A DNA stretch of 64,000 nt from Gemmatimonadales bacterium (GTDB taxonomy: Bacteria; Gemmatimonadota; Gemmatimonadetes; Gemmatimonadales; GWC2-71-9). The stretch spans positions 527,127 through 591,126 of the forward strand of contig OZ252244.1 of the NCBI GenBank assembly GCA_965249575.1, written 5' to 3'. A model generated the notes under the pieces. That model worked only from the letters and a program-made list of their open reading frames with translations. It was not told the DNA's origin and did no database searches. Shown here piece after piece: positions 1 through 64,000 of the stretch; positions within the stretch are counted from its first letter, which is position 1; the number at the start of each line of letters is the position of its first letter. The position numbers were made by a program, and so were the translations under genes.

Positions 1-2252
1 ATTGCGAACAGTCGCTCGTTGAACGCGGTTTGCGCGATTGGACGCGGCGTTCGCTCCCCCTCAAGGAGCAGGGCCAGGATGTCGGCGTTCCGGCCTTCGA
101 CGTTTCCTTCACGAAGGGCCAGCCATTTCCCGTCGGGGGACCATTCGGTCTGCCAGAGGTCGTGCTCCCGCTGAAGCATCAATCGGGGTGGACCGCTCCC
201 GTCCGCCGGCAGCGAGAACAGACTCTGCAGTGCACCAGTCCGGCTGGAGGAGAACGTGATACGCATTCCGTCGGGGGTCCATGTGGGCATTCGGCTGCCG
301 GTTCCCTCGAGGGTGCGCAGCGACAGCGTGCGCTGGTCCATGTCATACACCCAGATGTCTCCCTGAATCCCCACGGCCAGTCGATCTCCGCTGGGGGAGA
401 ACTCCGGGTCTAGAAACGATCGCCTCCCGGCCTCGACAGTCGCTTCAGCGCCGTGGCGATCGACCAGCACCAGCGTCGTGCCCGTCGCCGCGCCTCCAGC
501 CATGTACGCCAGCGAGCCGTTTCGGGATAGCGCAAGTTCCATGGGCCCCCCAGCACCGTTGCTGACGCTCTCCAAGAGTGGAATGGCTTGGCCGGTCACG
601 GCGAGGTTGCTGAGATCGAACGGCACGGCCACAACCGAGCCGTCCGACCGAACATAGAGGAGGTGTCCGGTGTCGATATAGTGTGGATTCGTCCCCACCT
701 CCGGGAGGTGGGCCACTCGTCCCGACGTTAGCGAGACGACCGCAAGATGTGCGTCCGTGAGGCTTCCGGACCAAGCAGTGAAGACCACGGCGTTACCGCC
801 TGGTAGGATCTCCGGCCACCTGTGACGAGTTTCTCCTTGGGCGGTGTCCGGCACCGTGATCGCTTGAGGTATTCCCCCAGCAGCCGAAACCCGCATGAGA
901 CCCCCTCGGCTCCCGGCACTCCGAGCGAACACAATGACGTCGTCCGGTCCCCAGCTTGCACCGTTGCCGGACCACTCCGAAATAACCAACGACGGTCCGC
1001 CAGCGGAGGCCACTTTTCTCAGTTGTCCGTTGGCCCCAAATCCCAGCCATTGCCCATCTGGCGAGAAGAACGGTTGGGAGGCACCCTCGGTGCCGGGAAT
1101 CGGTCGGGCTTCGAGTTCGTCGATGCCGCGAACGTACAATTGTGGACCATTCTCACCTTGGGCGAGGTACACGAGACGCGAGCCATCGGGAGCGAGGGCG
1201 ATGTCCACCCCATTCGGGTTCAGGAATTCCCGGCCCGCAGGCGGTATCACGGCGAAGCGTGCCGGCCCGGGCGAGGTCACGGGAGCCGGGCGTAGCCAGC
1301 CCCAGAGGGCAACGGTTGCCAGCACCGCGGCGAGCCCCAAGGCTGCAACGGAAACCCGCTTCCACGGACCCGACGGCATAGCCACTCCTGCCACTGCCTG
1401 CGTCGTCGGCAGCGTGAACGCCGGATTCGCCAGTGCCTCGGCAAACTGCGTGGTACGCTGGAACCGATCGGCCGGGAGCTTCTCCAGCGCCTTCGCGGTC
1501 GCGGCCGCCACGTTGGGCGGCACCGACTTCCGCAACTCCGTCACCGGCCGCGCCTCGTCCGTCACGATCTTCATGATGATCGCCTGCGCCGACGCCCCCG
1601 TGTGCGGCGGCTCGCCGGTCAGCATCTCGTACAGCACGCAGCCCAACGAGTAGACGTCCGAGCGGTGGGTGAGGTCTTTCTCGGCGGTCGCCTGTTCGGG
1701 AGACATGTAGTGCGGCGTGCCGAGGGAGAGTCCGGTCTCGGTCATGCGCCCGCCGGCGGCCGCGCTCACCGCCAAGGCAATCCCGAAGTCGGCCACCATG
1801 GGACGCTCATCGTGGAGCAAGATGTTCTCGGGTTTGATGTCGCGATGGATCACGTTGTGGCGGTGCGCGTAGTCCAGGGCATCTGCGACTTCGGTCGTGA
1901 TCTTCACCGCCTCCTCGATGCCCAGCTGGGTCTCGCGATTCAGCTTGTCCCGCAGCGATTCGCCCTCAATGAAGGGCATGACGTAATAAAGGAAGGAGTC
2001 GGCCTGGCCGGAATCAAACAGCGCGAGGATGTGGGGATGCTGCAGGTTGGCGGTGACCTTGATCTCCTGCAGGAAGCGGTCGGCACCGAGGACGGCGGCG
2101 AGTTCGGGACGCAGCACTTTGACCGCCACCTTGCGATGGTGCTTGAGGTCCTCGGCGAGGTAGACCGTGGCCATCCCACCCGCACCGAGCTCACGCTCGA
2201 TGCGGTAGCGGTCAGCGAGGGCGGCGGTGAGGCGGGTGAGTTGGTCCGTCAC
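1..2252 (-). CDS. Ser/Thr protein kinase fused to TolB/WD40-like beta-propeller repeats (kinase a; 3' end lies beyond the window edge)
   Basis: The minus frame is open from the window edge up to GTG at 2252. It is absent from the ORF track because there is no stop inside the window. My translation reads VTDQLTRLTAALADRYRIERELGAGGMATVYLAEDLKHHRKVAVKVLRPE..ALDYAHRHNVIHRDIKPENI..DFGIA..GTPHYMSPEQ. A hydrophobic stretch follows, then repeated propeller motifs (ALAPDGSRLVYLAQ, FFSPDGQWLGF, EFSPSGDRLAV, TWTPDGMRITF, EWSPDGKWLAL). Confidence 0.9.
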   Translation of the reverse strand, partial: MTDQLTRLTAALADRYRIERELGAGGMATVYLAEDLKHHRKVAVKVLRPELAAVLGADRFLQEIKVTANLQHPHILALFDSGQADSFLYYVMPFIEGESLRDKLNRETQLGIEEAVKITTEVADALDYAHRHNVIHRDIKPENILLHDERPMVADFGIALAVSAAAGGRMTETGLSLGTPHYMSPEQATAEKDLTHRSDVYSLGCVLYEMLTGEPPHTGASAQAIIMKIVTDEARPVTELRKSVPPNVAAATAKALEKLPADRFQRTTQFAEALANPAFTLPTTQAVAGVAMPSGPWKRVSVAALGLAAVLATVALWGWLRPAPVTSPGPARFAVIPPAGREFLNPNGVDIALAPDGSRLVYLAQGENGPQLYVRGIDELEARPIPGTEGASQPFFSPDGQWLGFGANGQLRKVASAGGPSLVISEWSGNGASWGPDDVIVFARSAGSRGGLMRVSAAGGIPQAITVPDTAQGETRHRWPEILPGGNAVVFTAWSGSLTDAHLAVVSLTSGRVAHLPEVGTNPHYIDTGHLLYVRSDGSVVAVPFDLSNLAVTGQAIPLLESVSNGAGGPMELALSRNGSLAYMAGGAATGTTLVLVDRHGAEATVEAGRRSFLDPEFSPSGDRLAVGIQGDIWVYDMDQRTLSLRTLEGTGSRMPTWTPDGMRITFSSSRTGALQSLFSLPADGSGPPRLMLQREHDLWQTEWSPDGKWLALREGNVEGRNADILALLLEGERTPRPIAQTAFNERLFA

Positions 2253-2913
2253 GGGGTTCCTGGTTCCCCCATCCTCCGCCGCACTTCCTCGAACCAGTTC
2301 ACGACGTACGTCAACTGCCTGCGCCCACCAGCGTCCTGTCTTCTCGTTCTCATCAGCAAGCCCCCGCCCTCAGGTGCTCGGGGGAACAAACTGCTTGGCG
2401 AGAACGAGGCTGCTATTATCGCACGAATCAAGGCGAATCTTCTTGACCGCTTCGTAGGCGGGATCGGTGTACCAACCTAGAGCAGCCTCTGCTGACTTGA
2501 ACCTCAACACCACGTAAACGCTGCGCTTCTCGCCTTCAAGGGGTTGGGCATCGTACTCGGCGGCAAGGATCTCCGCTCCGTGCTTCTGCAATAGCGGTAC
2601 CACCCCAGGCACGTAGCCTTCATACACCTTGGGGTCAACGATGTCATAACTGGCGATGATGTAGGCGGTCATAGCATGCTCCTTTTGTCGAACACATTGA
2701 TTCCATGAGGCCAGAGCGTCCACCCGACGCAGGCTGGCAGAACGTTCTCGAGGGGCGGCCAGTTAGAGTCGCAGCACTCTTGACGGCCACCTTCCGCTTG
2801 TGCTTCAAGTCCTCGGCGAGGTAGACGGTGGCCATTCCGCCAGCACCGAGCTCGCGCTCGATGCGATAGCGGTCGGCCAGGGCAGACGTGAGACGGGTGA
2901 GGAGATCAGACAG
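2253..2913 (-). pseudogene. Remnant of a tandem kinase gene (kinase b): only the N-terminal ~46 codons and C-terminal ~38 codons survive, with the interior replaced by a DUF1330 gene
   Basis: Minus strand 2775-2913 reads LSDLLTRLTSALADRYRIERELGAGGMATVYLAEDLKHKRKVAVK. This is colinear with the starts of the kinases at 5582 and 11418, but has CTG where they have GTG, and the homology stops at ~2775. Minus strand 2253-~2369 reads GGLLMRTRRQDAGGRRQLTYVVNWFEEVRRRMGEPGTP*, the tail type of propeller kinases. Its TGA overlaps the GTG start of kinase a (GTGA). Confidence 0.75.
2370..2672 (-). CDS. DUF1330 family protein
   Basis: MTAYIIASYDIVDPKVYEGYVPGVVPLLQKHGAEILAAEYDAQPLEGEKRSVYVVLRFKSAEAALGWYTDPAYEAVKKIR.. 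The ATG at 2672 is preceded by AAAGGAG. The track ORF start at 2723 is probably too far upstream. Confidence 0.8.
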   Translation of the reverse strand: MTAYIIASYDIVDPKVYEGYVPGVVPLLQKHGAEILAAEYDAQPLEGEKRSVYVVLRFKSAEAALGWYTDPAYEAVKKIRLDSCDNSSLVLAKQFVPPST

Positions 2914-2930
2914 GCACTAGCTCAGGGCAC

Positions 2931-5582
2931 CTAGTTCTCGCCCGCCACGAGCTGCTGAAATCGTGGATCATCGCGTAGCGGATCCCAGACGGGATCGATT
3001 CTGAGCATCGGCACGGAAGTGTTTGAGGGGACCGCCAACAAACTTTCGAGTCGGTCAATGGCAGCATCGTACTCGCCGACCATGGCGTAGATACGCGCCA
3101 AGTCCTCCACTCGCCAGGCACCGCGCCACGCTTCTTTGCTCATCGGAAGTAACTGAATGGCCAGCTCGCCTTCGCGGACCGCATCGTCCTTGCGACCGAG
3201 ACCGGCATAGGCGATGCCGAGAGCGGAGTGCAACCGCTCGTCATCGGGACGCTCTTTAATCTCGGACTCTAGAATGCTGCGCGTCGAATCGTAATAGGCT
3301 CGCTCACGCTGCGGGTGCCCCATGAGTCCATAGATCTTGGCATGGAGTTGAGATTTGAGCACGTAGAACAATCCGTCTTCGAAAACGTCTGCCGCACTGG
3401 AAGCCAGCTTGTCCAGCGCCTCCTCATGGTCACCGTCCAACACATCGGTCAGCACCGACACGTACGTGACCCACTGATGTTCTCGGAGGCCAGAGCGCTC
3501 GGCCTCCTCCAGTACTGCGCGAGCCCTCTCCGTATTGCCTTCCAAACGGAGGTTCAAAAAATGCACCTTATCCGCGTACGGGCCGGTCGAATCCGGAACC
3601 AAGGAAATAGCTCGTTCAAATTGGCGGACTGCCCCCACAGCGTCGCGCAAAAGCGCGAACGTTTGCGAAAGGTTAAGAGCCATGTTCGCAGAACGCGGGT
3701 CGAGCTCTGCGGCTCTGACGAAATGTGGCAGTGCGTCAAGCATGTTCCCCTGCCGTCGTTGGACGGACCCGATCCCGGCCCAAAGCTCTGCGTTGTTCGG
3801 CTCGCTTGCTTGGGCGATGGCGAATTCGGCTAGAGCACGATCATACTCCAGATAACCCCAGTAGTGGTAGAATCCCAAGGCTCGATGGGCTGCGGCAGAT
3901 CGGGATCAAGCCGCAAGGCCTCGTCCACCGCTTGCTTGGCCATCGGCCGACGCTGTTGGGTTCGGTCATAGAAGAACCACCACATTCCCGAATGAGCCCA
4001 AGAGAGTTTCGCGTAGGCCACCGCGAACTCCGGGTCCAACTCGACGGCCTTCTGGTACATTTGGATGGCAATCTGCCAGTCCTGTTGTTCAACGCTTCGT
4101 CCGGAGTAATCATTTCCGCGCAAGAAGTAGTCGTACGCCTCCTGGTTGTCGGTGGGCTGCGCGGCCAGGCGTCGGCGTTCGGGCTCGAGCAGCGTGACGT
4201 CCAGCTCCTGTGCGACCTGCTCGGCGATGTCCGCCTGAACGCGGAAGATGTCCCCGGCTACCAGGGCGGCGGTGTATCGATCCGTCCAGAGATGGGCGTC
4301 GTCGGAGACGCGAATGAGCTGGGGTGTCACCCGGACCTGACCCGAGCCATCCGGTGATCGGTCAGTGCGTATCGTACCCTCCAGCACGTACTCAACGCTC
4401 AGTTCTTCCCCGATCTGCTGGAGCGTCTTGTCCGAGCCCTTGTATTGCGTCGCGCTCTGCCGTGAGATGACTCGCAATCCGCTGATCTCAGCGATCCGGC
4501 TGGTGACTTCCTCGCTGATGCCGTCAGCGAAGTAGTCGTCCTCTGGCGTGCCGAGATTCTCGAATGGTAAGACAACCACCCTCGGAACGTCGGCCGCCGC
4601 TGTGGTTCCGCGTTGGCCGGAGTTACCGATGAACCACGCCGCGGCCACGATGAGAATGACCCCGGCAGCTCCGAAAGCAGGAACGCGGAAGCGTCGCATC
4701 GATTTCGTCGGGGACGCCGGAACGGATTGAGTGTCCGTGGGCGTCATCCCCACGCTCGGAGTCGCCAGCGCCTCGAGCTGTGGCGACAACTCGTCCGCAC
4801 TCTGCCAGCGGTCGGCCGGCTTCTTGGCTAGGCACTTCATCACCACGGCTTCCAACTCCGCCGAGACCTGGTCCCGGTGCCTGCTGACCGGCTCCACCTG
4901 CTCTGTGACATGAGCAGCCCGTATTGATTGCGGCGTCGTGCCCGTGAACGGTGTTCTCCCAGCGAGTAGCTCGTAGGCCATCGCACCCACCGCATAGATA
5001 TCTGCACGGTGGTCGATGTGCGGATCCGCCGTGGCCTGCTCTGGGGCCATGTAGGCCGGCGTGCCGAGGGCGACGCCCGCGGCCGGTGGCTTCGCTGACC
5101 GCCTTGGCTACGCCAAAGTCGGTCACCATGGCGTGACGCCCCGCAAGCATGACGTTGTCAGGCTTGATGTCCCGATGCACCACGCCCTGCGAGTGGGCGA
5201 ACGCCAAGGCATCCACCACTTCGCGGACGATCCGCACCGTTTCAGTGATGGGTAATTCCCTCTCGTGCTGCAACCGCTCCCGGAGGGTATCACCTTTGAT
5301 GTAGGGCATGACGTAATACAGGAACCCGTCGGCCTCCCCGGAGTCGTGTAGCGGTAGGATATGCGGATGCGTCAGGTTGGCCGCAATCTTGATCTCGCGG
5401 AGGAATCGCTCGGGGCCGAGCGCCGCCGCCAGCTCCGGCCGTAGTACCTTGACAGCAACCTTGCGATCGTGCTTGAGGTCGTGGGCGAGATAAACTGTGG
5501 CCATCCCACCAGCGCCAAGCTCCCGCTGAATGCGGTAGCGGTCGGCTAATGCTGTTGTGAGACGGTCGAGGAGGTCCGACAC
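2931..5582 (-). pseudogene. Ser/Thr kinase - TM - VLPFENLG module - TPR protein (kinase c), broken by two frame changes
   Basis: Track ORFs 4623-5582, 3830-5050 and 2931-3878 are colinear pieces of one protein built like the intact gene at 9001-11418. The start is GTG at 5582 (MSDLLDRLTTALADRYRIQRELGAGGMATVY..HRDIKPDNVML..DFGVAKA). Frame change 1 lies at ~5063-5085 in a CGCGGGCG run, after which GTPAYMAPEQ..VVVLPFENLGTPEDDYFADG..TPR follows. Frame change 2 lies at ~3885-3895: the sequence is CAGCCCAT, whereas CAGGCCCAT would read ..DLPQAHRALGFYHYWGY. The gene ends DPRFQQLVAGEN*. Confidence 0.8.
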
Positions 5583-5862
5583 CGCACCACGCTTGTCGGT
5601 GACCTGACTACGATACGGCGGAGGGGATCAGGCGGCCAGGGTGGGATGCGGTTTCATCCCTGCGCCACGAGTCCGGCCGTGGCACCACTCTCCACTCGCC
5701 AATCCTCGGGCGCCGGCTCAGCCGAACGGAGCCCGGCCTGAACCCCCACTCCGCGCAGGAACCCGCTACGGCCGGCGCGACCTCGATTTCACCCTCTCCC
5801 TGCCGGCACCCATCATGACCCATGCGTTGCGCTGCCGGGCAGAGGAGAACCAGATTGTGCAT

Positions 5863-6010
5863 ATGCCAGCACCGCATCGATCAGCACGGTCGGGGATGTG
5901 CTCGCGTTGCCGGAGGCCGGCCTGCGTCACGAGTGGGATGGCGAGCACGTCGTGACGCTAGCGCCGCGCGCCGATCGTCAACGCGTGGTTGGTCGTCTGT
6001 GGCCGCATGG
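5863..6010 (+). pseudogene. 5' remnant of a Uma2-family endonuclease gene (paralog of 11607-12146)
   Basis: Nucleotide-level colinearity with 11655-11800. ATGCCAGCACCGCA.. is shared, then after a frame slip the sequence reads SISTVGDVLALPEAGLRHEWDGEHVVTLAPRADRQRVVGRLW, matching TIEELLALPEDGLRHELLDGKHVVTPAPSVDHQRVVGRLL. Homology ends at ~6005, where the cupin gene begins. Confidence 0.7.
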
Positions 6011-6019
6011 GGGGGGTGA

Positions 6020-6457
6020 ATGACTGATCGGATTCCTGCGGTTGTCCAGCCCGGTGACCAGCGAACAACGTGGCGTGGCGCTGGCGACGAATACCGCGTC
6101 CTCGCATCAGGCGATGACACCGCCGGGGATTATTTCGTGATGGAGGGCATCGTGCCTCCAGGTGGTGGCCCACCGCCGCACATTCAGACCCGAGAAGAAG
6201 AGGCGTTCTACGTGCTGGAGGGTGAGGTTGTCTTTCGGGCTGCCGGCGAGCGCATCCTCGGCCGCCCGGGCACCTACCTCAACATTCCACGCGGCGTTGC
6301 GCATCACTTCAAGAACGAATCGGCCACGACCGCGCGGCTCCTCATCTTCTTTGCGCCAGCGGGCATTGAGCCCATGATGGAGAGGATGGCGGCTGACCCA
6401 GACAACTACATTGGAATCGGGAAGGAATACGGCGTCGAGTTTGTCGATCGTGCCTAG
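6020..6457 (+). CDS. Cupin domain protein
   Basis: 145 aa. Contains ..GDYFVMEGIVPPGGGPPPHIQTREEEAFYVLEGEVVFRAAGE..YLNIPRGVAHHFKN.., the two-motif cupin signature. The ATG is preceded by a G8 run. Confidence 0.8.
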   Translation: MTDRIPAVVQPGDQRTTWRGAGDEYRVLASGDDTAGDYFVMEGIVPPGGGPPPHIQTREEEAFYVLEGEVVFRAAGERILGRPGTYLNIPRGVAHHFKNESATTARLLIFFAPAGIEPMMERMAADPDNYIGIGKEYGVEFVDRA

Positions 6458-6582
6458 GGGGAGAAAGTCACTCAGTCGCTGCGCCCTCTCGAACTCACGA
6501 CGACGATCTCGCCCTCACTGACTTCCTGTTCCGCCCTGCGCCCCGTTCTCTGCCGACCGGAGAGGGCGTAAACGAGAGCAAG

Positions 6583-8909
6583 TTACCCTCCGACCTCCTC
6601 CGGCAGGTTCATCCGCCGCAGCATCTCTCCGAATCGCGGATCAGCCTTGAGCGCCGCCGAGAACGGAGCAACGGCGAGATAGACCATGTCGTGGTCGCGC
6701 TGGTCATATGCGCGCTCGAGCCACTCGAATGCCCGATCGGTTTCTCCTGCCATGTCGAACATCACCACGACCAGCATCGGTTTGACGAACATCCTGGCAG
6801 CGCGCCTGCCGAGGATGTCCGCCGCAGCGAGCGCCGCATCTCGGTAGCTCCCCCCACCGTACCCCTGGTCGATTGCGCCCATCACCTCCGGGTCTCGCAA
6901 TAGCTCAAAGAACGTTCGGGCCTGCGCCATTGCTTCCTCGGCCAGGCCCTGCCTATTGAGGGCTCCCGCTAAAGCGTAGCGCGAGAGCGAGAGGTTCGGT
7001 GCCATGTCTATCGTCTGCCTTAGTTGCGTAGCGCCATCGTCAATCCGTCCGGCGAAGACCATCTGGATGCCGCTCAGGGCATGGATAAAGGGGTTGTACG
7101 GATCGATCTCGAGCGCATGCTGCACGTGCGGGGTCGCCTCCTCAGTCCGCCCGAGAGCCGTGAGAGAGTGTCCGAAGAGAACGCTCGTGAGCTGATCGTT
7201 CGAGTCGAGCTCGATTGACCGACGGAACGCCGCCTCGGCCGGCCCCCATTCCCAGTCGTACCATGCGCGACCCTGCGCCAGCTGGGACCAGCCCTCCACA
7301 AGCGTGCTGTCTAGCTCGACGGCCCGCTCGGCAGCAGCGATCAACGAGGGGCCGGCTTCGTGTGGCGGGGAGAGACCGATCACCAACCGTCCGCCCCAGA
7401 CCCGACCGATGCCAGCGTGGGCCGGGGCATAGCTGACATCGTGCTCGAGGGTCCGGTTGAAGTACTGCAACGCGATCCCAAGGTCTTGCGGTGTATTTCG
7501 ATCGGCGTGGAAAACGCCGCGCATGTACGCCTCGTACGCCCGGGGATCGATTTGCGGCACCGTTGTGGGGCGCCCCTCTGCCTGCGGAAGCGCCAGCTGC
7601 ATCTCACCGACGATCGCCTCCGCGACATCGCGATACAGAACGAATACGTTCTGCAGATCGGCGTCGTAGGATCTGGACCAGATGTATTCCTCGGTCTCGC
7701 CGTCGAACAAGCGTACCTGGATCCCCACACTGTCGCCCACGCGAAAGGCCGATCCCTCCACGAGAGCGTCCACGCCGAGCTCGCTGGCGATCTCGCGACC
7801 CGGTTTGTCGGTGGTCGAGTACCGCATCACCGATGGGCGGGCGATTACGGTGAGCCCCGCTTGGGTGAGTTGTGAGATCACCGCCTCGTGCATTCCCTGC
7901 ACGAGATACTCCTGGTCAGGATCGTTCATGAGATTACCGAAGGGCAATACCGCCAACCGGTTGATCGCAGGATCGCCGCCCTGGGTGTAGCCCCACAAAC
8001 CCGCCACCACCAACAGGACGGCCACTCCAGCAACCGCGGGCCGGCGCCACCTTCTCGGTCCCACCCGCGCCACGACCGTCCCCGACGTCAACACGTCGGC
8101 AAGGGTGCGCGCTGACGGAAACCGATCGGCCGGGCTCTTGGCCAGCGCCCGCTCCACCGCCCGCCCCACGAACACCGGGATCGTAGGATCACGCGCGCGA
8201 AGCCCCGGCACCGTATCCACCGCGTGTTTCGCTAGCAGCGCCTGGGCCGTCGTCCCCTCGAACGGTGCGTGGCCCGCCACCATTTCGTACACGACGCAGC
8301 CCAGGGCATAGACGTCGCTCCGCGCGTCGACGTCCTCCGATCCCACAGCCTGCTCCGGACTCATGTAGGCTGGCGTACCGAGCGCCAATCCGGTCCCGGT
8401 CAAGCGCTCGCCGCCCGCGGCTTGGACGGCGCGCGCGATCCGAAATCCGCCACGATCGCCTGATCGTCCGCGAGCAGAATGTTCTCCGGCTTGACGTCTC
8501 GATGGACCACGCCCCGCTCGTGCGCGTAACTCAAGGCCGACGCTATGTGATCGGTGATGCGTATCCCGTCTTCCAGCGTGAGCTTTCCCTCCCGGTCCAG
8601 CCGCTCCCGCAGCGACTCCCCTTCGATATACGGCATGACGTAATAGAGGAATCCGTCCGCGTCGCCGGAGTCGTGAAGTGTCAGTATGTGGGGATGTGTC
8701 AACTGCGCCGCGATCTCGATCTCGCGAACGAACCGCTCGGGGCCGAGCGCGGCTGCCAACTCCGGCCGCAATACCTTCACAGCCACCATGCGATGATGCT
8801 TGAGATCCTCGGCGAGATACACGGTCGCCATGCCCCCCGCGCCGAGCTCCCGCTCGATGCGGTAGCGGTCGGCAAGGGCGGTGGTGAGCCGGGCGGGCTG
8901 ATCCGTCAC
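6583..8909 (-). pseudogene. Ser/Thr kinase - TM - LPFGNL module - TPR protein (kinase d), split by one frame change after the DFG motif
   Basis: Track ORFs 8400-8936 and 6583-8403 form one gene. ..IVADFG then (I)ARAVQAAGGERLTGTGLALGTPAYMSPEQ reads through if GGATC at ~8437-8441 were GGAATC. The likely start is GTG at 8909 (VTDQPARLTTALADRY), in the same context GGAGCAGGAACGCC-GTG-ACG-GA as kinase a. Confidence 0.8.
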
Positions 8910-9000
8910 GGCGTTCCTGCTCCCCCCGTGAGCCACCGTAACTCCTCGAAGCAGCTCACAACCCTAGTTCCATCCCTTCGCCTTCACCCGGCGAGGGTCA

Positions 9001-11418
9001 TTAGTCGAGCCGCACGTTCTTCATCAATACGTCAAGCCTTGGATCGGAGCGCAGACCGTCAAGCCTCGGATCTACTGCCATATAGCCGATCCACGGAGAG
9101 CGCTCTTCGAGCGCGCGGTCTAACCAACGAAACGCGTCATCCGTCTCACCGAGCGCCACGTAAATCACCGCCGTATGGTACGCGGATACATGCCGCGTTG
9201 CGGACTCCTGCTTTAATCGCTCGAGGATCTTCCTCGCCCGCTCCCCGTCGCCCGCCTTGGCATGGGCATGACCCAGCGAGGCTATGTAGAGTGGGTTGCC
9301 GCCCGATATGTCTATCGCTTGCTGCGCCTCCGAGATCGCCTCCTGATACCGCCCTGTTTGCTCCAATGCCCATCCCAGATGCCAGTGTCCCGGCGCGAAG
9401 CGGGCACCCAGCTCCAGCGCCTTCTCATATTCCTGGATCGCCACCTCGTGCCGGCCCGCGAAGTAGTGACGCAGGCCTACCCAGGTATTGATGATGGGCG
9501 AGAGCGGATCCAACTCGCGCGCCTTCTCCGCCTCCCTGAGCGCTTCCTCGTGCCGCCCCATGGCAGACAGGTAGCCGCCGTACCAGTGGTGCGCAGTCGG
9601 GTACCTCGGGTTGAGCTCGATGGCTCGCCTGTACTCTCGTTCCGCTGCCTCCCAATCATGATCGAATTCGAGGTGAATGTGCGCCAGGGAAGTGTGCGGC
9701 TCCGCGAGCGTCTCGTCGAACTCCAGAGCGTTCATGACTGCCTGTTTGGCCTTCGGGAAGGTCTCTTTCGGAGCCAGCACGCTGTACCAGCCTCGGAAAA
9801 TCCACGTGTCGGCAATTCCGACATGGGCTAAGGCATAACCGGGGTCCAGATCAACCGCCTGTTGAAAGTAGGTGAGCCCGATCTGAATCTCCTTTTCCGT
9901 TCGCTTGTTCCAGAAGTGCCGGCCTCTCAGGTAGAGCCTGTAGGCGTCTAGATTCTCAGTTGGTCTGGCAGTCACAGACCTGAGCTCGCCCCGGAGCAGC
10001 GTAACGCCCAGCCGGTCAATCACCTGGCTGGCAATGTCGGACTGCACCTCGAAGATGTCCTCGATCACACGCTCGTAGGATTCCGACCAGAGCTGTGTGC
10101 CGTCAGCGACGCGGATGAGCTCCGGGCTGATGCGCACTCGGCGGGAGCCGCTTCCGTCGCCACCCCAAAGGACGCGTCCGCCGAGGATATAACCGACGCC
10201 TAGCTCCTCGCCGATCTCGTGAATGCTCTTGTTGGTACCTGCATAGCCGAGCGCGCCTCTGCGCGAGATGACTGAGAGCCCGCTCACCGCACCCAGGCGA
10301 GTGGTAACCTCATCGGTCATGCCGGCAGCGAAGTACACATCCTCGGGAGGGCCCAGATTCTCGAACGGTAAGACGACGATCATCTTCGTTTCGACAACCG
10401 ACTCCTCTCGCGGTTGTCGGACGGCCGCTTCGGGCTCGGGTGTGGTTCGACTGAGCCACAGGCCATACCCCCCCATCCCCAGGATCAGGAGTCCAGCGAT
10501 TCCGGCAGCGAACCATCGTTTCCGGGAGGCCGCTGTCTCGTTAGCTGGCCTTCCCACCAGATTCTTGTCGAGCGTCCCGACCTCCAGCCGACGCTCTAAG
10601 GCGTCAACGAACTCTGAGGCCCTGTCAAATCTGTCTGTCGGAACCCTCGCGAGCGCCTGCTGCACCGCTGCCGCCACGTGGACCGGCACCGTCTCGCGGA
10701 GCTCGGTCAGAACCACCGGTCGTACCGTCAGAATCTTTGCAAGGATTGCTTGCGCAGACGCCCCCGTGTGCGGCGGCTCGCCCGCCAACATCTCGTATAA
10801 CACACAACCCAGCGAATAGATGTCCGAGCGACTCGTCAGGTCCTTCTCCGCCGTCGCCTGCTCGGGACTCATGTACTCCGGCGTCCCCAGCGAAAGCCCA
10901 GTCGCCGTCAATCGCATACCGCCGGCCTCGCTCACCGCGAGGGCGATGCCAAAGTCGGTGACCATCGCCTCACCCTCATGCAGCAGGATGTTCTCGGGTT
11001 TGATGTCGCGATGGATCACAGCCTGGCGATGGGCGTAGTCGAGCGCCGATGCAACCTGACCGGTTACGTGAACTGCGTCGTCAATGGAGAGTTGGCGTTC
11101 ATGACGAAGTCTGTGGCGCAGTGATTCGCCCTCGACCACCGGCATGACGTAGTAGAGGAAACCGTCGGCTTCCCCTGAGTCGAACAGCGGCAGAATATGC
11201 GGGTGCTGGAGGTTGGCGGTGACCTTGATCTCCTGTAGGAACCGGTCGGCACCCAGGACAGCCGCCAGTTCAGGCCGAAGCACTTTGACCGCCACCTTGC
11301 GGTCGTGCTTCAGGTCTTCGGCCAGATAGACCGTCGCCATCCCACCCGCGCCGAGCTCGCGCTCGATGCGGTAGCGGTCGGCTAATGCTGTTTTGAGACG
11401 GTCGAAGACGTCGGACAC
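9001..11418 (-). CDS. Ser/Thr protein kinase with TM segment, periplasmic VVLPFENLG module and C-terminal TPR repeats (kinase e, intact, 805 aa)
   Basis: GTG start. MSDVFDRLKTALADRYRIERELGAGGMATVYLAEDLKHDRKVAVK..VIHRDIKPENILL..DFGIALAVSEAGGMRLTATGLSLGTPEYMSPEQ; a TM segment WFAAGIAGLLILGMGGYGLWL; IVVLPFENLGPPEDVYFAAGMTDE; multiple TPR-like repeats (ALELNPRYPTAHHWYG.., KALELGARFAPGHWHLG..). Confidence 0.92.
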   Translation of the reverse strand: MSDVFDRLKTALADRYRIERELGAGGMATVYLAEDLKHDRKVAVKVLRPELAAVLGADRFLQEIKVTANLQHPHILPLFDSGEADGFLYYVMPVVEGESLRHRLRHERQLSIDDAVHVTGQVASALDYAHRQAVIHRDIKPENILLHEGEAMVTDFGIALAVSEAGGMRLTATGLSLGTPEYMSPEQATAEKDLTSRSDIYSLGCVLYEMLAGEPPHTGASAQAILAKILTVRPVVLTELRETVPVHVAAAVQQALARVPTDRFDRASEFVDALERRLEVGTLDKNLVGRPANETAASRKRWFAAGIAGLLILGMGGYGLWLSRTTPEPEAAVRQPREESVVETKMIVVLPFENLGPPEDVYFAAGMTDEVTTRLGAVSGLSVISRRGALGYAGTNKSIHEIGEELGVGYILGGRVLWGGDGSGSRRVRISPELIRVADGTQLWSESYERVIEDIFEVQSDIASQVIDRLGVTLLRGELRSVTARPTENLDAYRLYLRGRHFWNKRTEKEIQIGLTYFQQAVDLDPGYALAHVGIADTWIFRGWYSVLAPKETFPKAKQAVMNALEFDETLAEPHTSLAHIHLEFDHDWEAAEREYRRAIELNPRYPTAHHWYGGYLSAMGRHEEALREAEKARELDPLSPIINTWVGLRHYFAGRHEVAIQEYEKALELGARFAPGHWHLGWALEQTGRYQEAISEAQQAIDISGGNPLYIASLGHAHAKAGDGERARKILERLKQESATRHVSAYHTAVIYVALGETDDAFRWLDRALEERSPWIGYMAVDPRLDGLRSDPRLDVLMKNVRLD

Positions 11419-11606
11419 AGGGCCACACCGGTTTGTGACCCGATTAGGATACGGTGGAGGGGGTTAGGCGGCCAGGGTGATTGGTGGCTCGTCTGGATCG
11501 CCTCCCTCGGATAAACCCGCGACTCTCGGTCGCGAGCGGGGCCCGAGCGGGAATCCGCCACGCATGACGCTAGTCCGGTACGGCTATTTTCCTACACGCC
11601 ACAATC

Positions 11607-12146
11607 ATGTCCCATGCGTTGCGCCGGTCGGCCGAGGGGAACCAGATTATGGGTATGCCAGCACCGCAGACGATCAACACAATCGAGGAGCTGCTCGCGC
11701 TGCCGGAGGACGGCCTGCGTCACGAGCTGTTGGACGGCAAGCACGTCGTGACACCAGCGCCGTCCGTCGACCATCAGCGGGTGGTTGGACGGCTCTTAAT
11801 GATCCTGACGACGTCGATCGGCTCGGATCATTGTATCGAAGTGCTCTCGAGCCCAGCCGACGTGCACTTGACGCCACGGACCCTCGTTCAACCGGACGTG
11901 TTCATCGTCCGCCGCGACGACGAACGGCTGGCCAGGGAGTGGCGTGAGGTCGGGGTGCCGCTGGTAGCCGTCGAGGTCCTGTCACGCTCCACCGCCGCCC
12001 GGGATCGCGGGACGAAGCGGCGCCTCTATCTCGAGGCGGGCGTCGAGGAATACTGGATCGTCGATCTCGATGCGCGACTCATCGAGCGCTGGCGGCTCGG
12101 GGACGACGGGCCGGAGATCGTCGACGGCGAGATGGATGGGAACTGA
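11607..12146 (+). CDS. Uma2 family (DUF820) putative endonuclease; the C-terminus appears frame-shifted (see findings)
   Basis: ..TIEELLALPEDGLRHELLDGKHVVTPAPSVDHQRVVGRLL..PDVFIVRRDD..VPLVAVEVLSRSTAARDRGTKRRLYLEAGVEEYWIVD. Alternative starts are ATG at 11649 or 11655. The expected family C-terminus (ELSVGVSGFLEVPVLFERL*) is in the -1 frame at 12140-12199. Confidence 0.8.
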   Translation: MSHALRRSAEGNQIMGMPAPQTINTIEELLALPEDGLRHELLDGKHVVTPAPSVDHQRVVGRLLMILTTSIGSDHCIEVLSSPADVHLTPRTLVQPDVFIVRRDDERLAREWREVGVPLVAVEVLSRSTAARDRGTKRRLYLEAGVEEYWIVDLDARLIERWRLGDDGPEIVDGEMDGN

Positions 12147-12405
12147 GCGTTGGGGTGTCGGGATTCCTCGAGGTACCAGTTCTCTTCGAGCGTCTGTAGC
12201 TTCAGCACCCCTCCGTGCTCGGCATTCGCTGAACGCGCCCACCGCTAGCCGTCCGTCCGCCATACTATGCGTCATAGACGTTGCGACAATCCGTAATCGA
12301 TTGACCGCCGACTGCCGCAGTTGGCGCCTGGCGGCAATCCGGCGCTTCCGCCGCGACGTCACCGGATGCACAGCAAGCGATCTACCAACAACACCGGAGG
12401 CCCTC

Positions 12406-12560
12406 ATGCCCGAAATCCAGATCAACTACCTCGCGGTCGGCGCGGCAGCGTTAGCCACGCTCGTTATTGGTGCTGTTTGGTATTCGCCGCTGTTGTTCAG
12501 CAAACTCTGGATGAAGGCCCACGGATACACGGCAGAGGACCTCGAGCAGATGCGACTACT
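12406..12560 (+). pseudogene. DUF1761-like N-terminal stub (~50 codons)
   Basis: GGAGG lies 5 nt upstream of the ATG at 12406. MPEIQINYLAVGAAALATLVIGAVWYSPLLFSKLWMKAHGYTAEDLEQMR matches the start of DUF1761 membrane proteins. After ~12555 the frame turns Arg/Pro-rich and non-hydrophobic (the track ORF 12070-13014 is a composite). Confidence 0.5.
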
Positions 12561-12589
12561 ACCCGCTAGCCAAGTACCGGAACTACTTC

Positions 12590-12898
12590 GTGGCCGATCT
12601 GTGCAAGACGTCGGAGAAGCTCTTCGGTACCGACCGCTTCGAGCGGCTCAATCTGGCGCAACGAACGAGGGTGATGGACCACCGGCAGAAAAGCGGCGGG
12701 GTGACTACGCAGCTCTACAGCGGCGCCATCCTGCTGACCCAAATCACCTGCTATGCCGGGATCTACGACGACGCAAAGGGGTGCCCCCTGATCGACTTCC
12801 CGGGTCGGTACCGCCCCATGCCCCTGTCCGAGACATCCCATCCACAACCAGAGCGGTTCCTCGCGGTGGCGATCACCCGCGACGGCAACCCTTCATGA
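12590..12898 (+). CDS. Hypothetical small protein, possibly the truncated small subunit of a two-subunit FAD dehydrogenase
   Basis: The frame is open from 12515. ..KYRNYFVADLCKTSEKLFGTDRFERLNLAQR..AILLTQITCYAGIYDDAKGCPLIDFPGRY.. The ..G.PLIDFPG ending resembles gluconate 2-dehydrogenase subunit-3-type proteins. There is no Tat or signal N-terminus. The stop lies 12 nt before the GMC gene, and GAGGACGG precedes that ATG. Confidence 0.35.
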   Translation: MADLCKTSEKLFGTDRFERLNLAQRTRVMDHRQKSGGVTTQLYSGAILLTQITCYAGIYDDAKGCPLIDFPGRYRPMPLSETSHPQPERFLAVAITRDGNPS

Positions 12899-12910
12899 GG
12901 ACGGCAATCC

Positions 12911-14381
12911 ATGCGAGTCCTCAAGACCGACGCACTCGTAATCGGCTCCGGGTTCGGGGCCGCGCCCGCCGCCCTCCGCTTGGCGCGAGCCGGCTTCAAA
13001 GTGGTAATCGTTGAAAAAGGGCCCGCCATCGATCCGATGCGGGATTTCCGGCAGACCCAGGATCCGAAGTACCTGCTCAAGTACCTGAAGAGCGAAGCGG
13101 GCGACAACCTCAGCCTCACCTACGCCGAGGCGATAGGAGGCGGATCGGGCTTTTACGAGATGGTTTCGCTCCGCGCGCCATCGCTCGCGTTCGAACAAAC
13201 CGATGTTTTCAAACAACCTCTGTGGCCGGCGGGGCTGGACCGGAAAGTGTTCGACCCGTACTACGACGTCGCGGAGGAGATGCTGCACGTCGAACAGATT
13301 CCGCCCGAGTTGGTTCCGAAGAGCGGGCTGGTGTTCTCCCTCCTCATGAAGAACCTCGGCTATTCGTGCGAGCGCGCCCGATATGCCGTGAAAAACTGCC
13401 TGGGTACCGGATTTTGCGTGACCGGGTGCATCTACGGTGCCAAGCAGTCGCTCCTGTTGAATTACCTTCCGCAAGCCGTCGAGGCGGGGGCGACGGTCGC
13501 GACCGAGTTGGCCGCGGTTTCCATTCGACCCTGCCACCGAACGGTGCGGGAGGGTGTGGTCGACGGCGTTCCCCATCGCTACGAGGTCCAGTGCAAGGCA
13601 TCGGGCGAGAAGGCCGAGGACACGCTGTTTCGGGCCAAGCTGGTGATTCTCGCGGGCGGGACGGTCGGCACGGCAAAGCTCCTGTTGCACTCCCAGGAGC
13701 TACTCCCGTCGCTGAGTCCCCAGGTGGGGAGGAACATCGCGTTCAACAGTGGTGTGAAGCTGGCAGGACTGATACCGCCACACTTCCCGGATGGGGACAT
13801 GTTCTCCGGTCGGTCGCACGCCGGCATGATCAGCTACGAGTTCCTGAAGACCTACGGCGTGACGATCGCGGCCGGGAAACCACTCCCCGTTCAAGCCGTG
13901 GCCGCGGCACGCCTGCGGCTGGACGGCGATGGGCGCGACGGTCCGTACTGGGGAACGCCCAACGTCGACCTCATGAAGCAATACCGCAGGCGCATGATCG
14001 TGCTTGCCGCGTTTGGCCTCACCCCGCCTTCTGGAGTCCTTTCAAAGCGGGGACCCGGCGACTTCAACCTGCAGCTCGAGCTAACCCACGGTCTCAACTC
14101 GTACTACCGCCACACGCTCGGGCTGCTGCGGACGATCTTCTCCCGCAACGGATGCCAGATCGTGAACCCCGAGTTCATCGGCAAGGGCGGCATGCCCCGC
14201 GCCGGCCTTCACTTCTCCACGGCGCATCAGCTGGGGTCGTGCCGCATGGGAGAGTCCAAGCGGACCGGCGTGTGCAATGCCGCCGGCGAAGTGTTCGGAT
14301 ATCACCAGCCTCACCATCCTGGCCAACGCCGAGCGCATCACGCAGGGGATTCTCAGCCGGTACTGGATGCCGCACGCATAA
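12911..14381 (+). pseudogene. GMC-family FAD oxidoreductase (cholesterol-oxidase-like) with a C-terminal internal deletion and frame change
   Basis: MRVLKTDALVIGSGFGAAPAALRLARAGFKVVIVEKG (GxGxxG) .. HQLGSCRMGESKRTGVCNAAGEVFGY. At ~14297-14303 the sequence jumps to another frame, reading ITSLTILANAERITQGILSRYWMPHA* with stop at 14379-14381. The ~19-aa block expected between these two (xNLYVxDGSxxPxxxGxNP) is missing. Confidence 0.75.
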
Positions 14382-14397
14382 GTCCTGAAAGGCCGCA

Positions 14398-14613
14398 TTA
14401 CCGATCCCCCGTCATCCCTACCCGGCGGGCGATCGCCGCATCGAGCCACCGGTCGGGGAGCGCGCGCAACATGACCATCCGGAGACGCGATCGGACTACT
14501 GGAATGCGAGTCGGAGGTCGTTTCGCCGTGAGCGCGAGCAGCACCGCCTGAGCAACCCGTTCCGGGGCGAGCGGGTGGCCGGTCCCATCGTGCCAAGCCA
14601 CTCGCCAGTCCAG
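14398..14613 (-). pseudogene. C-terminal fragment (~70 codons) of a short-chain dehydrogenase/reductase
   Basis: ..HPLAPERVAQAVLLALTAKRPPTRIPVVRSRLRMVMLRALPDRWLDAAIARRVG.. is the typical SDR C-terminal tail. The frame is closed by TGA at 14614-14616. There is no Rossmann N-terminus, and the alpha/beta hydrolase gene starts at 14625 on the other strand. Confidence 0.55.
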
Positions 14614-14624
14614 TCACCCGAACG

Positions 14625-15545
14625 GTGCTGGTACTCGTGCTTCTCGCGTTGCCCCTGCGAGCGGCCACTGCGCAAGAAGACGGCCTCGAGCCCCGATCGA
14701 GGACGTCCCTCCCGATCGCAGCGGGCGAATCTCTCGCGGTTACGATCAGCGGCGACGGGACGCCGGTGGTCCTGCTCCCCGGTCTGTTCGGGTCGGCGTA
14801 TGGCTATCGGCGGCTGACCGCGATCCTCGATACGATGGGCTATCGATCGACGATCATAGAACCGCTGGGTATCGGATCCTCATCGCGGCCCCCTTCGGCG
14901 GACTACTCCCTGACGGCGCAGGCCGACCGCATCGCCGCCGCATTGGACACCCTGGGACTCGGACGTGCCGTATTCGTTGCACACTCGGTCGGCGCGTCCA
15001 TCGCCATGCGGGTGGCATACCGCCATCCGAAACTCGTTCGAGGCATCGTGTCTCTCGAGGGAGGCCCAACCGAGGCCGCGACGACGAAAAACTTTCGCCG
15101 TTTGATCAAGATCGTTCCCATCGCGCAGCGCGCATTCGACACGCGGAGGTTCATGCTGGGGTTGATTTACAGCGAGATGAAGAAGGTCTCGGCGGACGAT
15201 TCGTGGGTGGATGCCACGGTCGTTCAGGGCTACACGGAGGGCCTCACCATCGACTACGATGCTACGCTGAGCGCCTATCAGGGCATGGCGAAGGCCGTGG
15301 AGCCCGAAAGCATCATCGAGAATCTCGCGGCCATCCCCTGCCCCGTGGTCCTGCTGATCGGCGACTTCAAGCACGGTTCGCGTCCACCCCGTGAAGAGAT
15401 CTCCACGCTGGCCAGTCACCTCCGGGCATTCTCCGTCGATACCGTGTCCGGATCCGGCTTCTTCATTCAGGAGGAGCAGCCCTCGGCCGTTGCCACCGCC
15501 GTTGAGGAAATGGCCCGCGGCCCGGGGTGCGGCGACGGAGAATAA
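14625..15545 (+). CDS. Secreted alpha/beta hydrolase
   Basis: GTG start. Signal-like LVLVLLALPLRAATAQE; PVVLLPGLFGSAYGY; nucleophile elbow VFVAHSVGASIA; C-terminal ..PVVLLIGDFKHG... Confidence 0.8.
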   Translation: MLVLVLLALPLRAATAQEDGLEPRSRTSLPIAAGESLAVTISGDGTPVVLLPGLFGSAYGYRRLTAILDTMGYRSTIIEPLGIGSSSRPPSADYSLTAQADRIAAALDTLGLGRAVFVAHSVGASIAMRVAYRHPKLVRGIVSLEGGPTEAATTKNFRRLIKIVPIAQRAFDTRRFMLGLIYSEMKKVSADDSWVDATVVQGYTEGLTIDYDATLSAYQGMAKAVEPESIIENLAAIPCPVVLLIGDFKHGSRPPREEISTLASHLRAFSVDTVSGSGFFIQEEQPSAVATAVEEMARGPGCGDGE

Positions 15546-15624
15546 GGACTCCTTGCGAGCGGGCGGGTTTCGGCATCACTTCTGATCGACCACCAAGCCT
15601 TTTCCTTACCCCGGGACCGACCGC

Positions 15625-18006
15625 ATGCGCCGCTTCGAGACGTTATCCGCGACCGTGGCTGTCATCGCCGCGCTATCAATCATCCCGTCGTCGTTGCCGG
15701 CACAGGGTCAGGACGCCGAGTACGGCCGCCTGATTCGGGAGTACACGTCGGACCCGCACTTCCTTCCGGCGTCGGTGGCACAGGTCCCGGAACATCCGTC
15801 CGTCCCGTCTCCCAAGGATCACTTCGGCACCATCGTCGGCGCTCCAGGGGTCATGCACGGCACCGGTGACTGGTATCATCGCTACTCCAAAAATCGAACA
15901 GAGTGGGAAGACGGATTCCCGCGATCCGGCCCCTACTGGGGGAAGTACGTCTACCACGACAACAATCGGGACGGACTACAGATCACGCAGGAGCTCACCA
16001 AGGCGGTGTACCGCGAGTACTTCCGCTGGCACCCCACAGTGATGCTCGACCTGCACGAGTCGGTGCCACTGCTCTACGTCTCTACTGGCACCGGCCCGTA
16101 CAACGAGAGCATCGACCCCATCACGATCGCTGAATGGCAGCTGCTCGCCAATCACGACGTCACGAGCGTAACGGCACTGGGTCTCCCTGGTGTCTGGACG
16201 TGGGGATTCTACGACGGGTGGTGGCCCGGTTATCTCCTGTGGATCGCGAACAATCACAACGGCATTGGCCGGTTCTACGAGACCTTTGGCAACGCGGGCG
16301 CCAATACATTCGTTCGTGATCTCTCCGAATCCCGTTACGCCGGAGACTCGGTGACGGCTCGCCGCTGGTACCGCCCCTGGCCGCCCACGCGCCGTCTCCG
16401 ATGGTCCGCCCGCGACAACGTGAACTACATGCAGGCGGGCGTCATCGCCTCGTTGGAGCTGGCGGCTACCAATGGAAGGACTCAACAGCGTCGAGCGGGG
16501 TCGAAGCGAAAAGCCGCACGCATTCCTGGTGCCGGCACTCGCTCGGCAGCGCGATCCGAAGCGGACCGCCTATCTGGTCAATCAGCTCCGGCGACACGGG
16601 ATCGAGGTGCATCGCCGCACCGACGGCGACTCCGCCGGCGCGTTCGTCGTGCTGCTGGACCAGCCGTACCGCAACTTCGCCGTCAGCCTCCTCACCAAGC
16701 AGAACTTCCCCGAGGACGCGCCTCATACACCGTACGACGACGTCGCGTGGACTCTGGGATACATGTACGGGGTGAAGGTGAAACCGATCGACGACGTCGG
16801 GGTGTTCGGGTGGGCGGTCGAGCCGGTACAGGACACCGTATCGGTCTCCGCCTCAGTGCGGGGGGGTGGACCGGTTCAGGTGCTTCGATACACAGCCCAG
16901 TCGGAGGTTCTCCCGGCGCTCTTCGAGCTTCAGGCGCAGTCGCCGGAATCGAAGGCGTGGGTCGCCGAAGGGGCGTTTGCGGCCGTGGATGACAGTTTCC
17001 CCGCCGGCTCGGTGATCCTGGAGGACGTTGACGCCGGGACGGCCGAGTCCCTGGCGCGCCGCTTCGCGTTGCCGCTCCGTGCGGTACGGTCCGTGCCGCG
17101 TGTCGATCGGCACGAGCTCGACTTGCCGAGGATCGCGATCTATCACACGTGGGTCAACACGCAGGACGAGGGCTGGGTCCGATTCACCTTCGAGCAGCTG
17201 AGGATCCCGTACACCTCGATTCACAAGGATCACGTGCGGGCGGGAGATCTGAGAAGCCGTTTCGACGTCATCGTAGTCCCCAGCACCGGTGGCGCATCGC
17301 TCGAGACGCTCGTTCACGGTCGCGACAAGCGTTGGAGCCCCCTGCCCTACACGCAGACCGAAGAATTCCCCTCCCACGGTACGCCATCTTCGACCGACGA
17401 CCTGACCGGCGGGCCCGGTTTCGAGGGTATGGCCCAGTTTCAGCGGTTCGTGGAAGAGGGCGGCACCTTGATCACCCTGCACCGCGCGACGCGATTGGCA
17501 GCGGAGGGCGGGCTCGCCCGCGCGCTCACGCCGCTGCCAGCCGGTTCGCTGTTCCACCCGGGATCGGTCGTTAGGGCAGCGGCGCGCCGCCCCAATCATC
17601 CCATTATGTACGGATACCCGGACACGCTGCATGTCTTCCGCGGGAACGGACCGCTGTATCGGGTCGCGCGACGGGATAGGGGCATGATGGTGTTGCAGTA
17701 CGGAACCGAGGCGTTGCCCGACGAGCGGGCCGATGCCAGGCCGGAGGAGATGTTCGGTATCGATCCGGTCGACGTCGCGGTCTCACCCGCCGATACCGGC
17801 ACGACCGACAAGCCCCCCCCTACGTGCTCTCGGGAATGGTCAAGAACTCCAAGGAGATCGTCGGGCAGGGTGCCATCTTCGACGTCCCGGTAGGCAACGG
17901 CCGGGTGATCGCGTTCACCTTCAATCCCCTCCACCGGTTTCTCAATCACCATGAGTTCCCGATGGTCTGGAACGCAATCATGAACTGGAACGATGGGAGG
18001 AGGTGA
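15625..18006 (+). pseudogene. M14 carboxypeptidase-like large secreted protein, in three frames and lacking an HxxE zinc motif
   Basis: Track ORFs 15625-16992, 16472-17893 and 17824-18006 are colinear. Signal MRRFETLSATVAVIAALSII; ..YWGKYVYHDNNRDG..WHPTVMLDLHESVPLLYVSTGTGPYN..; a frame change at ~16465-16475; ..SEKPHAFLVPA..LVNQLRRHGIEVH..; a frame change in the C8 run at 17813-17820; ..YVLSGMVKNSKEIVGQGAIFDVPVGNGRVIAFTFNPLHRFLNHHEF... No HxxE occurs upstream of DNNRD. Confidence 0.65.
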
Positions 18007-18036
18007 CGCGGAGGAGGGAATTGCTCGGCGGGCTCC

Positions 18037-18417
18037 TTAGATCGGGACGAGCTCCGTAGTCGTAGCCTTGGACTTCGCACGACCGAGATCCCGCGCGTAC
18101 TTGAGGGACCCCGGAGTGTTGTATTTCTGCAGGTACGCGCGGTCAACGGCGTCCTTCAGGCGCTCGCTCCTCGTGTGCACGGCGCGGACGGGGATATCGC
18201 GACCGCCGATGTGAATCGTGCCGCGTGGCTCCTCGAGGAATGTTCGATACCAGCTCCGCGGCTTTATGCTCCACGATCGCACGAAGACGCGGCCCTCCAC
18301 GACCACGGCCCAAATACCGATGAAACGGTGGGGCTTCGTGCCAGCTCGGACGCCGAGGATCTTGCTGCCGTTGATGGCGCCGAGGACGGTTTTGGTGAAA
18401 CGGCGCTTCGCTTTCAC
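18037..18417 (-). CDS. DUF2255 family protein
   Basis: 126 aa. ..ILGVRAGTKPHRFIGIWAVVVEGRVFVRSWSIKPRSWYRTFLEEPRGTIHIGGRDIPVRAV.. Confidence 0.6.
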   Translation of the reverse strand: MKAKRRFTKTVLGAINGSKILGVRAGTKPHRFIGIWAVVVEGRVFVRSWSIKPRSWYRTFLEEPRGTIHIGGRDIPVRAVHTRSERLKDAVDRAYLQKYNTPGSLKYARDLGRAKSKATTTELVPI

Positions 18418-18452
18418 GCGTCCTTCCTAGCGGCGGTTGCTCGCAGCAACTC

Positions 18453-18908
18453 TCACAATCCAAACTGCCGCAGGTGATGGTCCGTGTGAATGTAAGCCCA
18501 CCGCAGCCACTCGCGGTGGCTCAACGGCCCAAACGCCGCATGCTCGGCAGGCAGCGTCCCTGGGGAACTGGCCGCGAGTGCCGACAACGCCTCGATCGCA
18601 CGATTGCGGTCGCGGTCGAAGGCCTCGACTGGTAGGACCTTCCCAGCGGGATCCCCTCCCGACTGGAGGCCGTGGGGCCACTTGAGCGGGGCGTAGAGCG
18701 CAATCCACTTGATGATTCGGGAGGGTGAGTGCGGCGACGGAGGTAACGGCCGTCCCGTCAGAACTACCTCCGCAGCTCCCGCCACGTGAACCAGCATCTG
18801 ATGCGGGGTCATGCTCCCCCACACCCGGGAGTGCGTGCTCGAGAGGCGTTCCAGCCGTGCTTTCAGTACGGCGAGTACCCCGGGATCCGCGAGCGTCTTC
18901 AGGATCAA
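18453..18908 (-). CDS. DinB-superfamily / DUF1569-like protein
   Basis: 151 aa. ..WGSMTPHQMLVHVAGAAE.. and the C-terminal HAAFGPLSHREWLRWAYIHTDHHLRQFGL. Confidence 0.6.
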   Translation of the reverse strand: MILKTLADPGVLAVLKARLERLSSTHSRVWGSMTPHQMLVHVAGAAEVVLTGRPLPPSPHSPSRIIKWIALYAPLKWPHGLQSGGDPAGKVLPVEAFDRDRNRAIEALSALAASSPGTLPAEHAAFGPLSHREWLRWAYIHTDHHLRQFGL

Positions 18909-18979
18909 CCTGTTACGAGATCAGGTAACAGAGATCATCCGCGGCGAGCGGCGACTGGCATTGCGATCAGCACAAGCGC

Positions 18980-19672
18980 TCACGAAGCGGGAGCACTCGG
19001 CTGCTCGTCCTCCTCGGGCGCGCCACCTGAGGCAGCGATTTTGAACGCGGTGACCACTGCCAGCCCAAAGAACAGGATATCGAGGGGCCCGAAGCTGCCG
19101 AGGAACCCTTCTTCGGCAGCCGTGGCTCGAAGCTCCGGCATCGCGGCCGCGACGTTCGCACGCATCTCCTGTTCTCTGTCATTTCGGAACTGCGTTTTGC
19201 CGTCGTCACTGAGCGTGCTCCAGCGGGTCAGCGCCTCGGTCCAGACGTCAGGAGGGTACTCTGCCCGGGTGGAAGCCTGTTCGGGATCGACGCCCGCTGG
19301 CCAGTCCACGGCTTTCCCCTCCAGCTCGAACTCCTCCGCGACCGCGTCGGCGACATACGAGACGACGAACTCCTCGTTATCCAGCTGCTCCGCATACGCC
19401 TCTACTATGGTGTCCGCGTCGGGCATCGCTATCTGTACCGCCCAGTATTTCCCGGCGAGGATGGACATCACCGAAATCCCCACGGCCAGGACTCCCGTCG
19501 CCGTACCGCCTGGCCCCCGATTTCCCAGTGTCACGCCGAAGCCGACGAGGCCTCCGATCGCCCACGCGATCCATCCGATCTCGAGTTGGAAGGCGTAGGC
19601 CACACCTGCCCAGATCAACGCCCCCAGCACACCACCACCGACGCCTCCGAGCGCAGCACCCATGCTGTACAT
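18980..19672 (-). CDS. Hypothetical membrane protein (N- and C-terminal TM segments, acidic central region)
   Basis: 230 aa. AGGAGG lies upstream of the ATG. Gly-rich TM helices GVLGALIWAGVAYAF.., LDILFFGLAVVTAFKIAA. No family recognised. Confidence 0.6.
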   Translation of the reverse strand: MYSMGAALGGVGGGVLGALIWAGVAYAFQLEIGWIAWAIGGLVGFGVTLGNRGPGGTATGVLAVGISVMSILAGKYWAVQIAMPDADTIVEAYAEQLDNEEFVVSYVADAVAEEFELEGKAVDWPAGVDPEQASTRAEYPPDVWTEALTRWSTLSDDGKTQFRNDREQEMRANVAAAMPELRATAAEEGFLGSFGPLDILFFGLAVVTAFKIAASGGAPEEDEQPSAPAS

Positions 19673-20070
19673 GTGGTCCTCCTGGCAGGTCGGCTACGCA
19701 GCCGTGAGATGATCGAGGAGATCAGATACAGCGCCACCGTTGTGGCGACCGACTACGATACGCCGGGACGTACCAGTCGGCCAGGGCTTCCTCACGGTCT
19801 GCTCAACGTCGTGGCTACGTAATCCGCCTCCCCCAGACGGGTTGGAGAATCCAAACGAGTGTCGCCAGCACCGCACCGCGGCGTCGCGGTGGCGAGGCCC
19901 TGGCACGCCCTAAACGAGCACGTCTTGAAGGAGGCTGGTGTTAACGCGCCGATCAGAGACCTCGCATCGCACCGCAGGGGCTGGGACTCACAAACAGCGG
20001 AAGCACTCGGCACCGGTCTCACCGGACAGGGGCCGTCCCAAGAAACCGGTAGTGTGCCGCGCGCTCCCAC

Positions 20071-20112
20071 CACTCACCACTCACCACTCACTACTCACTA
20101 CTCACTACTCAC
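20071..20112 (-). repeat. Six tandem heptamers, (GTGAGTA)3(GTGAGTG)3 on the minus strand, directly 3' of the stop at 20116
   Basis: The plus strand reads cactcac x3 then tactcac x3 without gaps. Confidence 0.9.
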
Positions 20113-20115
20113 CAG

Positions 20116-20508
20116 CTACCGCCTGAGCTTCCTGCCGTTGAATGCCCCCTGACCCGGAGCCCCGTCGTACGTCCCGACGAACTCGTCTCCCGTGAAGACC
20201 ATCTCCAGTGCCACGTTACCCCGCTCGGTCATCGCATGCACGAGCATTTTCGCTCCGTCCATCTCGATGGAGGTGATGCGTGCCGGGCCATCTCCATTCG
20301 GCGTGACGGTGCCGGCGTAGCCACTATCGGACGCCGTGATCTTCATCCGGCCCTCGATGATGCCGTTCTCAGTGGTGGCCTCGAAGTCGTAGAGACCGGC
20401 TGGGTCGAAGGCCGGCGCGGCCCTCTAGGAGACTTGCTGCGCGACCGCGGTACGGAAGGGCATCGCCCCCAACGCCAGCGCGAATAGCGAGAGTATGGCC
20501 GCCCGCAT
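20116..20508 (-). pseudogene. Small secreted protein gene interrupted by an in-frame TAG
   Basis: AAGGAGGTAGGC-ATG at 20508. MRAAILSLFALALGAMPFRTAVAQQVS, then TAG (20425-20427), then the same frame continues RAAPAFDPAGLYDFEATTENGIIEGRMKITASDSGYAGTV..GAFNGRKLRR* (the track lists only 20116-20346). Confidence 0.6.
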
Positions 20509-20545
20509 GCCTACCTCCTTTGAGGACAAGAGTCGACGTCGTGCC

Positions 20546-20571
20546 GTCCGTTAGCAGCGTGGCTAACGGAC
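20546..20571 (-). terminator. Perfect 10-bp GC-rich hairpin between the amidohydrolase stop and the next gene start (candidate terminator or attenuator)
   Basis: GTCCGTTAGC-agcgtg-GCTAACGGAC. No U-tract. Confidence 0.3.
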
Positions 20572-20725
20572 ACTCCTACGCATGACGATGTCGATCGGTT
20601 TCAAACGGCGGGAGCCAGCGAACTCGAGAGTGGCCGCCCGACCCTACCTCGGCACACGTATCAACTGCGGAGCTACGCCCTCGAGGTGGTGCGATCGGGT
20701 TGCGATTTGAAATGTCTGGCGTAGT

Positions 20726-22159
20726 CTAAAAGGACCTCCCCAGTCTCTCCTCGAGCTTGAACAACCGTACCGCATTCTCGCGGAAGACCTTGAGGGCGAC
20801 ATCGCGGGCGGTTTCCGCACTCATCGCTCCACGCTCTACCCTCGCGGCCAGGACGCGTGCCACGACCTCCTTGCCGGACTCGAGCGATCCGACGGCTTCC
20901 TCGATAGTCGAACAGTCACCGCCCCAGAAAACCTTGTTGTATGGCACCATATCGAGGATTTCTTCCAGCGCCTCGACTGCCGCCTCCTTGGAGATCTGCG
21001 GTAGCCACACCAGATCGATGGACACGTTCGGAAACGCTTTCGTGAGCGAGATCGCATGACTCGTCCACGGATACCCTCCGTGAAAGATTATGAAGTCCAC
21101 CTCCGGATACTGCAGGAAGATGTTGTTCAGGTCGGCGGGCCGACTGTTCTCCAACACGTTTCCGTTGCCCGACAGGTAACCCGTGTGAATCTGGATCGGC
21201 AGGTCGACCTCGGCCGCTCTGCGGATGATCCAATGGAACAAGAAATCCTGTACGGCCTTTTCTTCGCGCTCGCTGAGCACGGAACTGGCGCCCTTATCGA
21301 ACAGCGCGCTCGCGACCCTGAACGGCACGTCCTCGTAACGGAGTGAACGCATGTACGCAAACGAGTTCTTGATGCCCACCGCCTTTTTCTCAAGCGCCCG
21401 GTCGAACATGACACCGACATAGTCCACGTAGTCCCGAAGGTTCCGGATCGACCGTCCCTCCTCTTCGGCCTTCTCGTAGACGTTGGTCTGAAACAACAGG
21501 TCCTCAACCCAGGTCCTTGGGACCGGGTTGTCCTGTTGGGTCAGCCGGTATCGGTTACCGGACGCCCAGACGAGGTGATCGATGTCGAAGATGCGTGCGG
21601 CGTATCGCTCATCGAGGATGACGTCCAAGGGCTCCCAGTAGGGATCGACGAGCCACACGTCGATGTTCGACCGCTCGAATGCCGTCGCATACCACTGCTC
21701 GAAGTTCTCGTAGTTCTCCTGGATCTGCGCGGAAAGCCGCGCAACGCCTTGTTTGGTGAAGGAGGGCTCGTCGTAGCCGTACAGCTTTGGGAATCCGTTC
21801 AGGAACTGCGCGTAGTAACTGGTGTTCTTCGATAGCTCGAGATAGGGACCGTAGGCTTCCCAGTTATCGTCGAGGCTTTTCTCCCGCGCGGTCGCAAAGT
21901 TAAGGGGGGGCGACCCAGCGCTCACGAGGTCCGAACGGAGATAGCTCGTTGCCAGGAGCGTGTAGAAATTCACGCCGAGCTCGGGGTCCTGGCGATTTCG
22001 CTGGTGTTCGTGCGTGTCGACGACCTGGATCGTTTCGATGAACTCCTCGAGATCCTCCAGCACACCGCTTCCCATCGGCCTGCAGGAGTTGAGCGTGAGC
22101 GCTATAAGCGGAAGAAGATGGGAGTGGCTCCTCGTCAGAACGCGCCGGATAGGCTTCAT
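20726..22159 (-). CDS. Amidohydrolase-family (TIM-barrel metal hydrolase) protein with lipoprotein-like signal
   Basis: 477 aa. LLPLIALTLNSC; IQVVDTHEHQ; ..LPIQIHTGYLSGNG..VDFIIFHGGYPW... Confidence 0.7.
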   Translation of the reverse strand: MKPIRRVLTRSHSHLLPLIALTLNSCRPMGSGVLEDLEEFIETIQVVDTHEHQRNRQDPELGVNFYTLLATSYLRSDLVSAGSPPLNFATAREKSLDDNWEAYGPYLELSKNTSYYAQFLNGFPKLYGYDEPSFTKQGVARLSAQIQENYENFEQWYATAFERSNIDVWLVDPYWEPLDVILDERYAARIFDIDHLVWASGNRYRLTQQDNPVPRTWVEDLLFQTNVYEKAEEEGRSIRNLRDYVDYVGVMFDRALEKKAVGIKNSFAYMRSLRYEDVPFRVASALFDKGASSVLSEREEKAVQDFLFHWIIRRAAEVDLPIQIHTGYLSGNGNVLENSRPADLNNIFLQYPEVDFIIFHGGYPWTSHAISLTKAFPNVSIDLVWLPQISKEAAVEALEEILDMVPYNKVFWGGDCSTIEEAVGSLESGKEVVARVLAARVERGAMSAETARDVALKVFRENAVRLFKLEERLGRSF

Positions 22160-22174
22160 CGATGTCGCCTCGAT

Positions 22175-22918
22175 CTAGGGTGTTTGCGGCCGCCAGCCAA
22201 TGAATATTTCACATTCTCCGGGTTCGAGGCCCGAGTGCTCCGCCGGCACTGAGACCGGCTGAAAACCGGCCTCGGAAAGGGCACGACACCATTCGTCCCT
22301 GGAGAACAGACCCTCGACGTGCCGGTCGTGCTCGACGCGGATCGAGCCGTCACCCAGGCGGAGGAGAAAGGCATAGTCCACGAGATAGGTGGTGTCCGTC
22401 GGGTCCGGATCCCACGTCCACTCCAGGTACCGCAACGCTTTGCCCCCTCCATCGTGCCCGCCGTGGTCGGTCGACGGCCGGAAAGTCTCCCGCACGTGAT
22501 CCGGTGCAAAGAGCGCGGCACCGCCGGGGCGGCAGTGGATGAAGGCGGTCTCCACCGCCTGTCGCAGATCTGCGGCCGTGGTCATGTACACAACGGCATC
22601 GTGCACGAACACGCAGTCGAATTGGCGGTCGAGCCTCACGGTCCGCATGTCGCCTGCGACATGCTCGCAGTCGGGATTGAGTGATCGGCTCACGGCGAGC
22701 ATCCCGGGCGCCCGATCGACCAAGGTCATATTGAAGTGCGCTTTGAGGTGCGAAGCGTTGTTCCCCCCGCCGCTCCCGAGCTCGAGCATCGTGCGAGGAT
22801 TATCGTCACAGGCCTCGATCAGGGCGGTTCGGTAGAACCCGGCTTCCTCAGCGTATTCTTGCGGAGACGACAGGAGCGGCCACCAGGACGCCAGCTCGCT
22901 ATAGAACTTAGGAGACAC
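22175..22918 (-). CDS. Class I SAM-dependent methyltransferase
   Basis: 247 aa. Motif I MLELGSGGGNNASHL, ..FDCVFVHDAVVYM.., ..HCRPGGAALF... Confidence 0.8.
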   Translation of the reverse strand: MSPKFYSELASWWPLLSSPQEYAEEAGFYRTALIEACDDNPRTMLELGSGGGNNASHLKAHFNMTLVDRAPGMLAVSRSLNPDCEHVAGDMRTVRLDRQFDCVFVHDAVVYMTTAADLRQAVETAFIHCRPGGAALFAPDHVRETFRPSTDHGGHDGGGKALRYLEWTWDPDPTDTTYLVDYAFLLRLGDGSIRVEHDRHVEGLFSRDEWCRALSEAGFQPVSVPAEHSGLEPGECEIFIGWRPQTP

Positions 22919-23014
22919 CGACAGCCCATCCCTCCGGACTGGAAAGAACCCGGCAGGAGTGCCGCCTTGGCGTTAGCGACGTCAGGTCCCGGCAGGCTCC
23001 CCGGCCCGGGCGGT

Positions 23015-23236
23015 CTAGCGCTGCCAGGTATCTACCAGCTGCCGCAGCATGAGCGCGATCTCGAACATCAGCAGCGTGGCGGCCCAGTCCAGCACCTGTC
23101 GCGGAAAGATACTCAGCAGCGGCAGGCTCCAACCCACCAGGTTGAGCACTTTCTCCAGAAGGGCCAGCCCAAAGAGAAAGAACGCAGTACCCAAGAATAT
23201 CGGTGCCGTGTAGGCAGGTTGCCTCAGTGTACTCAT
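23015..23236 (-). CDS. Small two-TM membrane protein, hypothetical
   Basis: 73 aa. APIFLGTAFFLFGLALL and LDWAATLLMFEIALML. Confidence 0.45.
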   Translation of the reverse strand: MSTLRQPAYTAPIFLGTAFFLFGLALLEKVLNLVGWSLPLLSIFPRQVLDWAATLLMFEIALMLRQLVDTWQR

Positions 23237-23299
23237 CGTCGCTCCGATTGAAGGGCAAATGGCGAGCTGCGGGTCGATCGGGTTTCGCTCACGCGAGCA

Positions 23300-24886
23300 C
23301 TACCGGTCTCGAAACTCCGACCCCTCTGCCCACGTCGGGCGCTCGGGGCTATTGGCCACGTCGAGCAGGACACGAACCAGCACTCGAGCCTGTTGCGCGG
23401 CCCCGACCGCGGAGTTCCACGGGAGCACTTCGTCGGCCGGCTGATGGTATCGCGAATCGTAGTACTCCCGATAGCGCTCGTCCCACGGGAAGTCGCCAGG
23501 ATCCGTCAGCGCCTTCCCGCGCCGCAGGAAGAGTGACGGTACACCTGCCCGGGCGAACGAAAGGTGATCCGACCGGAAGAAGAATCGCCCGCGTACTTCG
23601 GAAGGATGGACCGTAACGGTCAGCCCTTCATCGGCGACCGCCCGCCGGAAGTTGTCACCCAGGGTCGACTGATCGTCTCCTAGTACTGCGATGTCCCGGG
23701 TCTCGCCCCAGATGTTCGCTCCGTCGATGTTGAGCATCGCGACGATGCGACTTGGATCCGGCTCCCGGGCCACGTACACCTGCGATCCGAGCAATCCCCG
23801 TTCTTCCGCGCCGAAGGCGAGGAAACAGATGGACCGTTCGGGGCGAACCCCTGCGGTCGCGATGGCCTCCGCCACGGCGAGCAGCGTGGCGGTTCCCGAA
23901 GCGTTGTCCAACGCGCCATTATGAATCGAATCGCCAGCTACTGCCGGTCCGATTCCCAGGTGATCGTAGTGTCCTCCAAGGACAACTACCTCCTGATCGT
24001 CGCGGTCGCGGCCGGGGAGACAGGCGGCCACGTTCATCGCCTCGATGCGCTGTGCTACGCGCCCCATGACCCGCAGCTCGACCTCACCCAAGGAGACCGG
24101 CTGGAACTCGGCCGACTCCGCGTCAGCCATCAACTGGTAAAGCGAGGTGCCGGCGCCACTCGCTAGATCGGCCAGTCGCTCGGGATTGAGCCACCCCGTG
24201 ACGCGAAGCGGGTCGCCCACATCCGGCGCCAGCCAAACGAGGTCCTGGTAATCGAGGACCGTCTCTTCCCAGCTCGCCGGTGCTCGAACTGGATGGCTGA
24301 CCAGGAGGAGCCCGGCGGCACCGCGGCGCCGAGCTTCGTCGCGCTTGTATACAGCCTCTCCGTACGACGTCCCCAACGTGCCACTCGAATCGACCGCGAG
24401 GGGACCGCCCGCGAATGCAACCACCAGTCGTCCGGTCACGTCCGATTCGCCGTAGTCGTCCCGACCGTAGTGAGACGCGGTCACGCCGTAGCCGGCGAAG
24501 ATCGCCTCGACGCGCAGGTCGACCGCAGGCTCACCGGCGGGAGAGAGTGCCACGAAGTCACTGCCCGTCCGTAACGTCTCTCCGGACCACCCCGCAACCA
24601 CCGTCGGCCGATAGCCAAGGAGGGGAAAGCGCTGGTAGAAGGTACCGGCGTCGCCGGCGGGCTCCAGCCCCAGGCGCCGGAACTGCGTGGCGATGTACAG
24701 TGCCGACGGTCGCTCGCCACGGGTTCCGGGAGCACGCCCCTCGAGCTCGTCGTGAGCGAGGAGGCGCAGGTGGGCTTCGAGGCTCGCTTCCGACACCGAT
24801 GCCGCGACCTCACCGGCCGATGGCTGCCCCCCACACGCCGTCGCTGACGCGATCGAGACGAGGAGCGCGAAACGCAATTGCGACAT
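23300..24886 (-). CDS. Secreted M28-family aminopeptidase with PA-like insert
   Basis: 528 aa. Signal/lipobox LLVSIASATAC; ..VVVLGGHYDHLGIG..IHNGALDNASGTATLLAVAEA..FLAFGAEERGLLGSQVYV..SDHLSFARAGVP.. Confidence 0.85.
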   Translation of the reverse strand: MSQLRFALLVSIASATACGGQPSAGEVAASVSEASLEAHLRLLAHDELEGRAPGTRGERPSALYIATQFRRLGLEPAGDAGTFYQRFPLLGYRPTVVAGWSGETLRTGSDFVALSPAGEPAVDLRVEAIFAGYGVTASHYGRDDYGESDVTGRLVVAFAGGPLAVDSSGTLGTSYGEAVYKRDEARRRGAAGLLLVSHPVRAPASWEETVLDYQDLVWLAPDVGDPLRVTGWLNPERLADLASGAGTSLYQLMADAESAEFQPVSLGEVELRVMGRVAQRIEAMNVAACLPGRDRDDQEVVVLGGHYDHLGIGPAVAGDSIHNGALDNASGTATLLAVAEAIATAGVRPERSICFLAFGAEERGLLGSQVYVAREPDPSRIVAMLNIDGANIWGETRDIAVLGDDQSTLGDNFRRAVADEGLTVTVHPSEVRGRFFFRSDHLSFARAGVPSLFLRRGKALTDPGDFPWDERYREYYDSRYHQPADEVLPWNSAVGAAQQARVLVRVLLDVANSPERPTWAEGSEFRDR

Positions 24887-24904
24887 GTGCAGTGTTCCTC
24901 CTGA

Positions 24905-26320
24905 TCAGCTCACTTTGTTCGGCGTTGGTGCGCCCTCCGGTCCGTTGTCCCAGTCCTGCGCGCTCGAGACGTTGGGCACGCCCCACTGGTGACCGTTCCA
25001 CCCCTCGAAGCCGTCTAATCGAAAAGCCCAGAAGCCCGAGTCGAGATCGGTCATCACAATCAACCCGTCGGCATTACGCACGTCGATCCCCCAGCCGCCC
25101 TCGTACACGCTGTTACCTCGACCGTGAGCATAGGTCTCCTGCCAACCAGCAACGCCGATGCCGTGCCGATAGGGTGCCGGCCGGGTGGAATAGAACCCAA
25201 TCGAATAGGGATTCGAGGGATCCATCCAGTTGAGGACGTGGAACCCGTCGGTCTGTCCGGCAATGAATACGTAGGGCCAGCGCACCTCGGAGTAGTGTGG
25301 CGTGCCTTCGGGACTCGCGTTCCAGGCCCCGATGGGACGTGAGACGGCTCGTACTTCTCCGTCGTATGCGGGCTTCAAGTCGACGATCCGGATGGGTGCG
25401 TACCAATCCTCGAGATGCGACATGACGATGGCGTACCGGCCGTCTGGCGTCGGCGTGAACGTGTGATGCCCTGACATGCCGGCGATGTTCGTGGCCGACA
25501 CCAGGAGCTCCGGGTGCTCGGGATCGGTGATGTCAAAGACGTGGGCGCCGCCCGATCCCGCGCCGTAGAATTTGTCCTGCCTCGTGGCGGGATCGTAACC
25601 CACATAAAAGTCGTGCCATGCTGGCCGGGTCGTGTACGTGACCTCATTGAGGTTGGGAATCACGACCTTCCCGACCACGATCTCCGGATGACCCGCCACG
25701 ATCCGGTCGACGTCGTAGATGTAAGCCTCTGGCGAGACCGTCTGAGTCACGACGAGCGCCGCTCCGCTCGAATGCTTGTACGCGAACGTCTCGTGGAAAC
25801 CGCCCGGGTGCTCGGGGACACGGATCCGGGCGACCTCCCTGATGGTCGAGGTGTCCGGGAGCCCCGTGACGTCCCAGACGATCGCGCCGAGATCCGTGTT
25901 GGGACCACCCTGCCGGAATTGGAACCCGTTGAAGAAGTAATACCGGCCGTTGGTCTTTACGTACGCTGGCGCCAGCGAGCCCGGCCCACGGTGCAGCGCG
26001 GCGTCCTCGATGCGCCACGAGTAGATGAGCTTGGGGTTGGACGGATCCTTGATGCTCAGGATGTCGAACCCGATGGTGGGATCCGTGGCTCCGACGTGAT
26101 TAGACCGATCGATGTACACGTACGGTCGCGACAGCTCCTGTTCCAGCTCGATATCCGAAACGTTGTACGGACCAGAGGCATCGTGCGGCGGGAGGTGCGA
26201 CATTAGGCGAACGTTGGCGCTTCGCGCTTCGCCCGGTAGCGGGTTTGGACGGTACTCCTGAGGCCCCGCCGCCGTCGCGACGACCAGCAGTGTTGCAGCG
26301 AGAAATGGAAAGCTCGGCAT
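24905..26320 (-). CDS. Secreted beta-propeller protein, LVIVD-repeat-like, paralog A (most divergent)
   Basis: The likely start is ATG at 26320 (MPSFPFLAATLLVVATAAGPQ); the track start at 26356 is longer. Alignable end to end with 28990-30393, 30562-31914 and 37649-39013: PGGFHETFAYKHSSG, WHDFYVGYDPATRQDKFYG, GHHTFTPTPDGRYA, SEVRWPYVFIAG, DVRNADGLIVMTD, FEGWNGHQWGVPNVSSAQDWDNGPEGAP. Confidence 0.8.
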   Translation of the reverse strand: MPSFPFLAATLLVVATAAGPQEYRPNPLPGEARSANVRLMSHLPPHDASGPYNVSDIELEQELSRPYVYIDRSNHVGATDPTIGFDILSIKDPSNPKLIYSWRIEDAALHRGPGSLAPAYVKTNGRYYFFNGFQFRQGGPNTDLGAIVWDVTGLPDTSTIREVARIRVPEHPGGFHETFAYKHSSGAALVVTQTVSPEAYIYDVDRIVAGHPEIVVGKVVIPNLNEVTYTTRPAWHDFYVGYDPATRQDKFYGAGSGGAHVFDITDPEHPELLVSATNIAGMSGHHTFTPTPDGRYAIVMSHLEDWYAPIRIVDLKPAYDGEVRAVSRPIGAWNASPEGTPHYSEVRWPYVFIAGQTDGFHVLNWMDPSNPYSIGFYSTRPAPYRHGIGVAGWQETYAHGRGNSVYEGGWGIDVRNADGLIVMTDLDSGFWAFRLDGFEGWNGHQWGVPNVSSAQDWDNGPEGAPTPNKVS

Positions 26321-26546
26321 GTCTTCGCCCTCGACGATGGGGATGATGCTTAACATGCGGGCCGCTGCGCGGGATCGCCAACCCCCTCTGGCCTTCCGCC
26401 CCGGATCCGAGATACGGACTGCGACCGCGAGATTTGCGATCTCACCCCGGAGCGTTCATAATGAATGGAATTTCACACCTGACGGCACGCTCGTCTCGGG
26501 CGTCCACTCCTGGATGGCCGCGGGCCGAACGGACAGTGATGGCGGC

Positions 26547-28910
26547 ATGCAACTCCTTCTTTTTCTAACCGTCCTCCAGACTAGCGCCGAGCCCGTGCAG
26601 ACGCCCGCACCCGCATTCGCGCCGGCGGTATTCCACGGGCGACGCAATCAGACTGACGTCGCGCTCCCGCGCCTAGAGACCGACGTCGTCATCGATGGAA
26701 TACTCGACGAGGACGTGTGGCGACGCGCCGCTGTTCTTACGGGATTCTCCCAGTTCTCGCCGGTGGACGGTCGTCCGGCGGACGATTCGACCGACGTGCT
26801 CGTGTGGTACGCGCCCACGGCGATCTACTTCGGGATCCGCGCCTTCGCCGACCCGGGCACTGTCCGAGCGACCCTTGCGGACCGTGACAAGCTCACCGGC
26901 GACGACTTCTTTCAAATCCTGCTCGACACCTTCGACGACGGTCGCCAGGCGCTGGTGTTTGCCGTTAACCCGCTGGGGGTGCAGGCCGATGGTGTCCGCA
27001 CGGAGTCACAGCAGGGCGCGCGACGGGGGAACAACGAGGCCACCGACGACGAAGTCGACCTCAGTCCCGACTTCGTATTCGAGTCCCGCGGCCGGCTCAC
27101 CGAATGGGGTTACGCGGTAGAAGTCCGCATTCCGTTCAAGAGCATCCGGTACCGGTCCGTCGAGATCCAGCGCTGGCGACTGAATATTCTCCGGAAGGTT
27201 CAGGCAACGGGATACGAGCACACCTGGACCCCGGCGCGGCGGGCGAACGCGTCGTTCCTGGCTCAATCCGGGAGGTTGCAGGGTCTGCGATCCTTGAGCC
27301 GAGGTCTGGTACTCGACATCAACCCAGAAACGACGGCGAAAATCGACGGCACCCGGGGCACCACGGGTTGGGATTACGAGACGACCCGGCCGGAGCTGGG
27401 CGGCAACGTCCGCTGGGGTGTGACCACGAATCTGAGCCTCGCCGCGACCGCCAATCCAGACTTCTCCAACATCGAAGCGGACGTAGCGCAGGCGCCGAGC
27501 GATCCACGGTTCGCAGTGTCGTTTCCAGAGAAACGGCCTTTCTTCCTCGAGGGAAGCGAGCAGTTCGCGGCCCGGAACTCGCTGATCTACACACGGCGGA
27601 TCGCGGACCCGGTGGGCGCGCTCAAGCTTGCGGGCAAGGCTTCGGGCATCAATGTCGGGCTGCTATCCGCCGTCGACGCTCGCATTACTTCCGCCACAGG
27701 GAACGACTACCCGGTGTTCAACGTTCTGCGGCTCAAGGGAGACCTCGGGCCGCAGTCCAGCGCGGGGGTGGTGTATACCGACCGGATCGAAGGATCGGAT
27801 TACAATCGGCTGGCGGTCGCCGACGCCCGGCTCGTGTTCGGAGGCATCTACTCCTTCGAGATGCAGGCTGGGCAGAGCTTCACACGCACCGGGGGAGTGA
27901 GTACCCGAGGCCCGATTTGGGAAGGTGCCATTGATCGGAATGGTCGGAGGTTTGGCTTCAACCTCCGCGTGACCGGCATCCACCCCGACTTCGAGGCCCA
28001 GACGGGCTTCATCCGGCGGCGGGGATTCATCCAGCCGAGCTTCCGGGCGCGACACACCGTATACGGACGCCCAGGAGCCGCGCTCGAGCGCTACCAGCTC
28101 GGTTTCTTCACCTATGGATATTGGCGCTACGACGACTTCTTCGGGGAGCGGGTACCCTACGAGCATCAGCTCGGCTTCCAAAACAACTTCGTGCTGCGGG
28201 GTGGGTGGAGCTTGCGGATAAACCCGATCTGGGAATCAATCGACTTCGATCCCGATTTTTTCGCCGACTACGGGGTCGAACGCCAGCTTCCGGGCGGCTC
28301 GGTCGACACGGTCGGGTTCGTCGTCCCGGGACGCATTCACAATTGGGGAATCTCCGGTGGGTTCTCGACGCCGCAGCTCAAGCGCTTTGCCGCGTCATTC
28401 GGAGGCGTCATAGCACATGACATCGCATGGTTCGAACGCCGCGAGGCACTGCTGCTGTCCTTGCGTCCCGCGGCGACGTGGCGGCCATCCGACCGGATCC
28501 GGATCGAAGCGCAGCACACCCACCTGGAGTTCCGCCGGTTCAGCGACTGGTCGAGGTTCATCACGGCGGACATCCCGCGGCTCAAGGTCGAATACCAGGT
28601 CTCCCGGCCCCTCTTCGTGCGTCTGGTCGCGCAGTACGAGGCTCGCATTCACGATGCGTTCCGCGACCCGCGCACGGAGGAGCCCATCCTGATCCGGCCC
28701 GGTCCCGGCCTGCCCTACGAGGCCACCCAGCGAAGCGAAACCAATCGGCTTCGCGTGGACTGGTTGTTCTCCTACCGCCCGAACCCGGGCACCGTGCTCT
28801 TTCTGGGATACGGCTCGAGTCTCGATGAGACAAGCGCGTTCTCGTTCCGAAATCTGTCTCGTACCAGTGACGGGTTCTTCGCCAAGCTCAGCTATCTGTT
28901 TCGGATGTGA
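26547..28910 (+). CDS. DUF5916-type protein with N-terminal CBM9-like domain (outer-membrane-type)
   Basis: The probable start is ATG at 26547 (MQLLLFLTVLQTSAEP) or 26514; the track start at 26319 overlaps the divergent gene. ..VVIDGILDEDVWRRAAVLTGFSQFSPVDGRPADDSTDVLVWYAPTAIYFGIRAF..DDFFQILLDTFDDGRQALVFAVNPLGVQADG.. A long beta-rich C-terminal part ends ..GFFAKLSYLFRM. Confidence 0.7.
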   Translation: MQLLLFLTVLQTSAEPVQTPAPAFAPAVFHGRRNQTDVALPRLETDVVIDGILDEDVWRRAAVLTGFSQFSPVDGRPADDSTDVLVWYAPTAIYFGIRAFADPGTVRATLADRDKLTGDDFFQILLDTFDDGRQALVFAVNPLGVQADGVRTESQQGARRGNNEATDDEVDLSPDFVFESRGRLTEWGYAVEVRIPFKSIRYRSVEIQRWRLNILRKVQATGYEHTWTPARRANASFLAQSGRLQGLRSLSRGLVLDINPETTAKIDGTRGTTGWDYETTRPELGGNVRWGVTTNLSLAATANPDFSNIEADVAQAPSDPRFAVSFPEKRPFFLEGSEQFAARNSLIYTRRIADPVGALKLAGKASGINVGLLSAVDARITSATGNDYPVFNVLRLKGDLGPQSSAGVVYTDRIEGSDYNRLAVADARLVFGGIYSFEMQAGQSFTRTGGVSTRGPIWEGAIDRNGRRFGFNLRVTGIHPDFEAQTGFIRRRGFIQPSFRARHTVYGRPGAALERYQLGFFTYGYWRYDDFFGERVPYEHQLGFQNNFVLRGGWSLRINPIWESIDFDPDFFADYGVERQLPGGSVDTVGFVVPGRIHNWGISGGFSTPQLKRFAASFGGVIAHDIAWFERREALLLSLRPAATWRPSDRIRIEAQHTHLEFRRFSDWSRFITADIPRLKVEYQVSRPLFVRLVAQYEARIHDAFRDPRTEEPILIRPGPGLPYEATQRSETNRLRVDWLFSYRPNPGTVLFLGYGSSLDETSAFSFRNLSRTSDGFFAKLSYLFRM

Positions 28911-28989
28911 CGACGCATTGCGCATTGGGCGATGACGAATGACAATGAAAAATGAATCTCCCCCTTCTCGGTCTTCAGAGGATATATCA

Positions 28990-30393
28990 ATGATTCGCAA
29001 GAACACCCCCGCTCCCGTGCGCCCAGCCGTGTTCGTGTTGCTCCTGCTCGTCGGTGTCGCCGGCGTGGCCCAGGCACAGTACCCTCCCGGCGAGCAGGGG
29101 AGCCGCAACGTGCGCATCATGTCCCATCTACCCCTCGGCCGTGCGTTCAGCGTATCGGACATCGAGATGGAACAGGAACTCTCGCGCCCATACGTGTACG
29201 TCGCGCGAATGTTGGTACACGGCACCGAGATCATCAGCATCAAGGATCCGGAGAACGCCGAGGTGATTTACTCGTGGCGGATCGACAATCCCGAGCTACA
29301 CCAAGGGAACGGCGGGATGGACAACAAGTACTTCAAGCTCAAGGGCCGATATTACGACGTTCAGTCGTTTCAGTTCGGCCGGAGTGGTCCGGACGCCGAC
29401 GTTGGGGCGGTCGTGCTAGACGTCACGAGCTTGCCCGACGTATCGAAGGTCAAGGAAGTCGGTCGTATCCGGGCGCCGGATCGACCAGGGGGCTTTCACA
29501 ACATCTTCGCGTACAAGCACTCCGACGGCAGGGTGCTGCTGTTCACGACAACCACCGGACCCTCGGTGAACGTCTACGACATGGAGCGGTTCCTCGCCGG
29601 GGATTCGCGACAGGGCTACGTGGGCAGCATCCCGACGCCTGACAACGCGACGGCCGGGATGCCGGAGTTTCTCTCACGCGCACTCCCAGGGTACCACGAC
29701 GTCTACGTAGGCTACGACCCCGCCACTCGCCAGGACAAGTTCTACGGTGGTGGCGCGGGTGGTTACTACATTTACGACGTGAGCCGGGTTGAGGCACCGA
29801 CACTCGTGACCTCAGTAACTGGAATGGCTGGGGTACCGTTCGGGCACACGTTCACGCCCACGCCCGATGGCCGGTATGCCGTCCTCGAGACGGAGTATCA
29901 GTACGCACCGTTGCGGATCGTGGACCTGAAACCGGGCCTGGATGGTGAGGTCAGAACAGTCTCACGACCTATCGGTGCCTGGACCGCGCGCTGGCAGGGG
30001 CTTCCGCACAATCACGAGGTGCGTTGGCCCTATGTGTTCGTCTCCCACTATGAGGATGGCCTGCACATCTTCAACATGACGGATCCGACGAACCCGTATA
30101 CCGTTGGTTACTACGACTCCTACGACGGGCCCCACCAGCGGGGGTACGGCGGAGCCAATGACCCGGAAAGTAGCACGGGAGTCACCAGCGGAGCGTTTGG
30201 CGTGGATGTTCGCAACGCGGACGGGCTCATCGTACTGAGCGACTTCAGGACCGGCTTCTGGGCGTTCAAGATGGACGGCTTCGACGGCTGGAACGGCCAC
30301 CAATGGGGCATGCCGAACGTGTCATCGGTCCAGGACTGGGATAACGGACCGGAGGGCGCCCCAACGGCCGCGCGCGTGAGCGCGCGCGAGTGA
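28990..30393 (+). CDS. Secreted beta-propeller protein, paralog B
   Basis: The likely start is ATG at 28990 (MIRKNTPAPVRPAVFVLLLLVGVAGVAQA/QYPPGEQGS); the track start is 28939. It lies 79 nt downstream of the DUF5916 gene on the same strand. Confidence 0.85.
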   Translation: MIRKNTPAPVRPAVFVLLLLVGVAGVAQAQYPPGEQGSRNVRIMSHLPLGRAFSVSDIEMEQELSRPYVYVARMLVHGTEIISIKDPENAEVIYSWRIDNPELHQGNGGMDNKYFKLKGRYYDVQSFQFGRSGPDADVGAVVLDVTSLPDVSKVKEVGRIRAPDRPGGFHNIFAYKHSDGRVLLFTTTTGPSVNVYDMERFLAGDSRQGYVGSIPTPDNATAGMPEFLSRALPGYHDVYVGYDPATRQDKFYGGGAGGYYIYDVSRVEAPTLVTSVTGMAGVPFGHTFTPTPDGRYAVLETEYQYAPLRIVDLKPGLDGEVRTVSRPIGAWTARWQGLPHNHEVRWPYVFVSHYEDGLHIFNMTDPTNPYTVGYYDSYDGPHQRGYGGANDPESSTGVTSGAFGVDVRNADGLIVLSDFRTGFWAFKMDGFDGWNGHQWGMPNVSSVQDWDNGPEGAPTAARVSARE

Positions 30394-30423
30394 GGAGGGC
30401 CCCTCCCCACTCGACCCGGCCTA

Positions 30424-30497
30424 GTGAGCAGTAAGCGGTGACCCGTCCCCACCCGTATGCGGTTGGGACGGGGATGGGTAGCCTCCTTAATGCTCAC
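30424..30497. terminator. Composite palindrome between convergent paralogs B and C (candidate bidirectional terminator / REP-like element)
   Basis: The outer arms are GTGAGCAGTAAG (30424-30435) and CTTAATGCTCAC (30486-30497), matching at 11 of 12 positions. The inner stem is CCCGTCCCCACC (30442-30453) against GGTTGGGACGGGG (30461-30473). No U-tract. Confidence 0.5.
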
Positions 30498-30561
30498 TTG
30501 GGAGAGGGGAAGGAGGGTGAACGCCTCACTCGGGGTGATGGGAGGCGATGGGGCCCGCCGC

Positions 30562-31914
30562 TCAGCTCACCCTCGTCGGCCCGGTCGCCCCGTCCGGTCC
30601 ATTATCCCAATCTTGCGCCGACGAGATATTCGGCACCCCCCACCGATGGCCATTCCAGCCGTCGAACCCGTCCATTCTCATGGTCCAGAACCCCGTATAC
30701 ATGTCGCCGACAACGATGAGCCCGTCGGCGTTTCGCACGTCCACCCCGAACGCACCGTTGTCCACTACCGTGCCGTTCTCGGGATCGTCGATCCCTCCAA
30801 ACCCCCGCTGATGGGGCCCCTCGTAGGTGTCGTAGTATCCGACAGAATACGGATTTGCCGGATCCATCACGTTGATCACATGCAGGCCGTCCTCGTAGCC
30901 GGCCACGAACACGTACGGCCAGCGCACCTCCAAGTTGTGAACCACGTTCCGCCAGTCGGGAGTCCAGGCACCTACCGGACGGGAAACGGTTTGCACGTCG
31001 CCCTCTAAGCCCGGCTCGAGGTCGAATACCCTTACGGGCGCGAACTGGTACGCCGTGCTCTCCAGAGCGTATCGTCCGTCGGGTGTTGGCGTAAACGTGT
31101 GCCCCCGCGTAATTCCCGCCACGCCGGCGACCGTGGTGAGGAGCCTGGGGGTCTCTGGAAGACTGACGTCGAACACGAAGTACGCCCCCCCGGCTCCGTA
31201 GAACTTGTCTTGGCGACTCGCCGGGTCATATCCGACGTAGAGGTCGTGGTAGACCCTGTACGTCGAGGGATCGTCTGGGAGCGGGATGCGCGATACGAGC
31301 CCGGCGTTTGGATCTCCGGCGAGAAAGCGTCCCATATCGTAAACGTTGGCGTGGCGCCCCGCGGTCGTGGTGAACAGCAACACCCGCCCATCGGAGTGTT
31401 TGTAGGCGAAGATATTGTGAAAGCCGCCGGGGGTGTCGGCGGCACGAATGCGGCCCACCTCCTCTATGAGGCTCGTGTCCGGAAGGCCCGTGACATCCAA
31501 CACGACCGCGCCCAAATCCGCGTCGGGACTGGCAGTGACGAACTGGAAGGACTGTATGTCGTAGTAACGGCCTCCCAGCTTGAAGTACTTGTTATCCATG
31601 GCGCCGACGCCGCGGTGCAGCTCGGGCTCCCCGATCCGCCAGTAGTAGAGGATCCGGGGCCTGCGCGGATCTCGAACGTCGATGATGTTGAGCCCCGCCG
31701 AGTGCGTGGACCCGTGCATGCGAGAGACATATGCGAAGGGGCGGGAGAGCTCCTGCTCGAGCTCCACATCGGTGACGGTGAACTGACGCCCGAGCCCGAT
31801 GTGAGCGAGTATGTCCATGTTCGTGCTTCCCTGCTGTCCGGGTGGGTATTGCCCACCGACGGGACTCGCCAGTAGCGACCCGAGCCCCACCAGAAATACG
31901 TAACGCCAGTACAT
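30562..31914 (-). CDS. Secreted beta-propeller protein, paralog C
   Basis: The likely start is ATG at 31914, preceded by TCAGGAGACGAC (MYWRYVFLVGLGSLLASPVGG/QYPPGQQGS). The track start at 32166 would overlap the upstream gene. Confidence 0.85.
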   Translation of the reverse strand: MYWRYVFLVGLGSLLASPVGGQYPPGQQGSTNMDILAHIGLGRQFTVTDVELEQELSRPFAYVSRMHGSTHSAGLNIIDVRDPRRPRILYYWRIGEPELHRGVGAMDNKYFKLGGRYYDIQSFQFVTASPDADLGAVVLDVTGLPDTSLIEEVGRIRAADTPGGFHNIFAYKHSDGRVLLFTTTAGRHANVYDMGRFLAGDPNAGLVSRIPLPDDPSTYRVYHDLYVGYDPASRQDKFYGAGGAYFVFDVSLPETPRLLTTVAGVAGITRGHTFTPTPDGRYALESTAYQFAPVRVFDLEPGLEGDVQTVSRPVGAWTPDWRNVVHNLEVRWPYVFVAGYEDGLHVINVMDPANPYSVGYYDTYEGPHQRGFGGIDDPENGTVVDNGAFGVDVRNADGLIVVGDMYTGFWTMRMDGFDGWNGHRWGVPNISSAQDWDNGPDGATGPTRVS

Positions 31915-32006
31915 GTCGTCTCCTGAGAAGGGCATGGCGCGGAGAGGCCCGCCCGTCAGCCGTGTGCAGCGCTGGTCAGGCGGTGTGACCTCCCCTCCGT
32001 CACCAT

Positions 32007-32396
32007 TTACCCCGGACTCTTCAAGTGCGATGGACGCGGCGTGAGTACCATCAGCACCACGCCGATAATGATCAGGGCCGGCACGTCTCCGATCAGGTTC
32101 GCTCGCTCCCCGGGATCGGCGACCGCCTGGACCAGCATGATCAACCCATGGATGAGGGTCTGCCATGCCGCAAACCAGATCAGGCTCAAGTGCTCCAGAG
32201 GATTGCGCGCAGCGAGAAAGAGGAAAACGCCAAGCACTGCAATGGTGCCGAGGATCATCTGCTCGTACTCACTCTGGCGCGGCTCCCAGGCAAACCCAGC
32301 GGGCCACAGCTGCATGAGCGGGAAGACACCGACAACGAAGATGACACCGATGATTCTCAGCGCAATACTGAGCGCAGCCGTGTTGGGTGCGGCCAT
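32007..32396 (-). CDS. Four-TM membrane protein, hypothetical; 92 nt upstream of paralog C on the same strand
   Basis: 129 aa. LRIIGVIFVVGVFPLMQLW, ILGTIAVLGVFLFLAA, LIWFAAWQTLIHGLIMLV, IGDVPALIIIGVVLMVL. Confidence 0.6.
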   Translation of the reverse strand: MAAPNTAALSIALRIIGVIFVVGVFPLMQLWPAGFAWEPRQSEYEQMILGTIAVLGVFLFLAARNPLEHLSLIWFAAWQTLIHGLIMLVQAVADPGERANLIGDVPALIIIGVVLMVLTPRPSHLKSPG

Positions 32397-32536
32397 GTCA
32401 GTCTCCTTGTTCTGGGATCGGTGAGGTTCGCGTTAGCGGAAACTCCCGCGGGCCGCATCGTTCGATCACGACGCGGATCTGCCAATCTGCAGCGTGCACT
32501 CCACGTTCCGCAATTGCACACGCTGAGACACCCACG

Positions 32537-32546
32537 CCCCCCCCCC
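32537..32546. repeat. C10 homopolymer in a divergent intergenic region
   Basis: acgCCCCCCCCCCtgg, between the minus gene start at 32396 and the plus gene start at 32622. Confidence 0.95.
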
Positions 32547-32621
32547 TGGCCGGATGAATCTTTTGGCGTCAGACTTGACGCTGCGCATCTACCCTCCTCC
32601 CACAGGACGTGACTAACGCCC

Positions 32622-33536
32622 GTGCTCGAGATTCTGGGTTCCTTCGACGCCAAGGTCTGGCTTCTTATCTGCCTGGCCGTCGTGGCCGCGTACTTCGGAT
32701 TCCAGTTCCTGAGGGCGGTTCTAAGGAGAAGGGGTAAGGCGGATACCGGGATCGCGCCGAGCGGCGGGCAACTCGCCACCGGCTTCGTGACGAACTTCTT
32801 CGACACGCTGGGGATCGGCTCCTTCGCGCCGACCACCTCCGCGTTCAAGTTCTGGCGCATGGTCCCCGATGAACGCATCCCGGGCACGCTGAACGTCGGT
32901 CACACGCTCCCCGTGATACTTCAGACGTTCATCTACACCCGTATCGTGCCCGTCGAAGCACCAACGCTGATTCTCATGATCGGTGGAGCCGTGGCCGGCG
33001 CCTGGCTCGGCGCCGGCGTCGTCGCGGGGCTGCCACGGCGAACGATTCAACTCGGCATGGGAGGTGCGCTCGTTGCCGCCGCTGGCCTGATGGTGACCGC
33101 GCAAGTGGGTCTTCTACCCACCGGCGGCGAGGCGTTAGGGCTGCGGGGCCCTCTCCTCGGTGTTGCCGTGGCGAGCAACTTCGTGCTCGGTGCACTCATG
33201 ACGTTGGGCATTGGGCTGTGCGCGCGCTGCATGATTCTGGTGAGCCTGCTCGGCATGAACCCCATCTCGGCCTTCCCGATCATGATGGGCTCCTGCGCGT
33301 TTCTCATGCCGGTCGGCAGCACCAGGTTCGTGCGCAAGGGAAGCTTCAGCGCGCGGGCCGCCATCGGACTCACCGTGGGCGGTCTGCCAGCTATCCTCCT
33401 TGCGGCGTTTCTCGTCAAATCGCTGCCGCTGACGGCCGTTCGATGGCTGGTCATCGTCGTGGTGCTCTACGCGGCGATCGCGCTGCTGCGGTCGGCGCAC
33501 CTCGGCCGGGCGCCTGCCCCGGCGGCCGTGAGCTGA
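32622..33536 (+). CDS. TauE/SafE (TSUP) family anion exporter-like permease
   Basis: 304 aa, GTG start, polytopic. ..GFVTNFFDTLGIGSFAPTT..GGAVAGAWLGAGVVAGLP..LTVGGLPAILLAAFLVKSLP.. Confidence 0.7.
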   Translation: MLEILGSFDAKVWLLICLAVVAAYFGFQFLRAVLRRRGKADTGIAPSGGQLATGFVTNFFDTLGIGSFAPTTSAFKFWRMVPDERIPGTLNVGHTLPVILQTFIYTRIVPVEAPTLILMIGGAVAGAWLGAGVVAGLPRRTIQLGMGGALVAAAGLMVTAQVGLLPTGGEALGLRGPLLGVAVASNFVLGALMTLGIGLCARCMILVSLLGMNPISAFPIMMGSCAFLMPVGSTRFVRKGSFSARAAIGLTVGGLPAILLAAFLVKSLPLTAVRWLVIVVVLYAAIALLRSAHLGRAPAPAAVS

Positions 33537-33541
33537 ACGCC

Positions 33542-34336
33542 CTACTCCGGGGCGCGCGTTACGGATAGATCTGGACGGCTCCGGAGGACCACGCTCTCAA
33601 CGCGGGTATAGGTTTCGTTGAAGCGCTCGATGAGCGCGGCCCCGTCTTCCCGCCCATACACCTCCGTGATCACGTCCGCAAAGGGTCGCTCTGGCAATTG
33701 AAACGCGGTCCAGGTGTCGTAGATCAGCACCACCGAGGTCTGTAAGTCGGGACTACCGACCACCGGCGAAATGAACACGTAATAGAGTGGAAAGTCTTGC
33801 TCGACGATCGCCTGATGAAACTGGATCGCAATTTCTCGAAAGCGGTCGACTTGACCGGGCTTCAGGTGATACGTCAGGAACTGCACGAGATTCACGGGCC
33901 TGCCATCGGGTAGCAGCCGTCGGTTCGTAGTGTCGCTGGCGGTAGTCATGGCGCTGATCGACTCCAACAACGGAGCCACGGTGGCCTGGAAGTGCGCCGT
34001 TCCTTCGATACCGAAACCAGCGTCGTACTCGTCGAAGTCCGCCCAGTTGTGCCCGGGTGATCGCACGAGGTAACTGCCCAGACTGCTACCCTGGACCACC
34101 TGCCAGACGGCCCAGGACCATGGGTCCTCATGCTCCTTGCGCCACGCGGCGTGCTCCCCGAGGGCCATCTCGAACTCGGGGCCCATGCCGACCTTCGGCG
34201 TCATCATGTAGGCGCGAGCGAGGGTGTTGGGTGCTTGCCCGTGGGCCCCTTCGCTCGCACTTACCGCGAGCAGCAACCCCAATACGGGAATCACCAGCAC
34301 GCGATGCGCGTAGCCCGTCACTGTAGATGTTCGCAC
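33542..34336 (-). CDS. Secreted hypothetical protein
   Basis: The likely start is GTG at 34336, preceded by CCAGGAGG (VRTSTVTGYAHRVLVIPVLGLLLAVSASEGAHGQ). The longer track ORF to 34471 overlaps the GAF gene. No family recognised. Confidence 0.55.
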   Translation of the reverse strand: MRTSTVTGYAHRVLVIPVLGLLLAVSASEGAHGQAPNTLARAYMMTPKVGMGPEFEMALGEHAAWRKEHEDPWSWAVWQVVQGSSLGSYLVRSPGHNWADFDEYDAGFGIEGTAHFQATVAPLLESISAMTTASDTTNRRLLPDGRPVNLVQFLTYHLKPGQVDRFREIAIQFHQAIVEQDFPLYYVFISPVVGSPDLQTSVVLIYDTWTAFQLPERPFADVITEVYGREDGAALIERFNETYTRVESVVLRSRPDLSVTRAPE

Positions 34337-34458
34337 TGAACCTCCTGGCTGTCTGAACGGACACAAATCGGAAAACGCGGACCGTGGTAGCGCAGCGGCG
34401 TTGGGCTGGGACCGGTTGGCGTCGCCCTGCTGGCGCGACCTACCCCCATCCCAAGGTG

Positions 34459-35034
34459 CTACTTCACGCACTCCGGGCAGAGATTGCCCAGGTCGATCCG
34501 AAGTTTGCCGCAGGACGAGCAGTAGGGCAGAAGCCCGCCCAAACGCTTCACCTCGGCCACCTGCCGCCGGAGCTCCATCTGGGCGATGACCTGCCGGGAC
34601 AACGCCTCGAGCGCATCCTGTTGCCCTCGCGTGAGATTGCGCGGCACGCGGTCAATGACGCAGAGCGTTCCCATGGCCTGTCCCTCGGAGATGCGCAGCG
34701 GGGACCCCGCATAGAACCGGATCTGTGGATCATCGAGCACGAGCGGGTTCCGCGCAAACCGATCATCCGCGAGCGCATCCGGCACGATCATCGTCTCGTT
34801 GCCCGCGATCACGTGCGCACAAAACGCCACGTCTCGGGGGGTCTGGGTGAGCTCGACGCCGACTCGGGACTTGAACCACTGGCGAGTCGAGTCGACGAGG
34901 CTGACCATAGCGATGGGCGTTGCACAGATGTGCGCGGCCAGCAGCGTGAGATCGTCGAACGCTTGTTCTGAAGGCGTATCGAGAATCTCGTACCGCTGGA
35001 GCGCCTCGACCCGCTCGGGCTCGTCCGGTAGCAC
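34459..35034 (-). CDS. GAF domain protein with C-terminal four-Cys tail
   Basis: 191 aa. ..RVEALQRYEILDTPSEQAFDDLTLLAAHICATPIAMVSLVD..RQWFKS..FCAHVI..DDRFARNPLV..IRFYAGSPL.. and the tail LLPYCSSCGKLRIDLGNLCPECVK. Confidence 0.8.
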   Translation of the reverse strand: MLPDEPERVEALQRYEILDTPSEQAFDDLTLLAAHICATPIAMVSLVDSTRQWFKSRVGVELTQTPRDVAFCAHVIAGNETMIVPDALADDRFARNPLVLDDPQIRFYAGSPLRISEGQAMGTLCVIDRVPRNLTRGQQDALEALSRQVIAQMELRRQVAEVKRLGGLLPYCSSCGKLRIDLGNLCPECVK

Positions 35035-35266
35035 CGGCGGCTGTGGATAAGCTCGCCCGGCACGATGGGGTTTCTTTGACAGACTTCAGGCCTCCAGAGA
35101 GTGGACGGCGTAGCCCACGGAATCGGCCGTCCAAGAGCGAATATGCGTGCGCGCCGTCAAGCGAGTCAATGAACTGACCATCACCCAACTCGTGAGCGAC
35201 GTTTCTCATGTTACCTTGCGCGCCACGCATCGAACGCGGTTGGTTTTCGAATTCAGGAGGGCACAG

Positions 35267-35803
35267 GTGGCCTCACCAGTGGGACACGCGATGGTGGGCG
35301 TTGCATCCGCGGCGGTGGTCGCCCGCGCCCTCGGAGTACCGGGCGCCCCCGCCCTGTGGATTGGGGCATTTGTCGCGTCCGGACTGCCGGACCTTGATTT
35401 GGTCTGCCATTTCCTCGGCAAGGTGGGCCCCCGCTTCCACCGCAACGCATCTCATTCCCTTATAGCACTCGGCACGCTCCTCGCGGCCGCCTGGACGGCC
35501 GGCCGGCTCCTTGGGATTCCGCTCGACGGCGCGCTCTTCCTCCCGTGGTCGGCAGCCCTCCTCTCCCATCCCCTCCTAGATTGGGTGACCACCGGACCGT
35601 CGCTGGCAAAGCGAGGGTATGGAATCGCGCTTTTCTGGCCGCTCGGCTCGCGACGCTGGTTTCTGAGCCGCCCCCTGCTCGATCAGGGCGCCGACTGGGT
35701 GGCCTTCCGGAGCGGACGCGATGCGTGGAACGCGCTACATCCTGAAATCGTTCGTCTCGGACCTCCCTCGGCAGCAGCTATCGCATTGGCGTTGTTGATC
35801 TAA
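35267..35803 (+). CDS. Membrane-bound metal-dependent hydrolase, YdjM/DUF457-like
   Basis: GTG at 35267 follows AGGAGGGCACAG. VASPVGHAMVGVASAAVV..GLPDLDLVCHF..FHRNASHSL.. Confidence 0.6.
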   Translation: MASPVGHAMVGVASAAVVARALGVPGAPALWIGAFVASGLPDLDLVCHFLGKVGPRFHRNASHSLIALGTLLAAAWTAGRLLGIPLDGALFLPWSAALLSHPLLDWVTTGPSLAKRGYGIALFWPLGSRRWFLSRPLLDQGADWVAFRSGRDAWNALHPEIVRLGPPSAAAIALALLI

Positions 35804-36001
35804 GCGCTGTCCGCACAAAGTCCGCGTGAGGAGAATCACCCGCCCGCAATCGTGGGAGTCACTGTCTTAACATCGGTGGGCCCCCACTTTGACTTCCGGC
35901 CGGGCTGGATGTCGCCAGCTCGGTACCGAGCGCGGTCGCGACGCCACCTAGGGCGCCCCCATGCGCCGTTACGCGACCGTTTTCAGTGACGGAGGTTTTG
36001 A

Positions 36002-37534
36002 ATGTTTACTCGCAAGTCCCCTAGTCCAGCACTAGGTGCGGTTCTGCTTGCCGCGGCCAGCCTCGCTGTTGGCGCGTGCTCCGAGACGGTACTGACCGGG
36101 CCAAGCGGGTTGAGCCAGGTCGGGGTTTTCGATGAGATCAGCCTGTCGGCGTTCGAGCAGATGCTGAGTGCGAACGACGGAAGCATGCAGATAACACTCG
36201 GGTCCAGCGGCATGACGGCAGGTGAAGTCGCGCTAGCGCCGGCCGATGGCTCGGGAGATCACGAGCGCATCGACAGCCATGTGACGGGTGTCCAACTGAA
36301 CGGTGATGCCGGGACCCTGCTGCTAGAGCTCGGCGGTCTTTCGGTGTCCTTCGACGCACACACGCGATTCCGTTCCAAGACCGGCGACGACCTGTCGCTA
36401 GCCGCCTTTATCGAACGCCTGGAGGCCGCGTTGGCCGAGGGGGATGTGGCCGCGGTACGGGCTCTCCGGCTGGTCACCGATCACCCGCGGAGTCCCGACG
36501 ACGCGTCTTTCTTTGCGGTCGAGCTCCGGCTCCTCACCGGTGAAGGGCCCTTCGAGATCGAGATGTTGGTCAACCGGGACAATTTCATCCCGAATGACAA
36601 CCCTCCACCGGACGGCTGGATCAAGGTGTTGGACCTCCTGATCGAAGTCTCCGTCAGCGACGGCCGCACACGGCTCGAGGAGAAGCGGTCCGACCCCGAC
36701 GCGGACTTCGTCGATTTCGAAGGACGCATCCGCTCCGTGGATCTCGAGCAGCACTCCTTTACGCTGGGCGATGGGACGGTCGTCTACCTGGCAGAGGATA
36801 CGAGGATCAAGTTCAAGCGCGGTGATGAGCACCGCCTCCCCTCGCTCGCCGCGGTTGCCGAGGCCGTACGGTCCGGGAAAGAGGTGTTCACGGCGGGCGA
36901 AGCGATGGTCAGGGGCCGCGAACCACTCACGCTCGTCGCGATTCACGTCGTTTTCGAAGTCGAGCCACCGCCGCTCGAAGACTTCAGAGGCATAGTTAGA
37001 TCCGTAAACGAATCCGAGCACACCGTCACGCTCGCCGATGGAATCGTCGTGCGTCTCACGGAGGATACCCGAATCAAGTTCGAAGAAGGATCTCCACACC
37101 ACCTTCGGACGCTCGGGGCCGTCGCCGAGGCGCTGCGCGCAGGCGAGACGGTTTTCGCCGCCGGTGAAGGTCGCGTGGTCGGCATCGAGCCGCTGGCGAT
37201 CGTGGCGAAGTGGGCGGTGTTCGAGGTCGAAGGCCCGCCAGTCGAGGACTTCGAGGGAGTTGTCGAATCGGTGGATCCGGCTGCGCACACCGCAACACTC
37301 ACCAATGGTCTCACGTTGCAGCTCACCGGTGACTCGCACATCAAATACGAGCCCGGCGATTCCAGGCGCCTGCCTTCTCTCGAGACGGTCGCAGAGGCTC
37401 TCCGGAACGGCGAGACTGTCGTAGCGCACGGGGCGGGAACGGTCGAAGAGTCCGCAAGCTCCCGTACGATCGTGGCGCACTGGGTGTTGTTCGAGGTGGA
37501 GAATACAGTCACACCCGCACCCGTCCCCGAGTGA
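36002..37534 (+). CDS. Lipoprotein with four DUF5666-like ~85-aa tandem repeats
   Basis: Signal/lipobox LLAAASLAVGAC. Three clear repeats: FEGRIRSVDLEQHSFTLGDGTVVYLAEDTRIKFKRGDEHRLPSLAAVAEAVRSGKEV.., FRGIVRSVNESEHTVTLADGIVVRLTEDTRIKFEEGSPHHLRTLGAVAEALRAGETV.., FEGVVESVDPAAHTATLTNGLTLQLTGDSHIKYEPGDSRRLPSLETVAEALRNGETV... One degenerate copy lies upstream. Confidence 0.75.
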   Translation: MFTRKSPSPALGAVLLAAASLAVGACSETVLTGPSGLSQVGVFDEISLSAFEQMLSANDGSMQITLGSSGMTAGEVALAPADGSGDHERIDSHVTGVQLNGDAGTLLLELGGLSVSFDAHTRFRSKTGDDLSLAAFIERLEAALAEGDVAAVRALRLVTDHPRSPDDASFFAVELRLLTGEGPFEIEMLVNRDNFIPNDNPPPDGWIKVLDLLIEVSVSDGRTRLEEKRSDPDADFVDFEGRIRSVDLEQHSFTLGDGTVVYLAEDTRIKFKRGDEHRLPSLAAVAEAVRSGKEVFTAGEAMVRGREPLTLVAIHVVFEVEPPPLEDFRGIVRSVNESEHTVTLADGIVVRLTEDTRIKFEEGSPHHLRTLGAVAEALRAGETVFAAGEGRVVGIEPLAIVAKWAVFEVEGPPVEDFEGVVESVDPAAHTATLTNGLTLQLTGDSHIKYEPGDSRRLPSLETVAEALRNGETVVAHGAGTVEESASSRTIVAHWVLFEVENTVTPAPVPE

Positions 37535-37541
37535 GGAGCGG

Positions 37542-37618
37542 GCAGTAAGGGGGCCACCCTTCCCCACCCCAACCGAATATCGGTGGGGGCGGGGGCCTGC
37601 TCACTGCTTACTGCTCAC
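37542..37618. terminator. Composite palindrome between the convergent DUF5666 gene and paralog D, same family as 30424-30497
   Basis: Outer arms GCAGTAAG (37542-37549) and CTTACTGC (37607-37614). Inner stem CCCCACCCCAACCGA (37562-37576) against TCGGTGGGGGCGGGG (37580-37594). The minus strand carries GTGAGCA-GTAAGCA-GTGAGCA. Confidence 0.5.
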
Positions 37619-37648
37619 GGGGCAGGGGTGGGGTGGGGAGGACCCTCC

Positions 37649-39013
37649 TCACTCGAGCGCGCTCACACGCGCCGGCGCCGGTGCCCCATCCGGCCCGTTG
37701 TCCCAATCCTGCGCGCTGGAGATGTTCGGCATTCCCCACTGATGACCGTTCCAGCCGTCAAAGCCGTCCATCCTGAAAGCCCAGAACCCAGTCGTCATGT
37801 CACTGATCACGACGAGACCATCCGCATTTCGAACGTCGATCCCGAAGGCGCCGTTTGAAACGCCCGTCCCCGTCTCCGGGGTATCGATTCCTCCCCAACC
37901 GCGCTGGTGCGGCCCGTCGTACGTGTCGTAGTAGCCGACCGTATAGGGGTTCGTTGGGTCCATCATGTTGAAAACGTGGAGGCCGTCCTCGTAGGTCGAC
38001 ACGAAAACGTACGGCCACCGGACCTCGTGATTGTGCGGCAGCCCCTGCCACCGAGCCGTCCAGGCGCCGATGGGACGACTGATCGTCTGCACTTCCTTGT
38101 CCAAGCCCGGCTTCAAGTCGAAGAGCCGAAGCGGAGCGTACTGATATTCCGTTTCCGCGACGGCGTAGCGCCCGTCCGGAGTTGGCGTGAAGGTGTGGCC
38201 GTTGGCCATTCCCGCAGCCCCGGTGATCGACGTCAGCAGTTTCGGCTCCTCAGGGCGAGTGACGTCGTAAATGTGATAGCCGCCCGACCCCGGTCCGTAG
38301 TACTTGTCCTGCCGCGTGGCGGGGTCGTAGGCAATGTAGAAGTCGTGGTACCCCCGTTGCGGCGCGAGTGGATTCTCGGGCACCGGTACGCGACCGATCA
38401 ACCCCTGTCTCGGGTCACCCGCCAGGAACTTCTGCATGTCGTAGATGTTGGAGTGTGGTCCCGTCGCCGTCGTGAACAGGAGCACCCGTCCATCGGAGTG
38501 TTTGTAGGCGAAAATGTTGTGAAATCCGCCCGGCGTTTCGGGTGCGCGGATGCGCCCAACTTCCCGAACCTGCGTCGTGTCCGGGAGACCGGTTACGTCC
38601 ACCACGACGGCACCCAGATCAGCGTTTGGGCTGCCCTGTGCGATCTGGAAGGATTGAACGTCGTAGTACCGCCCGCCGAGCTTGAAGTACTTGTTGTCCA
38701 TACCGCCCATGCCCCGGTGCAGGTCCGCATCCTCGATCACCCACGAGTAGAGGTGCTCGGCGTCATCGGGGTCCTTCAGTCCGATGATGGTGAACCCCAT
38801 CGAGCTCGTGCTCCCGTGCATCCGGGCCACGTACGCGAACGGCCGCGACATCTCCTGTTCGATCTCGATGTCGGCCACCGTGAACGTCCTGCCCAGTGGG
38901 ATGTGCGAGAGAATGCGGACGTTCCGGCTTCCCTGTTGTCCTGGCGGATATTGAGCCTCCGCCGTGGGTGCGACCAGCAAGACAAGAGTCGCAATGATCG
39001 CCTGGTTTTTCAT
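37649..39013 (-). CDS. Secreted beta-propeller protein, paralog D
   Basis: 454 aa. MKNQAIIATLVLLVAPTAEA/QYPPGQQGSRNVRILSH.. Long runs identical to paralog B (PGGFHNIFAYKHSDGRVLLFTT, GHTFTPTPDGRYAV, LPHNHEVRWPYVFVS, FDGWNGHQWGMPN). Confidence 0.9.
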   Translation of the reverse strand: MKNQAIIATLVLLVAPTAEAQYPPGQQGSRNVRILSHIPLGRTFTVADIEIEQEMSRPFAYVARMHGSTSSMGFTIIGLKDPDDAEHLYSWVIEDADLHRGMGGMDNKYFKLGGRYYDVQSFQIAQGSPNADLGAVVVDVTGLPDTTQVREVGRIRAPETPGGFHNIFAYKHSDGRVLLFTTATGPHSNIYDMQKFLAGDPRQGLIGRVPVPENPLAPQRGYHDFYIAYDPATRQDKYYGPGSGGYHIYDVTRPEEPKLLTSITGAAGMANGHTFTPTPDGRYAVAETEYQYAPLRLFDLKPGLDKEVQTISRPIGAWTARWQGLPHNHEVRWPYVFVSTYEDGLHVFNMMDPTNPYTVGYYDTYDGPHQRGWGGIDTPETGTGVSNGAFGIDVRNADGLVVISDMTTGFWAFRMDGFDGWNGHQWGMPNISSAQDWDNGPDGAPAPARVSALE

Positions 39014-39252
39014 GCCCTCACCTCCAGAGGTTCGATCGGTGAACCGCTCGCGGTGCGTCGCCCGCTCGCGGCCCGCCCCCAGCTAGTCCGTGAATTTGCT
39101 CCTCCCCTCGATGACCAGCAAGTCGACGGGCAAACCGGAGACCCCGCCCACCCGACGCTCGACACCCCTCCCCTGGCCCACCGCACCCATCCTGGTCCAT
39201 CTTCTGACGCAGGTCCGTACCAGCGATCACCGATGTTCAGGAGGCGCGTGAA

Positions 39253-40443
39253 ATGCTGAAGGCCATGATATCCAAGCCCGGCACTTCGTGGGAACGCCGA
39301 GTCGCTGTTTGGCTCGTGCTTGTTTTAGCCCTTCCAGCAGCTGGCGGCGCACAGGAGATACCACGGGCACGAGACATCGGAGTCCCGTTCGACGGCGCGC
39401 CCGGACCGCTCAATGCGATCACGGACGTCGTGGGCCTCGAGGTGGGCCACACGACGCTCATGTCTGGTGAGGGCCCGCTGGTCTTGGGAGAGGGCCCGGT
39501 TCGGACGGGCGTGACCGCGATTTTCCCCAAGGGGAAGAAATGGGAACCAGTTTACGCCGGCACCTACGCCCTGAACGGGTACGGTGACATGACAGGGACC
39601 CACTGGGTCAACGAAGGAGGGCTCCTCGGCGGACCGGTCATGATCACCAACACGCAGAGTGTTGGTATCGTGCGGGACGCCGTCAACGCCTGGTTTCAGG
39701 ACGTACTCCACCAACCGATCCCCTGGCACCAGCCGGTCGTCGGAGAGACGTCGGACGGGTTTCTCAACGACATCGGTGGGTTTCACGTCACGCGGGAGCA
39801 CGCCTTCGAGGCGATGAACGGTGCGCGCACGGGACCGGTCGTGGAGGGAAACGTCGGCGGCGGTACGGGCATGACCGCGCACGGCTTCAAGGGGGGGATC
39901 GGCACGTCGTCGAGGATGCTCGAACAGTCCCAGGGGGGATATACGGTCGGTGTGCTGGTGCAGGCGAACTACGGTGGCAGGTCGACATTCACGGTCGCGG
40001 GCGTGCCGGTCGGCAAGGAGATCACCGACCTTCAGCGGGACAGGTTTCCCCGGAGCGAGGGTGACCGTGACGGTTCGATCATCGTCGTCGTGGCAACAGA
40101 CGCGCCCCTCCTGCCACACCAGCTCGAGCGATTGGCCAGGCGCGTCCCGCTCGGGATCGCCAAGGTCGGTGGGATCGGTACGAACGGATCGGGCGACATC
40201 TTCATCGCGTTCTCGACAGCCAATCCGGGCGCTGCGGTTCGCCGGGGGGTCGCCGACATCACGATGTTGGCCAACAGCAGCATGACCCCCCTGTTTCTCG
40301 CAACCGTCCAGGCCACGGAGGAAGCGATCATCAACGCGCTCGTTGCCGCCGAGACGATGACTGGAGCGAATGGGACGGTATATGCCCTACCACACGACCG
40401 CCTGCGGGAGGTGCTGCGGAAATACAACCGGCTCAAACAGTGA
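39253..40443 (+). CDS. P1/S58 family peptidase (DmpA-type aminopeptidase), secreted
   Basis: 396 aa, signal VAVWLVLVLALPAAGGAQE. ..VRTGVTAIFPKG..NGYGDMTGTHWVNEGG..VVGETSDGFLNDIGG..GNVGGGTGMTAHGFKGGIGTSS.. Confidence 0.8.
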   Translation: MLKAMISKPGTSWERRVAVWLVLVLALPAAGGAQEIPRARDIGVPFDGAPGPLNAITDVVGLEVGHTTLMSGEGPLVLGEGPVRTGVTAIFPKGKKWEPVYAGTYALNGYGDMTGTHWVNEGGLLGGPVMITNTQSVGIVRDAVNAWFQDVLHQPIPWHQPVVGETSDGFLNDIGGFHVTREHAFEAMNGARTGPVVEGNVGGGTGMTAHGFKGGIGTSSRMLEQSQGGYTVGVLVQANYGGRSTFTVAGVPVGKEITDLQRDRFPRSEGDRDGSIIVVVATDAPLLPHQLERLARRVPLGIAKVGGIGTNGSGDIFIAFSTANPGAAVRRGVADITMLANSSMTPLFLATVQATEEAIINALVAAETMTGANGTVYALPHDRLREVLRKYNRLKQ

Positions 40444-40447
40444 GATC

Positions 40448-40531
40448 GGGAGTAGGGGGTAGGGGGTAGGGGGAAGGAGGAAGGGAGGCGGCGGCCGTTA
40501 CCAATCGCTAATCCCTATCCCCACCCCCGAT
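40448..40531 (+). repeat. G-rich heptad array (GGGAGTA GGGGGTA GGGGGTA GGGGGAA GGAGGAA GGGAGGC) with a distal C-rich complement, directly 3' of the stop at 40441-40443
   Basis: The heptads span 40448-40489. CCCTATCCCCACCCCCGAT at 40513-40531 is an imperfect reverse complement of ATCGGGAGTAGGGGGTAGGG at the left end. At least four G3+ runs are present (G-quadruplex-capable). Confidence 0.8.
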
Positions 40532-40551
40532 TGCGTTCGAAACCAGCCAGC

Positions 40552-40601
40552 GGTGAACCGGTGAGAACCGTGTGAACCGATCCGCGCACCAGTGGAACAC
40601 G
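40552..40601 (+). promoter_or_regulatory. Direct repeats GTGAACCG / GTGAGAACCG / GTGAACCG / GTGGAACACG upstream of kinase f (candidate regulator binding sites)
   Basis: The first three copies start at 40553, 40561 and 40572, and a fourth degenerate copy starts at 40592. They lie 110-160 nt upstream of the ATG at 40713. Confidence 0.25.
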
Positions 40602-40712
40602 CGGTGGTTTCCGGCATTGAATCAAGATGGATACATTGTTTCATGAGCCTCGAGCCAGACCCGCCGGTCACTTCTATCGGACCCCTCTACTGAGAAGGCT
40701 GGGCGACGCAGC

Positions 40713-43571
40713 ATGATCGATCAGGTCCGCAGAGCACTCGCCGGTCTATACCGAATCGACCGGGAGTTGGGACAGGGTGGAATGGCGGCCGTCTTTCTGG
40801 CCGAGGACCTCAAGCATCACCGGCCCGTGGCCGTCAAGGTGCTGCGGCACGACCTCGCCGCGTCCTTGGGGTCAGAGCGCTTCCTTCGCGAGATCGAGAT
40901 CGCGGCCCGGTTGAATCACCCGCACATCCTCCCGGTCCACGATTCCGGCGCGTCTGACGGGGTGCTCTACTACGTCATGCCGGTGGTCGAGGGCGAGTCG
41001 CTGCGGCAGCTGATGAACCGGGAAAAGCAGCTTCCCGTTGAACAAACGCTCGAGATCGCGAGGCAGGTCGCGTCGGCCCTCGACTACGCGCACCGGCAGG
41101 GGGTCGTGCACCGCGATATCAAGCCGGAGAACGTCATGCTCCACCAAGGCGAAGCCATGGTGATGGACTTCGGCATTGCCCTGGCGGTGAGCGCGGTGGA
41201 GGGCGAGCGGCTCACGGGCACCGGCTTGGCGATCGGTACGCCAGCATACATGAGCCCCGAGCAGGCGACTGGGAGCGCCGCAATCGACGCCCGCAGCGAT
41301 ATCTACAGCTTGGGCTGTGTCGTATACGAAATGCTGGCCGGCGAGCCACCATACACGGGCCCGACCCCCCAAGCTATCATGGCACGAAGCCTCACCGATG
41401 AAGCGCCCAAGATCCACACTATTCGTCGCGCCGTCCCCGAGTCCGTCGATGCTGCGGTGGCCCAAGCTCTATCCACGACCCCGGCCGACCGCCCCGGGAC
41501 CGCCGGGGAGTTCGTTGCCATGCTCTCCAGCAGTGCTACCGGTGTGAGACGGCGCGGACGCCGCAACGTCCCCCAATCGCTCATGGCAGCCGGGATCGCC
41601 GGGTTGCTCGTTGCCGCAGGGCTTTTTTGGGCATGGCCGCGCGCCGCTGCCAGCTCAGTGACCCCTGGCACCGAGGTCCTCGCCGTCGTGCCCTTCAACG
41701 CGGTGGGGGCAGATGTCGAAGTGCTCGGCGAAGGAATGATCGACCTCCTGTCCACCAACCTCGACGGCGTCGGAGGCATCCGGACGGTCGACCCGGGCAC
41801 CGTGTTGAGCCGGTGGCACAGACGCTCCGATGGAGGCGGTGGGTTGGAGACGGCGCTGGCGGTAGGACGGGAGGTCGAGGCCGGCTCGATCCTCACGGGA
41901 AGCGCGGTGCAAGCGGGCAACAGCGTCCGAATCACGGCGGATCTCTATCTCGTGGACGGGCAGAAGCTCGCCACCGCGTCCATCGACGGACCAACCGACA
42001 GCGTTCTGACATTGGTGGACAGCCTGAGCCTTCGGTTGGTTCGCGAGATCTGGCGAGCTCAGGAGCCCCTCCCCGGCCTGCGGGTCAGCGCAATCACTAC
42101 CGGTTCGGCGGACGCGATTCGCGCGTACCTGAGGGGGGAGCAGTACTACCGTCGCGCAGAGTGGGATTCCGCGATCGTCTCTTTTCAGGAAGCCGTGGAT
42201 GCCGATTCGACCTTCGCCCTCGCCTACGCACGGCTGGGATTCAGCCACGGCTGGGTCACGTCACTCTTCGGCAGGCCGTTTGCCGAGGCAGTGGCAGCGG
42301 CCGCCAGGCTCGCAGATCGGCTCCCCGAGCGGGATCGCTCGCTGGTGGTCGCGGGACAGCTCTTCGGCGAATTCAGCCTCGCGGGCCTGGACACCATGCG
42401 AGCCTACGTGGCGCGGTATCCGGGCGATGCCGACGGGTGGTTCCTGCTGGGCGATATCCAATACCACGCCCAGCCGATTCTGGCGCTCAGTCCCGACGAC
42501 TATTACGGGCCCTTTGAGCGAGCCGTGGAACTCAACCCGTCACTCGCCGCCGCGCTAATCCATCCCATCGAGCTCAGCCTCAGCACCGGCGACAGCGTGC
42601 GGTTCGCACGGTATCGTGAGCTCTACGAACAGGTGGGGGGAGACCTCCCCGCCGACCTGGGCTCCCTGAATGCCATCGCGTGGAGCCGCTCCGATACGAC
42701 TCTCAAGGCCGTGCGGCGGGCCTTTCGCGAGATCCGCCTGCTCTACGGGAGGTTCCCGGCTTTGTTCTACGGGTCACCGGCGCTCACGCCCCAGGATCTC
42801 CTAGTCGGCCTGGAGATGCCCGCGCGCCTACCGGCTGGTCTCCCCCCAGGCGCCAACCTGATGCAGCGTGGGTCGGTCTTGCAGAGCCTCGGGCGTCTGG
42901 CAGAGGCCAGGGTAGTTGCCGAGTCCCTCAAGGCCTACGATCAGATAGCCGGATATCAGATGCTGCTGGCCCCACTGTTTGGCGGCTACGCGTCCCCATC
43001 CCTCGCTGACGAAGCGGTGGACCTACTTGCACGCATCTCCCCCGATAGCGCACCGCACCGGGCGATCGTCAGCCTGGGTCTCAAGGACCTCGAGGGTGCC
43101 CGTCAGGCGATTCGGCTGGGGCTAGACCCAGATTTCGAGCTCACCCAGGGCCCGCCCAAATGGCGCAACCTCTTCACGGCAGCAGCAGGTTCACTCAAGC
43201 TGCTCGAGGGAGACACAGCCTCCGGTGTGCAGGAGCTTCGAGCCGCATTCGACGAGATCGGTTTCGGAAACCTGGCATATGCCGTGACTCCGCTCCGATT
43301 CCAGCTGGCAGCGACCCTCGCCGCACGGCCCCAGACCCGGGCCGAGGGCATCCGCCGGCTGCGGTGGGGCTTTCCCTACGCGCCTCAATATCGTGCAGTC
43401 GGCCACATGCTGATCGCGCGCGCACTCGAAGCTGAGGGAGACCGCACCGGAGCCGCCGATGCCTACGCGGAGGTATTGCGGCTCTGGAAGGGCGCGGACC
43501 CGGAGCTCCAGCCCATGGTTCGGGATGTCCGCGACGCGCTCACCCGCCTGACCGCCGAGCCGGTAAACTAG
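40713..43571 (+). CDS. Ser/Thr protein kinase with TM, periplasmic module and long TPR-like C-terminal region (kinase f, 952 aa)
   Basis: MIDQVRRALAGLYRIDRELGQGGMAAVFLAEDLKHHRPVAVK..VVHRDIKPENVML..DFGIALAVSAVEGERLTGTGLAIGTPAYMSPEQ; a TM segment LMAAGIAGLLVAAGLFWAW; VLAVVPFNAVGADVEVLGEGMIDLL. Confidence 0.92.
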   Translation: MIDQVRRALAGLYRIDRELGQGGMAAVFLAEDLKHHRPVAVKVLRHDLAASLGSERFLREIEIAARLNHPHILPVHDSGASDGVLYYVMPVVEGESLRQLMNREKQLPVEQTLEIARQVASALDYAHRQGVVHRDIKPENVMLHQGEAMVMDFGIALAVSAVEGERLTGTGLAIGTPAYMSPEQATGSAAIDARSDIYSLGCVVYEMLAGEPPYTGPTPQAIMARSLTDEAPKIHTIRRAVPESVDAAVAQALSTTPADRPGTAGEFVAMLSSSATGVRRRGRRNVPQSLMAAGIAGLLVAAGLFWAWPRAAASSVTPGTEVLAVVPFNAVGADVEVLGEGMIDLLSTNLDGVGGIRTVDPGTVLSRWHRRSDGGGGLETALAVGREVEAGSILTGSAVQAGNSVRITADLYLVDGQKLATASIDGPTDSVLTLVDSLSLRLVREIWRAQEPLPGLRVSAITTGSADAIRAYLRGEQYYRRAEWDSAIVSFQEAVDADSTFALAYARLGFSHGWVTSLFGRPFAEAVAAAARLADRLPERDRSLVVAGQLFGEFSLAGLDTMRAYVARYPGDADGWFLLGDIQYHAQPILALSPDDYYGPFERAVELNPSLAAALIHPIELSLSTGDSVRFARYRELYEQVGGDLPADLGSLNAIAWSRSDTTLKAVRRAFREIRLLYGRFPALFYGSPALTPQDLLVGLEMPARLPAGLPPGANLMQRGSVLQSLGRLAEARVVAESLKAYDQIAGYQMLLAPLFGGYASPSLADEAVDLLARISPDSAPHRAIVSLGLKDLEGARQAIRLGLDPDFELTQGPPKWRNLFTAAAGSLKLLEGDTASGVQELRAAFDEIGFGNLAYAVTPLRFQLAATLAARPQTRAEGIRRLRWGFPYAPQYRAVGHMLIARALEAEGDRTGAADAYAEVLRLWKGADPELQPMVRDVRDALTRLTAEPVN

Positions 43572-45997
43572 ATGTCGAGCGGTCCCACGGCCCGATCCCG
43601 TAGCCCCTGATCCCCAGTCCCTGACCCCATCACCAACGCCGCGCCGCCGTATAACGCCCCTCCCAGCCAGAGCACAGAGGGTGAGCCAGCCTCGATGGCC
43701 ACCAACGCGGCGAGTGGAGCCGCAACCACCGACGCGAAACCGTTGACCGCCCACGCCCACGCAATGCGCCCTCGGTCCGCTCCCACCAGGAGGCGAAGAC
43801 CCAAGGGAAACGGCACGCCCATGAGCAATGCGGGCGGTGCCACGACGAGCAGTGCTACGAGAGTCCTCAGCCACAGACCTGCCGGCTGCACGACGTGAAC
43901 GACGTCGAGAAGAAACCATCCGTATAGGGCACAACACGCCGCGAGGGAGACGCCGGGAATCCACCCAACGGAAGTTGCGAGGCGATCGGAAAACGCACTC
44001 CCGATACCCGAGAAGACGAGGAACCCGCCGAGTACGGCCGTCACCGCGTAGACCGGGTGGCCCAGCAGCAGGCTCAGCTGTTGAATCGAAGCGATCTCAA
44101 CCGCGAGATACCCGAGACCGATGGCGCCGAAGTAACTCGTGAGCCGCAGGCGTTTCCAGTGTTTCTGAGAACGGCCGTGCGCGGCGGCCGGGAGGAGCAG
44201 GAGCAATGCGGCGATTACCACACTCTGAGCGAGCGTAGCGAGCAGCGCCACATACCCCCATTCGGCAAAGGGCAGCCAGGTACCACGCGCGTTCCGCAAG
44301 AAAGATCCGACGGCACTTGCCCGGACGAAGTGGTGCGGGTACGGCCTCGCGTCGCCCACCGTCGCGATGTCGAACGGGTAGGTCTCGGCGTAGGAGTCCG
44401 CTTCTTGTCGTCCGCTGACAGCGGCCGCCGTGACTCGGTGCAGCACCTGCTCGTCGAGCACGTTGAAGGGTCGAGCGGGCGTTTGGATTCCGGGATACCA
44501 GTCGAGATCGAACCTGCGAGCGGCCGACCACTCGAGTAAGGTGGCGATCTCGCCTGGCGAGAATCCGGACGGCCGAACGAGGATCGTGACCGTCGCCCAG
44601 CTGTGCATGACGACGATCCCGCGCCCCACGGCCTCCGGTCGGAGGGACCTGAGCGCCTCGACGGCCGTCAGGATCTTGCGCGGATTCTCTCGGGCCGGAA
44701 CCGCGAGCCAGCCAGTGACCGCCAGGATGCCGCCCTCCCGGAGCAGCTCGAGATACCCTTCGTAGGCTTCGCGGGTGTGTAAGAAGTCCTCGCTGAGCGA
44801 GTGCACACCGGCGGCCGCGCCGCCCAGCCCGCCCCCGGCGCTCAGAATCACCCGTTCGAAACGCCGATCGGTGCGCGCGGTATAGCTCCTGGCGTCGCCA
44901 ACGACCCATTCGACCGCGGCGCGCCCGCCGGCGGGCATCGGAGGTCCCAGCTCCTGGGTGAGCTGGACGAGCGCCGGTTGTAGCTCGACGGCGGTCACCC
45001 GTTCGGCCCCGTGCCAGAGCGCGCTCCACACCTCCGTGCCGCCACCGGCCCCCAGCACAAGCACCTCGCCGGAGGAACCCACCGCGTACGCGGCGGCGGA
45101 CGGCAGCCAATCCAGCAGCGCGGGTCCCTCGGCGGTAGTCCGTTGCACCGCACCGGCAAGCTCACCATCGACGAAAAGCGCTGTCTGCCGGGGGAAAGGA
45201 CCGTCGTAACCGAGGGACAGCCCGGGCGCGTGTCGAAACGCCCCTGCCTCGACGGCGACTACCCAGCCGGTTGGCCCGGTCCGTTCGGCGATTCGCCGGG
45301 CTCCGGGATACGCCTCTACCTGGGGAAGCCCCTTGTAGGGCGTAACCCCCACGTCCCAGGGCCGGTACCAGAACACGATGAGCGCCGCAGCGAGCGCCAC
45401 GCCGGCGTATAGCCGTCCACGCGCGGCGGGGCCGAACCGGTCCACCGCGAGCATTGCGCCCAACCCGGCCATCACGGACGGAACCGCGAGGGCTCGTTCC
45501 GGCGGGAAAATGCCGAGCGCGATGAGTGACACGAGGGCGCCGAGCGCCGAGCCCGCAAAACTAGCGCCGTAGACGACGCCCGGCCGGTCGGAGTCCCTGC
45601 TGAGTGCGAGCAGCACCGCGAGGGCGCCCGCCCCGAACGGGAGCGCGAGGGTCAGGTACGTCAGTGCGAGCAGCGGCCACTGACCCGAGTCCCAGGCCAG
45701 TTGTGTCGGGTCGAGCGAGATCCGATGCACGATTGTAGGACTGGCGATGAGCAGGACGACGGTCGCGATCGATGCCCAGGGGAACCATCGGCGCGCGCGT
45801 TCGGTCCCGACATCCCCGAGGAGGGAGACGAACGTGCCGCTGGCGCCGAAACCCAGCATGGCGACACCGATCGCCATGTAGGCGAAGTGGTGAAAGTATT
45901 GGATGGCAAAGGCCCGAACGAGCAGGATTTCGTAGGCGAGTGTTCCCGCCGAGATCAGGGCCACGGCCCAAAGCCGAGCCGACAACACGCTACGCAC
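43568..45997 (-). CDS. Spermidine-synthase-like (class I methyltransferase-fold) domain flanked by N- and C-terminal polytopic membrane blocks
   Basis: 809 aa. The GTG start abuts the pcm stop (TGAGTG). The central part reads ..GEVLVLGAGGGTEVWSALWHGAERVTAVELQPALV..WVVGDARSY..FERVILS... There are multiple TM helices on both sides. The last ~20 codons run through a G-rich repeat (43585-43640). Confidence 0.7.
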   Translation of the reverse strand: MRSVLSARLWAVALISAGTLAYEILLVRAFAIQYFHHFAYMAIGVAMLGFGASGTFVSLLGDVGTERARRWFPWASIATVVLLIASPTIVHRISLDPTQLAWDSGQWPLLALTYLTLALPFGAGALAVLLALSRDSDRPGVVYGASFAGSALGALVSLIALGIFPPERALAVPSVMAGLGAMLAVDRFGPAARGRLYAGVALAAALIVFWYRPWDVGVTPYKGLPQVEAYPGARRIAERTGPTGWVVAVEAGAFRHAPGLSLGYDGPFPRQTALFVDGELAGAVQRTTAEGPALLDWLPSAAAYAVGSSGEVLVLGAGGGTEVWSALWHGAERVTAVELQPALVQLTQELGPPMPAGGRAAVEWVVGDARSYTARTDRRFERVILSAGGGLGGAAAGVHSLSEDFLHTREAYEGYLELLREGGILAVTGWLAVPARENPRKILTAVEALRSLRPEAVGRGIVVMHSWATVTILVRPSGFSPGEIATLLEWSAARRFDLDWYPGIQTPARPFNVLDEQVLHRVTAAAVSGRQEADSYAETYPFDIATVGDARPYPHHFVRASAVGSFLRNARGTWLPFAEWGYVALLATLAQSVVIAALLLLLPAAAHGRSQKHWKRLRLTSYFGAIGLGYLAVEIASIQQLSLLLGHPVYAVTAVLGGFLVFSGIGSAFSDRLATSVGWIPGVSLAACCALYGWFLLDVVHVVQPAGLWLRTLVALLVVAPPALLMGVPFPLGLRLLVGADRGRIAWAWAVNGFASVVAAPLAALVAIEAGSPSVLWLGGALYGGAALVMGSGTGDQGLRDRAVGPLDI

Positions 45998-46858
45998 TCA
46001 TCGCAGCCCGCTCAGCATCGGTACAAACCGCACGGGGAGGAGGTTTCGCGTTCGCACGTCGCCATCTTCGTCCTTCTCGACGAGAATGAGGTTCTGTACT
46101 CCGTACACGCTTCCGACCGGAATCACCATCCGGCCGCCCGGTTTGAGCTGTTCGACTAGCGCGGGTGGGATGAAGCCGGCGGCGGCGGTGACGATCACTG
46201 CGTCGAACGGCGCCTCGTCGGGCCAGCCGAAGTGCCCGTCCCCGTGGCGGACGCGGATTTTGTCGTAGCCGAGCCGGGCAAGCCGCTCCCGTGCCGTCGC
46301 CGCGAGAATCTCGAAAATCTCGATCGTGTAGACATCCACCCCGATCGCGGCGAGGACCGAAGCCTGATAACCCGAACCCGTGCCCACCTCGAGAACTTTC
46401 ATTCCCGGCTCGGGGCCCAGTATCTCGGTCATGTAGGCGACGATGTACGGCTGGGATATAGTTTGACCGTGGCCTATCCGCAGGGGATGGTCGCCGTACG
46501 CCCGCCGCCGTTCGCTCTGGGGAACGAACTCATGCCGCGGAACATTCAGCATCGACCCGATTGTGGCCGAATCGGTAACCCCGTGGACGGAGATCAGCTC
46601 TACCATCGCCTCCCGCTGGCCGCGGTATCGACGCGCGTCATCACGGCTGCCGCCACCACCCCGTTGCCCGAAGAGCGCGTCAGACGGGGCGACGAGTGCG
46701 GCGATCGCGAGGGCGAGAACCCCGCCCGCTCGGTTCACGCCCGCCCGGGCCGAGACCTTGACGACCTCGCGCTGGACCAGACGCTCATGGTCGCAATAGG
46801 CGAGCTTCACGACTTCAGTGTGCGACCCGGACGGTCGAGTACTTGGCACCACTCTCAC
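45998..46858 (-). CDS. pcm: Protein-L-isoaspartate O-methyltransferase with signal-like N-terminal extension
   Basis: ..VPRHEFVPQSERRRAYGDHPLRIGHGQTISQPYIVAYMTEIL..VLEVGTGSGYQASVLAAIG..VYTIEI..GDGHFGWPDEAPFDAVIVTAAA..PGGRMVIPVG... The true start may be GTG at 46738 (VNRAGGVLALAIAALVAPSDALFGQ). Confidence 0.88.
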   Translation of the reverse strand: MRVVPSTRPSGSHTEVVKLAYCDHERLVQREVVKVSARAGVNRAGGVLALAIAALVAPSDALFGQRGGGGSRDDARRYRGQREAMVELISVHGVTDSATIGSMLNVPRHEFVPQSERRRAYGDHPLRIGHGQTISQPYIVAYMTEILGPEPGMKVLEVGTGSGYQASVLAAIGVDVYTIEIFEILAATARERLARLGYDKIRVRHGDGHFGWPDEAPFDAVIVTAAAGFIPPALVEQLKPGGRMVIPVGSVYGVQNLILVEKDEDGDVRTRNLLPVRFVPMLSGLR

Positions 46859-46980
46859 ACGGAAACCGCTTCAGCTCCTCGACAAGCATGGCTCACCTCC
46901 ATCTGGGGGTTGGGTGTTCGACTCGCTCCCTTCTGCAGGTTTCGGGTGCGCACCGATTCGTGCGATCGACGCCGCGCGGT

Positions 46981-47943
46981 TCAGTTCCACTTTCGGCCCC
47001 GCAGTTGATCGAGGTTGACGTTCCCGCCGCTCAGCACGCACACAACCTTGGAATCGGGCTCCGCTTCTATGAGGCCGTGTAGCAGGGCCCCAACCGAGGC
47101 AGCGGCCGCGCCCTCCACCAGCACCTTGCAGTGGGACCACACCCACAGCATCGCGTCGAAGATCTCATCGTCGGACAAGGTCACGACTTTTTCGACGCAC
47201 CCCCTCACGACCGCAAATGTATGGTCCCCCACGGTCTTGACCTTGAGGCCGTCGATTGCGCAATCGACCTCGTCGAGGGTGATCAGGTGTCCAGCCTTGA
47301 TGCTCTCCTGCATGGCCGGCGCGCCCGACGACTCGACGCCGATGATGCGGATGGCCGGGTTCAGGCCCTTGAGTGCCATGGCGACCCCGGAGATCAGGCC
47401 TCCGCCACCGATCGGCACGATGACCACGTCGACGTGCGGGTAGTCGTGATAAATCTCCCACCCGAGCGTACCCTGCCCCGCCATGAGCTGCCAGTCGTCG
47501 AAGGGGTGGATGTAGGTGTAGCCGCACTCCTCGACCAACTCCTTTGAGCGTTCGTTGGCCTCGTCCCAGATACGGCCGTGGAGCACGACCTCCGCCCCGT
47601 ACGCACGCGTCGCTTCGATCTTCGAGGGCGTTGCGTTCTCAGCCATGACGACCACCGACCGGATCCCATGCAGCTTTGCCGCCAGAGCGACGCCCTGGGC
47701 GTGGTTTCCCGCCGAGGAGCAAATAACCCCCCTCGCTTTCTCGGACTCGCTCAGTTGTCGGAATTTGTTGAGCGGGCCGCGAATCTTATACGAGCCCGTC
47801 CGCTGAAAGCTCTCCGCCTTCAGACGAACGTCAAACCCCGTGCGCTCGCTGAGGAGCCTGGAGGTGAGCAACGGCGTGCGATAGGCGTGGGCGGAGACGA
47901 AGCGATGGGCCTCCGCGAACACCGACGGGGCCAGCGGGACCAT
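46981..47943 (-). CDS. PLP-dependent threonine ammonia-lyase / serine-threonine dehydratase family
   Basis: The likely start is ATG at 47943 (MVPLAPSVFAEAHRFV..); the track ORF extends to 48138. ..ESFQRTGSYKIRGPLNKF..VICSSAGNHAQGVALAAKLHGI..VIVPIGGGGLISG.. Confidence 0.85.
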   Translation of the reverse strand: MVPLAPSVFAEAHRFVSAHAYRTPLLTSRLLSERTGFDVRLKAESFQRTGSYKIRGPLNKFRQLSESEKARGVICSSAGNHAQGVALAAKLHGIRSVVVMAENATPSKIEATRAYGAEVVLHGRIWDEANERSKELVEECGYTYIHPFDDWQLMAGQGTLGWEIYHDYPHVDVVIVPIGGGGLISGVAMALKGLNPAIRIIGVESSGAPAMQESIKAGHLITLDEVDCAIDGLKVKTVGDHTFAVVRGCVEKVVTLSDDEIFDAMLWVWSHCKVLVEGAAAASVGALLHGLIEAEPDSKVVCVLSGGNVNLDQLRGRKWN

Positions 47944-48083
47944 ATGCCCTCCCGAGGCGTGGCGGCTGGAGTATGCGGATAACGATCGGGATACCCATGA
48001 TAATACTCGCGCCCTTCCGCCACGGCGTGAAGGGCTCGTGGACTTGGCGCGAGGTGAGCAGGTGGCTATTTTGCGAGGCTTCG

Positions 48084-49037
48084 ATGGTTGATCTCTCGTT
48101 ATCGCGCTGTGAGATACTGCTCCTCGCGGGCACGGCAAACGAGCCGCTCGCCCAAGAGATCGCTGAGCGGCTCGGGACCACGCTGTGCGAGGTCACGATG
48201 CGGCGCTTTGCGGACGGTGAGATCTTCGTGCGCATCGATCAGAACGTGCGGGGACGGGACGTTTTCATCGTTCAACCGACTAACCCGCCGGCTGAAAACC
48301 TCGTGGAGCTGTTGCTGTTGATCGATGCGGCCAAGCGGGCCAGTGCCGCGCGGGTGACGGCGGTGATCCCGTATTTCGGCTATGCGCGCCAAGATCGTAA
48401 GGACCAGCCCCGGGTCGCCATCAGCGCGAAGCTCATGGCCAACCTGGTGACGACAGCGGGAGCGGATCGCGTACTGGCCATCGACTTCCACCAACATCAG
48501 CTCCAAGGATTCTTTGACATACCGGTCGACCACATGTACGGAGCCCCGGTGTTCGTGCAGCACTACCGGCAGAAGAAGCTCACAGACTTGGTCGTCGTGG
48601 CTCCCGACGTTGGGAGCGCCAAGATGGCCCGCGGGTTCGCAAAACGACTCCATGCGTCCCTCGCAATCATCGACAAACGCCGTCCGTCAGCCAACGTGGC
48701 CGAAGTGGTGAATGTGGTAGGAGAAGTCGGCGATCGGGACTGCTTGGTCGTGGACGACATGATCGACACGGCCGGGACGATGAGCGAGGCGGCTCATGCC
48801 CTCAAGCGTCTGGGTGCCCGCGACATACACTGTTGTGCCTCCCACGCGTTGCTGTCGGGGCCGGCAGTCGACCGTCTGGCTGGATCGCCCCTGACCGAGC
48901 TCACGGTAACGAACACGATCCTCGTCCCGGAGTCGAGGATGTTTGACCGATTGAAGATCTTGTCGATCGCTCCGCTGTTGTCGCGGGCGATCGCGAACAC
49001 TCATAGCGACCAGTCGGTCAGCTCGCTGTTCGACTGA
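48084..49037 (+). CDS. prs: Ribose-phosphate pyrophosphokinase
   Basis: The likely start is ATG at 48084. ..FADGEIFVRIDQNVRGRDVFIVQPT..IPYFGYARQDRK..VVAPDVGSAKMAR..CLVVDDMIDTAGT.. Confidence 0.92.
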   Translation: MVDLSLSRCEILLLAGTANEPLAQEIAERLGTTLCEVTMRRFADGEIFVRIDQNVRGRDVFIVQPTNPPAENLVELLLLIDAAKRASAARVTAVIPYFGYARQDRKDQPRVAISAKLMANLVTTAGADRVLAIDFHQHQLQGFFDIPVDHMYGAPVFVQHYRQKKLTDLVVVAPDVGSAKMARGFAKRLHASLAIIDKRRPSANVAEVVNVVGEVGDRDCLVVDDMIDTAGTMSEAAHALKRLGARDIHCCASHALLSGPAVDRLAGSPLTELTVTNTILVPESRMFDRLKILSIAPLLSRAIANTHSDQSVSSLFD

Positions 49038-49059
49038 CGGCTGGAGGTACGGTTCCATT

Positions 49060-49728
49060 ATGGCGCAGACGATCACATTGAAGGCCGAGGCCCGCTCCAC
49101 TAAGGGCAAGGGCGCCGCGCGACAGCTTCGCGCCCAGGGAAAAGTCCCGGCGGTCGTGTACGGACATGGACGCACGCCAGAGTCGCTGATCCTGTCCGCC
49201 AGCGACCTCGAGAAAGCCCTGACCGGAGTGTCGGCTGAGAGCACGCTGGTGGACCTCAAGATCGGACGGCAAAGAGTCAAGACCCTCATCCGCGAGGTTC
49301 AGCGTCACCCCACTCGGTCTGAGATCACCCACGTGGACTTCCTCGAGATTCACGCCGACGAGAAGATCAGACTTTCGGTGCCCATTCACCTCGAGGGGAG
49401 CCCGGACGGCGTGCGGAATGCGGGAGGCGTGCTCGACCAAGTGCTCCGGGAAATCGAGATCGAGGTATTGCCGCGAGACATCCCGGAACGCTTCACCCTC
49501 GACGTCACCGAACTCGGTGTGGCCAAATCGCTGCACGTGCGGGACATTGCGCTCGGCGATTTGACGGTGTTGACGGATCGGGATGCGACGGTGTGCACGG
49601 TCATTCCGCCACGAGTCGAGGAAGAGGTGGCGGAACCGGCTGAGGTCGCTCCGGAGGAGGCTGAAGAACCCGAGCTGATCCGCAAGCCGAAGGCGGAAGA
49701 AGAAGGCGAAGCGAGCGACGAGGTCTGA
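49060..49728 (+). CDS. rplY: 50S ribosomal protein L25 / general stress protein Ctc (long form)
   Basis: MAQTITLKAEARSTKGKGAARQLRAQGKVPAVVYGHG.., with an acidic C-terminal tail. Confidence 0.88.
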   Translation: MAQTITLKAEARSTKGKGAARQLRAQGKVPAVVYGHGRTPESLILSASDLEKALTGVSAESTLVDLKIGRQRVKTLIREVQRHPTRSEITHVDFLEIHADEKIRLSVPIHLEGSPDGVRNAGGVLDQVLREIEIEVLPRDIPERFTLDVTELGVAKSLHVRDIALGDLTVLTDRDATVCTVIPPRVEEEVAEPAEVAPEEAEEPELIRKPKAEEEGEASDEV

Positions 49729-49739
49729 ACCTGCGCGCA

Positions 49740-50304
49740 GTGGTCGGTCTCGGAAACCCCGGCCCGGCATACGCGGCGACGCGACACAACGCGGGCTTCA
49801 TGCTAGCCGACATGCTGGCGGTGCGGTGGGATTTGCCGCCCTTCCGGCGTTCGGGGCCTTCGCGGGTAACGCGAGGCACCGTCAACGGCAGCCCGATCGT
49901 TCTCCTCAAGCCCGAAACGTACATGAACCGCAGCGGGCCCGCGCTCCGACCCATGCTCGAGGCCGGCGTCAACCCCAGCCGGGACCTTCTGGTGCTCGTG
50001 GACGACTTTGCGCTGTCCCTGGGGCGATTCCGGCTCCGCGCCCACGGTTCGGCGGGAGGACACAACGGGCTCGAGAGCGTCGAGGAGGTTCTCGACACGC
50101 AGAATTACGCCCGCCTGCGAATCGGGGTGGGCCCGCTCCCCGACTGGCTCGACGACAGCGCCGAGTTCGTACTGTCGCCATTTGAACCCGAAGAGTTCGA
50201 GACGCTCGAAGAGCTCTTGCCTACGCTGATGGATGCCGTCACGTGTTGGATCAGCGAGGGCATCGAGACTGCCATGAACCGATTCAACCGACGAGGTCCC
50301 CAGA

Positions 50305-50312
<8 letters not shown>
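49740..50312 (+). CDS. pth: Peptidyl-tRNA hydrolase
   Basis: [58 protein letters not shown]... The start is GTG at 49740 or CTG at 49731. Confidence 0.9.
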
Positions 50313-52362
<2,050 letters not shown>

Positions 52363-52364
52363 AT

Positions 52365-52440
52365 AGAGAGTAGGGAGTAGGGGCAGGGGCATGGGGAGTG
52401 TTCCTCGTTTCCAGCTCCCGTCCCCTACGCCCTACCCCCT
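52365..52440 (+). terminator. G-rich heptads (AGGGAGT AGGGGCA GGGGCAT GGGGAGT) pairing with a downstream C-rich arm; candidate hppA terminator
   Basis: GGGAGTAGGGGCAGGGGCATGGGGAG..loop..CTCCCGTCCCCTACGCCCTACCCCCTA. It starts 3 nt after the TAG at 52360-52362. No U-tract. Confidence 0.45.
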
Positions 52441-52445
52441 AACCC

Positions 52446-53543
52446 ATGCTTCGCCTCGGGATCGTCGGCCTGCCGAACGTCGGGAAGTCGACGCTCTTCA
52501 GCGCGCTGACGAAGGCGGACGCCCCCGCCGAGAACTACCCCTTCTGCACCGTCGATCCGAACCTCGGGGTCGTACCCGTGCCAGATCCCCGTCTCGACGC
52601 CCTGGTCGAGCTCACGAAACCCGAGAGAGTCATGCCCGCCACAGTGGAGTTCGTCGATATCGCCGGGCTGGTCAGGGGGGCGAGTCGGGGCGAAGGGCTG
52701 GGTAACCAATTTCTCGGCCAAATCCGGCAGGTGGATGCCATCGTGCACGTGCTGCGGTGCTTCGAGGACCCCGACGTGGCGCACGTCATGGGCCCCGTCG
52801 ACCCCATCCGAGATCACGACGTCGTGACCGCAGAGCTGGCCCTCGCCGACCTTGCCGCAGTCGAGCGCCGGATGGAGAAGTCCGGGAAGGCCGCCCGCGG
52901 CGACGACAAGGAAGCCCAGGCCGAGCTCACACTCCTCGAGGCGGCTCAGCGCGAGCTCGACGCGGGCCGTGGCGCCCGGGCGGCAGCCACGGACGAGCGG
53001 GTGCTCCTCCGGTTCAAGCGTTTGGGACTGCTGACCGCGAAGCCGATTCTCTACGCGGCCAACGTAGCGGAGGCGGATCTCGCGACCGGCGGATCATGGG
53101 TGGAGAAGCTCCGGGCAACGGTGCGTGCACACCATGAGGAGGCAGGCATCGTCACGTTCTCCGCTCGGCTGGAAAAGGAGCTCGCGGCGCTCAGCCCGGC
53201 CGAGCAGGCGGAATACCTCTCGGCAAGCGGCGTTGAGGAACCGGGACTCGACCGGCTCATTCACGCCGGGTACCAGCTCCTCGGGCTCCAGACGTTCTTC
53301 ACTGTGGGGGAAAACGAGGTCCGCGCGTGGACGGTTGCCGCCGGGAGCACGGCATATCAGGCAGCCGGTGAGATTCATACCGACTTCCAGCGGGGATTCA
53401 TACGGGCAGAGACCATTGCCGCCGCAGATTTCGTGAAGCTCGGCGGGTACAAGGAGGCACGGGAGGCCGGGGCCACGCGCGCCGAGGGACGCGACTACGT
53501 GCTGCGCGACGGCGACGTCGTGCTATTCAGATTCAACGTCTAG
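52446..53543 (+). CDS. ychF: Redox-regulated ATPase YchF
   Basis: MLRLGIVGLPNVGKSTLFSALT..NYPFCTVDPN..FVDIAGLVRGAS.GEGLGNQFL.. and the C-terminal ..VLRDGDVVLFRFNV. Confidence 0.95.
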   Translation: MLRLGIVGLPNVGKSTLFSALTKADAPAENYPFCTVDPNLGVVPVPDPRLDALVELTKPERVMPATVEFVDIAGLVRGASRGEGLGNQFLGQIRQVDAIVHVLRCFEDPDVAHVMGPVDPIRDHDVVTAELALADLAAVERRMEKSGKAARGDDKEAQAELTLLEAAQRELDAGRGARAAATDERVLLRFKRLGLLTAKPILYAANVAEADLATGGSWVEKLRATVRAHHEEAGIVTFSARLEKELAALSPAEQAEYLSASGVEEPGLDRLIHAGYQLLGLQTFFTVGENEVRAWTVAAGSTAYQAAGEIHTDFQRGFIRAETIAAADFVKLGGYKEAREAGATRAEGRDYVLRDGDVVLFRFNV

Positions 53544-53681
53544 TCCAGTCAGCGGGCTACCGGCATGCGGGGCCCTTGTAGGCCTTTCCCGAGCTACGCA
53601 AGCCGCGTATCTTCTACGCTCACTAACCACCTACTCCGTCCAGCACCGGGACGGGGTCGCCTGAGTCCAAAGGAAGGTGTA

Positions 53682-54098
53682 ATGACTCGTCGCTACGAGA
53701 TCGTCTACATTTTCGACAGTACCCTCGAGGAACAGGAGGTCAACACCCGCCTGGAGCGATTCAATGGGCTCTTGGCCGGCGCGGAGGCCTCCACCCCCGT
53801 GACAGACGTCAGTCATTGGGGCAAGCGCACCCTCGCATACCCGATCAAAGGACGCGACACCGGATACTACGTTGTCGTGCACTTCGAGTCGGTAGCCACG
53901 GCGCTTGGGGAGTTCGAGCGGGCGATTGGGTTGGACGAAGGGGTATTGCGATACCTGCTGGTGCTGAACGAGGGTGAAGCACCCAGGCCGCCGCGGCCAG
54001 ACAGTGACTCAGACCGCGGCACGGGACGAGGCGCGCCTGAGCCCCAAGCGCCTGAGCCCCAAGCGTCGGAGGCCCAAGCGTCGGAGGCCAAGGCATGA
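53682..54098 (+). CDS. rpsF: 30S ribosomal protein S6 with repetitive C-terminal tail
   Basis: The ATG at 53682 follows [62 protein letters not shown]... The tail reads [21 protein letters not shown]. Confidence 0.92.
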
Positions 54099-54316
54099 GA
54101 AGGCCCTCCAAGACCTGTGCGGTATGTGAGTCGGGTGTACGAGTACTCGACTACAAGGACGAGCGAACCCTCACGCGCTTCATTACCGAGCGGGGGAAGA
54201 TCCTGCCCAGCCGCCTGTCCGGCATGTGCTCCCGCCATCAGCGGCAGCTCGGAACCGCAGTCAAGCGGGCACGGCACCTGGCACTCTTGCCCTTTATCAA
54301 AGGGCACGCGGGATAG
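54095..54316 (+). CDS. rpsR: 30S ribosomal protein S18
   Basis: ..[57 protein letters not shown]... The start overlaps the rpsF stop (ATGA). Confidence 0.92.
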
Positions 54317-55276
54317 ATGCCGACGTCGTCCGGCGACGAATCCGGGCGAGTGTTGTGGCGCCTGGTTCTCGCGGTCGTCGCTTTCTCGCTGTTTGCCGAA
54401 ACCCCGCTCTTCTTGTTTCCGCTGGCTGCGTTGCTGCTCGTCTCGCGGCCGCAACGGGTCGGCGAGGCCGTGGCATTTGCCGTCGCGGGTGCAGCCAGCG
54501 TCTGGTGGTTGCTTCAGATTGGGGCACCTCCGCAGCAATTGACTCGCTCGGCGGTCCTCATGAGCACCGCCGCCTTCGTCGCGGCCACCACACTTTGGTC
54601 AGGCACGTTTACACACCGGGCACTCCTGGCCATTGCCGCGTCCGCGGTTGCGGTCGGCGGGTGGTTTGTTCCCTTCGGCCGGTCTTGGAACGAGGTGCAT
54701 TGGTGGGTGGAGCATCAATACAACGTGCAAACCGGTGCCTTCTTGGCCGAGCTCCGGCAAATGGCTACTACGAGCGCCGCGGCCAATAGGCTAGTAGTGC
54801 AAGTGGATGCGGTTCTCGAGAGCGCGGTGCGCTTCGTGGCGGACTATTACCCCGCGATACTGGCACTCCAGCTGCTGGCCGGTCTAGCCCTCGCAACGGC
54901 TGTCTACCAACGGATTGCTTCGAGACCGGTCGGACCTGGGCTGGGGCCACTGCGACACTTTCGCTTTTCGGAACACCTGGGCTGGGCTGCCGCGGTGCCG
55001 CTCATCCTGATCGTGACCAGCAAGGCATCGGCCCTCAAGGTCGTGGCCGGCAATCTCCTCCTGGTGCTTGGGATGCTGTACACCTTTCGTGGGGCCGCGG
55101 TTTTCGGTTTTGGGCTGTGGCTCGCAGGTGGAGCTGGCTTGTTCACGACCGCGCTGATCACCATCGTGCTCGTGTTCATGTTGCCGGTCGCCGCCGCCGG
55201 TGCGCTCCTCCTCGGAATCGTCGACGCGGGCATGGATCTCCGCCGACGTTGGCTCACTTCAGCCGCGAGAGACTAG
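54317..55276 (+). CDS. Polytopic membrane protein, DUF2232/YybS-like by position and topology
   Basis: 319 aa with many TM helices. It lies between rpsR and rplI, as YybS-type genes do. The family call is tentative. Confidence 0.5.
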   Translation: MPTSSGDESGRVLWRLVLAVVAFSLFAETPLFLFPLAALLLVSRPQRVGEAVAFAVAGAASVWWLLQIGAPPQQLTRSAVLMSTAAFVAATTLWSGTFTHRALLAIAASAVAVGGWFVPFGRSWNEVHWWVEHQYNVQTGAFLAELRQMATTSAAANRLVVQVDAVLESAVRFVADYYPAILALQLLAGLALATAVYQRIASRPVGPGLGPLRHFRFSEHLGWAAAVPLILIVTSKASALKVVAGNLLLVLGMLYTFRGAAVFGFGLWLAGGAGLFTTALITIVLVFMLPVAAAGALLLGIVDAGMDLRRRWLTSAARD

Positions 55277-55279
55277 GCA

Positions 55280-55723
55280 ATGGATGTGATACTGAGAGAA
55301 GATATCGCCAAGCTCGGACGCACCGGTGAAGTCGTCCGGGTCAAGGATGGGTACGCCCGGAACTACCTTCTCCCTCGGGGTCTGGCATATCATGCTACCG
55401 AAGGCAATCGGCGCCGTCTCCAAGTGGAAGCCACGCAATCCCTGGTGAAGGCGGCAGGTGAGCGTTCGTCGGCCGAAGAGTTCGCGCGCCAGATCGAAGC
55501 CCAATCCCTCACCTTTGCCGCGAAGGCGGGCGAGGGGGACAAGCTCTTTGGATCGATCACGGCCGGCGATATCGGCGAGAAGCTCGCCGAGCTTGGCTTT
55601 ACGATCGATAAGCGGGTCATCGAGCTGGAAGAACCCCTCAAGCTGATCGGTGGGTACACAGTCCCGGTGCGGGTTCACCAGGAGGTCAAAGCCCAACTGC
55701 GAGTGTGGGTCGTGAAGGAGTAG
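55280..55723 (+). CDS. rplI: 50S ribosomal protein L9
   Basis: MDVILREDIAKLGRTGEVVRVKDGYARNYLLPRGLA.. Confidence 0.93.
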   Translation: MDVILREDIAKLGRTGEVVRVKDGYARNYLLPRGLAYHATEGNRRRLQVEATQSLVKAAGERSSAEEFARQIEAQSLTFAAKAGEGDKLFGSITAGDIGEKLAELGFTIDKRVIELEEPLKLIGGYTVPVRVHQEVKAQLRVWVVKE

Positions 55724-55724
55724 C

Positions 55725-57560
55725 GTGCCCACCGGGATAGGTATCACCTATCTCGACGGCCGCAGACTTGCCAGGAGCTTGGCGGCGGCCGCGGACTGGG
55801 TCGATGCCCTGCGGGAGGAACTCAACCGGATCAACGTCTTCCCGGTTCCTGACGGCGATACTGGAACCAACTTCGCCTCGACGCTGCGAGCGGTCGCCGA
55901 CGCCGTGAGCGCGCCCGGGCACCGGCCGCTACAAGTAATCTCACAGACGGTTGCCGAAGCCGGCATCCTGGCCGCCCGCGGCAATTCCGGTCTCCTCTTC
56001 TCCGAATTCCTATCTGGCTTTCAGGATGGATTGGGCGGCGTCCAGCGCGCCACCACCGACCACGTGGCTGCGGCCATGCGCGTGGGAGCAGACCGCCTGG
56101 CGGCTGCGTTGGATGAGCCGGTCGAGGGAACGATCCTCACGCTGGCCCGAGAGACAGCCATCGCGGCTGAGCGCTCCGCGCGGGCAACGAAGAATTTTGA
56201 AGTCCTCCTATCCGAGGTGGTGCGGCACGCGAAACGTTCTCTCGAACAGACACCCGAGCTGCTCCCCTCGCTCAAGGAGGCGGGGGTCGTAGATGCCGGA
56301 GCTAAAGCATTCGTGCGAACGCTCGAGGGCATTCTCCGACTCATGAAGGGCCAGCCAGTCGCCGATACAGCGCAGCCGGCAGTGGGTGAGACCCACGATG
56401 CCGCGGCGGTGGCGCGGGTGTCGGCGAACCGCGACTATCGTTTCTGCACGCAGGTGTTAGTGCGCGGAGAAGGCCTGCCCGAGACCGCCGCCGTTCGAGC
56501 AGCGCTGCGGGATCTGGGAGGGTCGGTTGTGGCGCTGGGAGGGCGCGAGCTCCTCAAGCTCCACATCCACACCGATACACCCGAGCGCGTCTTCGAGCTC
56601 GCCTCAACGTGGGGGGAAGTGGAGTCGCGGAGCGCCGAAGACGTTCGTGAGCAGCATCGGATGCGCCACCAAGCACTCCGGACCCTCACGGTAGTCGTGG
56701 ATTCCTCGTGCGATCTGCCACAGTCGCTCGTCGACCGATATGGAGTACTCGTAGTTCCCCTTCAAATCATCGCGGGCAACCGAACCTATCAGGACGGAGT
56801 GGATCTGAAGCGCGGGCAGGTGTACGAACTGATGCGCGACGCGGGAACTCCGGTGACGACGTCGCAGCCCCCGCCCGGAGCCTTCGCGAACGCGTACCGG
56901 GAAGGGCTGGGGACCGCGCAGGAGGTGTTATGCCTAACCCTCGCATCGGCTCTGTCGGGTACGTTCAGCTCGGCCCAGGCAGCCGCACGTGTGCACGGCG
57001 GATCGGGCATTACCGTGGTGGACTCGAGGAGCGGGTCCCTGGGGCTGGGGCTACTCGCCCTTCGTGCCGTCGAGCTTGCCGACCGTGGTCTCGAGCCAGC
57101 GGCGATCTGCGCTGATCTGGAGCGCACGCGCGCCCGTTCCGGAGGTCTCTTCACGGTCGACACGTTTGAGAACCTGCTCCGATCTGGGCGCGTGTCCCGC
57201 AGCCGGGCATGGCTCGGGAGCTTGCTCGACCTCAAGCCGATCCTGGAAATCGATCAGCGCGGTCGGGTCGTGCCGCTAGATCGCGTGCGGGGCCAAACGG
57301 CTCTCCTCCCGCGGGTGCTCGATCATCTCGAGCGGCGTCTCACACCCGGGGTGCGCCACCTCCGGTTCGGCGTGACCCACGCCAACGCCGAGAAGACGGC
57401 ACACGAGGTCGCGGCGGCTCTGGTCGCGCGATTCAGCCCAGCCGCCTGCGTGGTAGCCCCCGTTACGGCGACAATCGGAGTGCATACGGGTCCTGGTGCC
57501 TGGAGTATCTTCTATCAGGAGGAAGACGATTCACTCGAAGCGGCCGAAACACCGCGCTAG
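55725..57560 (+). CDS. DAK2 (DhaL-like) domain fused to a DegV fatty-acid-binding domain
   Basis: The N-terminal part reads ..LNRINVFPVPDGDTGTNFASTLRAV..ARGNSGLLFSEFL... The C-terminal part reads LTVVVDSSCDLPQSLVDRYGVLVVPLQIIAGNRTYQDGVDL..TTSQPPPGAF..LASALSGTFSSAQ..VVDSRSGSLGLG..LLDLKPILE.. Confidence 0.8.
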   Translation: MPTGIGITYLDGRRLARSLAAAADWVDALREELNRINVFPVPDGDTGTNFASTLRAVADAVSAPGHRPLQVISQTVAEAGILAARGNSGLLFSEFLSGFQDGLGGVQRATTDHVAAAMRVGADRLAAALDEPVEGTILTLARETAIAAERSARATKNFEVLLSEVVRHAKRSLEQTPELLPSLKEAGVVDAGAKAFVRTLEGILRLMKGQPVADTAQPAVGETHDAAAVARVSANRDYRFCTQVLVRGEGLPETAAVRAALRDLGGSVVALGGRELLKLHIHTDTPERVFELASTWGEVESRSAEDVREQHRMRHQALRTLTVVVDSSCDLPQSLVDRYGVLVVPLQIIAGNRTYQDGVDLKRGQVYELMRDAGTPVTTSQPPPGAFANAYREGLGTAQEVLCLTLASALSGTFSSAQAAARVHGGSGITVVDSRSGSLGLGLLALRAVELADRGLEPAAICADLERTRARSGGLFTVDTFENLLRSGRVSRSRAWLGSLLDLKPILEIDQRGRVVPLDRVRGQTALLPRVLDHLERRLTPGVRHLRFGVTHANAEKTAHEVAAALVARFSPAACVVAPVTATIGVHTGPGAWSIFYQEEDDSLEAAETPR

Positions 57561-57574
57561 CCCGCGGCTCCACG

Positions 57575-57940
57575 ATGGGTAAGACCCGCTGGGAATTCCC
57601 CAATGAGATCCGGCTGGTGCTCGAGGTGCTCGAGGAGCACCGGGCGGCCGACGTCACCGTCCTGGACTTGCGGGAGCTGAGCGACGCCACGGATTATTTC
57701 ATAATCGCAACCGGCTCCTCGGACACGCACGTCCGTGCACTCACCGAGCGACTCGCGGAAACGCTAAAGAAGATGGGCGCGCAACCGCACCACATCGAGG
57801 GATTGCAGGCTGGACGGTGGGTACTGCTAGATTTCGTCGATTTCGTGATACACGTGTTTCATCCCACCCTGCGGGAGTTCTACCAGTTGGAGCGGCTGTG
57901 GTCCGACGCCCCGTCGTTGGTATCCAGCGGGGGCGTTTGA
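57575..57940 (+). CDS. rsfS: Ribosome silencing factor RsfS
   Basis: The ATG at 57575 lies inside the longer track ORF. ..AADVTVLDLRELSDATDYFIIATGSSDTHVRAL..WVLLDFVDFVIHVFHPTLREFYQLERLW.. Confidence 0.9.
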   Translation: MGKTRWEFPNEIRLVLEVLEEHRAADVTVLDLRELSDATDYFIIATGSSDTHVRALTERLAETLKKMGAQPHHIEGLQAGRWVLLDFVDFVIHVFHPTLREFYQLERLWSDAPSLVSSGGV

Positions 57941-57942
57941 CG

Positions 57943-60900
57943 GTGCTGCATCGGGCAATGCTTGTGGTCGGGCTCGCGGCGACCCTGCCGGGTGGCGTCG
58001 AGGCCCAGTATTTCGGCCAGAACAAGGTTCAGTACCGCCACATGGATTTCTCGGTCATCGCGACCGAACACTTCGACATCCACTACTACGATGGCCACCG
58101 TCAGGCGGCAATTGACGCGGCCCGGATGGCCGAACGGGCCTACGCCCGACTCTCGCACATCCTCAATCACGAATACCGCCAGCGACAACCGATCATCCTG
58201 TACGGATCCCACACGGAGTTCCAGCAGAACAACGTCACCGACATCGCCGAGGGCACCGGCGGAGTCACGGATCCGTTCCGCCACCGCGTCATGCTCCCGT
58301 TTACAGGATCGGCGAACGACTTCGAGCATGTGTTGCAACACGAAATCGTGCACCAGTTCCAGTTCGACGTGTTCGCGCGCGGACGGATCGGGGCGGGCAT
58401 CCAGCGGCTGATATCGGTCAATCCTCCGCTCTGGCTCATGGAGGGCATGGCCGAATACCTCTCGCTCGGGGCAATCGACGCCAATACGGCCATGTGGTTG
58501 CGGGATGCGGCGCTCGAGGGACGGCTACCGACCATCGAACAACTCACGTATGACCCCCGGGTGTTCCCTTATCGGTTCGGTCACGGCCTGTTAGCGCACA
58601 TCGGTTCCCGGTGGGGGGACGAAGCAATCGGTGAGATCCTTCACGCCGTCGCCGCTTCGGGAGTCGAACAGGGACTGCAGCGCGCCCTCGGGATGTCGCT
58701 GGAAGAGCTCTCAGAAGAATGGCGAACGGCGGTCCAGCGAGCATACCTCCCGGAAATCGCCGATCGCCAGCGGCCCCGCGAGTTCGGGCGACCGGTGCTC
58801 ACGCGGCGCCGTTCCAGCGGCACGCTGCACGTATCGCCCGCCTTGTCCCCTGATGGCAGTGAGATCGCCTATTTCTCGGAGGGGAAGTCCTTCTTCGTCG
58901 ATCTCTACGTCGCCGACGCCGAGACCGGCAAGGTGCGCCGGCGCCTGGTGAAGAGCGCATTCAGTACCGACTTCGAGAGCGTACGGTTCTTGAATTCGTC
59001 CGGCACGTGGTCGCGGGACGGCAAGTACTTCGCTATCGCCGCCAAGCGGGGTGGCCGGGACGACCTCGTGATTTTCGACATGAAACGCTATCGGGTCCAC
59101 CGCCGGATCGAGGTGCCGCTGGCTGGCCTAACGAATCCTTCGTGGTCCCCCGACGGAACCCGCCTCGTGTTCACCGGCTATGACGGGGGACTGTCCGACC
59201 TGTACATCATCAATGTCGACGGCACCGGCATCTCGCGACTCACCCACGACCGGTTCGCAGATCTGCATCCGGTCTGGTCGCCCAACGGAATGACGATCGC
59301 GTTTGCCACCGATCGTGGGGATGATAGTGATCTCGAGAGCCTCAAGTTTGGCTCATTGAAGGTCGCCCTCTACAGCATTCGCTCCGGACGTATCGACGTA
59401 TTGCCATCTATGCAGGGGGCCAACAGCAACCCTCAGTGGGGGCCCGACGGCCGGACGATCGCCTACCTCTCCGATCGGACGGGCGTTCGAAACGTGTTTC
59501 TCCACGACCTCAATGAGGCTGTCGATTACCAGCTCACCGACGTCTTCACGGGTATAGCGGGCATCACACCGCTTTCCCCCGCCCTTTCATGGGCGATCGA
59601 AGCCGACAGGCTGGCCTTCTCCCACTACGAGCGCGGGCGATACAACGTCTACGCAGTCGACAACCCCCGCTCGCTCCGGCGCCAGCCATACCGCAACGCG
59701 GACCCAGCGCCGATCGTCGTAGCGTCGGCGTCGCAGACCACAGACGCCGTCGCGCGCGCTGCCTCTCCTCCCATGCAACCGGCGAACCCGGATCGGCCCA
59801 AACGCTCTCTCGTGGCCGAAGCGGCCTCCTACTATCGCTTTTCGGGAGGCTTTCGCGCGTCCGAGGTGGTGCCGGCGGACGGGCGAACCGAACATCCGGT
59901 ATCAGTAATGCGGCTCTTGGACAGCGCGAACTTGGCGCTGCCGGATACGAACGAGTTCATCTTCCGAACGTATGCCGCGAAACTCAGCCCCGACTACGTC
60001 GTGCGCCCGACCGTTGGATACGCGCGCGACAACTTCGGCAGCGGCGTGTTCGGCGGAACCGCGATCTCGCTGTCAGACATCCTGGGTAACCACCGCATGG
60101 TGCTCGCCGGGCAGGTCAACGGGAGAATAGATGAAGCGCAGGTGCTCGGGGCATACGCGAATCTGAGCCGCCGGACCAATTGGGCGGCCGGCATCCAACA
60201 GGATCCCATTTTCTTCTATTCTGGCAGCGGCTTTGGATCTGATGCGCAGGGCAATCCCGCCTTCACCACGCGCCTCGAGCGATTTGTGGTGCGCCAGGCA
60301 TTCATCGAAGCCTTCCGGCCTTTTAACCGTTTCCGGAGAATCGAGTTCGGGATGAAAGCCGTGAACGTCGATCGAGCACTCCAGACATTTGAAGAAGCCT
60401 ACGATCCCGTATCCGGCCTGATCTACGATGCGAGGCTCGACGTGCAGGGCCTTGGAAGCAACAGCTACATCCAGCCGACCATCGCCATGGTTTTCGACAA
60501 CTCACTGTCCCTGTACGTCGGTCCGTTCGCCGGCCGGCGCAGCCGATTCGAGTATTCGCCGGCGTACGGCCAGTGGCGCTTCCACCAGTTCTTGGGCGAT
60601 TATCGGCGGTACGACCGCCTCCTGGGACCGTTCACGCTCGCTACGCGGCTCCTCTTCTTCGGAAGGTTCGGCCGAGACAGCGAGCAGTTCCCGCTGTTCC
60701 TGGGTCGGCCAGAGCTGGTGCGTGGGTACACGGCGGGTTCCTTCCGTCGGAACGAGTGTCGGGCGAGCAGCCCCGCTACGCTGTCTTCGTGCGGCGCGCT
60801 GGATCAACTGAGCGGCTCGAGAGTAGCGGTGGCCAACGCCGAACTTCGCTTTCCGCTCCTGCGGCAAGCTGCGCTGGGGTTTCTGCCCATCGGTTTCCCT

Positions 60901-61140
60901 CCGATAGAGGGCGCCTTCTTCTTCGATGCGGGTCTCGCGTGGCGGGCAGGTGTGGACTTGGTGTGGGACCGTTCGACGGGTCAAGACCCCCGCGCGGTTC
61001 GGCAGCCGCTCAAGAGCTGGGGTTTTTCGGTGAGGGCCAATATTCTAGGCTTCGTGATCCTCCGCGCCGATTACGCGAAGCCGCTCGATCGGAAAGGCCA
61101 GGGATCGTATTGGACTCTCAGCCTGGGCCCGACCTTCTAG
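57943..61140 (+). CDS. Giant exported fusion: HExxH metalloprotease-like domain + TolB-type beta-propeller + C-terminal Omp85/surface-antigen-like beta-barrel
   Basis: The start is GTG at 57943 or ATG at 57958 (signal MLVVGLAATLPGGVEA/QYFGQNKVQY). FEHVLQHEIVHQF..MEGMAEYLS; propeller motifs SPALSPDGSEIAYF, SWSPDGTRLVFTG, HPVWSPNGMTIAFATDRG, NPQWGPDGRTIAYLSDRTG; the barrel-like end reads ..FFFDAGLAW..ILRADYAKPL..YWTLSLGPTF* with a terminal Phe. Confidence 0.8.
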   Translation: MLHRAMLVVGLAATLPGGVEAQYFGQNKVQYRHMDFSVIATEHFDIHYYDGHRQAAIDAARMAERAYARLSHILNHEYRQRQPIILYGSHTEFQQNNVTDIAEGTGGVTDPFRHRVMLPFTGSANDFEHVLQHEIVHQFQFDVFARGRIGAGIQRLISVNPPLWLMEGMAEYLSLGAIDANTAMWLRDAALEGRLPTIEQLTYDPRVFPYRFGHGLLAHIGSRWGDEAIGEILHAVAASGVEQGLQRALGMSLEELSEEWRTAVQRAYLPEIADRQRPREFGRPVLTRRRSSGTLHVSPALSPDGSEIAYFSEGKSFFVDLYVADAETGKVRRRLVKSAFSTDFESVRFLNSSGTWSRDGKYFAIAAKRGGRDDLVIFDMKRYRVHRRIEVPLAGLTNPSWSPDGTRLVFTGYDGGLSDLYIINVDGTGISRLTHDRFADLHPVWSPNGMTIAFATDRGDDSDLESLKFGSLKVALYSIRSGRIDVLPSMQGANSNPQWGPDGRTIAYLSDRTGVRNVFLHDLNEAVDYQLTDVFTGIAGITPLSPALSWAIEADRLAFSHYERGRYNVYAVDNPRSLRRQPYRNADPAPIVVASASQTTDAVARAASPPMQPANPDRPKRSLVAEAASYYRFSGGFRASEVVPADGRTEHPVSVMRLLDSANLALPDTNEFIFRTYAAKLSPDYVVRPTVGYARDNFGSGVFGGTAISLSDILGNHRMVLAGQVNGRIDEAQVLGAYANLSRRTNWAAGIQQDPIFFYSGSGFGSDAQGNPAFTTRLERFVVRQAFIEAFRPFNRFRRIEFGMKAVNVDRALQTFEEAYDPVSGLIYDARLDVQGLGSNSYIQPTIAMVFDNSLSLYVGPFAGRRSRFEYSPAYGQWRFHQFLGDYRRYDRLLGPFTLATRLLFFGRFGRDSEQFPLFLGRPELVRGYTAGSFRRNECRASSPATLSSCGALDQLSGSRVAVANAELRFPLLRQAALGFLPIGFPPIEGAFFFDAGLAWRAGVDLVWDRSTGQDPRAVRQPLKSWGFSVRANILGFVILRADYAKPLDRKGQGSYWTLSLGPTF

Positions 61141-61189
61141 CGCGGAGCGGCGGCTGACTCCCCCGCTCAGGGCCCTCATCCCGCTTGAT

Positions 61190-62614
61190 TTGTCCCGCCG
61201 CCGCGCTAAGTATTCATTCGTGAGACGCTATGAATGGGTCGCCGCCACTCCCTTCCTTGCAGTCGTGCTCCTCGCTTGCGGTTCCACCCCCGCGTCCAAT
61301 CCCGTCAGGGAAGCGTTCGCCGAGCGGCCGGCGGCGCGCGAGTACGGGACGCCGGTCGCCTTTCGTTTTCCGGTCTCCGCAAGGGGCTCCATCAGCGTCC
61401 ACCTGCTACCAGGACTCCAGGAGTTGTCGTGGCGGCTCGAGGCGCCCGGGCTGGCAATCGACCGGGTGCCTGGGTTTAGCATGGACGAGGATGAGGTTTA
61501 CCTCCTGAGCCCAGGGGGAGAACTCTTCGCGCTCGACCTCATGACTGGCCGTCCGAGAACCGTTGACACCGTTGTTTCGTTGGCGGCACTGGGACCCACC
61601 GGTACTCCACACCTCGTGCGGCTCGACAGAACGATCGCATCCGTCCAGAACCGCCGCCCTGTTTCGTGGACCGATACACTCGCGGCTCATCCTGACGCAA
61701 TCTGGGGCGCCGGGCGCGGCCGCCTCCTGGCCGAGGTTCGGGACGAAGAACGGTCAATGTTCGTGTTGAGCGCCAACCAGGAACCGGTCCGCATCGCTCT
61801 GCCGGACGGATTGCTTGCCACATCGATGTGGGGCGACGTGATCGCTATCGGCACCGATTCCGGGCCTCTCTTGATCGATCCGGCCGCGGCGGCCGAGCCG
61901 GTCCACGTCCGAACCGAGCGGCCTGTTACGGCACTGGCCTTTTCACCATCGGCCCACCGCATCTACGTGATCGAGGCGGGTGGCCACCTGGCGGACGTCG
62001 ACCGGTTCGGGGGACGAGTCCTCTCTCGCATTCAATTACCCGGCGAGGCGGATGCAATTCGGGCAGACCCGATGGGACGACTCCTCTTGGTCAAGCAGTC
62101 GTTCGCTGAGACGATCTGGATCGTGCGCATCACGGAGCTGTGCGTGGAGGCGTCGGTATCGGGTTCTTGGGCGGCGGACCTCCCCGCCGTGGCGACGGAC
62201 GGCACGGTCCTGCTTCGCCAGGGTGATGATATCGTGGCCCTCGCGTTGGATTCGCTGCAACCGACCGGACGCGTGTCCGGGGGCGCAGGAGACCGCTGGC
62301 TGGCAGTGGCGTGGGACCCAAGGCGCCCGATTCTCGATTTAGCCGAAGGCGACGACGACGCCGAAGTGCTGACAGAGCTGGAAATCTACGTGCAGCTGAG
62401 CAGTACCAGTAACGAGGCGTGGGCCGAGGATGCCGCAAGGGGTCTCCGGCAAGCCGGCATGAACGCCACGGTCCTCAGGTCCGAATTCCCCGACGACGGG
62501 TACCGAGTCGTGCTCGGCCCCTATCCGACGCGCGAGGCGGCCGAAGATATCGGCCGAAAGCTCGGGCGACCGTATTGGATCTTCACACGCGAAGCCGGCC
62601 CATCCGTGCCATGA
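61190..62614 (+). CDS. Lipoprotein with beta-rich N-terminal region and C-terminal SPOR domain
   Basis: Lipobox FLAVVLLACGS; the start is TTG at 61190 or GTG at 61220. The C-terminus EIYVQLSSTSNEAWAEDAARGLRQAGMNATVLRSEFPDDGYRVVLGPYPTREAAEDIGRKLG is SPOR-like. Confidence 0.7.
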   Translation: MSRRRAKYSFVRRYEWVAATPFLAVVLLACGSTPASNPVREAFAERPAAREYGTPVAFRFPVSARGSISVHLLPGLQELSWRLEAPGLAIDRVPGFSMDEDEVYLLSPGGELFALDLMTGRPRTVDTVVSLAALGPTGTPHLVRLDRTIASVQNRRPVSWTDTLAAHPDAIWGAGRGRLLAEVRDEERSMFVLSANQEPVRIALPDGLLATSMWGDVIAIGTDSGPLLIDPAAAAEPVHVRTERPVTALAFSPSAHRIYVIEAGGHLADVDRFGGRVLSRIQLPGEADAIRADPMGRLLLVKQSFAETIWIVRITELCVEASVSGSWAADLPAVATDGTVLLRQGDDIVALALDSLQPTGRVSGGAGDRWLAVAWDPRRPILDLAEGDDDAEVLTELEIYVQLSSTSNEAWAEDAARGLRQAGMNATVLRSEFPDDGYRVVLGPYPTREAAEDIGRKLGRPYWIFTREAGPSVP

Positions 62615-63934
62615 CCACTCGGGAGCTGACCCGGGCCCAGCTCCCCAAACTCGCCTCCTGGCTTCTCGTGGACGCCAACACCGTGGTCCTCATCCCAGCA
62701 ACGGAAGACGCCGGATGGGCAGCCAGCGCGGCCTGGGACTTCGCTCGGGCCGCGGTGTCGGGCGCACGGCGCGTCGTGTTGGTGGATCTGAGCGTCGAAG
62801 ACCCAATGTTGGATCGCGGAGCCCGAACCAGCGGGCCCGAGGGCATCGTCGATGCCTTCATCTACGGCGCCTCCTTGAGTTACGTAGCTCAGGAGCAGGA
62901 AGTCCCGGGCCTCCACTATATCGGTGCCGGAACCCATCCGACGGACCCGACCGAGGTGTGGAACAGCCCTCGGTGGCCACGGCTTTCCCGGGGATTTGCC
63001 AGCGAAGGCGCGCTGTTGATCCTGTTCGCGCCCCCGGCCGCGCTATCGGAGCTCACCGTGGCCCCCGACGGGCTCGTCGTGTTAGCGCCCAACGGGTACG
63101 ACGCCAGTCAGGGGCAGTACCCAGAGATCGCGGACAAGATCGCACGGGGGACGCCGCTGTTGGGCATCGTAGTGGATCAGCCTCGCTCGGACGAACCAGT
63201 GTCGATACTCGGTGAATCCTTTCGCCGGTCGCGACGGATCACCTTCGGCAGGGTAAACACCAGCACGGCGATCGTCGCCTCCGCGTTGCTCGTCGGGACC
63301 GGGCTCACCGCTGTCGCCCTCTTGCGGCAACCTGACGATCCCGTGCCAGCCGACACGGTGCCCTCCGTCGCGACGCTCGAACCGACCGCGGACATCCCAC
63401 CGGCAACACAACCGACTCCGCCGCCTCCGCCCCCGCCCCAGTCAGCACGGGAGCCCGATCCGGGCGACTCGCTGTTCTACTCCGTTCAGGTAGCGGCGTT
63501 TAACACACTCCCTCGAGCGATGTCGTACGTCAGCGAGCTCGAAGAGGAGCAGTGGGTCGCACTGGCAAGTCCAGTCCGCCTGGGACATATGGTACCGCGT
63601 CTTCGTTGGAACGTTCCCCAATTCGAGCGCGGCAGATTCGACGCTACGGGCCATGTGGCGGTCGAGGCTCCTCGACCGCCCGCAGGGAACTATTCTTCGG
63701 ACGCGCAATGCGTACTTGATCGGTGAAGGCATCACCGTGGACGCCGCACGCGACCGAGCCGAGGGGCTGCGTGCGAGCGGGATTCCGGCGTACATTGTAA
63801 CGGTCCCAGGGGGAGAAGCGCGGATCTACCTCGGCGCCTTCGAGGGTCCGAACCAGGCGCGCGCTGCGGACTCACTGCTCGCCTCCGCAAGCATCACCGC
63901 CACTCTCGTTCCACGGATGGGAATCGCCCGATGA
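62611..63934 (+). CDS. Degenerate P-loop (ParA/BY-kinase-like) domain - TM - Pro-rich linker - two SPOR domains; one frame change inside the first SPOR domain
   Basis: The ATG at 62611 overlaps the upstream stop (ATGA). ..VVLIPATEDAGWAASAAWDFARAAVSGARRVVLVDLSVEDP..LHYIGAGTHPTDPTEVW..LLILFAPP..; a TM segment AIVASALLVGTGLTAVALL; PPPPPPP; then FYSVQVAAFNTLPRAMSYVSELEEEQWVALASPVRLG in one frame and DIWYRVFVGTFPNSSAADSTLRAMW..AYLIGEGITVDAARDRAEGLRASGIPAYIVTV..IYLGAFEGPNQARAAD.. in the next (break at ~63581-63590; track ORFs 62419-63726 and 63653-63934). Confidence 0.65.
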
Positions 63935-64000
63935 GGCTGACGAAGCTCCACCTGGCGGGATTCAAATCGTTTGCCGACGCGGTCGTGCTCCAGGTCGACG
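63931..64000 (+). CDS. smc: Chromosome segregation protein SMC, N-terminal start (continues beyond the window)
   Basis: ATGA overlap with the upstream stop. MRLTKLHLAGFKSFADAVVLQVD.. is the canonical SMC N-terminus. Confidence 0.8.
   Translation, partial: MRLTKLHLAGFKSFADAVVLQVD

Follow-up and report, generated by a model that had tools for sequence, protein, structure and literature searches.

Duplicated membrane receptor kinase genes of a Gemmatimonadota genome: a cluster with broken copies and with others rearranged through deletion and inter-copy recombination

Birth-and-death evolution with interlocus gene conversion is the general model of tandem gene families, and paralogous copies also recombine in silent-cassette systems such as pilE/pilS and vlsE. 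Species-specific expansion of Ser/Thr kinases (STKs) via tandem duplication and/or recombination has already been described (PMC11032199). The Hanks-type expansions of myxobacteria and Planctomycetota (Perez et al. 2008, as cited in PMC11032199) resemble the locus described here in comprising many paralogous membrane kinases that have Pkinase in the cytoplasm and TPR or beta-propeller repeats in the periplasm. At the present locus, duplicated genes for membrane receptor kinases lie clustered; some are broken, and some have been reshuffled through deletion and inter-copy recombination. We consider it likely that these paralogous single-pass receptor Ser/Thr kinases form a lineage-specific cluster caught in the midst of birth-and-death turnover.

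Five kinase-derived loci, a to e, lie on the minus strand of positions 1-11418 of the window (the whole stretch of 64,000 nucleotides that was analysed), all of them at the coordinates assigned by a preliminary description of this DNA. That description called the loci a tandem array, and all five do share a strand, but the series is interrupted between d and c by a cupin gene and an Uma2 fragment. Three items were absent from it: the DUF1330 gene within b, the cupin and Uma2 sequences between d and c, and the propeller-tail relic upstream of d. The features are as follows.

1-2252, minus strand: kinase a, a Hanks-type kinase with a PD40/TolB-like beta-propeller, open across the 750 codons seen; its 3' end lies beyond the window
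2249-2374, minus strand: b tail relic, covering ~40 codons at the end of a propeller-type kinase; the stop (TGA) and the GTG of a overlap as GTGA
2370-2672, minus strand: DUF1330 gene, intact, 100 aa, with its own AAGGAG ribosome-binding site (Pfam PF07045, E 1.4e-20)
2712-2913 (approximate), minus strand: b head relic, ~45-65 codons of a kinase N-terminus, from DNA alignment and sequence
2931-5582, minus strand: kinase c, a TPR kinase of the c family and a probable pseudogene, 889 aa once repaired
5583-5998, no strand assigned: shared c/e 5' block, copy 1, a probable promoter region plus a degraded Uma2 5' fragment (repeat families D8, D11 and D12)
5641-5998, plus strand: Uma2 5' fragment, degraded and frameshifted
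6020-6457, plus strand: Cupin_2 gene (Pfam PF07883, E 1e-15), which breaks the kinase array between d and c
6583-8909, minus strand: kinase d, a d-family TPR kinase, 775 aa once repaired, with a single lesion
~8906-8985, minus strand: propeller-tail relic upstream of d, degraded, reading VVSCFEELRWLTGGAGTP and then a stop; its TGA overlaps the GTG of d
9001-11418, minus strand: kinase e, an intact 805-aa Pkinase and TPR protein
11419-11794, no strand assigned: shared c/e 5' block, copy 2, upstream of e, from blastn
11607-12146, plus strand: Uma2 gene, intact and divergently oriented (Pfam E 1e-31)
19691-19793, minus strand: third copy of the c/e-type promoter and head, reading AVSDLLDHLTAA and then a stop, cut off after ~16 codons

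The kinases differ in integrity. Against a cut-off of 31.7 bits, the Pkinase profile (PF00069) scored 176.5 bits in a, 171.3 in e, 121.4 in the N-terminal piece of c and 117.7 in that of d; the b head scored 16.2 bits, under the cut-off. The G-loop, VAVK lysine, HRDxKPxN, DFG and (A/S)PE motifs all lie in one unbroken frame in a and e. Every catalytic motif is also present in c and d, where the frame is broken between DFG and APE, and only the G-loop and VAVK remain in b. Kinase a, described earlier as a TolB-propeller type leaving the window, indeed carries a PD40 match (53.8 bits) behind its kinase domain, which is 80%-83% identical to those of propeller-type kinases from other Gemmatimonadota. 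TPR_2, TPR_11, TPR_16 and related Pfam matches were found in e, c and d. Hydrophobic segments C-terminal to the kinase domain, putative membrane helices, were read from the translations. We infer that a and e are the working genes and that c, d and b are non-functional. A scan of the whole window against Rfam gave no match, and a tRNA scan of the window and of a related locus (L005) found none. Across positions 1-12500, the promoter consensus scan gave zero hits, and terminator-like sites were fewer than in shuffled sequence.

Read from its sequence, kinase e is a chimera: its 5' flank, its head and the part from residue ~257 to the C-terminus belong to the e family, and residues ~14-250 (about 10669-11379) form a propeller-class kinase domain. 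It is the clearest mosaic in the array. The preliminary description had listed e as an intact TPR type, which holds for the 805-aa frame and its TPRs but not for the kinase domain. In kinase-domain trees built by NJ (not ML) on 265 columns, the e domain fell within the propeller clade with 98.5% bootstrap support and grouped with the e family in 0 of 200 replicates; kinase a was its nearest neighbor in 94% of replicates. Kinase-domain clades in the same tree matched the C-terminal grouping, with 100% support for both c and d and 99% for the core of the e family. A comparison of kinase with C-terminal domains, suggested at the outset as a check on recombination, gave incongruence for e and congruence for d. 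The C-terminus of e is 81% identical to that of a TPR-kinase orthologue, P0122, whereas identity between their kinase domains is just 66%. Across 66 ordinary pairs from the e family, the kinase domain is on average 4 points more conserved than the C-terminus. The breakpoint analysis suggested alongside it placed a 5' switch between CDS nt 38 and 53 (max-chi-square 52.8, permutation p <= 0.0005) and a 3' switch between residues 250 and 257, with propeller-diagnostic sites at 33:8 before and 1:55 after (p <= 0.0005), in max-chi-square tests that took in flank columns aligning non-homologous sequences.

Over the kinase domain, e and a share 73% nucleotide and 76% amino acid identity, and NJ places the e domain deeper than the orthologues of a. 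Kinase a is the nearest sequence to this domain, yet, judged by these identities, too distant to have been the actual donor, and the domain is no copy of any other sequence in the window. The exact protein e was absent from the records searched, and no conserved synteny was found around its orthologues (P0121, P0122, and P0123) in other organisms.

Recombination between paralogs had first been proposed from the N-terminal head classes. The heads read VTDQLTRL in a, VTDQPARL in d, VSDLLDRL in c, and VSDVFDRL in e. We rejected these 7-residue motifs as recombination markers, as both occur inside single families: d-family homologues in other genomes start MTDQLDRL, MTDQLSRL, MSDLLDRL, or MADTFDRL, and heads vary equally in the c and e families. 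The proposal of recombination itself stands, on the flanks and the e chimera, and the two N-terminal classes are real as classes of 5' DNA. The regions upstream of c and of e are homologous over 476 nt with 70% identity (blastn E 1e-54), and the flanks upstream of a and d are identical at 43 of 66 ungapped nucleotides, where the best chance match across the window reached 34. Both flank relationships change within ALADRYRIE, a block conserved universally (permutation p <= 0.002 by max-chi-square), and the two flank classes are shown not to track the gene bodies. Kinase d illustrates this. It had been described as an a-type head on a TPR body, and its 5' flank is a-like, but its kinase domain (80%-86% identical to the d family) and its C-terminus are congruent, with 100% bootstrap support in the d family. 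The kinase domain of c clusters with c-family kinases at 100% bootstrap. The third copy of the promoter and head, 76% identical to the copy upstream of c across 102 nt, is fused to the ribosome-binding site and start codon (ATG) of a 230-aa membrane ORF (18980-19672) that is unrelated.

Heads and flanks could also be alike through shared ancestry and constraint on the N-terminal motif and promoter, with a fast-evolving or convergent kinase domain in e and no recombination at all. TDQL- and SDLL-type heads do occur together inside single families in many genomes, and the first ~50 codons are almost invariant across all paralogs, at the DNA level too. Constraint cannot, however, account for a 476-nt homology that includes a dead Uma2 fragment, nor does it explain the tail relic upstream of d, and the placement of e in the propeller clade comes with sharp switches at both its 5' and 3' ends. 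Moreover, no similarity like the c/e upstream block was found upstream of e orthologues in other genomes. This explanation already fails the tests run, and we regard it as quite improbable.

Deletion has removed nearly all of some propeller kinases. Locus b had been described as keeping only its two ends, and head and tail relics are indeed present, but the former site of the kinase interior between them is occupied by the intact DUF1330 gene. The tail matches the C-terminal ends of propeller kinases by tblastn (E 6e-4; "...VVNWFEEVRRRMG" and "...QLTYVVNWFEEVRRRMG"). The DUF1330 region also matched a propeller C-terminus in another frame (E 0.002), a match dismissed as chance among 364 queries. 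The head was credited with a GTG start and a SD(L/V)(L/F)DRL motif; the start-codon position in fact holds CTG, the motif reads SDLLTRL, and a 1-nt insertion after GTCAAG and an in-frame TAA follow. A hybrid nature was also proposed for b, with a c/e-type head and a propeller-type tail. The tail fits that description, but the head DNA is nearest to a (80% nucleotide identity, against 74%-75% to c, d, and e). Because its head DNA is closest to a and its tail is propeller-type, b is best read, on present alignments, as an a-like propeller kinase that has lost its interior rather than as a hybrid. The relic upstream of d is homologous to the junction of the b tail and the a head, and its identity as a propeller sequence comes solely from DNA homology to the b tail. 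Kinase relics were also sought in the gap between d and c and none were found, the contents being the cupin gene and the Uma2 fragment. Homologues of the DUF1330, cupin, and membrane-ORF genes were sought in 85 related kinase loci, and none were found.

Kinases c and d carry the two frame breaks and the one frame break, respectively, that were first reported for them. In c, the first lesion (~5080) is a 17-nt deletion in the activation loop relative to c-family homologues (14 nt missing relative to a, d, and e), which removes "xxLTTA" of the loop and has CCGC flanking both sides of the inferred junction; the second (~3893) is a 1-nt deletion. Repaired, c encodes 889 aa with zero further stops, collinear with intact homologues of ~888 aa. 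In d, one G is lost at ~8440 (GGG to GG) in the DFG codons, where the site reads GATTTCGG-ATCGCG and d-family homologues read GACTTCGGGATCGCG. Its repaired product of 775 aa also has zero further stops and is collinear with full-length homologues of ~775 aa at about 60% identity. With two frame-breaking lesions in c, one in d, and no other stops, the inactivation is therefore probably recent.

The same absence of other stops would suit functional breaks, that is, split kinases, programmed frameshifts, or phase-variable switches yielding soluble N-terminal and membrane sensor fragments, as would the activation-loop position shared by the first lesion of c and that of d, ~33 alignment columns apart, and the end of the shifted frame of d at a TGA overlapping a downstream-frame TTG (TTGA, 8400-8403). 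Yet the TTGAC of d is an ordinary conserved codon context that occurs in e too, and none of the sites (GGG to GG, the 17-nt deletion, and CTGCCGCAGCC) has a slippery heptamer or repeat tract. The second break in c lies 1.2 kb downstream, the frame of c stays open for ~150 out-of-frame codons after the shift, and all of the ~240 homologues retrieved are single unbroken ORFs, making functional breaks extremely unlikely.

A further concern is that the frame breaks are base-calling errors and the mosaics chimeric joins of paralogs in a repeat-rich region. For d, the only lesion is one base missing from a GGG run, and a sequencing error could produce this; paralog heads have exact stretches of ~17-23 nt in common, and the source genome, which would serve as a cross-check, was absent from every collection scanned. 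Against this, the CCGC-flanked 17-nt deletion in c is not a homopolymer error, the relics (the b head, the Uma2 fragment, and g) bear multiple independent lesions, and the remainder of the window is tiled by long unbroken ORFs with whole Pfam domains. The copies, 27%-35% diverged in nucleotides, are too unlike to collapse or be misjoined, and no window sequence exists of which the e kinase domain is a copy. A GC3 frame scan of the window for further frameshifts was noisy, with no evident split genes outside the array. We therefore hold an assembly or sequencing artefact to be very unlikely, and favor the reading of a genuine kinase cluster in birth-and-death turnover.

The best genomic matches were all Gemmatimonadota MAGs. 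Scanning the genome collection for close relatives and synteny returned paralog-level matches only (<=42% full-length identity), and the best protein identity anywhere was ~70%. Neither a close relative nor a second strain turned up, so any order or timing given to the events is conjectural. Kinase arrays do occur in related loci, with seven kinases in 18 kb in L055 and five each in L008 and L066; 13 of 43 adjacent same-strand kinase pairs in such loci overlap by 4 or 1 nt, and 10 of 43 lie within 20 nt. Arrays of this operon-like kind, with as many as seven receptor kinases, seem typical of Gemmatimonadota and have been little studied. The tight spacers reported here earlier were found, namely 17 nt between c and b and the GTGA overlap at the start of a, to which the overlap between the upstream relic and d is added; the upstream partners at both overlaps are now relics. 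The ancestral co-translated operon suggested by such spacing agrees with the overlaps common in relatives, but d and c are now split by an opposite-strand gene.

In the history that we propose, each kinase would span the membrane once by a helix, with a Hanks-type domain in the cytoplasm and a TPR or beta-propeller sensor in the periplasm, and the ancestor would have been a tandem array resembling an operon, in which stop and start codons overlapped, as still seen in relatives. Recombination and deletion would then have remodeled the copies, seeded in the near-invariant first ~50 codons (ALADRYRIERELGAGGMATVYLAEDLKH). Codons ~14-250 of e were overwritten by an a-like propeller-class kinase domain, with its own 5' flank, head, and TPR sensor kept; the donor was presumably an a-like paralog since lost or located outside the window. 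Near-complete deletion of propeller kinases left the head and tail that make up b, and also the tail relic found upstream of d. The probable processes are unequal crossing-over or intragenomic gene conversion, together with microhomology-mediated deletion.

A more speculative extension is that the near-invariant first ~50 codons form a built-in recombination joint for repeated kinase/sensor swaps among arrayed paralogs in Gemmatimonadota and that disabled copies serve as a reservoir of sensor modules, making the locus a domain-shuffling nursery rather than a site of passive decay. We think this unlikely. Hints of recurrent swaps are that P0122, the closest e orthologue, likewise has a kinase domain mismatching its sensor family, that one promoter-plus-head block occurs in three copies before three different bodies, and that every mapped 5' switch falls in the same conserved block.

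The locus offers a base-level record of a receptor-kinase family gaining kinase/sensor combinations and losing copies: a kinase domain was replaced over a mapped stretch of ~0.7 kb, 5' ends are hybrid, and relics of heads and tails remain. Annotators should label c, d, and b as pseudogenes and give DUF1330, cupin, and Uma2 their own gene calls. The existing picture of how such gene families evolve is unchanged by it: this is a clear case of ordinary gene-family turnover, with no novel type of system.

Compared with silent-cassette systems, the array is similar in having broken or promoterless paralogs near an expressed copy and mosaic products. It has, however, no near-identical cassettes and no repeats framing variable segments, and its copies are too dissimilar for homologous exchange to be frequent; no feature of such a system was encountered in the array. 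Shared with the birth-and-death model are tandem paralogs, hybrids with breakpoints in the most conserved block, partial deletions leaving heads or tails, and newly disabled copies beside working ones. What differs is that the family is a bacterial signaling one and that its copies are 27%-35% diverged in nucleotides; exchange is therefore probably old or rare rather than an ongoing homogenization. In the Hanks-type kinase expansions, as here, duplicates are neighbors, and species-specific clades have been ascribed to duplication and/or recombination (PMC11032199). The present case differs from these in that it concerns Gemmatimonadota, that the kinase-domain swap of one gene is mapped to codons ~14-250, and that it also includes dated relics and pseudogenes, the word "pseudogene" occurring 0 times in the text of that paper.

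The preliminary description had placed five kinase-derived loci (a–e) on the minus strand of 1-11418, and all five were recovered with the same positions and with frame breaks in c and d. The array is interrupted between d and c by a plus-strand cupin gene and a dead Uma2 fragment, and an intact DUF1330 gene had been missed. The relevant features (domains from Pfam) are:

1-2252, minus: kinase a, Pkinase and PD40, extending past the window end
2374-2249, minus: propeller-type tail of b
2370-2672, minus: intact DUF1330 gene, 100 aa (E 1.4e-20), with an AAGGAG ribosome-binding site
2913 to about 2712, minus: head of b, with CTG in start-codon position, one inserted nucleotide and an in-frame stop (TAA)
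minus: kinase c, pieces jointly spanning Pkinase and TPR
5641-5998, plus: dead Uma2 fragment, frameshifted and truncated, divergent from c, between d and c
6020-6457, plus: cupin gene, between d and c
minus: kinase d, pieces jointly spanning Pkinase and TPR
9001-11418, minus: kinase e, single 805-aa ORF, Pkinase and many TPR matches
11607-12146, plus: intact Uma2-family gene (putative restriction endonuclease fold; E 1e-31), divergent from e
18980-19672, minus: unannotated membrane protein ORF, 230 aa, adjoining g
19691-19793, minus: g, promoter and head of c/e type (third copy), joined to another gene
40713-43571, plus: sixth kinase, f, 952 aa, Pkinase and weak TPR
43568-45997, minus: 809-aa ORF without a Pfam match, converging on f with a 4-nt overlap
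57817-61140, plus: PD40 beta-propeller protein, 1107 aa, without a kinase domain, weakly matching the propeller of a

Judged by sequence, kinase e is a chimera, the strongest result of mosaic testing. In a neighbor-joining tree of kinase domains (56 sequences, 200 bootstraps), clades matched the C-terminal families, with 100% support for both d and c and 99% for the e-family core, but the kinase domain of e fell inside the propeller clade (98.5%), grouping with the e family in no replicate and with kinase a as nearest neighbor in 94% of replicates. At the C-terminus, e shares 81% identity with its closest orthologue, P0122, and 61%–70% with ~25 other e-family proteins; the kinase domains of these same proteins are only 62%–67% identical to that of e, whereas in ordinary e-family pairs the kinase domain is ~4 points more conserved than the C-terminus. 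Diagnostic residues are 33:8 for the propeller class through residue 250 but 1:55 beginning at residue 257 (p <= 0.0005), and the head of e, SDVFDRLKTALADRY, is similar to that of P0122, SEVIERLKTALADRY. The simplest reading is that codons ~14-250, about 0.7 kb, were overwritten as one internal conversion tract, the donor being an a-like paralog rather than a itself (73% nt). The kinase domain of P0122 (L084, 4569-6953) also lies outside the e-family core, with 61%–64% identity versus 64%–73% for its C-terminus, suggesting that its lineage replaced the kinase domain independently.

Recombination had initially been argued from seven-residue head motifs, which do not serve as evidence: d homologues alone start MTDQLDRL, MTDQLSRL, MSDLLDRL, MADTFDRL and so on, and the c and e families are as variable. 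Two flank classes are nonetheless visible in the DNA. Kinases c and e have 476 nt in common (70% identity, E 1e-54), in a block that takes in the initial ~45 nt of the coding sequence and the probable promoter and extends into the divergent Uma2 gene, which is intact beside e and a frameshifted stump of only the first ~75 codons beside c. What was duplicated was Uma2 together with the promoter and the kinase head. Pure constraint without recombination cannot explain why c/e homology continues through the dead Uma2 fragment. In max-chi-square tests, flank-type relationships give way to body-type ones within ALADRYRIE, a universally conserved block; when e is compared with c and a, the switch falls at CDS nt 38-53 (left c:52, a:10; right c:66, a:142; p <= 0.0005). 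The likeness of d to a is limited to the flank, its kinase domain and C-terminus being congruent. The g copy reads AVSDLLDHLTAA*, with a 1-nt deletion, and its kinase sequence stops after ~16 codons; because AGGAGG and then the ATG of the 230-aa membrane ORF follow directly, a deleted kinase may have bequeathed its promoter to that gene.

Locus b had been described as a hybrid retaining two ends only, but the intact DUF1330 gene lies between them and the head is closest to a. The propeller-type tail is genuine: it aligns with the final ~40 residues of propeller kinases, and its stop codon (TGA) overlaps the GTG at the start of a. By these matches, b is a propeller kinase that has lost its interior rather than a hybrid. 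A scan of 85 related kinase loci found no DUF1330 gene, and neither flanking repeats nor signs of mobile elements were seen around 2370-2672. The ~75 nt 5' of d hold a degraded copy of the b tail, VVSCFEELRWLTGGAGTP*, ending in a GTGA overlap. This relic and the flank of a are identical at 43 of 66 ungapped nt (next best among ~128,000 positions, 34), and in related loci NWFEEL-type tails are typical of the propeller class.

A DNA alignment of paralogs shows that one G is absent from d near 8440, in the DFG codons; the sequence is GATTTCGG-ATCGCG, compared with GACTTCGGGATCGCG in d-family homologues. At about 5080, c is 14 nt shorter than a, d and e and 17 nt shorter than homologues of the c family, losing 'xxLTTA' between DFGVAKAVSEATGR and GVALGTPAYMAPEQ; CCGC flanks the inferred junction of the 17-nt loss on both sides, and this looks like a microhomology-mediated deletion. 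One further base is missing from c at about 3893. Correcting these lesions leaves c (889 aa) and d (775 aa) open throughout, with no further stops, and collinear with intact homologues. Inactivation appears recent, since both keep every catalytic motif. An assembly or sequencing artefact is unlikely given the microhomology deletion, the 27%–35% divergence of the copies and the otherwise intact ORFs, although the single-G loss in d could be a sequencing error. There is a hint of a functional split or programmed frameshift in that the first lesions of c and d both fall within the activation loop (DFG to APE, ~33 alignment columns apart) and the shifted frame of d stops at a TGA overlapping the TTG of the downstream frame (TTGA, 8400-8403). 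However, the lesions carry no slippery sites, c has its second break, and every homologue is unbroken; the coincidence can probably be put down to chance together with the TTGAC codon context, which is conserved.

The best genomic matches were all Gemmatimonadota MAGs, none of them close. Same-strand kinase arrays are frequent in the matched loci. L055 packs seven kinases into 18 kb, and L008, L009, L042 and L066 contain five apiece; those of L008 (~722 aa) have a 1-nt overlap from each to the next. Of the 43 adjacent same-strand pairs in related loci, 13 have overlaps of 4 or 1 nt and a further 10 are no more than 20 nt apart. Because such arrays are frequent, the proposed operon-like ancestry is plausible, and such arrays appear to be a property of the phylum, a feature that may merit a separate survey. 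These five loci and L044 all carry same-strand runs of 4-7 receptor kinases, in which stop/start overlaps of 4 nt or 1 nt are frequent. On one Gemmatimonadota contig, L005 (JBDGYW010000276.1), c-type, d-type and a-type kinases are consecutive on one strand; the three shared families cluster there as in the window, but their order differs and the copies are too diverged for conserved synteny.

From these features we infer that a translationally coupled ancestral array would have diversified through duplication. Recombination at the conserved head block may then have created hybrid 5' ends, so that one promoter-head block (c/e/g) came to precede three different bodies and a tail-GTGA-head junction came to stand ahead of both a and d. 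Gene conversion would have given e a new kinase domain; illegitimate deletions would have eliminated the bulk of b, of the kinase at g and of a propeller gene that lay between e and d; and recent small indels would have disabled c and d. The preliminary description is thus confirmed in part and its interpretation supported in part, recombination between paralogs being retained on evidence other than the head motifs. It is established that Ser/Thr kinases linked to TPRs or propellers have undergone species-specific expansion via tandem duplication and/or recombination, as stated in a passage of PMC11032199 citing Perez et al. 2008, and this locus is a fresh, well-resolved case of such expansion.

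Follow-up and report, generated by a model that had tools for sequence, protein, structure and literature searches.

The 64,000-nt stretch of Gemmatimonadales DNA analysed here (the window) carries an array of Ser/Thr kinase genes. Between two of these, kinases c and a, a small DUF1330 gene is enclosed by what read as the two ends of a further kinase gene, kinase b (Table 1). How did this gene come to occupy the place of a kinase interior, and what became of the kinase? The original prediction had put a kinase head and tail, in the same orientation, between kinases c and a, and this arrangement was borne out on the minus strand. It had also taken the locus for a clean replacement scar. An intact gene does lie between kinase ends, but the left junction proved to lie at the canonical end of a module that recurs in other loci.

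Table 1. Positions of the kinase genes, kinase remnants and DUF1330 unit in the window.
Feature	Position	Strand	Description	Basis
Kinase a	1..2252	minus	intact Ser/Thr kinase with PD40 beta-propeller	stop-free translation
Kinase b C-terminal remnant	2249..2317	minus		translation; profile of 92 C-termini
Ambiguous 52 nt	2318..2369	minus	decayed 5' half of the cassette attC-like 3' flank, or kinase tail	
DUF1330 gene	2370..2672	minus	intact, 100 codons + TGA	PF07045
DUF1330 5' flank	2673..2741	minus	travels with the gene; 66-69 nt	homology to independent loci
Kinase b N-terminal remnant	2742..2913	minus	~57 codon equivalents	pairwise alignments, direct repeats, blastn
Kinase c	2931..5582	minus	kinase + TPR type; 17-nt gap to kinase b remnant	ORF list
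Second, older propeller-kinase tail remnant	8910..8962	minus	VVSCFEELRWLTGGAGTP followed by a stop; upstream of kinase d	translation

The head of kinase b is in frame over 46 codons (2913-2776; LSDLLTRLTSALADRYRIERELGAGGMATVYLAEDLKHKRKVAVK) and contains kinase subdomains I-II with the GxGxxG and VAVK motifs (GAGGMATVYLAEDLKHKRKVAVK). Its Pfam Pkinase match (E 0.0068) missed the cut-off, as so short a fragment covers only 33 profile positions. When the head was aligned pairwise to kinases a, c, d and e, the best score (182) was obtained with kinase a, whose first 155-158 nt showed 83-84% DNA identity to it; the other paralogues were farther away, at 77-80%. The alignments also corrected the breakpoints. 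Kinase homology had been predicted to end at ..KVAVK (~2775); instead, it continues past a non-homopolymer +1 insertion near 2779 and more small indels, and the kinase a alignment extends to ~2749-2742 (codons VLRPELAAVLG..). The predicted similarity to the kinases held in formal alignment, with 83.9% identity by blastn between 2749-2901 and 2087-2240. It also appears as a 158-nt direct repeat (2094-2251 and 2754-2912, 83-84%) which reflects the paralogy of the kinase b head and kinase a. Of the claim that neither junction shows a transposase or a repeat, the part on the transposase held, but a direct repeat is present. The case is well preserved, but the remnant is already decaying, having lost its start codon (CTG at 2913-2911, where the paralogues have a GTG start) and acquired the frameshift.

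The tail (QLTYVVNWFEEVRRRMGEPGTP, translated from 2317-2252) includes the propeller-kinase C-terminal sequence NWFEEVRRRMG; the C-terminus of kinase a itself reads ..VVALNWFEEVRRLTGAQGGER. A profile was built from 92 C-termini of propeller-kinase homologues (motif ..VV.NWFEEL+.+vG) and run over all six frames of the 64-kb window, where the tail was the sole match (18.3 bits). Scored alone, the tail peptide reached 30.2 bits and the 2317-2249 part 20.3 bits. In addition, tblastn of the tail against the tails of two kinases from another array (L028) gave E 2-3e-4 over tail residues 1-35. The stop of kinase b (TGA at 2251-2249) and the GTG with which kinase a starts (2252-2250) overlap as GTGA. 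The predicted C-terminus (2253-~2369) is thus real, but it may comprise just 22 codons (to 2317) rather than ~39, because the sequence 3' of DUF1330 in other genomes is similar to 2318-2369 as well. Read as cassette, these 52 nt carry a blastn homology that reaches 2356, past which collinear matches to the DUF1330 locus L010 follow (GATGAGAAC against GATGCGAAC, plus an exact 12-mer, GCTGGTGGGCGC). Read as kinase, they supply a further 14 codons (LLMRTRRQDAGGRR), and the profile alignment stretches to 2377 with a gain of ~10 bits; the tblastn coverage of tail residues 1-35 also favours this origin. For 2318-2359, the support for the two origins is comparable.

Kinase a (Pfam Pkinase 9e-52, PD40 1.6e-14) was used to measure the loss. 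It is partial in the window, with the first 750 of 887 residues, as the gene extends beyond position 1; P0121 is 100% identical to it and 887 aa long, and its nearest homologue is 69% identical. Since the full kinase a has 887 aa, the gap in kinase b, from 2742 to 2317-2360, amounts to ~795-810 missing codons (~2.4 kb). The original prediction was right that the interior is gone, but its estimate of ~2 kb was too low. As both the catalytic core and the propeller are absent, kinase b is a pseudogene remnant and not a member gene of the Ser/Thr kinases with a C-terminal PD40 propeller.

The most satisfactory reading of head and tail is that they are the two ends of a single propeller-kinase gene, which used to be functional and was a tandem paralogue of kinase a. 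The differences between the head and kinase a are distributed 6/2/20 by codon position (20 of 28 at third positions), and dN/dS is 0.107. With the tail consensus kept as well, these values suggest that kinase b was functional until recently. It is quite improbable that the two pieces come from different genes, the tail being an old leader of kinase a that predates the a/d duplication and the head a separate partial duplicate of the kinase a 5' end beside a resident DUF1330 gene. Such a history would suit the homology between the leaders of kinases a and d, which covers positions -53 to -1 (2305-2253 and 8962-8910; 74% identity over 53 nt) and is not significant upstream of -53 (p about 0.05-0.09). 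It would also suit the 84% identity of the head to kinase a, compared with 69-78% for other paralogue pairs in the region. A dead duplicate, however, is expected to evolve neutrally, and the third-position bias and dN/dS (0.11) of the head do not fit this expectation; more events are also needed than with a single gene. Furthermore, the tail upstream of kinase a fits the coding consensus (20-30 bits), whereas decay has reduced the one preceding kinase d to 1.4 bits (against 20.3 for the kinase b tail), which argues that the tail upstream of kinase a was coding until recently.

It counts against the single-gene reading, though, that kinases a and d have the 53-nt leader in common, so that the tail could be older than the head. 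The remnant at 8962-8910 shows the same GTGA overlap, here with kinase d. Because of this second remnant, tail retention is recurrent, the probable cause being that the tail bears the region from which translation of the following kinase starts. A recent large tandem duplication (c-b-a against e-d) was ruled out, as the c/e and a/d pairs are only ~70% identical.

The DUF1330 gene itself conformed to the original prediction as a complete gene of 100 codons with its own AAAGGAG ribosome-binding site, located at 2685-2679. PF07045 matched residues 2-88 of 100 (E 6.6e-21; 74.9 bits against a cut-off of 23), and PDB 2FIU also matched (E 1.2e-10). The GC content of the gene is 56%, compared with 64% for the window. 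A total of 269 homologues were collected, the closest of which, other than the gene itself, had 89-92% amino-acid identity and lay in other contexts. The dN/dS values against relatives (0.03-0.28) indicate that the gene stayed under purifying selection. No sigma-70-like promoter was detected in its 5' flank, nor was a terminator-like site found; expression presumably occurs by read-through from the kinase c side, with translation from the AAAGGAG site. We know of no function for DUF1330, and there is thus no physiological consequence to report.

Comparison of loci indicates that the DUF1330 gene moves as a discrete module of ~400-460 nt, which is new here. The contexts of the ~30 loci sampled were all different, and a kinase fragment accompanied the gene in none of the others. 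In at least eight unrelated contexts, from Gemmatimonadota and Acidobacteriota genomes and soil metagenomes, the common homology starts ~66 nt 5' of the ATG (58-74 nt by blastn in every pair of contexts). For the window copy, the blastn homology to independent loci extends 58-66 nt 5' of the ATG. At this point four contexts match the core GTTRRRY at 6-7 of 7 positions (GTTAGGT in L030, GTTGGGC in L002, GTTCGGC in L033 and GCTAGGC in L010). About 27 nt past the stop, L002, L031/32 and L033 have GCCTAAC (RYYYAAC), an inverted repeat of the 5' end, and the module ends form 13-nt inverted repeats (GTTAGGCCGCATC ... GATGCGGCCTAAC). The homology common to L002 and L010 ends directly after ..CTAAC, and L013 and L031 have 92-93 nt of 3' flank in common, ending ..AG/TT (the slash marks the joining point here and below). 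Module GC is 54-57% irrespective of the GC of the host locus, and DNA identity between the Gemmatimonadota and Acidobacteriota copies is 83-91%. The unit is thus likely to be horizontally mobile and, elsewhere, to behave like an integron-type gene cassette.

Also, attC-like hairpins with a GTTRRRY end were found 3' of DUF1330 in L002 (144 nt) and L033 (88 nt), and L033 has one on the 5' side as well. These calls were made by motif and by folding against shuffles. The upstream site of L033 shows R-box, spacer and bulged L-box architecture and folds as bottom-strand DNA with -27.2 kcal/mol (z -4.1; none of 200 shuffles did as well). Of the other five candidate hairpins, those of L002, L033 downstream, L010 and L031 folded no better than shuffles, and the fifth, in L013, reached only z -2.6. 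Searches of the window and loci against Rfam returned no matching family, and the module had no match in a plasmid collection. A naive scan for RYYYAAC...GTTRRRY hairpins gave far too many chance matches, and the motif GATGCGGCCTAAC was not enriched in the window (15 matches, 22 expected).

Every base at the left junction in the window is accounted for: homology to the kinases extends to ~2749-2742, and from ~2741 it is the module that is matched, at most ~4 nt from the canonical module end. The module begins here with ..GCCAGCC.., its first bases being CCAGCC and not TTAGGC, so that a G/TT crossover is not demonstrable. The homologous point in kinase a (..CTGCAG/GAGATC..) is not a GWT site; a GATCA motif lies ~3 nt downstream. 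The right junction falls somewhere in 2315-2360, where CAG/TTGACG offers a candidate G/TT at 2315. The window copy has no recognisable attC, but a decayed 5' half at most. An attC with an internal deletion ending at this G/TT was rejected as a candidate, since 13-19% of shuffles scored as well.

None of the 20 large window ORFs tested was an integrase or tyrosine recombinase. There was no integron integrase beside L002 or L013, the neighbours of the latter including an IS256-type transposase only, and a recombinase at L029 scored 27-32 bits, far below the IntI cut-off of 265-435. L002 was ruled out as a complete integron, its divergent 322-aa ORF not being a recombinase and having no match in Pfam, NCBIfam or PDB. 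Hallmarks of insertion sequences or transposons were absent from the window region, with neither a transposase ORF nor a target-site duplication, and the repeat search gave just the paralogous 158-nt direct repeat and some short repeats due to chance. A circle integrating through the kinase head (Campbell-type) was also ruled out, as there is no leader copy upstream of the fragment.

With no integrase found among these window ORFs or beside L002 and L013, it is possible, though rather unlikely, that foreign or ectopic DNA carrying DUF1330 replaced the interior of kinase b in one or two steps by illegitimate recombination, that is, by microhomology and not site-specifically. An AG that may act as microhomology where kinase (..CTGCAG) meets module (..TAGGCC) on the left, the CCAGCC 5' end in place of TTAGGC and a right junction that is not demonstrably at a core site would all agree with this. 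That the left junction coincides with the module end would then reflect breakage at a hairpin base, or chance, which is as unlikely. However, a random break would be unlikely to fall within ~4 nt of a boundary common to at least eight independent contexts, and the cassette hallmarks in L033 and L002 also speak against this reading.

An assembly artefact, in which a repeat-rich kinase array was joined chimerically in a metagenome-assembled genome, appears very improbable. The source is a single 3.86-Mb contig with one record only, the region holds several kinase paralogues that are 70-84% similar, and in kinases c and d the reading frame is broken by a single base at two short homopolymers, which resembles long-read error. 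Both junctions lie outside repeated sequence, however, and paralogues that had collapsed into one another would yield a chimera of kinases rather than a kinase head followed by cassette flank. Moreover, the marks of decay (CTG start, non-homopolymer +1 insertion) are consistent with age, and kinase a still has its GTGA stop/start overlap.

The explanation that we prefer, with a probability of about 0.55, is that a promoterless integron-type cassette inserted into kinase b and that a later deletion removed its attC together with the kinase interior. Kinase b would formerly have stood between kinases c and a and been translationally coupled to a. First, the small promoterless DUF1330 unit would have entered kinase b ~60 codons in, leaving the normal 5' end of the unit as the left junction. 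The position of this junction at the module end argues for a cassette-type insertion followed by deletion, rather than a one-step swap. Second, a single deletion would have taken most or all of the attC along with ~2.4 kb of kinase b and stopped 22-36 codons before the end of the gene; an integrase could have recombined the attC with a second GWT/GTT site, or hairpin-associated slippage or illegitimate recombination could have been at work. We propose that the tail was spared because kinase a has its ribosome-binding region and overlapping stop/start there. Afterwards, the head start changed from GTG to CTG and the frameshift was gained.

Integron integrases are known to place cassettes at genomic 5'-GWT-3' sites, off-site excision removes pieces of the genome, and attC hairpins are readily lost by slippage (bioRxiv 10.1101/2022.09.11.507474). 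Isolated clusters of attC sites and cassettes that lack an integrase (CALIN; Cury et al., 2016; PMC4889954) are common. The DUF1330 locus is similar to SALIN (attC x attG; Loot et al., bioRxiv 10.1101/2022.09.11.507474) and CALIN in that its one ORF is small and promoterless, with little 5' flank, in that several copies have a defined 5' end at a GTTRRRY-like core, and in the RYYYAAC and hairpin-forming 3' flanks of relatives. In addition, no integrase was found nearby, DUF1330 lies inside a disrupted chromosomal gene, and both genome deletion by off-site recombination and attC loss by slippage have been reported for such systems. In contrast, the window copy is without a recognisable attC or demonstrable GWT target, simple insertion is insufficient because ~2.4 kb of the target gene is missing, and no integron integrase turned up in any of the sequences searched. 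The host also belongs to the Gemmatimonadota, in which the papers cited here do not document such events.

A closer mechanistic version, that both junctions are products of an integron integrase acting outside an integron, is unlikely. It would require attC x attG insertion at codon ~60, attC x attG excision of 2.4 kb at the GTT at codon -22 (2315-2313), and slippage loss of the attC hairpin apex. If this were so, the locus would be a natural fossil, in Gemmatimonadota, of gene-disrupting and genome-deleting off-target integron activity, which has so far been shown mainly in laboratory E. coli, and it would illustrate the domestication of a cassette into a host operon. The cassette-like DUF1330 unit, probably outside any integron, is a natural candidate for the recently described spread of cassettes into genomes.

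Resistance cassettes are known to insert at secondary sites, for example aadB in RSF1010 derivatives. As there, the DUF1330 cassette would have become established away from an integron, with a host promoter driving its expression, but those cassettes keep the whole attC and no target DNA is deleted. Mobile insertion cassettes and MITE-like elements resemble the module in its 13-nt terminal inverted repeats. The module differs from them in having no target-site duplication, in the common 3' flank of L013 and L031, which extends well past the inverted repeat up to G/TT, and in the complete hairpin site upstream in L033 as well; all three features fit attC sites better than MITE-like ends.

Taken alone, one decayed kinase paralogue and one captured accessory gene are routine turnover in a phylum full of kinase arrays. 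Here, with both ends of kinase b surviving, one can read off which gene was hit and how much of it was lost. The retained tails, one from kinase b and one ahead of kinase d, suggest that overlapping stop/start coupling shields the final codons of an upstream gene that is otherwise lost. Pseudogenes in other Gemmatimonadota Ser/Thr kinase arrays (L028) are comparable in the tandem arrangement of kinase + PD40 and kinase + TPR genes, in the disruption of kinases c and d and in the second tail remnant, but the interior of kinase b was replaced by an intact foreign gene and not simply deleted. Kinases c and d, its neighbours in the array, are also disrupted; in kinase c the disruptions lie at ~5083 and ~3887, and the frame changes show in tblastn of kinase e against it.

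All of the relevant genes are carried on the minus strand, where two surviving ends of kinase b, a lost Ser/Thr kinase gene between kinases c and a, lie on either side of a DUF1330 gene. The original prediction of kinase remnants enclosing this gene was confirmed, since the upstream end (the head) is 84% identical to kinase a, the downstream end (the tail) is the sole profile match in the window, and the gene between them belongs to PF07045.

Features of the kinase array and of the attC-like sites in L033, a relative metagenome locus carrying DUF1330
Feature	Position	Strand	Remarks
Kinase a	GTG start 2252-2250	-	kinase + PD40 propeller; 750 stop-free residues, gene exits window; entire protein (P0121) 887 aa
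Kinase tail	TGA at 2251-2249	-	immediately before kinase a
DUF1330 gene	2672-2370	-	between kinase head and kinase tail
Kinase head	start 2913	-	downstream of kinase c
Kinase c	5582-2931	-	kinase + TPR type; 17-nt gap, then kinase head
Kinase d	8909-6583	-	farther upstream
Second, decayed propeller-kinase tail remnant	8962-8910	-	53 nt directly upstream of kinase d; VVSCFEELRWLTGGAGTP*; GTGA stop/start overlap as at kinase a
Kinase e	11418-9001	-	intact, 805 aa; farther upstream
Further kinase	40713-43571	+	outside c-a region
L033 upstream attC-like site	1441-1505		65 nt; GCCTAAC...GTTCGGC; precedes DUF1330 unit
L033 downstream attC-like site	1894-1981		88 nt; GCCTAAC...GTTAGAC; follows DUF1330 unit

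The head (2913-2776) translates as LSDLLTRLTSALADRYRIERELGAGGMATVYLAEDLKHKRKVAVK, with CTG at the position of the paralogues' GTG start; no in-frame start was found upstream of this CTG. Its closest paralogue is kinase a (local alignment scores: a 182, e 142, c and d about 120), to which it is 83.9% identical over 155 nt by blastn; a repeat finder picked up this similarity in the form of two direct repeats, 2119-2251/2780-2912 (83%) and 2094-2118/2754-2778 (84%). Kinase homology had been thought to end at ~2775 (..KVAVK). The alignment instead continues through a 1-nt insertion (..GTCAAGAGTGCTG.. vs ..GTCAAAGTGCTG.. of kinase a) to ~2749, and by eye to ..TTCTGCCAG at 2742. Over the 46 in-frame codons, head and kinase a differ 6, 2 and 20 times at codon positions 1, 2 and 3 respectively (dN/dS 0.107), so the head diverged mostly within a working gene and its death was recent. 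It does not appear to be the neutral scrap of a partial duplication. The other paralogues in the window share 69-78% DNA identity and are old.

The tail frame ends at 2249 as ..GGGLLMRTRRQDAGGRRQLTYVVNWFEEVRRRMGEPGTP*, compared with ..RFLMIR....(I/V)VVVNWFEELRRRMGN in kinase a homologues and ..RFLLLKKAATGDRPIVVALNWFEEVRRLTGAQGGER in kinase a itself. A profile HMM of the C-terminal 70 residues, based on 92 kinase a homologues, gave a single match in the six-frame translation of the window (2377-2267, 18.3 bits), and the isolated tail peptide scored 30.2 bits. Scored alone, the part from LTYVV onward reached 20.3 bits and the part upstream of it 2.9 bits, a value attained by 9 of 2000 shuffles. 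When the 36-residue tail was searched by tblastn against all fetched loci, the only matches were the C-termini of two propeller kinases (E 2-3e-4) in L028, a kinase-array locus of other Gemmatimonadota. The second tail remnant, which starts 39 nt past the kinase e stop, is 74% identical to 2305-2253 and has lost the consensus (1.4 bits against the same profile). Twice within the array, then, a propeller-kinase tail was left before the kinase that follows, the last ~50 nt presumably being kept because the ribosome-binding region and the coupled start of the following gene lie in them. The better preserved tail before kinase a was probably coding until recently, in agreement with how the head looks.

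The DUF1330 gene is intact, under selection and compositionally foreign, and its unit has a defined 5' end. Its product matched PF07045 (E 6.6e-21) and the DUF1330 structure 2FIU (E 1.2e-10). Among 269 homologues at E <= 1e-10, the one identical sequence came from the source genome itself, a 3.86-Mb contig, and the next-closest were 89-92% identical. The dN/dS against eight relatives was 0.03-0.28. At 56%, its GC content lies below the 64% of the window; in every other locus it is 54-57% regardless of host GC. No promoter-like or terminator-like sites were found in 2100-3100.

About 30 loci with close DUF1330 relatives were compared, some in MAGs of Acidobacteriota and Gemmatimonadales and others in soil and sediment metagenomes. 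Their neighbours are different in each locus (squalene synthase/YbjQ; GNAT/DUF6265/RidA; esterase/DinB; cytochrome b; ion channel; others), and a kinase fragment adjoining DUF1330 was absent from all of them. In each informative pair of contexts, DNA homology sets in 58-74 nt before the start codon and ends 0-93 nt past the stop. The shared 5' end agrees with GTTRRRY at 6-7 of 7 positions (L030 GTTAGGT, L002 GTTGGGC, L033 GTTCGGC, L010 GCTAGGC) and is followed in these four loci by CGCATCGGG. About 27 nt past the stop lies GATGCGGCCTAAC, which contains RYYYAAC and repeats the 5' end in inverted orientation. L013 and L031/32 differ in neighbours on both sides, yet have 92-93 nt of 3' flank in common, ending ..AG|TT. 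These comparisons mark the DUF1330 gene as a module that is discrete and mobile.

The ends of this unit and the hairpin sites of L033 and L002 have features like those described for integron gene cassettes and attC sites (PMC4889954). The bottom strand of the L033 upstream site forms a fold of -27.2 kcal/mol (z -4.1; matched by 0 of 200 shuffles), with the R box paired, the spacer unpaired and the L stem bulged; this 2.4-kb metagenome contig, on which there is no integrase, resembles a cassette array. The equivalent of the L033 sites in L002 measures 144 nt. Among the other five candidate hairpins, four (L002, L033 downstream, L010, L031) were no better than shuffles and L013 reached z -2.6 only; Rfam returned no family for the candidates. 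Integron integrases were found neither beside L002 or L013 nor among 20 large window ORFs, and with none at the loci tested the DUF1330 copies would be isolated cassettes (SALIN or CALIN), not complete integrons. The only transposase near L013, a Gemmatimonadales MAG locus, is of the IS256/Mutator family (7156-8337; the DUF1330 unit lies 1.7 kb downstream of it). In L002, the DUF1330-GNAT-DUF6265-RidA block is bracketed, at 2890-2990 and 5335-5440, by copies of a ~100-nt repeat that contains a hairpin (CCCGGCAAAGG...CTTTGCCGGG), and GCGGCCTAAC occurs after both DUF1330 and RidA.

On the left side, kinase homology extends to 2749-2742 and homology to the module begins at ~2741 (window AGCCTGCGTCGGGTGG; L032 AGCCGCGTCGGTTGA; L010 AGGCCGCATCGGGTGA), with no base left unexplained and the junction at most about 4 nt from the canonical 5' end of the module. 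The first bases of the window module are CCAG, not TTAG, and a G|TT crossover therefore cannot be demonstrated here. On the right side, module homology by blastn stops at 2356, 14 nt past the DUF1330 stop, and two readings of 2318-2359 compete. The first is a decayed 5' half of a 3' flank of the L010 type, shortened by a 7-nt deletion: GATGAGAAC is collinear with L010 GATGCGAAC, with an AA common to these two only, and GGACGCTGGTGGGCGC aligns with GGA-GCTGGTGGGCGC through an exact 12-mer. In a local-alignment test of this reading 3 of 1000 shuffles did as well, and in a test of the whole flank 9-11 of 2000. The second reads the segment as 14 extra kinase-tail codons (LLMRTRRQDAGGRR vs FLMIRTEQAAGEAE), which raise the profile score by ~10 bits. 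The right junction would accordingly fall within 2315-2360, with a slight preference for ~2316. A tidier version of the cassette-flank reading, in which loss of the attC apex leaves the cassette ending at G|TT (2315), was rejected, as 13-19% of shuffles scored as well. The first eight bases of the 12-mer shared with L010 (2320-2331, minus strand) are the E. coli Chi octamer GCTGGTGG, probably a coincidence of GC-rich DNA.

Kinase b was once functional, some 2.4 kb of it is missing and its head has decayed. The earlier description of a gene replacement was broadly right, an intact DUF1330 gene standing within kinase b, and incomplete in that the inserted gene seems to be a mobile cassette-like unit. 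This nature supplies a likely mechanism, at least for the left junction. The unit may have entered kinase b as a cassette, and a later deletion may have removed the attC site together with the kinase interior. Integron integrases put cassettes into genomic GWT sites, recombination at places other than the insertion point removes stretches of genome, and attC hairpins are easily lost through slippage (bioRxiv 10.1101/2022.09.11.507474), which makes this route plausible, if not proven. As had been noted, there is no transposase at the junctions, nor is there a target duplication, and plain illegitimate recombination is a serious rival to cassette insertion. Separate origins of head and tail are disfavoured by the selection signatures, and misassembly is unlikely because both junctions lie in unique sequence.

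Decay in the array extends beyond kinase b. Kinase c is broken twice, by a 17-nt deletion at ~5083 within the activation loop (SEATGR|GVALGTP vs SEATGRDQITTAGVALGTP in the L032 relative) and by a 1-nt loss near 3887 (..DLPQ|AHRALGFYHYW), and kinase d is shifted in frame at DFG|IARAV near 8440, where one G is missing from a G run. The single-base breaks at 3887 and 8440 could be long-read errors or, in kinase d, a real mutation. Tandem arrays with the same two kinase types occur at L028. Within the window, 5025-5998 and 10847-11794 form an old duplicated block (69-72% identity) that takes in the 5' half of a kinase gene, the intergenic region and ~190 nt from the start of a Uma2-family gene, which is intact at 11607-12146 (+) and truncated in the other copy (~5822-6020), adjoining a cupin-like ORF (6020-6457). 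Long ORFs (450-810 aa) with no Pfam match at E <= 1e-5 lie at 15625-17893, 24905-26356, 28939-32166, 37649-39013 and 43568-45997.

Follow-up and report, generated by a model that had tools for sequence, protein, structure and literature searches.

Four secreted propeller proteins with a candidate metal site belong to an expanded, unnamed family of Gemmatimonadota

In the 64-kb stretch of Gemmatimonadales DNA that was analyzed (hereafter called the window), four genes encode closely related proteins, which are designated here A, B, C and D. All four open reading frames were confirmed to be intact at the coordinates proposed by an earlier sequence-only reading of the same DNA, and they are shown in Table 1 together with the neighboring features for which coordinates were established. 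The products, with the lengths given in the table, are already recorded as called genes in public collections. As had been claimed, the four proteins align end to end, with pairwise identities of 50-73% and E-values ranging from 0 to 1e-154; each of them carries its own Sec signal peptide, and B, C and D have in common the mature N-terminus QYPPG(Q/E)QGS, located after an AxA-type cleavage site. No lipobox was found in A, B, C or D, no cysteine is present in A, B or D, and a fifth copy was not detected in the 64-kb window by similarity search. Neither Pfam nor NCBIfam provided an assignment for any of the four proteins, and the earlier view of an uncharacterized family was supported.

Table 1. 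Coordinates of the propeller genes and of associated features in the window.
Feature	Position	Strand	Description
M28 peptidase	23300-24886	minus	Pfam PF04389, E 1.7e-43; 18 nt downstream of A
Propeller paralog A	24905-26320	minus	471 aa
DUF5916 protein	26319-28910	plus	Pfam DUF5916; predicted N-terminal CBM9-like beta-sandwich and large outer-membrane-type beta-barrel
Propeller paralog B	28990-30393	plus	467 aa; 79 nt downstream of the DUF5916 gene, same strand
Propeller paralog C	30562-31914	minus	450 aa; convergent with B
Propeller paralog D	37649-39013	minus	454 aa; reference copy for residue numbering
C-terminal tail of D (residues 416-454)	37649-37768	minus	motif GWNGHQWGMPNxSSxQDWDNGPxG

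The geometry of the genes also agreed with the earlier description: A is divergent from the DUF5916 gene, which is followed by B; C lies 92 nt after a gene encoding a DUF6632 protein with four transmembrane segments (4-TM); and D is convergent with a DUF5666-repeat gene. The presence of flanking M28, S58 and TauE genes was supported by both the ORF layout and Pfam, which confirmed DUF5916, DUF5666 (with DUF1344/FecR), DUF6632, TauE, YdjM, M28 and S58 in the window. The DUF5666-repeat protein contains the lipobox LAVGAC. Because the M28 gene is separated from A by the short distance given in Table 1 and is located on the same strand, the two genes are probably co-transcribed. The scan for promoters and terminators between positions 24000 and 40000 gave results at chance level, and no operon boundaries were therefore drawn from it.

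The true start of the DUF5916 protein is likely Met77 at position 26547, which gives a product of 787 aa, near the ~780 aa of its homologs, some of which carry the source name "carbohydrate binding family 9 domain-containing protein". The protein had been described as a DUF5916/CBM9-like protein of the outer-membrane type, and this description was upheld by the predicted fold: the AlphaFold model (pLDDT 80) was matched by Foldseek to the large outer-membrane barrels LptD, BtuB and MtrB and to the CBM9 structure 1i82 (target TM 0.67). By Pfam, however, CBM9 was not detected in this protein.

The sequence-only reading had also proposed that the retention of intact paralogs in a region rich in broken genes argues for selection on the family. 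The window does contain broken genes, namely two Ser/Thr kinase genes with frameshifts near positions 5080 and 8440, but the argument is weak, since the pattern of breaks differs between assemblies. In an assembly that is 99% identical, different genes are broken, S58 being split there and intact in the window, and in a third assembly B and the DUF5666 gene are fragmented. Such breaks resemble indel differences from one assembly to the next, perhaps due to assembly error, more than a decay from which the propellers were spared.

The AlphaFold model of D (pLDDT 87.5, pTM 0.87) contains 28 strands that form seven four-stranded blades. The top Foldseek match in the PDB was 5hrm, i.e. Sb-PTE, the haloalkylphosphorus hydrolase of Sphingobium sp. 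TCM1 (PDB 5HRM, 5IOJ), with an E-value of 5e-12; the TM score was only 0.40, and generic WD40 propellers scored almost equally. When the family profile was compared with PDB sequences, the only match was again 5hrm/5ioj (E 0.0095, blades 6-7 only). Using hhalign, a profile of 141 sequences matched Sb-PTE with a probability of 85% (E 6.7e-6, 358 columns), and a profile of 34 sequences with one of 7%. These matches suggest that A-D are distant homologs of this binuclear-manganese phosphotriesterase, a relationship that forms part of the metalloenzyme reading presented below and is held with the same, roughly even, confidence. Like Sb-PTE, the window proteins are secreted and are predicted to be seven-bladed propellers, in which the inner strands of successive blades are immediately preceded by His and Glu residues. 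The differences are nevertheless considerable: the identity is only ~20%, the window proteins are ~130 aa shorter, and the ring contains five His in the propeller family and four in Sb-PTE. D has no disulfides, whereas Sb-PTE has three (Cys146-242, 411-443 and 542-559), and 59 of 155 members of the propeller family are free of Cys. The propeller family also has an extra conserved Trp-rich C-terminal tail, and its genes are chromosomal, with 19-55 copies in a genome; the gene of Sb-PTE, by contrast, is a single one borne on a plasmid.

The proteins had previously been described as resembling LVIVD-type propellers. The propeller fold and a likeness to LVIVD proteins (PF08309) can indeed be observed: both have a strand-turn motif in each blade, consisting of a hydrophobic run that ends in Asp and is followed by a Pro-rich turn, and in long multi-repeat proteins the family profile picks up 12-26 repeats. 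By Pfam, however, LVIVD was found only in C, as one repeat (residues 333-363) with 15.9 bits, and not in A, B or D, whereas membership is defined by a gathering score of 20.2 bits and normally by several repeats. An assignment of A-D to the LVIVD repeat family was thus rejected; unlike the long repeat arrays of LVIVD proteins, each of the window proteins forms one compact propeller. Blade 6 of Sb-PTE and blade 6 of C contain the same LVIVD unit, which scores below the threshold in both. The choice-of-anchor B family (TIGR04312) was rejected as well, with 15.5-36.7 bits against a cut-off of 100 bits for a domain of 364 positions, the matches spanning only model positions ~206 or 273 to 363. Its members resemble the window proteins in being exported and in a weak similarity over blades 6-7; instead of a recognized sorting anchor, the window proteins have an invariant C-terminal tail of their own. 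A-D are best read as members of an unnamed family within a known superfamily.

The residues considered as candidate metal ligands in D are E50, H99, H165, H223, H273, E287 and H327. Among 141 members of the propeller family, H327 is conserved in all 141, H165, H223 and H273 in 140 each, and H99 in 136, while E50 is present in 113 (with Asp in another 13) and E287 in 109 (77%). In blades 1-6, these residues directly precede the innermost strand, except E50, which is near the end of the innermost strand in blade 1, and E287, which is on the second strand of blade 5. The corresponding pattern is EHHHHEH in B and EHHHH(S)H in C. In A, a divergent subtype with a two-residue insertion in blade 5, it is E50-H99-H165-H223-H273-(H)-H327 in the numbering of D. 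Of the 12 members of a distant subfamily, 10 have lost every one of the seven residues by replacement or deletion, and the other two members keep one or two His each; this subfamily, devoid of the His ring, retains the fold motifs and the C-terminal tail. Such a nearly all-or-none loss argues that the site is functional rather than structural. Variation in sequence and in length is concentrated in the loops ahead of the ring His.

As judged from these conserved residues, the family probably binds metal like the known phosphotriesterase. The metal ligands of Sb-PTE, reportedly described by Mabanglo and co-workers in 2016, are E201, H258, H317, H389, E407 and H475, and in a 583-aa Sb-PTE ortholog the types of ligand residues and the three Cys pairs of the disulfides match at those positions. 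The one-to-one mapping of the ligands depends on the alignment register, and the two registers obtained differ by one blade. Counting the blades from both ends pairs H258/H317/H389/E407/H475 of Sb-PTE with H165/H223/H273/E287/H327, while in hhalign and MAFFT (three modes) the first two thirds of the protein are displaced by one blade (E201=E50, H258=H99, H389=H223). The candidate counterparts of the bridging Glu201 are E50, H99 or D106. Given the additional His of the ring and the lack of Cys in D, the chemistry of the site may differ from that of Sb-PTE.

The C-terminal tail ranks with the best-conserved parts of the protein, and in many members the tail motif is followed by a terminal (K/R)VS; in the model of D, the AlphaFold confidence of this segment is low. 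In the sampled loci, the motif was found only in the propeller family and always at the C-terminus, so that the idea of a modular sorting signal common to other families was not supported. Signal peptides are present, and a lipobox was found in no more than 2 of 125 members.

Sequence searching retrieved more than 2820 relatives. At least 16 of the best 120 matches are located on the source contig (3.86 Mb), and, together with A, B and C, the source genome contains at least 19 copies. A-D are thus four of these copies and not special among them; paralogs of D located elsewhere in the source genome (74-75% identity) are even closer to it than B or C. All the genomic matches (n = 128) are from metagenome-assembled genomes (MAGs) of Gemmatimonadota, one with at least 55 distinct copies and another with at least 22, and tandem arrays consist of up to six propeller genes. 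The family is restricted to Gemmatimonadota, with large expansions. A literature search found neither a publication nor an experiment on it.

The gene neighborhoods were compared in 71 related loci of up to ~21 kb each, originating from 18 other genomes, and propeller genes were observed in dozens of unrelated genomic settings. Of the 71 loci, 18 contain SusC-like genes, and in 19 cases SusC or SusD is the immediate neighbor of a propeller gene. Operons with the order SusC-SusD-propeller are recurrent, and comparable arrangements were observed at many loci; at locus L074, from a close relative of the source genome, SusC and SusD are followed by six propellers. The nearest relatives of A (62-75% identity) are also located in propeller arrays, two of them directly adjoining SusD/SusC pairs. 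This organization, in which same-strand arrays directly follow a SusC-like TonB-dependent transporter gene and a SusD-like gene, resembles the polysaccharide-utilization-type loci of Bacteroidota. It differs from them in that the cargo consists of paralogous propellers, which are not lipoproteins and carry neither a CAZyme nor a peptidase signature, and in that the host phylum is Gemmatimonadota; the window itself contains no SusC/SusD pair.

Taken together, these data point, with about even probability, to A-D being soluble, Sec-exported, seven-bladed propeller metalloenzymes of an expanded family with diversified pockets. We infer that a metal site made up of the seven conserved residues would lie at one mouth of the central channel, and that this site would activate water or polarize the substrate, leading to hydrolysis or a similar bond cleavage. 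Owing to the variable loops leading into the site residues, the substrate pocket would differ from paralog to paralog. Either in the periplasm or extracellularly, the proteins would work on compounds passing through outer-membrane channels; elsewhere these channels would be the SusC/SusD pairs, and in the window the candidate is the DUF5916 barrel encoded between A and B. The neighboring M28, S58, S9, M24 and amidohydrolase genes point loosely to peptide- or amide-rich organic matter as the substrate.

The location of the arrays directly downstream of SusC-SusD would also suit non-catalytic ligand binders that capture substrates and hand them to the SusC/SusD or DUF5916 channels, as accessory binding proteins of Bacteroidota do, any metal being structural. 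Many propellers are binding platforms, as is reflected in the WD40-type Foldseek matches, variable loops are as suitable for the recognition of diverse ligands as for catalysis, and the subfamily devoid of the His ring persists. We nevertheless consider this rather unlikely, because the propellers are not lipoproteins, unlike known surface accessory proteins, because the nearest solved relative is an enzyme, and because a set of five His and two Glu with 77-100% conservation, which the distant subfamily has lost jointly, is rather what one would expect of a catalytic metal site.

The strongest association of the propeller genes with a neighbor other than themselves is with a CueO-like three-domain multicopper oxidase gene, which adjoins a propeller gene in 11 loci from 11 different genomes, mostly on the same strand and with gaps of 10-65 nt. 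Such pairs occur in nearly all genomes that have only one to three propeller copies. Because the surrounding genes vary from genome to genome (UDG, GroEL, homocysteine methyltransferase, ribokinase), the pair itself is the conserved unit, and the oxidase-adjacent propellers fall in several separate lineages. In five Longimicrobiales loci, a cytochrome-bd-like gene and cupredoxin-like genes are also present beside the propellers, the cupredoxin call being a motif read by eye with no Pfam confirmation. The association with the oxidase suggests copper or redox chemistry rather than hydrolysis, and it counts against a hydrolase. The propellers could accordingly be copper proteins that partner multicopper oxidases and cupredoxins, with the five-His ring, which is richer in His than the site of Sb-PTE, holding a multinuclear copper site; they would either oxidize a substrate and pass on the electrons, or bind and deliver periplasmic copper. 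In the CuZ domain of nitrous-oxide reductase and in thiocyanate dehydrogenase, a metal cluster at the mouth of the channel is coordinated by several inner-strand His residues of the seven-bladed propeller. The His ring described here may have a similar position, which we use as a working analogy only; no sequence match or match among the top 50 folds was found, and the window proteins have no fused cupredoxin domain. No copper propeller enzyme of any type was found among the top 50 Foldseek matches or the PDB sequence matches, and the sole detectable solved homolog is a manganese hydrolase. Moreover, 19 to 55 copies per genome are hard to square with copper homeostasis, and the window contains no multicopper oxidase. 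On balance, the copper alternative seems unlikely.

DUF5916 genes were found within 10 kb of a propeller gene in 9 of the 71 loci and immediately adjacent in four; in the opposite direction, none of the four loci of the closest DUF5916 homologs in other Gemmatimonadota has a propeller neighbor. The link between the two families is therefore facultative. Homologs of the DUF5666, DUF6632, YdjM, GAF and M28 genes and of the 309-aa gene of the window were found in none of the 71 loci, so that the pairing of A with M28 is not conserved elsewhere, and TauE and S58 were found in one and three loci, respectively. For the partners with no homolog in these loci, such a lack of linkage is what the sequence-only reading had itself named as refuting its proposal. 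The proposal of the sequence-only reading that A-D, the DUF5916 protein, the DUF5666 lipoprotein and the small membrane proteins make up a single dedicated envelope system at this locus is thus largely refuted by the neighborhood data and very improbable, in spite of the compact layout, the contiguity of A, DUF5916 and B, and the DUF5916 genes embedded in propeller arrays at loci L039, L044 and L065.

A more far-reaching reading can be proposed, although we regard it as tentative and somewhat doubtful. The family might be an unrecognized class of periplasmic or secreted metalloenzymes, defined by a five-His, two-Glu propeller site and an invariant Trp-rich tail, which might be a new signal for localization or docking. 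In some Gemmatimonadota, SusC/SusD loci would carry this family as their principal enzymatic cargo, and the operon with a multicopper oxidase would be its apparent ancestral form. The chemistry of the family would be unlike that of Sb-PTE, e.g. a redox or lyase reaction that depends on copper or manganese and acts on recalcitrant organic matter.

For annotation, it is important to mention that a striking local cluster can be nothing more than part of an expansion that extends over the whole genome. Gemmatimonadota abound in soil, groundwater and lakes, but they have been cultured poorly, and little is known about the substrates that they use. In some of these genomes, ~1-2% of the coding capacity is devoted to 20-55 copies of a propeller family that is unnamed, lacks a Pfam model and is absent from the literature. 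Since the only solved relative degrades organophosphate flame retardants, the family may represent a pool of candidate hydrolases with diversified pockets. Its connection to outer-membrane uptake systems and to copper oxidases suggests that it is probably central to the feeding of these bacteria.

The four secreted beta-propeller paralogs A, B, C and D belong to an unnamed, Gemmatimonadota-restricted and heavily expanded secreted family of probable distant relatives of Sb-PTE, the Mn2 phosphotriesterase of Sphingobium sp. TCM1; its genes recur at SusC/SusD loci and beside multicopper oxidases, and the family probably carries a metal site. The four open reading frames are present as described in the sequence-only reading and are also on record as called genes. 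Their products align over the full length with pairwise identities of 50-73%, and no fifth propeller copy was found within the window. In each protein a basic and then hydrophobic N-terminal stretch ends in an AxA-like site, in agreement with the separate signal peptides proposed; the mature N-terminus QYPPG(Q/E)QGS is indeed shared by B, C and D, and a lipobox is absent from all four. The gaps of 79 nt between the DUF5916 gene and B and of 92 nt between the 4-TM gene and C were correctly read, and the named neighbours were recognized by Pfam.

Features of the window and the basis of their assignment
Feature	Position	Strand	Remarks
Further fragment	1419-2252
Further fragment	2779-2904
Ser/Thr kinase paralog	about 3971-5573	-	frame split at about 5080
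Ser/Thr kinase paralog	about 7696-8879	-	frame split at about 8440
M28	23300-24886	-	Pfam
Propeller A	24905-26320	-	471 aa
DUF5916	26319-28910	+	Pfam
Sigma-70-like match	26434-26462		weak; scan at chance level overall
Propeller B	28990-30393	+	467 aa
Propeller C	30562-31914	-	450 aa
DUF6632 (4-TM gene)	32007-32396	-	Pfam
TauE	32622-33536	+	Pfam
YdjM	35147-35803	+	Pfam
DUF5666-repeat protein	36002-37534	+	Pfam; lipobox LAVGAC
Propeller D	37649-39013	-	454 aa
S58	39253-40443	+	Pfam; divergent from D
Stretch missing from L001	40709-44323		3.6 kb
Ser/Thr kinase/TPR gene	40713-43571		952 aa

The search of A-D against Pfam and NCBIfam gave no family above threshold; C has a single sub-threshold LVIVD repeat, and for choice-of-anchor B (NCBIfam), with its cut-off of 100 bits, the propellers scored 15-37 bits. 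The M28 gene follows A after 18 nt on the same strand (23300-26320), and further downstream lie a methyltransferase gene and an Amidohydro_2 gene. These genes may form an operon with A that couples a propeller with peptide or amide hydrolases.

Searching with D retrieved more than 2820 relatives, and those that are named are all Gemmatimonadota MAG proteins labelled hypothetical. At least 16 of the best 120 clusters lie on the 3.86 Mb contig of D itself, which together with A, B and C gives at least 19 copies in the source genome; two of these paralogs outside the window, 74-75% identical to D, are nearer to it than B or C. All 128 matches in a one-genome-per-species scan fell within Gemmatimonadota (Longimicrobiales, HR33, a Baikal deep-water MAG and a groundwater MAG). 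When the open reading frames of 71 related loci were called and clustered, 155 family genes were counted, including the four of the window, in tandem arrays of up to six, and distinct copies per genome reached at least 55 in one MAG and at least 22 in another. When 1.8 billion cluster representatives were searched with the family profile, only 221 clusters fell below 1e-30; the weaker matches were long multi-repeat LVIVD-type proteins in which one blade was matched many times.

The AlphaFold model of D, built from a 34-sequence alignment (pLDDT 87.5, pTM 0.87), has 28 predicted strands, arranged four by four in seven groups, and its confidence is low in the tail past residue 420. Foldseek ranked Sb-PTE (5hrm) first among PDB structures (E 5e-12, TM 0.40), followed by generic WD40 propellers. 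Against PDB sequences, the family profile matched 5hrm/5ioj only (E 0.0095, confined to blades 6-7), and hhalign of a 141-sequence profile with Sb-PTE and a Paraburkholderia homolog gave a probability of 85% and an E value of 6.7e-6 over 358 columns. The metal ligands of Sb-PTE are reportedly, after Mabanglo et al. 2016 (a reference listed in PMC11656708), E201, H258, H317, H389, E407 and H475, and a 583-aa ortholog recovered from a Sphingobium plasmid has the expected residue types at these six positions as well as the three disulfide cysteine pairs. By general propeller geometry, all inner strands begin at the same mouth of the central channel, and there the ligands of Sb-PTE sit. If the seven motifs of the type "hydrophobic run plus Asp" are counted from either end, the count equates H258, H317, H389, E407 and H475 with H165, H223, H273, E287 and H327 of D; hhalign and MAFFT place the N-terminal part one blade off this count, pairing E201 with E50, H258 with H99 and H389 with H223. 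In either register the family would have the same kind of ring as Sb-PTE, plus one His.

Of the candidate site residues (numbered as in D), H327 is invariant among 141 family members, H165, H223 and H273 are each conserved in 140, H99 in 136, E50 in 113 (with Asp in 13 more) and E287 in 109. The conserved His residues are placed directly ahead of the innermost strand in blades 2 to 6; in blade 1, E50 is found close to where the inner strand ends, and in blade 5 the second strand carries E287. Twelve proteins of a distant subfamily (25-37% identity, about 390-440 aa; P0137, P0141, P0146, P0151, P0153, P0156, P0162, P0163, P0167, P0195, P0203 and P0234) still have the fold motifs and, at the C-terminus, the Trp-rich tail. 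All seven residues are gone together in 10 of the 12, which argues for a functional site; P0141 and P0162 each retain one or two His. That the propellers are non-catalytic binding proteins appears unlikely. Entropy and indels peak in the loops that run up to the His residues, as well as in the long loop 366-387, a pattern that fits diversified substrate pockets. Residues 416-443 (GFDGWNGHQWGMPNxSSxQDWDNGPxG), after which many members end in (K/R)VS, are among the best-conserved parts of the protein; within the sampled loci this motif is restricted to the family, the His-less subfamily included. Possible roles of the tail are packing against the propeller, docking to a partner and control of localisation.

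The commonest neighbour of a propeller gene is another propeller gene (112 adjacencies), followed by a CueO-like three-domain multicopper oxidase (12 adjacencies in 11 loci of 11 genomes), SusD-like genes (9 and 2 adjacencies for two clusters), SusC-like TonB-dependent transporters (8 adjacencies, and 18 loci with such a gene), and S9 peptidases and amidohydrolases (5 each). In a genome closely related to the source, SusC, SusD and then six propeller genes make up a same-strand operon. The oxidase, with its Met/His-rich N-terminus, is separated from the propeller gene, located near locus position 10001 or elsewhere, by 10-65 nt, mostly on the same strand (L010, L019, L022, L023, L032, L035, L038, L039, L042, L063 and L066). 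Such pairs occur in nearly all genomes in which the family has just one to three copies, and they involve several propeller lineages; since unrelated genes flank it in different genomes, the pair itself is the conserved unit and looks like a two-gene module. A copper or redox partnership with the oxidase is improbable as the role of the propellers. In five Longimicrobiales MAG loci (L054, L056, L061, L062 and L068) a shared block comprises a cytochrome-bd-subunit-I-like membrane protein, two small CarboxypepD_reg-domain genes and a divergent propeller gene, and L061, L062 and L068 additionally have a small OMP beta-barrel, SusC and SusD after it. A His-Cys-His-Met motif seen by eye makes the two small genes look cupredoxin-like; Pfam gave no confirmation of this.

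The reading that we prefer, at about an even chance, is that the propellers are soluble metalloenzymes acting on imported compounds. They would be exported by Sec, the conserved His/Glu metal site would catalyse hydrolysis or some similar bond-cleaving reaction, the substrate pocket would differ from paralog to paralog, and the substrates would be compounds crossing the outer membrane via SusC/SusD or DUF5916 channels. The neighbouring peptidases and amidohydrolases, in the window M28 beside A and S58 divergent from D, may hint at peptide or amide-rich substrates.

Every neighbour gene of the window was run by tblastn against the 71 loci. The DUF5666, DUF6632, YdjM, GAF, M28, methyltransferase and 309-aa genes had no homolog there, so that the suggested co-occurrence of propellers with the DUF5666 and 4-TM genes was not borne out; TauE had a homolog in one locus and S58 in three. 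The linkage to DUF5916 holds in part: homologs were found in nine to ten loci, directly adjoining a propeller gene in four and lying inside arrays in L039, L044 and L065. Around the four closest homologs, which lie on long contigs and are 52-56% identical, no propeller gene was seen within 8 kb, and a MacAB-TolC-type exporter precedes two of the four; DUF5916 thus accompanies propellers occasionally and is no fixed partner. That A-D, DUF5916, the DUF5666 lipoprotein and the small membrane proteins form one local envelope system is thus very improbable: the observation stands, and its interpretation is supported in part only.

The description of the DUF5916 product as CBM9-like and of outer-membrane type holds by its AlphaFold model (pLDDT 80), in which a beta-sandwich forms the N-terminal part and some 26 long strands are present, and by Foldseek matches to LptD, BtuB, MtrB, OprC and CBM9 1i82. 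Its position between A and B resembles the SusC-propeller layout of other loci, where propeller genes adjoin the gene of an outer-membrane channel. Homologs are very common in Gemmatimonadota, some sources naming them CBM9-domain proteins, and because they have about 780 aa the frame probably starts at Met77 (26547), not at 26319, which would leave a divergent intergenic region of 226 nt towards A. In two Gemmatimonadota contigs (L076, 3160-10322; L078, 3224-10316) a DUF5916 ortholog directly follows, on the same strand, a MacAB-TolC-like operon of OEP, ABC ATPase, membrane-fusion and FtsX genes with an ECF sigma factor ahead, which hints at another functional context.

The sequence-only reading had also taken the four intact paralogs, amid broken genes, as a sign of selection. 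Two kinase paralogs are indeed frameshifted, either as pseudogenes or through assembly indel errors. In L001, a 99%-identical assembly in which 13 kb show 16 gap positions, S58 is in three pieces whereas it is intact in the window, and in a third assembly B and the DUF5666 gene are fragmented. The breaks look at least partly technical, and the tags "14x" and "11.39x" in contig names of two related assemblies may denote low-coverage long-read assemblies. As the breaks differ between assemblies, they say little on selection for A-D. The stretch missing from L001 is a strain-level insertion or deletion; an adjoining minus-strand ORF has 809 aa in the window and 577 aa in L001.

The finding exceeds the single local cluster first described: the propellers are an expanded family that falls inside a known superfamily.

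Follow-up and report, generated by a model that had tools for sequence, protein, structure and literature searches.

Candidate metal-site histidines in a secreted LVIVD-type β-propeller from a Gemmatimonadales bacterium

Genes at the locus

The window, by which we mean the whole 64,000-nucleotide stretch of Gemmatimonadales DNA that was analysed, contains four paralogous propeller genes, here called A to D.

24905..26356, minus strand: paralog A, 483 amino acids; an M28 peptidase gene lies 18 bp downstream on the same strand
28939..30393, plus strand: paralog B, 484 amino acids; a DUF5916 gene lies upstream in the same orientation and ends 28 bp from it
30562..32166, minus strand: paralog C, preceded by a DUF6632 gene at 32007-32396 (minus strand)
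37649..39013, minus strand: paralog D, a 454-amino-acid secreted seven-bladed LVIVD-type β-propeller (open reading frame and AlphaFold2 model)

The true start of paralog C is probably at 31914, which would give a protein of 450 residues. Paralogs A, B and C are 53-73% identical to D. The surroundings of the window paralogs, and of other copies not linked to an oxidase, are rich in hydrolase genes: M28 and S58 peptidases, amidohydrolases and an S9 peptidase, together with SusC/SusD-like pairs. A preliminary description of this DNA had speculated that a neighbouring TauE/SafE-type exporter pointed to small-anion or sulfur chemistry. This suggestion is not borne out, since the TauE gene (32622-33536) adjoins paralog C and not D, occurs just once in the surroundings of 122 family genes and does not recur in 78 related loci. 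A CusF-like match in the DUF5666 protein adjoining D (E=0.0018) was under the cut-off and the gene is convergently oriented; it was not counted as evidence.

Fold, export and family of protein D

The AlphaFold2 model of D (pLDDT 89.8) contains 28 strands arranged as seven blades of four, with the chain ending approximately 40 residues past blade 7. Two further features flank the propeller.

38954..39013, minus strand: Sec-type signal peptide, residues 1-20 (MKNQAIIATLVLLVAPTAEA, followed by QY), read from the sequence; residues 2-19 are helical in the model
37685..37765, minus strand: Trp/Gly-rich C-terminal tail, residues 417-443 (GFDGWNGHQWGMPNISSAQDWDNGPDG), which includes His424; model confidence 67-80

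By sequence reading, the signal peptide contains no twin-arginine motif. The mature N-terminus, QYPPGxQGS, is conserved among the paralogs, and residues W421, G423, Q435, W437 and P441 of the tail are conserved even among distant members of the family.

The LVIVD family (PF08309) is defined by tandem four-strand propeller repeats of approximately 42 residues, an architecture that the seven-bladed model of D displays. At the sequence level the Pfam cut-off of 20.2 bits is reached by a close relative (P0096, 31.1 bits); C scores 15.2 bits, and D, A and B give no match. Against choice-of-anchor B (TIGR04312) the window paralogs score 15-36 bits, where the cut-off is 100 bits, and only the last ~90 of the 364 model positions are covered; they do not qualify for that family. 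The weak matches to both models lie over blades 6-7, and residues 324-370 of D are matched up to 19 times in multi-repeat proteins.

The D family comprises more than 2800 sequence clusters, all without a name and with every member annotated as hypothetical. It is found mainly in Gemmatimonadota, and occurs commonly in Gemmatimonadota and Acidobacteriota from soil, groundwater and lakes. A total of 497 loci was confirmed in species-representative genomes, a set that is skewed toward the histidine-bearing subfamily because one of the search patterns was HTFTP[TD]P[DT]G. One 3.86-Mb contig alone carries at least 19 copies. No functional description was found in the literature searched for LVIVD, choice-of-anchor B, and an oxidase paired with a propeller.

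Conservation of the histidines

The preliminary description had singled out nine histidine motifs as invariant among the four paralogs and proposed that they mark a multi-histidine metal centre. All nine motifs are present, and a four-way alignment confirms the invariance of H37, H99, H165, H172, H223, H273, H327, H346 and H424 (D numbering). Among four paralogs this alike, such invariance is not above chance: 9 of 15 histidines are invariant versus 174 of 419 other residues (p=0.12 in a one-sided Fisher test). The signal is real only once more sequences are added; in 204 relatives at ≥55% identity, 6 of 15 histidines are at least 97% conserved versus 65 of 419 other residues (p=0.023). The six that reach this level in the approximately 200 closer relatives are H37, H165, H172, H223, H273 and H327. 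In close relatives H99 is at least 93% and H424 approximately 85% conserved, while the position of H346 is usually occupied by Gln, with His in approximately 20%.

Loss of these residues in the wider family had been named beforehand as a result that would refute the proposal, and below approximately 45% identity conservation does fail: nearly all nine histidines are gone together, H172 excepted, and the fold signature is retained. Among 138 sequences, 117 have all five of H99, H165, H223, H273 and H327, 12 have four, and nine have three or fewer, from which these five residues appear to be kept or lost largely as a unit.

Relationship to a two-manganese phosphotriesterase

When D was searched against the PDB as a single sequence only noise was obtained. 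With a family profile (hmmsearch), the only significant matches were to the haloalkylphosphorus hydrolase (phosphotriesterase) of Sphingobium sp. TCM1, hereafter Sb-PTE (PDB 5HRM/5IOJ), a member of the "LVIVD repeat-containing protein" family with a two-manganese centre. These matches (E=6.7e-4 and 1.3e-3 for 5hrm/5ioj) consist of fragmentary domains. The same structure, 5hrm, ranks second among the Foldseek matches of the D model, with a TM-score of 0.41. Clear full-length homology between D and Sb-PTE was found neither by hmmsearch nor by hhalign, and the similarity is marginal (22% identity over the aligned part; hhalign probability 9-38%). Weak LVIVD and choice-of-anchor B matches are common to both families.

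The metal ligands of Sb-PTE are reported to be E201, H258, H317, H389, E407 and H475 (abstract of Mabanglo et al. 2016). At these positions, and at the six disulfide cysteines, the residue types are correct in an ortholog sequence (the full sequence, from a Sphingobium plasmid), and the six ligands are invariant in 39 members of the Sb-PTE family. The residues of D that bear on the comparison are as follows.

38717..38719, minus strand: His99, lying two residues ahead of blade 2 strand A; its topological counterpart in Sb-PTE is the bridging Glu201
38519..38521, minus strand: His165 (GGFH), lying two residues ahead of blade 3 strand A; counterpart of His258 in Sb-PTE
38345..38347, minus strand: His223 (YHD), lying three residues ahead of blade 4 strand A; counterpart of His317 in Sb-PTE
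38195..38197, minus strand: His273 (GHTFTPTPDG), lying two residues ahead of blade 5 strand A; counterpart of His389 in Sb-PTE
38147..38155, minus strand: Glu287-Thr-Glu289, directly past strand B of blade 5 (DSSP); equivalent of Sb-PTE Glu407
38024..38035, minus strand: His327-Asn-His329-Glu330, where blade 6 strand A begins; His327 is the counterpart of His475 in Sb-PTE
38498..38500, minus strand: His172 (YKHSDG), at the far end of blade 3 strand A, on the face opposite to that of His165
38903..38905, minus strand: His37, one residue short of the end of the N-terminal closing strand, which is the outer strand in blade 7; outside the ligand positions
37976..37978, minus strand: His346 (DGLHV), within blade 6 strand C; its invariance is confined to the four paralogs

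In every hhalign register the histidines of D fall on ligand histidines of Sb-PTE, with the local alignments slipping between blades; the register that is collinear in blade 5 pairs H273 with H389, E289 with E407 and P294 with P412. In the AlphaFold models of the two proteins these residues are placed alike, at the beginning of strand A in blades 2-6 and immediately past strand B in blade 5. Within D, the five site histidines lie two to three residues ahead of, or two residues into, strand A of these blades, and blades 1 and 7 lack the histidine before strand A. When the six ligands of Sb-PTE are sought in D, topology and weak alignments give a positional match for H165, H223, H273, H327 and E287/289, and would place His99 where Sb-PTE has its bridging glutamate. 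Asp106 of D also aligns near Glu201, and is present in only 57% of close relatives.

Conservation at the candidate site is high, reaching about 100% for H165, H223, H273 and H327. H165 is found in 155 of 155 close relatives, H273 in 151 of 151 and H327 in 154 of 156; Asp224, adjoining His223, is 99% conserved, E330 98%, E287 and E289 94% each, and H329 approximately 80%. The glutamate past strand B of blade 5, which is not a repeat position, co-varies with the five histidines. Paralogs A and C have the acidic residue shifted by one to three positions from Glu287/289, and also lack H329.

A metal centre therefore remains the best reading for five of the nine histidines, H99, H165, H223, H273 and H327, which mark the innermost-strand starts of five consecutive blades and, with Glu287/289, occupy ligand positions of Sb-PTE. 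The other four are removed from the proposed centre: H346 by the usual Gln, H37 and H424 by their peripheral topology, and H172 by its place at the opposite strand end and its persistence without the other histidines. H172 is retained in 20 of 23 members of the wide family, including members without the other histidines, and because of this persistence, and of its distance along the blade 3 strand from His165, it is probably structural. The position of His37 is His in the Sb-PTE family consensus and Arg in Sb-PTE itself.

Association with multicopper oxidases

Of 122 family genes, 47 have a complete CueO/CopA-like multicopper oxidase no more than two genes away. At 27 loci the oxidase is immediately upstream of the propeller in the same orientation, the gap measuring -75 to 108 bp, and both gene orders occur; this sister clade is operonic with the oxidase. 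The best-scoring models for the latter are CueO and copper-resistance CopA, and it possesses a Met-rich N-terminal segment (8.3% Met against a background of 2.1%). The oxidase-linked propellers carry Sec-type signals and retain H99 (45/45), H165, H223, H273, H327 and H329, as well as E287, E289 and E330, in 44-45 of 45 sequences; H424 is present in 20 of the 45.

No oxidase lies beside any of the window's four copies. Of the paralogs listed for the window genome, 24 were tested, and not one has an oxidase-linked nearest relative. The window's copies are a separate expansion, unlinked to the oxidase.

Proposed function and alternatives

D is probably a metalloenzyme of the Sec-exported propeller kind, because five histidines and a glutamate occupy the two-manganese ligand positions of the only solved relative. 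On balance, the positional match to the Sb-PTE ligands, the conservation and the oxidase context lead us to favour a metal centre placed where the central tunnel has its mouth. In this scheme D would be exported by Sec and be periplasmic or secreted; the side chains of H99, H165, H223, H273, H327 and E287/E289 would, as topology and homology suggest, converge at the tunnel mouth and coordinate one or two metal ions. One metal is predicted to be bound by three His, and the other by two His together with a carboxylate. Zinc or copper would be the favoured metal for a His-rich site exported by Sec, and a metal-bound water or hydroxide could attack a small substrate at the tunnel mouth. That the reaction of D is specifically a hydrolysis is a tentative proposal, offered with rather less confidence than the metal centre itself. 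Counting against the metal centre are the displacement of E287/289 in A and C, the loss of the bridging carboxylate of Sb-PTE, the existence of a structural histidine at a like position in WD40 repeats, the marginal homology to Sb-PTE, the relatives below 45% identity that are devoid of the histidines, and the location of the window copies away from the oxidase.

The oxidase of the sister clade invites a different chemistry, which takes up the copper-site analogy of the preliminary description: the histidine ring would bind two or three copper ions, like a type-3 centre or the sites of thiocyanate dehydrogenase and NosZ, and the propeller would oxidise a small substrate, passing the electrons to the multicopper oxidase for the reduction of O2. 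His-rich sites that fold in the periplasm tend to acquire Cu or Zn. The tight operonic pairing of the sister clade with a complete CueO/CopA-like oxidase bearing a Met-rich segment, the Sec-type signals of the paired propellers and their near-complete retention of six histidines (H99, H165, H223, H273, H327 and H329), which is enough for two 3-His copper sites, all favour this idea, as does the precedent of thiocyanate dehydrogenase, a seven-bladed propeller with three Cu ions in its central tunnel (PMC9456337). We nevertheless consider it unlikely, given that conserved Cys or Met ligands are absent, the only characterised relative is a hydrolase, the window paralogs belong to the non-oxidase-linked clade and sit among hydrolase genes, H329 drops to approximately 80% in close relatives and is missing from A and C, and neither sequence nor the top 50 fold matches link D to NosZ or thiocyanate dehydrogenase. 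It is similarly improbable that these propellers with their His ring represent a novel kind of periplasmic copper protein, in which two or three copper ions sit on an LVIVD propeller in a site convergent with those of type-3 centres, thiocyanate dehydrogenase or CuZ. They would then act as the substrate-oxidising partner of a CopA/CueO-type oxidase, the two proteins forming one oxidase system, and would have expanded to ~20 copies in some Gemmatimonadota for different substrates. The oxidase might instead be served by a protein without catalytic activity, the His-lined tunnel mouth sequestering periplasmic copper or passing it to the CopA/CueO-type enzyme in the place of CopB/CopC in classical cop operons. 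The 27 loci at which the propeller directly follows the oxidase, and the affinity of the latter to the CueO and copper-resistance CopA models together with its Met-rich segment, agree with such a role. It is, however, highly improbable: at least 19 paralogs on one 3.86-Mb contig, many of them adjoining peptidases and uptake systems, would not be expected of an accessory of copper homeostasis, and the ligand geometry matches the catalytic centre of the solved relative.

A further question is whether the histidines bind metal at all. In WD40 repeats a structural "GH" histidine recurs before strand A of each blade, and the histidines of D might likewise brace each blade by hydrogen bonds in a metal-free binding scaffold. 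They do stand at the same repeat position in successive blades, distant members hold the fold signature without them, and LVIVD proteins are usually credited with surface or adhesion roles (PMC2447325; bioRxiv 10.1101/2022.05.06.490989). Structural repeat residues usually vanish piecemeal, whereas those of the D family are mostly kept or lost together; moreover, blades 1 and 7 lack the histidine, the non-repeat Glu past strand B of blade 5 co-varies with the others, and in Sb-PTE these six positions have been proven to bind metal. A purely structural role is accordingly a poor prospect in our view, and the metal centre is retained as the preferred reading.

This reading concerns a family that is large, secreted and annotated as hypothetical throughout. 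The six-residue candidate site is a direct target for metal analysis and point mutants. The oxidase pairing of the sister clade points to a two-protein periplasmic module, of which no description was found in the literature searched.

Comparison with known systems

The LVIVD and choice-of-anchor B families have no metal site in their descriptions, and neither has an assigned function. NosZ is a seven-bladed propeller in which seven histidines hold the multi-His CuZ cluster in the central tunnel, and it carries a C-terminal cupredoxin CuA domain. D lacks a cupredoxin domain, unlike NosZ; no cupredoxin or NosZ match was obtained in Pfam or NCBIfam, and both NosZ and thiocyanate dehydrogenase are absent from the PDB sequence matches (E up to 10) and from the top 50 Foldseek matches. 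The resemblance to these two enzymes drawn in the preliminary description thus stays an analogy, and the nearest precedent is the two-manganese hydrolase. In the di-zinc centre of B3 metallo-β-lactamases three His bind one metal and two His plus a carboxylate the other. The ligand make-up predicted for D would be the same on an entirely different fold, a likeness of chemistry only.

Sb-PTE differs from D in several respects. Its bridging Glu201 corresponds to a His in D, and its three disulfides (C146-C242, C411-C443 and C542-C559), whose cysteines are invariant or ≥90% conserved across the Sb-PTE family, are absent from D because D has no Cys. D is also ~130 residues shorter and without the long N-terminal region, and the relatives of Sb-PTE are found in Sphingomonadaceae and other Proteobacteria. 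Sb-PTE hydrolyses man-made flame retardants, and we know of no ancestral function for it. Both proteins are seven-bladed LVIVD-type propellers sharing the local motifs H-x-hydrophobic-T-x-[ST]-P-[DN]-G-R and GGFH, and the D family may be a natural relative of Sb-PTE.

Propeller genes and their surroundings

The secreted propeller protein D is accompanied in the window by three paralogs (A, B, and C). The four genes and those around them are as follows:

20726-22159 (-), amidohydrolase, nearby
23300-24886 (-), M28 peptidase, 18 bp downstream of A
24905-26356 (-), A, paralog of D
26319-28910 (+), DUF5916 protein, 28 bp upstream of B
28939-30393 (+), B, paralog of D
30562-32166 (-), C, paralog of D, listed ORF of 534 aa
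32007-32396 (-), DUF6632 membrane protein (E=3e-31), directly upstream of C on the same strand
32622-33536, TauE gene, near C, not D
37649-39013 (-), D, ORF of 454 aa
39253-40443 (+), S58 (DmpA-type) peptidase, divergent from D

In a second assembly of this region, C is annotated with 450 aa; the listed ORF therefore probably starts too far upstream, the likelier extent being 30562-31914 (-). No propeller copies beyond these four were found within the window by tblastn. A-C are 53-73% identical to D, and all four proteins possess an N-terminal Sec-type signal peptide and the mature N-terminus QYPPGxQGS. No Pfam family was found for A-D, the LVIVD-repeat match in C being sub-threshold; the only NCBIfam matches, to choice-of-anchor-B over the last two blades, are likewise sub-threshold. 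The full scan of 1.84 billion representatives returned 3026 family matches, 156 of them at <1e-30; more than 2800 clusters matched at E ≤1e-3, every named one being a "hypothetical protein." At least 19 paralogs of D reside on its own 3.86-Mb contig. In species-representative genomes, 497 loci were confirmed; of these, the 78 best belong nearly all to the Gemmatimonadota (Gemmatimonadales, Longimicrobiales), with some Acidobacteriota. Broadly defined, the LVIVD-type propeller superfamily includes D. Searchable literature yielded no description of its family, of the candidate site discussed below, or of the pairing with an oxidase.

The four genes lie among genes whose products are likely secreted and degradative, and propeller copies elsewhere that are unlinked to the oxidase adjoin amidohydrolases, an S9 peptidase, and SusC/SusD-like pairs. 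The preliminary description had speculatively connected the propellers with small-anion or sulfur chemistry through a TauE/SafE-type neighbor; this gene lies near C rather than D, and does not recur among the neighbors of 122 propeller genes.

Two further features of the window were observed. Convergent with D is a gene for a 510-aa protein (36002-37534, +) containing about three internal repeats of ~100 aa each, with DUF5666, DUF1344, and FecR-like matches and a sub-threshold CusF-like match (E=0.0018). Four genes encode Ser/Thr kinases with TPR-type C-terminal regions (3830-5582 (-), 6583-8403, 9001-11418 (-), and 40713-43571 (+)); in the first, a break between the DFG and APE motifs leaves two overlapping ORFs, reflecting either a frameshift or an assembly error.

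Predicted fold and conservation of the histidines

The AlphaFold2 model of D, built with a 51-sequence alignment (pLDDT 89.8, pTM 0.88), contains 28 strands forming seven four-stranded blades, the last closed by the N-terminal strand 32-38. Histidine positions were read from the strand topology of this model, and wider conservation was counted over 274 sequences aligned to D.

Histidines of D: position in the model (strand A innermost, D outermost) and conservation in relatives at ≥55% identity
H37: end of the outer closing strand; about 100%
H99: 2 residues before strand A, blade 2; ≥93%
H165: 2 residues before strand A, blade 3; about 100%
H172: far end of strand A3, opposite face; about 100%
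H223: 3 residues before strand A, blade 4; about 100%
H273: 2 residues before strand A, blade 5; about 100%
H327: 2 residues into strand A, blade 6; about 100%
H329: absent from the preliminary list; about 80%
H346: strand C of blade 6; about 20%, Gln usual
H424: C-terminal tail; about 85%

A four-way alignment bears out the earlier observation that nine histidines, each in its listed motif, are invariant in A-D (H37, H99, H165, H172, H223, H273, H327, H346, and H424). This is not evidence on its own: because the paralogs are 53-73% identical to D, such invariance says little, and it extends to 9/15 His versus 174/419 other residues (p=0.12). In the close clade, His residues fall in the most conserved columns more often than other residues do (6/15 versus 65/419; p=0.023). 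Conservation of the core histidines, high at ≥55% identity, declines to about 65-90% at 45-55%, and below 45% nearly all are replaced by Arg, Glu, Asp, or Thr, the exceptions being H172 (9/15) and H37 (6/11). H99, H165, H223, H273, and H327 are mostly retained or lost jointly, with all five in 117 of 138 sequences, four in 12, and three or fewer in 9. Within the subfamily of D, conservation is 94% for E287 and for E289, and 98% for E330.

The suggestion of a multi-histidine metal center is partly supported, for H99, H165, H223, H273, and H327, which stand at the innermost-strand starts of blades 2-6; H172 is on the opposite face, H37, H346, and H424 lie elsewhere, and all four fall outside the candidate site. 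By strand topology, five consecutive blades each place one such residue where the innermost strand opens, the arrangement that encircles the mouth of the central tunnel. The candidate site also includes a Glu (E287/E289) which had not been singled out.

Few parts of the whole family are better conserved than the Trp/Gly-rich C-terminal tail of D (residues 417-443; 37685-37765, -), GFDGWNGHQWGMPNISSAQDWDNGPDG, which is retained also in distant members lacking the His ring. The same is true of the A-to-B turn residues R57, Y170/H172, D236, D280, R332/W333, and R395/D398, which lie on the face opposite the ring. Tail and turns may serve as a plug, lid, or second site.

Multicopper oxidase neighbor in relatives

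Genes were called at 78 related loci, and the neighbors of 122 propeller genes, including the four in the window, were clustered. The dominant neighbor is a ~600-aa three-domain multicopper oxidase (Pfam Cu-oxidase_3, Cu-oxidase_2, Cu-oxidase). Among NCBIfam models it matches CueO and copper-resistance CopA best, and its nearest PDB sequence matches are bacterial laccases, with CueO lower down. It lies no more than two genes away from 47 of the 122 propellers, and directly upstream on the same strand of 27, at a spacing of -75 to 108 bp; Acidobacteriota also show the opposite order.

Same-strand gene orders
Oxidase then propeller: L009, L015, L017, L035, L044, L055, L061, L063-L065, L070, and others
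Propeller then oxidase: L051, L060, L068, L071, L073

All copper motifs are present in 38/40 oxidases, and their N-terminal segment is Met-rich (8.3% versus a 2.1% background). In a neighbor-joining tree, one half comprises the oxidase-linked propellers; A-D fall in the other, a lineage-specific expansion that occurs in a few genomes and lacks this link, and none of the four copies in the window has an oxidase beside it. Oxidase-linked propellers keep the candidate ligands still more strictly (44-45 of 45 sequences), and in them position 106 is Asp or Glu in 39/45.

In 19 loci (L009:gene 3, L015:gene 0, L017:gene 3, and 16 more), the oxidase gene is preceded by one for a ~200-aa protein. This protein has no Pfam or NCBIfam match, its conserved pieces being SPFG, NKF, SPS, and a C-terminally located His. 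It is seemingly fused in frame to the oxidase in L022, L045, L046, and L053, where starts from the simple ORF caller may be overextended. In the Gemmatimonadales loci L020, L040, L043, L048, and L074, the propeller/oxidase genes (for L040, the called oxidase gene alone) are immediately preceded by genes for a SusC-like TonB-dependent receptor and a SusD-like protein, an arrangement resembling a polysaccharide-utilization-type locus outside the Bacteroidota.

Possible function

The best-supported reading, which we hold with slightly more than even confidence, is a metal center at the tunnel mouth of D, one side of which would be formed by H99, H165, and H223 and the other by H273, H327, and E287/E289. 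Three His together with two His and one carboxylate is the ligand composition of di-zinc hydrolases. Since, in addition, the one characterized relative is a hydrolase, as are neighbors of the window copies, we tentatively commit, with less than even confidence, to D being a secreted metallohydrolase.

A copper redox role for the His-ring propeller appears unlikely; it would accord with the multicopper oxidase linkage of the sister clade and with the general tendency of Sec-exported His-rich sites to load Cu or Zn. We consider it doubtful that the histidines are purely structural repeat residues, comparable to the WD40 GH motif, and improbable that the propeller is a copper-handling accessory.

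Comparison with characterized propellers

The phosphotriesterase of Sphingobium sp. TCM1 (Sb-PTE) possesses a crystallographically proven two-metal center. Its two Mn are, as Mabanglo et al. reportedly described in 2016 (Biochemistry 55:3963), held by E201 (bridging), H258, H317, H389, E407, and H475. The 583-aa ortholog from a Sphingobium plasmid used here has the right residue at all of these positions and at those of six disulfide Cys; none of the six ligands varies among 39 family members. The wide-family profile found only two significant PDB sequences, both Sb-PTE (5hrm, E=6.7e-4; 5ioj, 1.3e-3). Structure 5hrm is also the second-best Foldseek match of D, at a TM-score of only 0.41, the rest of the list being generic WD40 propellers. 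Relatives of Sb-PTE are annotated as LVIVD repeat-containing proteins, and show the same weak LVIVD and choice-of-anchor-B matches as the D family. Profile-profile alignments of the D and Sb-PTE families are weak, at a probability of 9-38%, and shift from blade to blade, as is usual for repeats; whatever the register, His of D fall on ligand His of Sb-PTE (H273 on H258; H223 on H389 with H273 on H475; H99 on H258 with H165 on H389), and the register collinear for blade 5 places H273 on H389, E289 on E407, and P294 on P412. In the AlphaFold2 models the ligands occupy the same topological addresses as the residues of D.

Topological addresses in the AlphaFold2 models (Sb-PTE; D)
E201, 2 before strand A2; H99, 2 before A2
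H258, 1 before strand A3; H165, 2 before A3
H317, inside strand A4; H223, 3 before A4
H389, start of strand A5; H273, 2 before A5
E407, 2 after strand B5; E287/E289, 1 and 3 after B5
H475, start of strand A6; H327, 2 into A6

By topology, all six positions of the two-metal center therefore appear to be filled by conserved His or Glu in the subfamily of D, the single change being His (H99) for the bridging Glu (E201). The His-less relatives are closer to D than Sb-PTE and its family; the candidate site would therefore most simply be ancestral, with later loss in those relatives.

Two Sb-PTE family members, P0273 (residues 235-273) and P0302 (180-216), gave very weak NCBIfam matches (E 0.1-0.2) to MtoX, the copper-dependent methanethiol oxidase, over a stretch containing ligand His258; these matches are not significant, but hint at a possibly wider occurrence of the ligand-bearing repeat in metallo-propellers.

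The analogy drawn earlier with NosZ and thiocyanate dehydrogenase concerns architecture alone: in the latter, the tunnel of a seven-bladed propeller houses a metal cluster (PMC9456337), and in D such a cluster is a candidate. D would work most like Sb-PTE, yet stands outside its family: homology over the full length is marginal, D lacks the disulfides, and another residue takes the bridging position.
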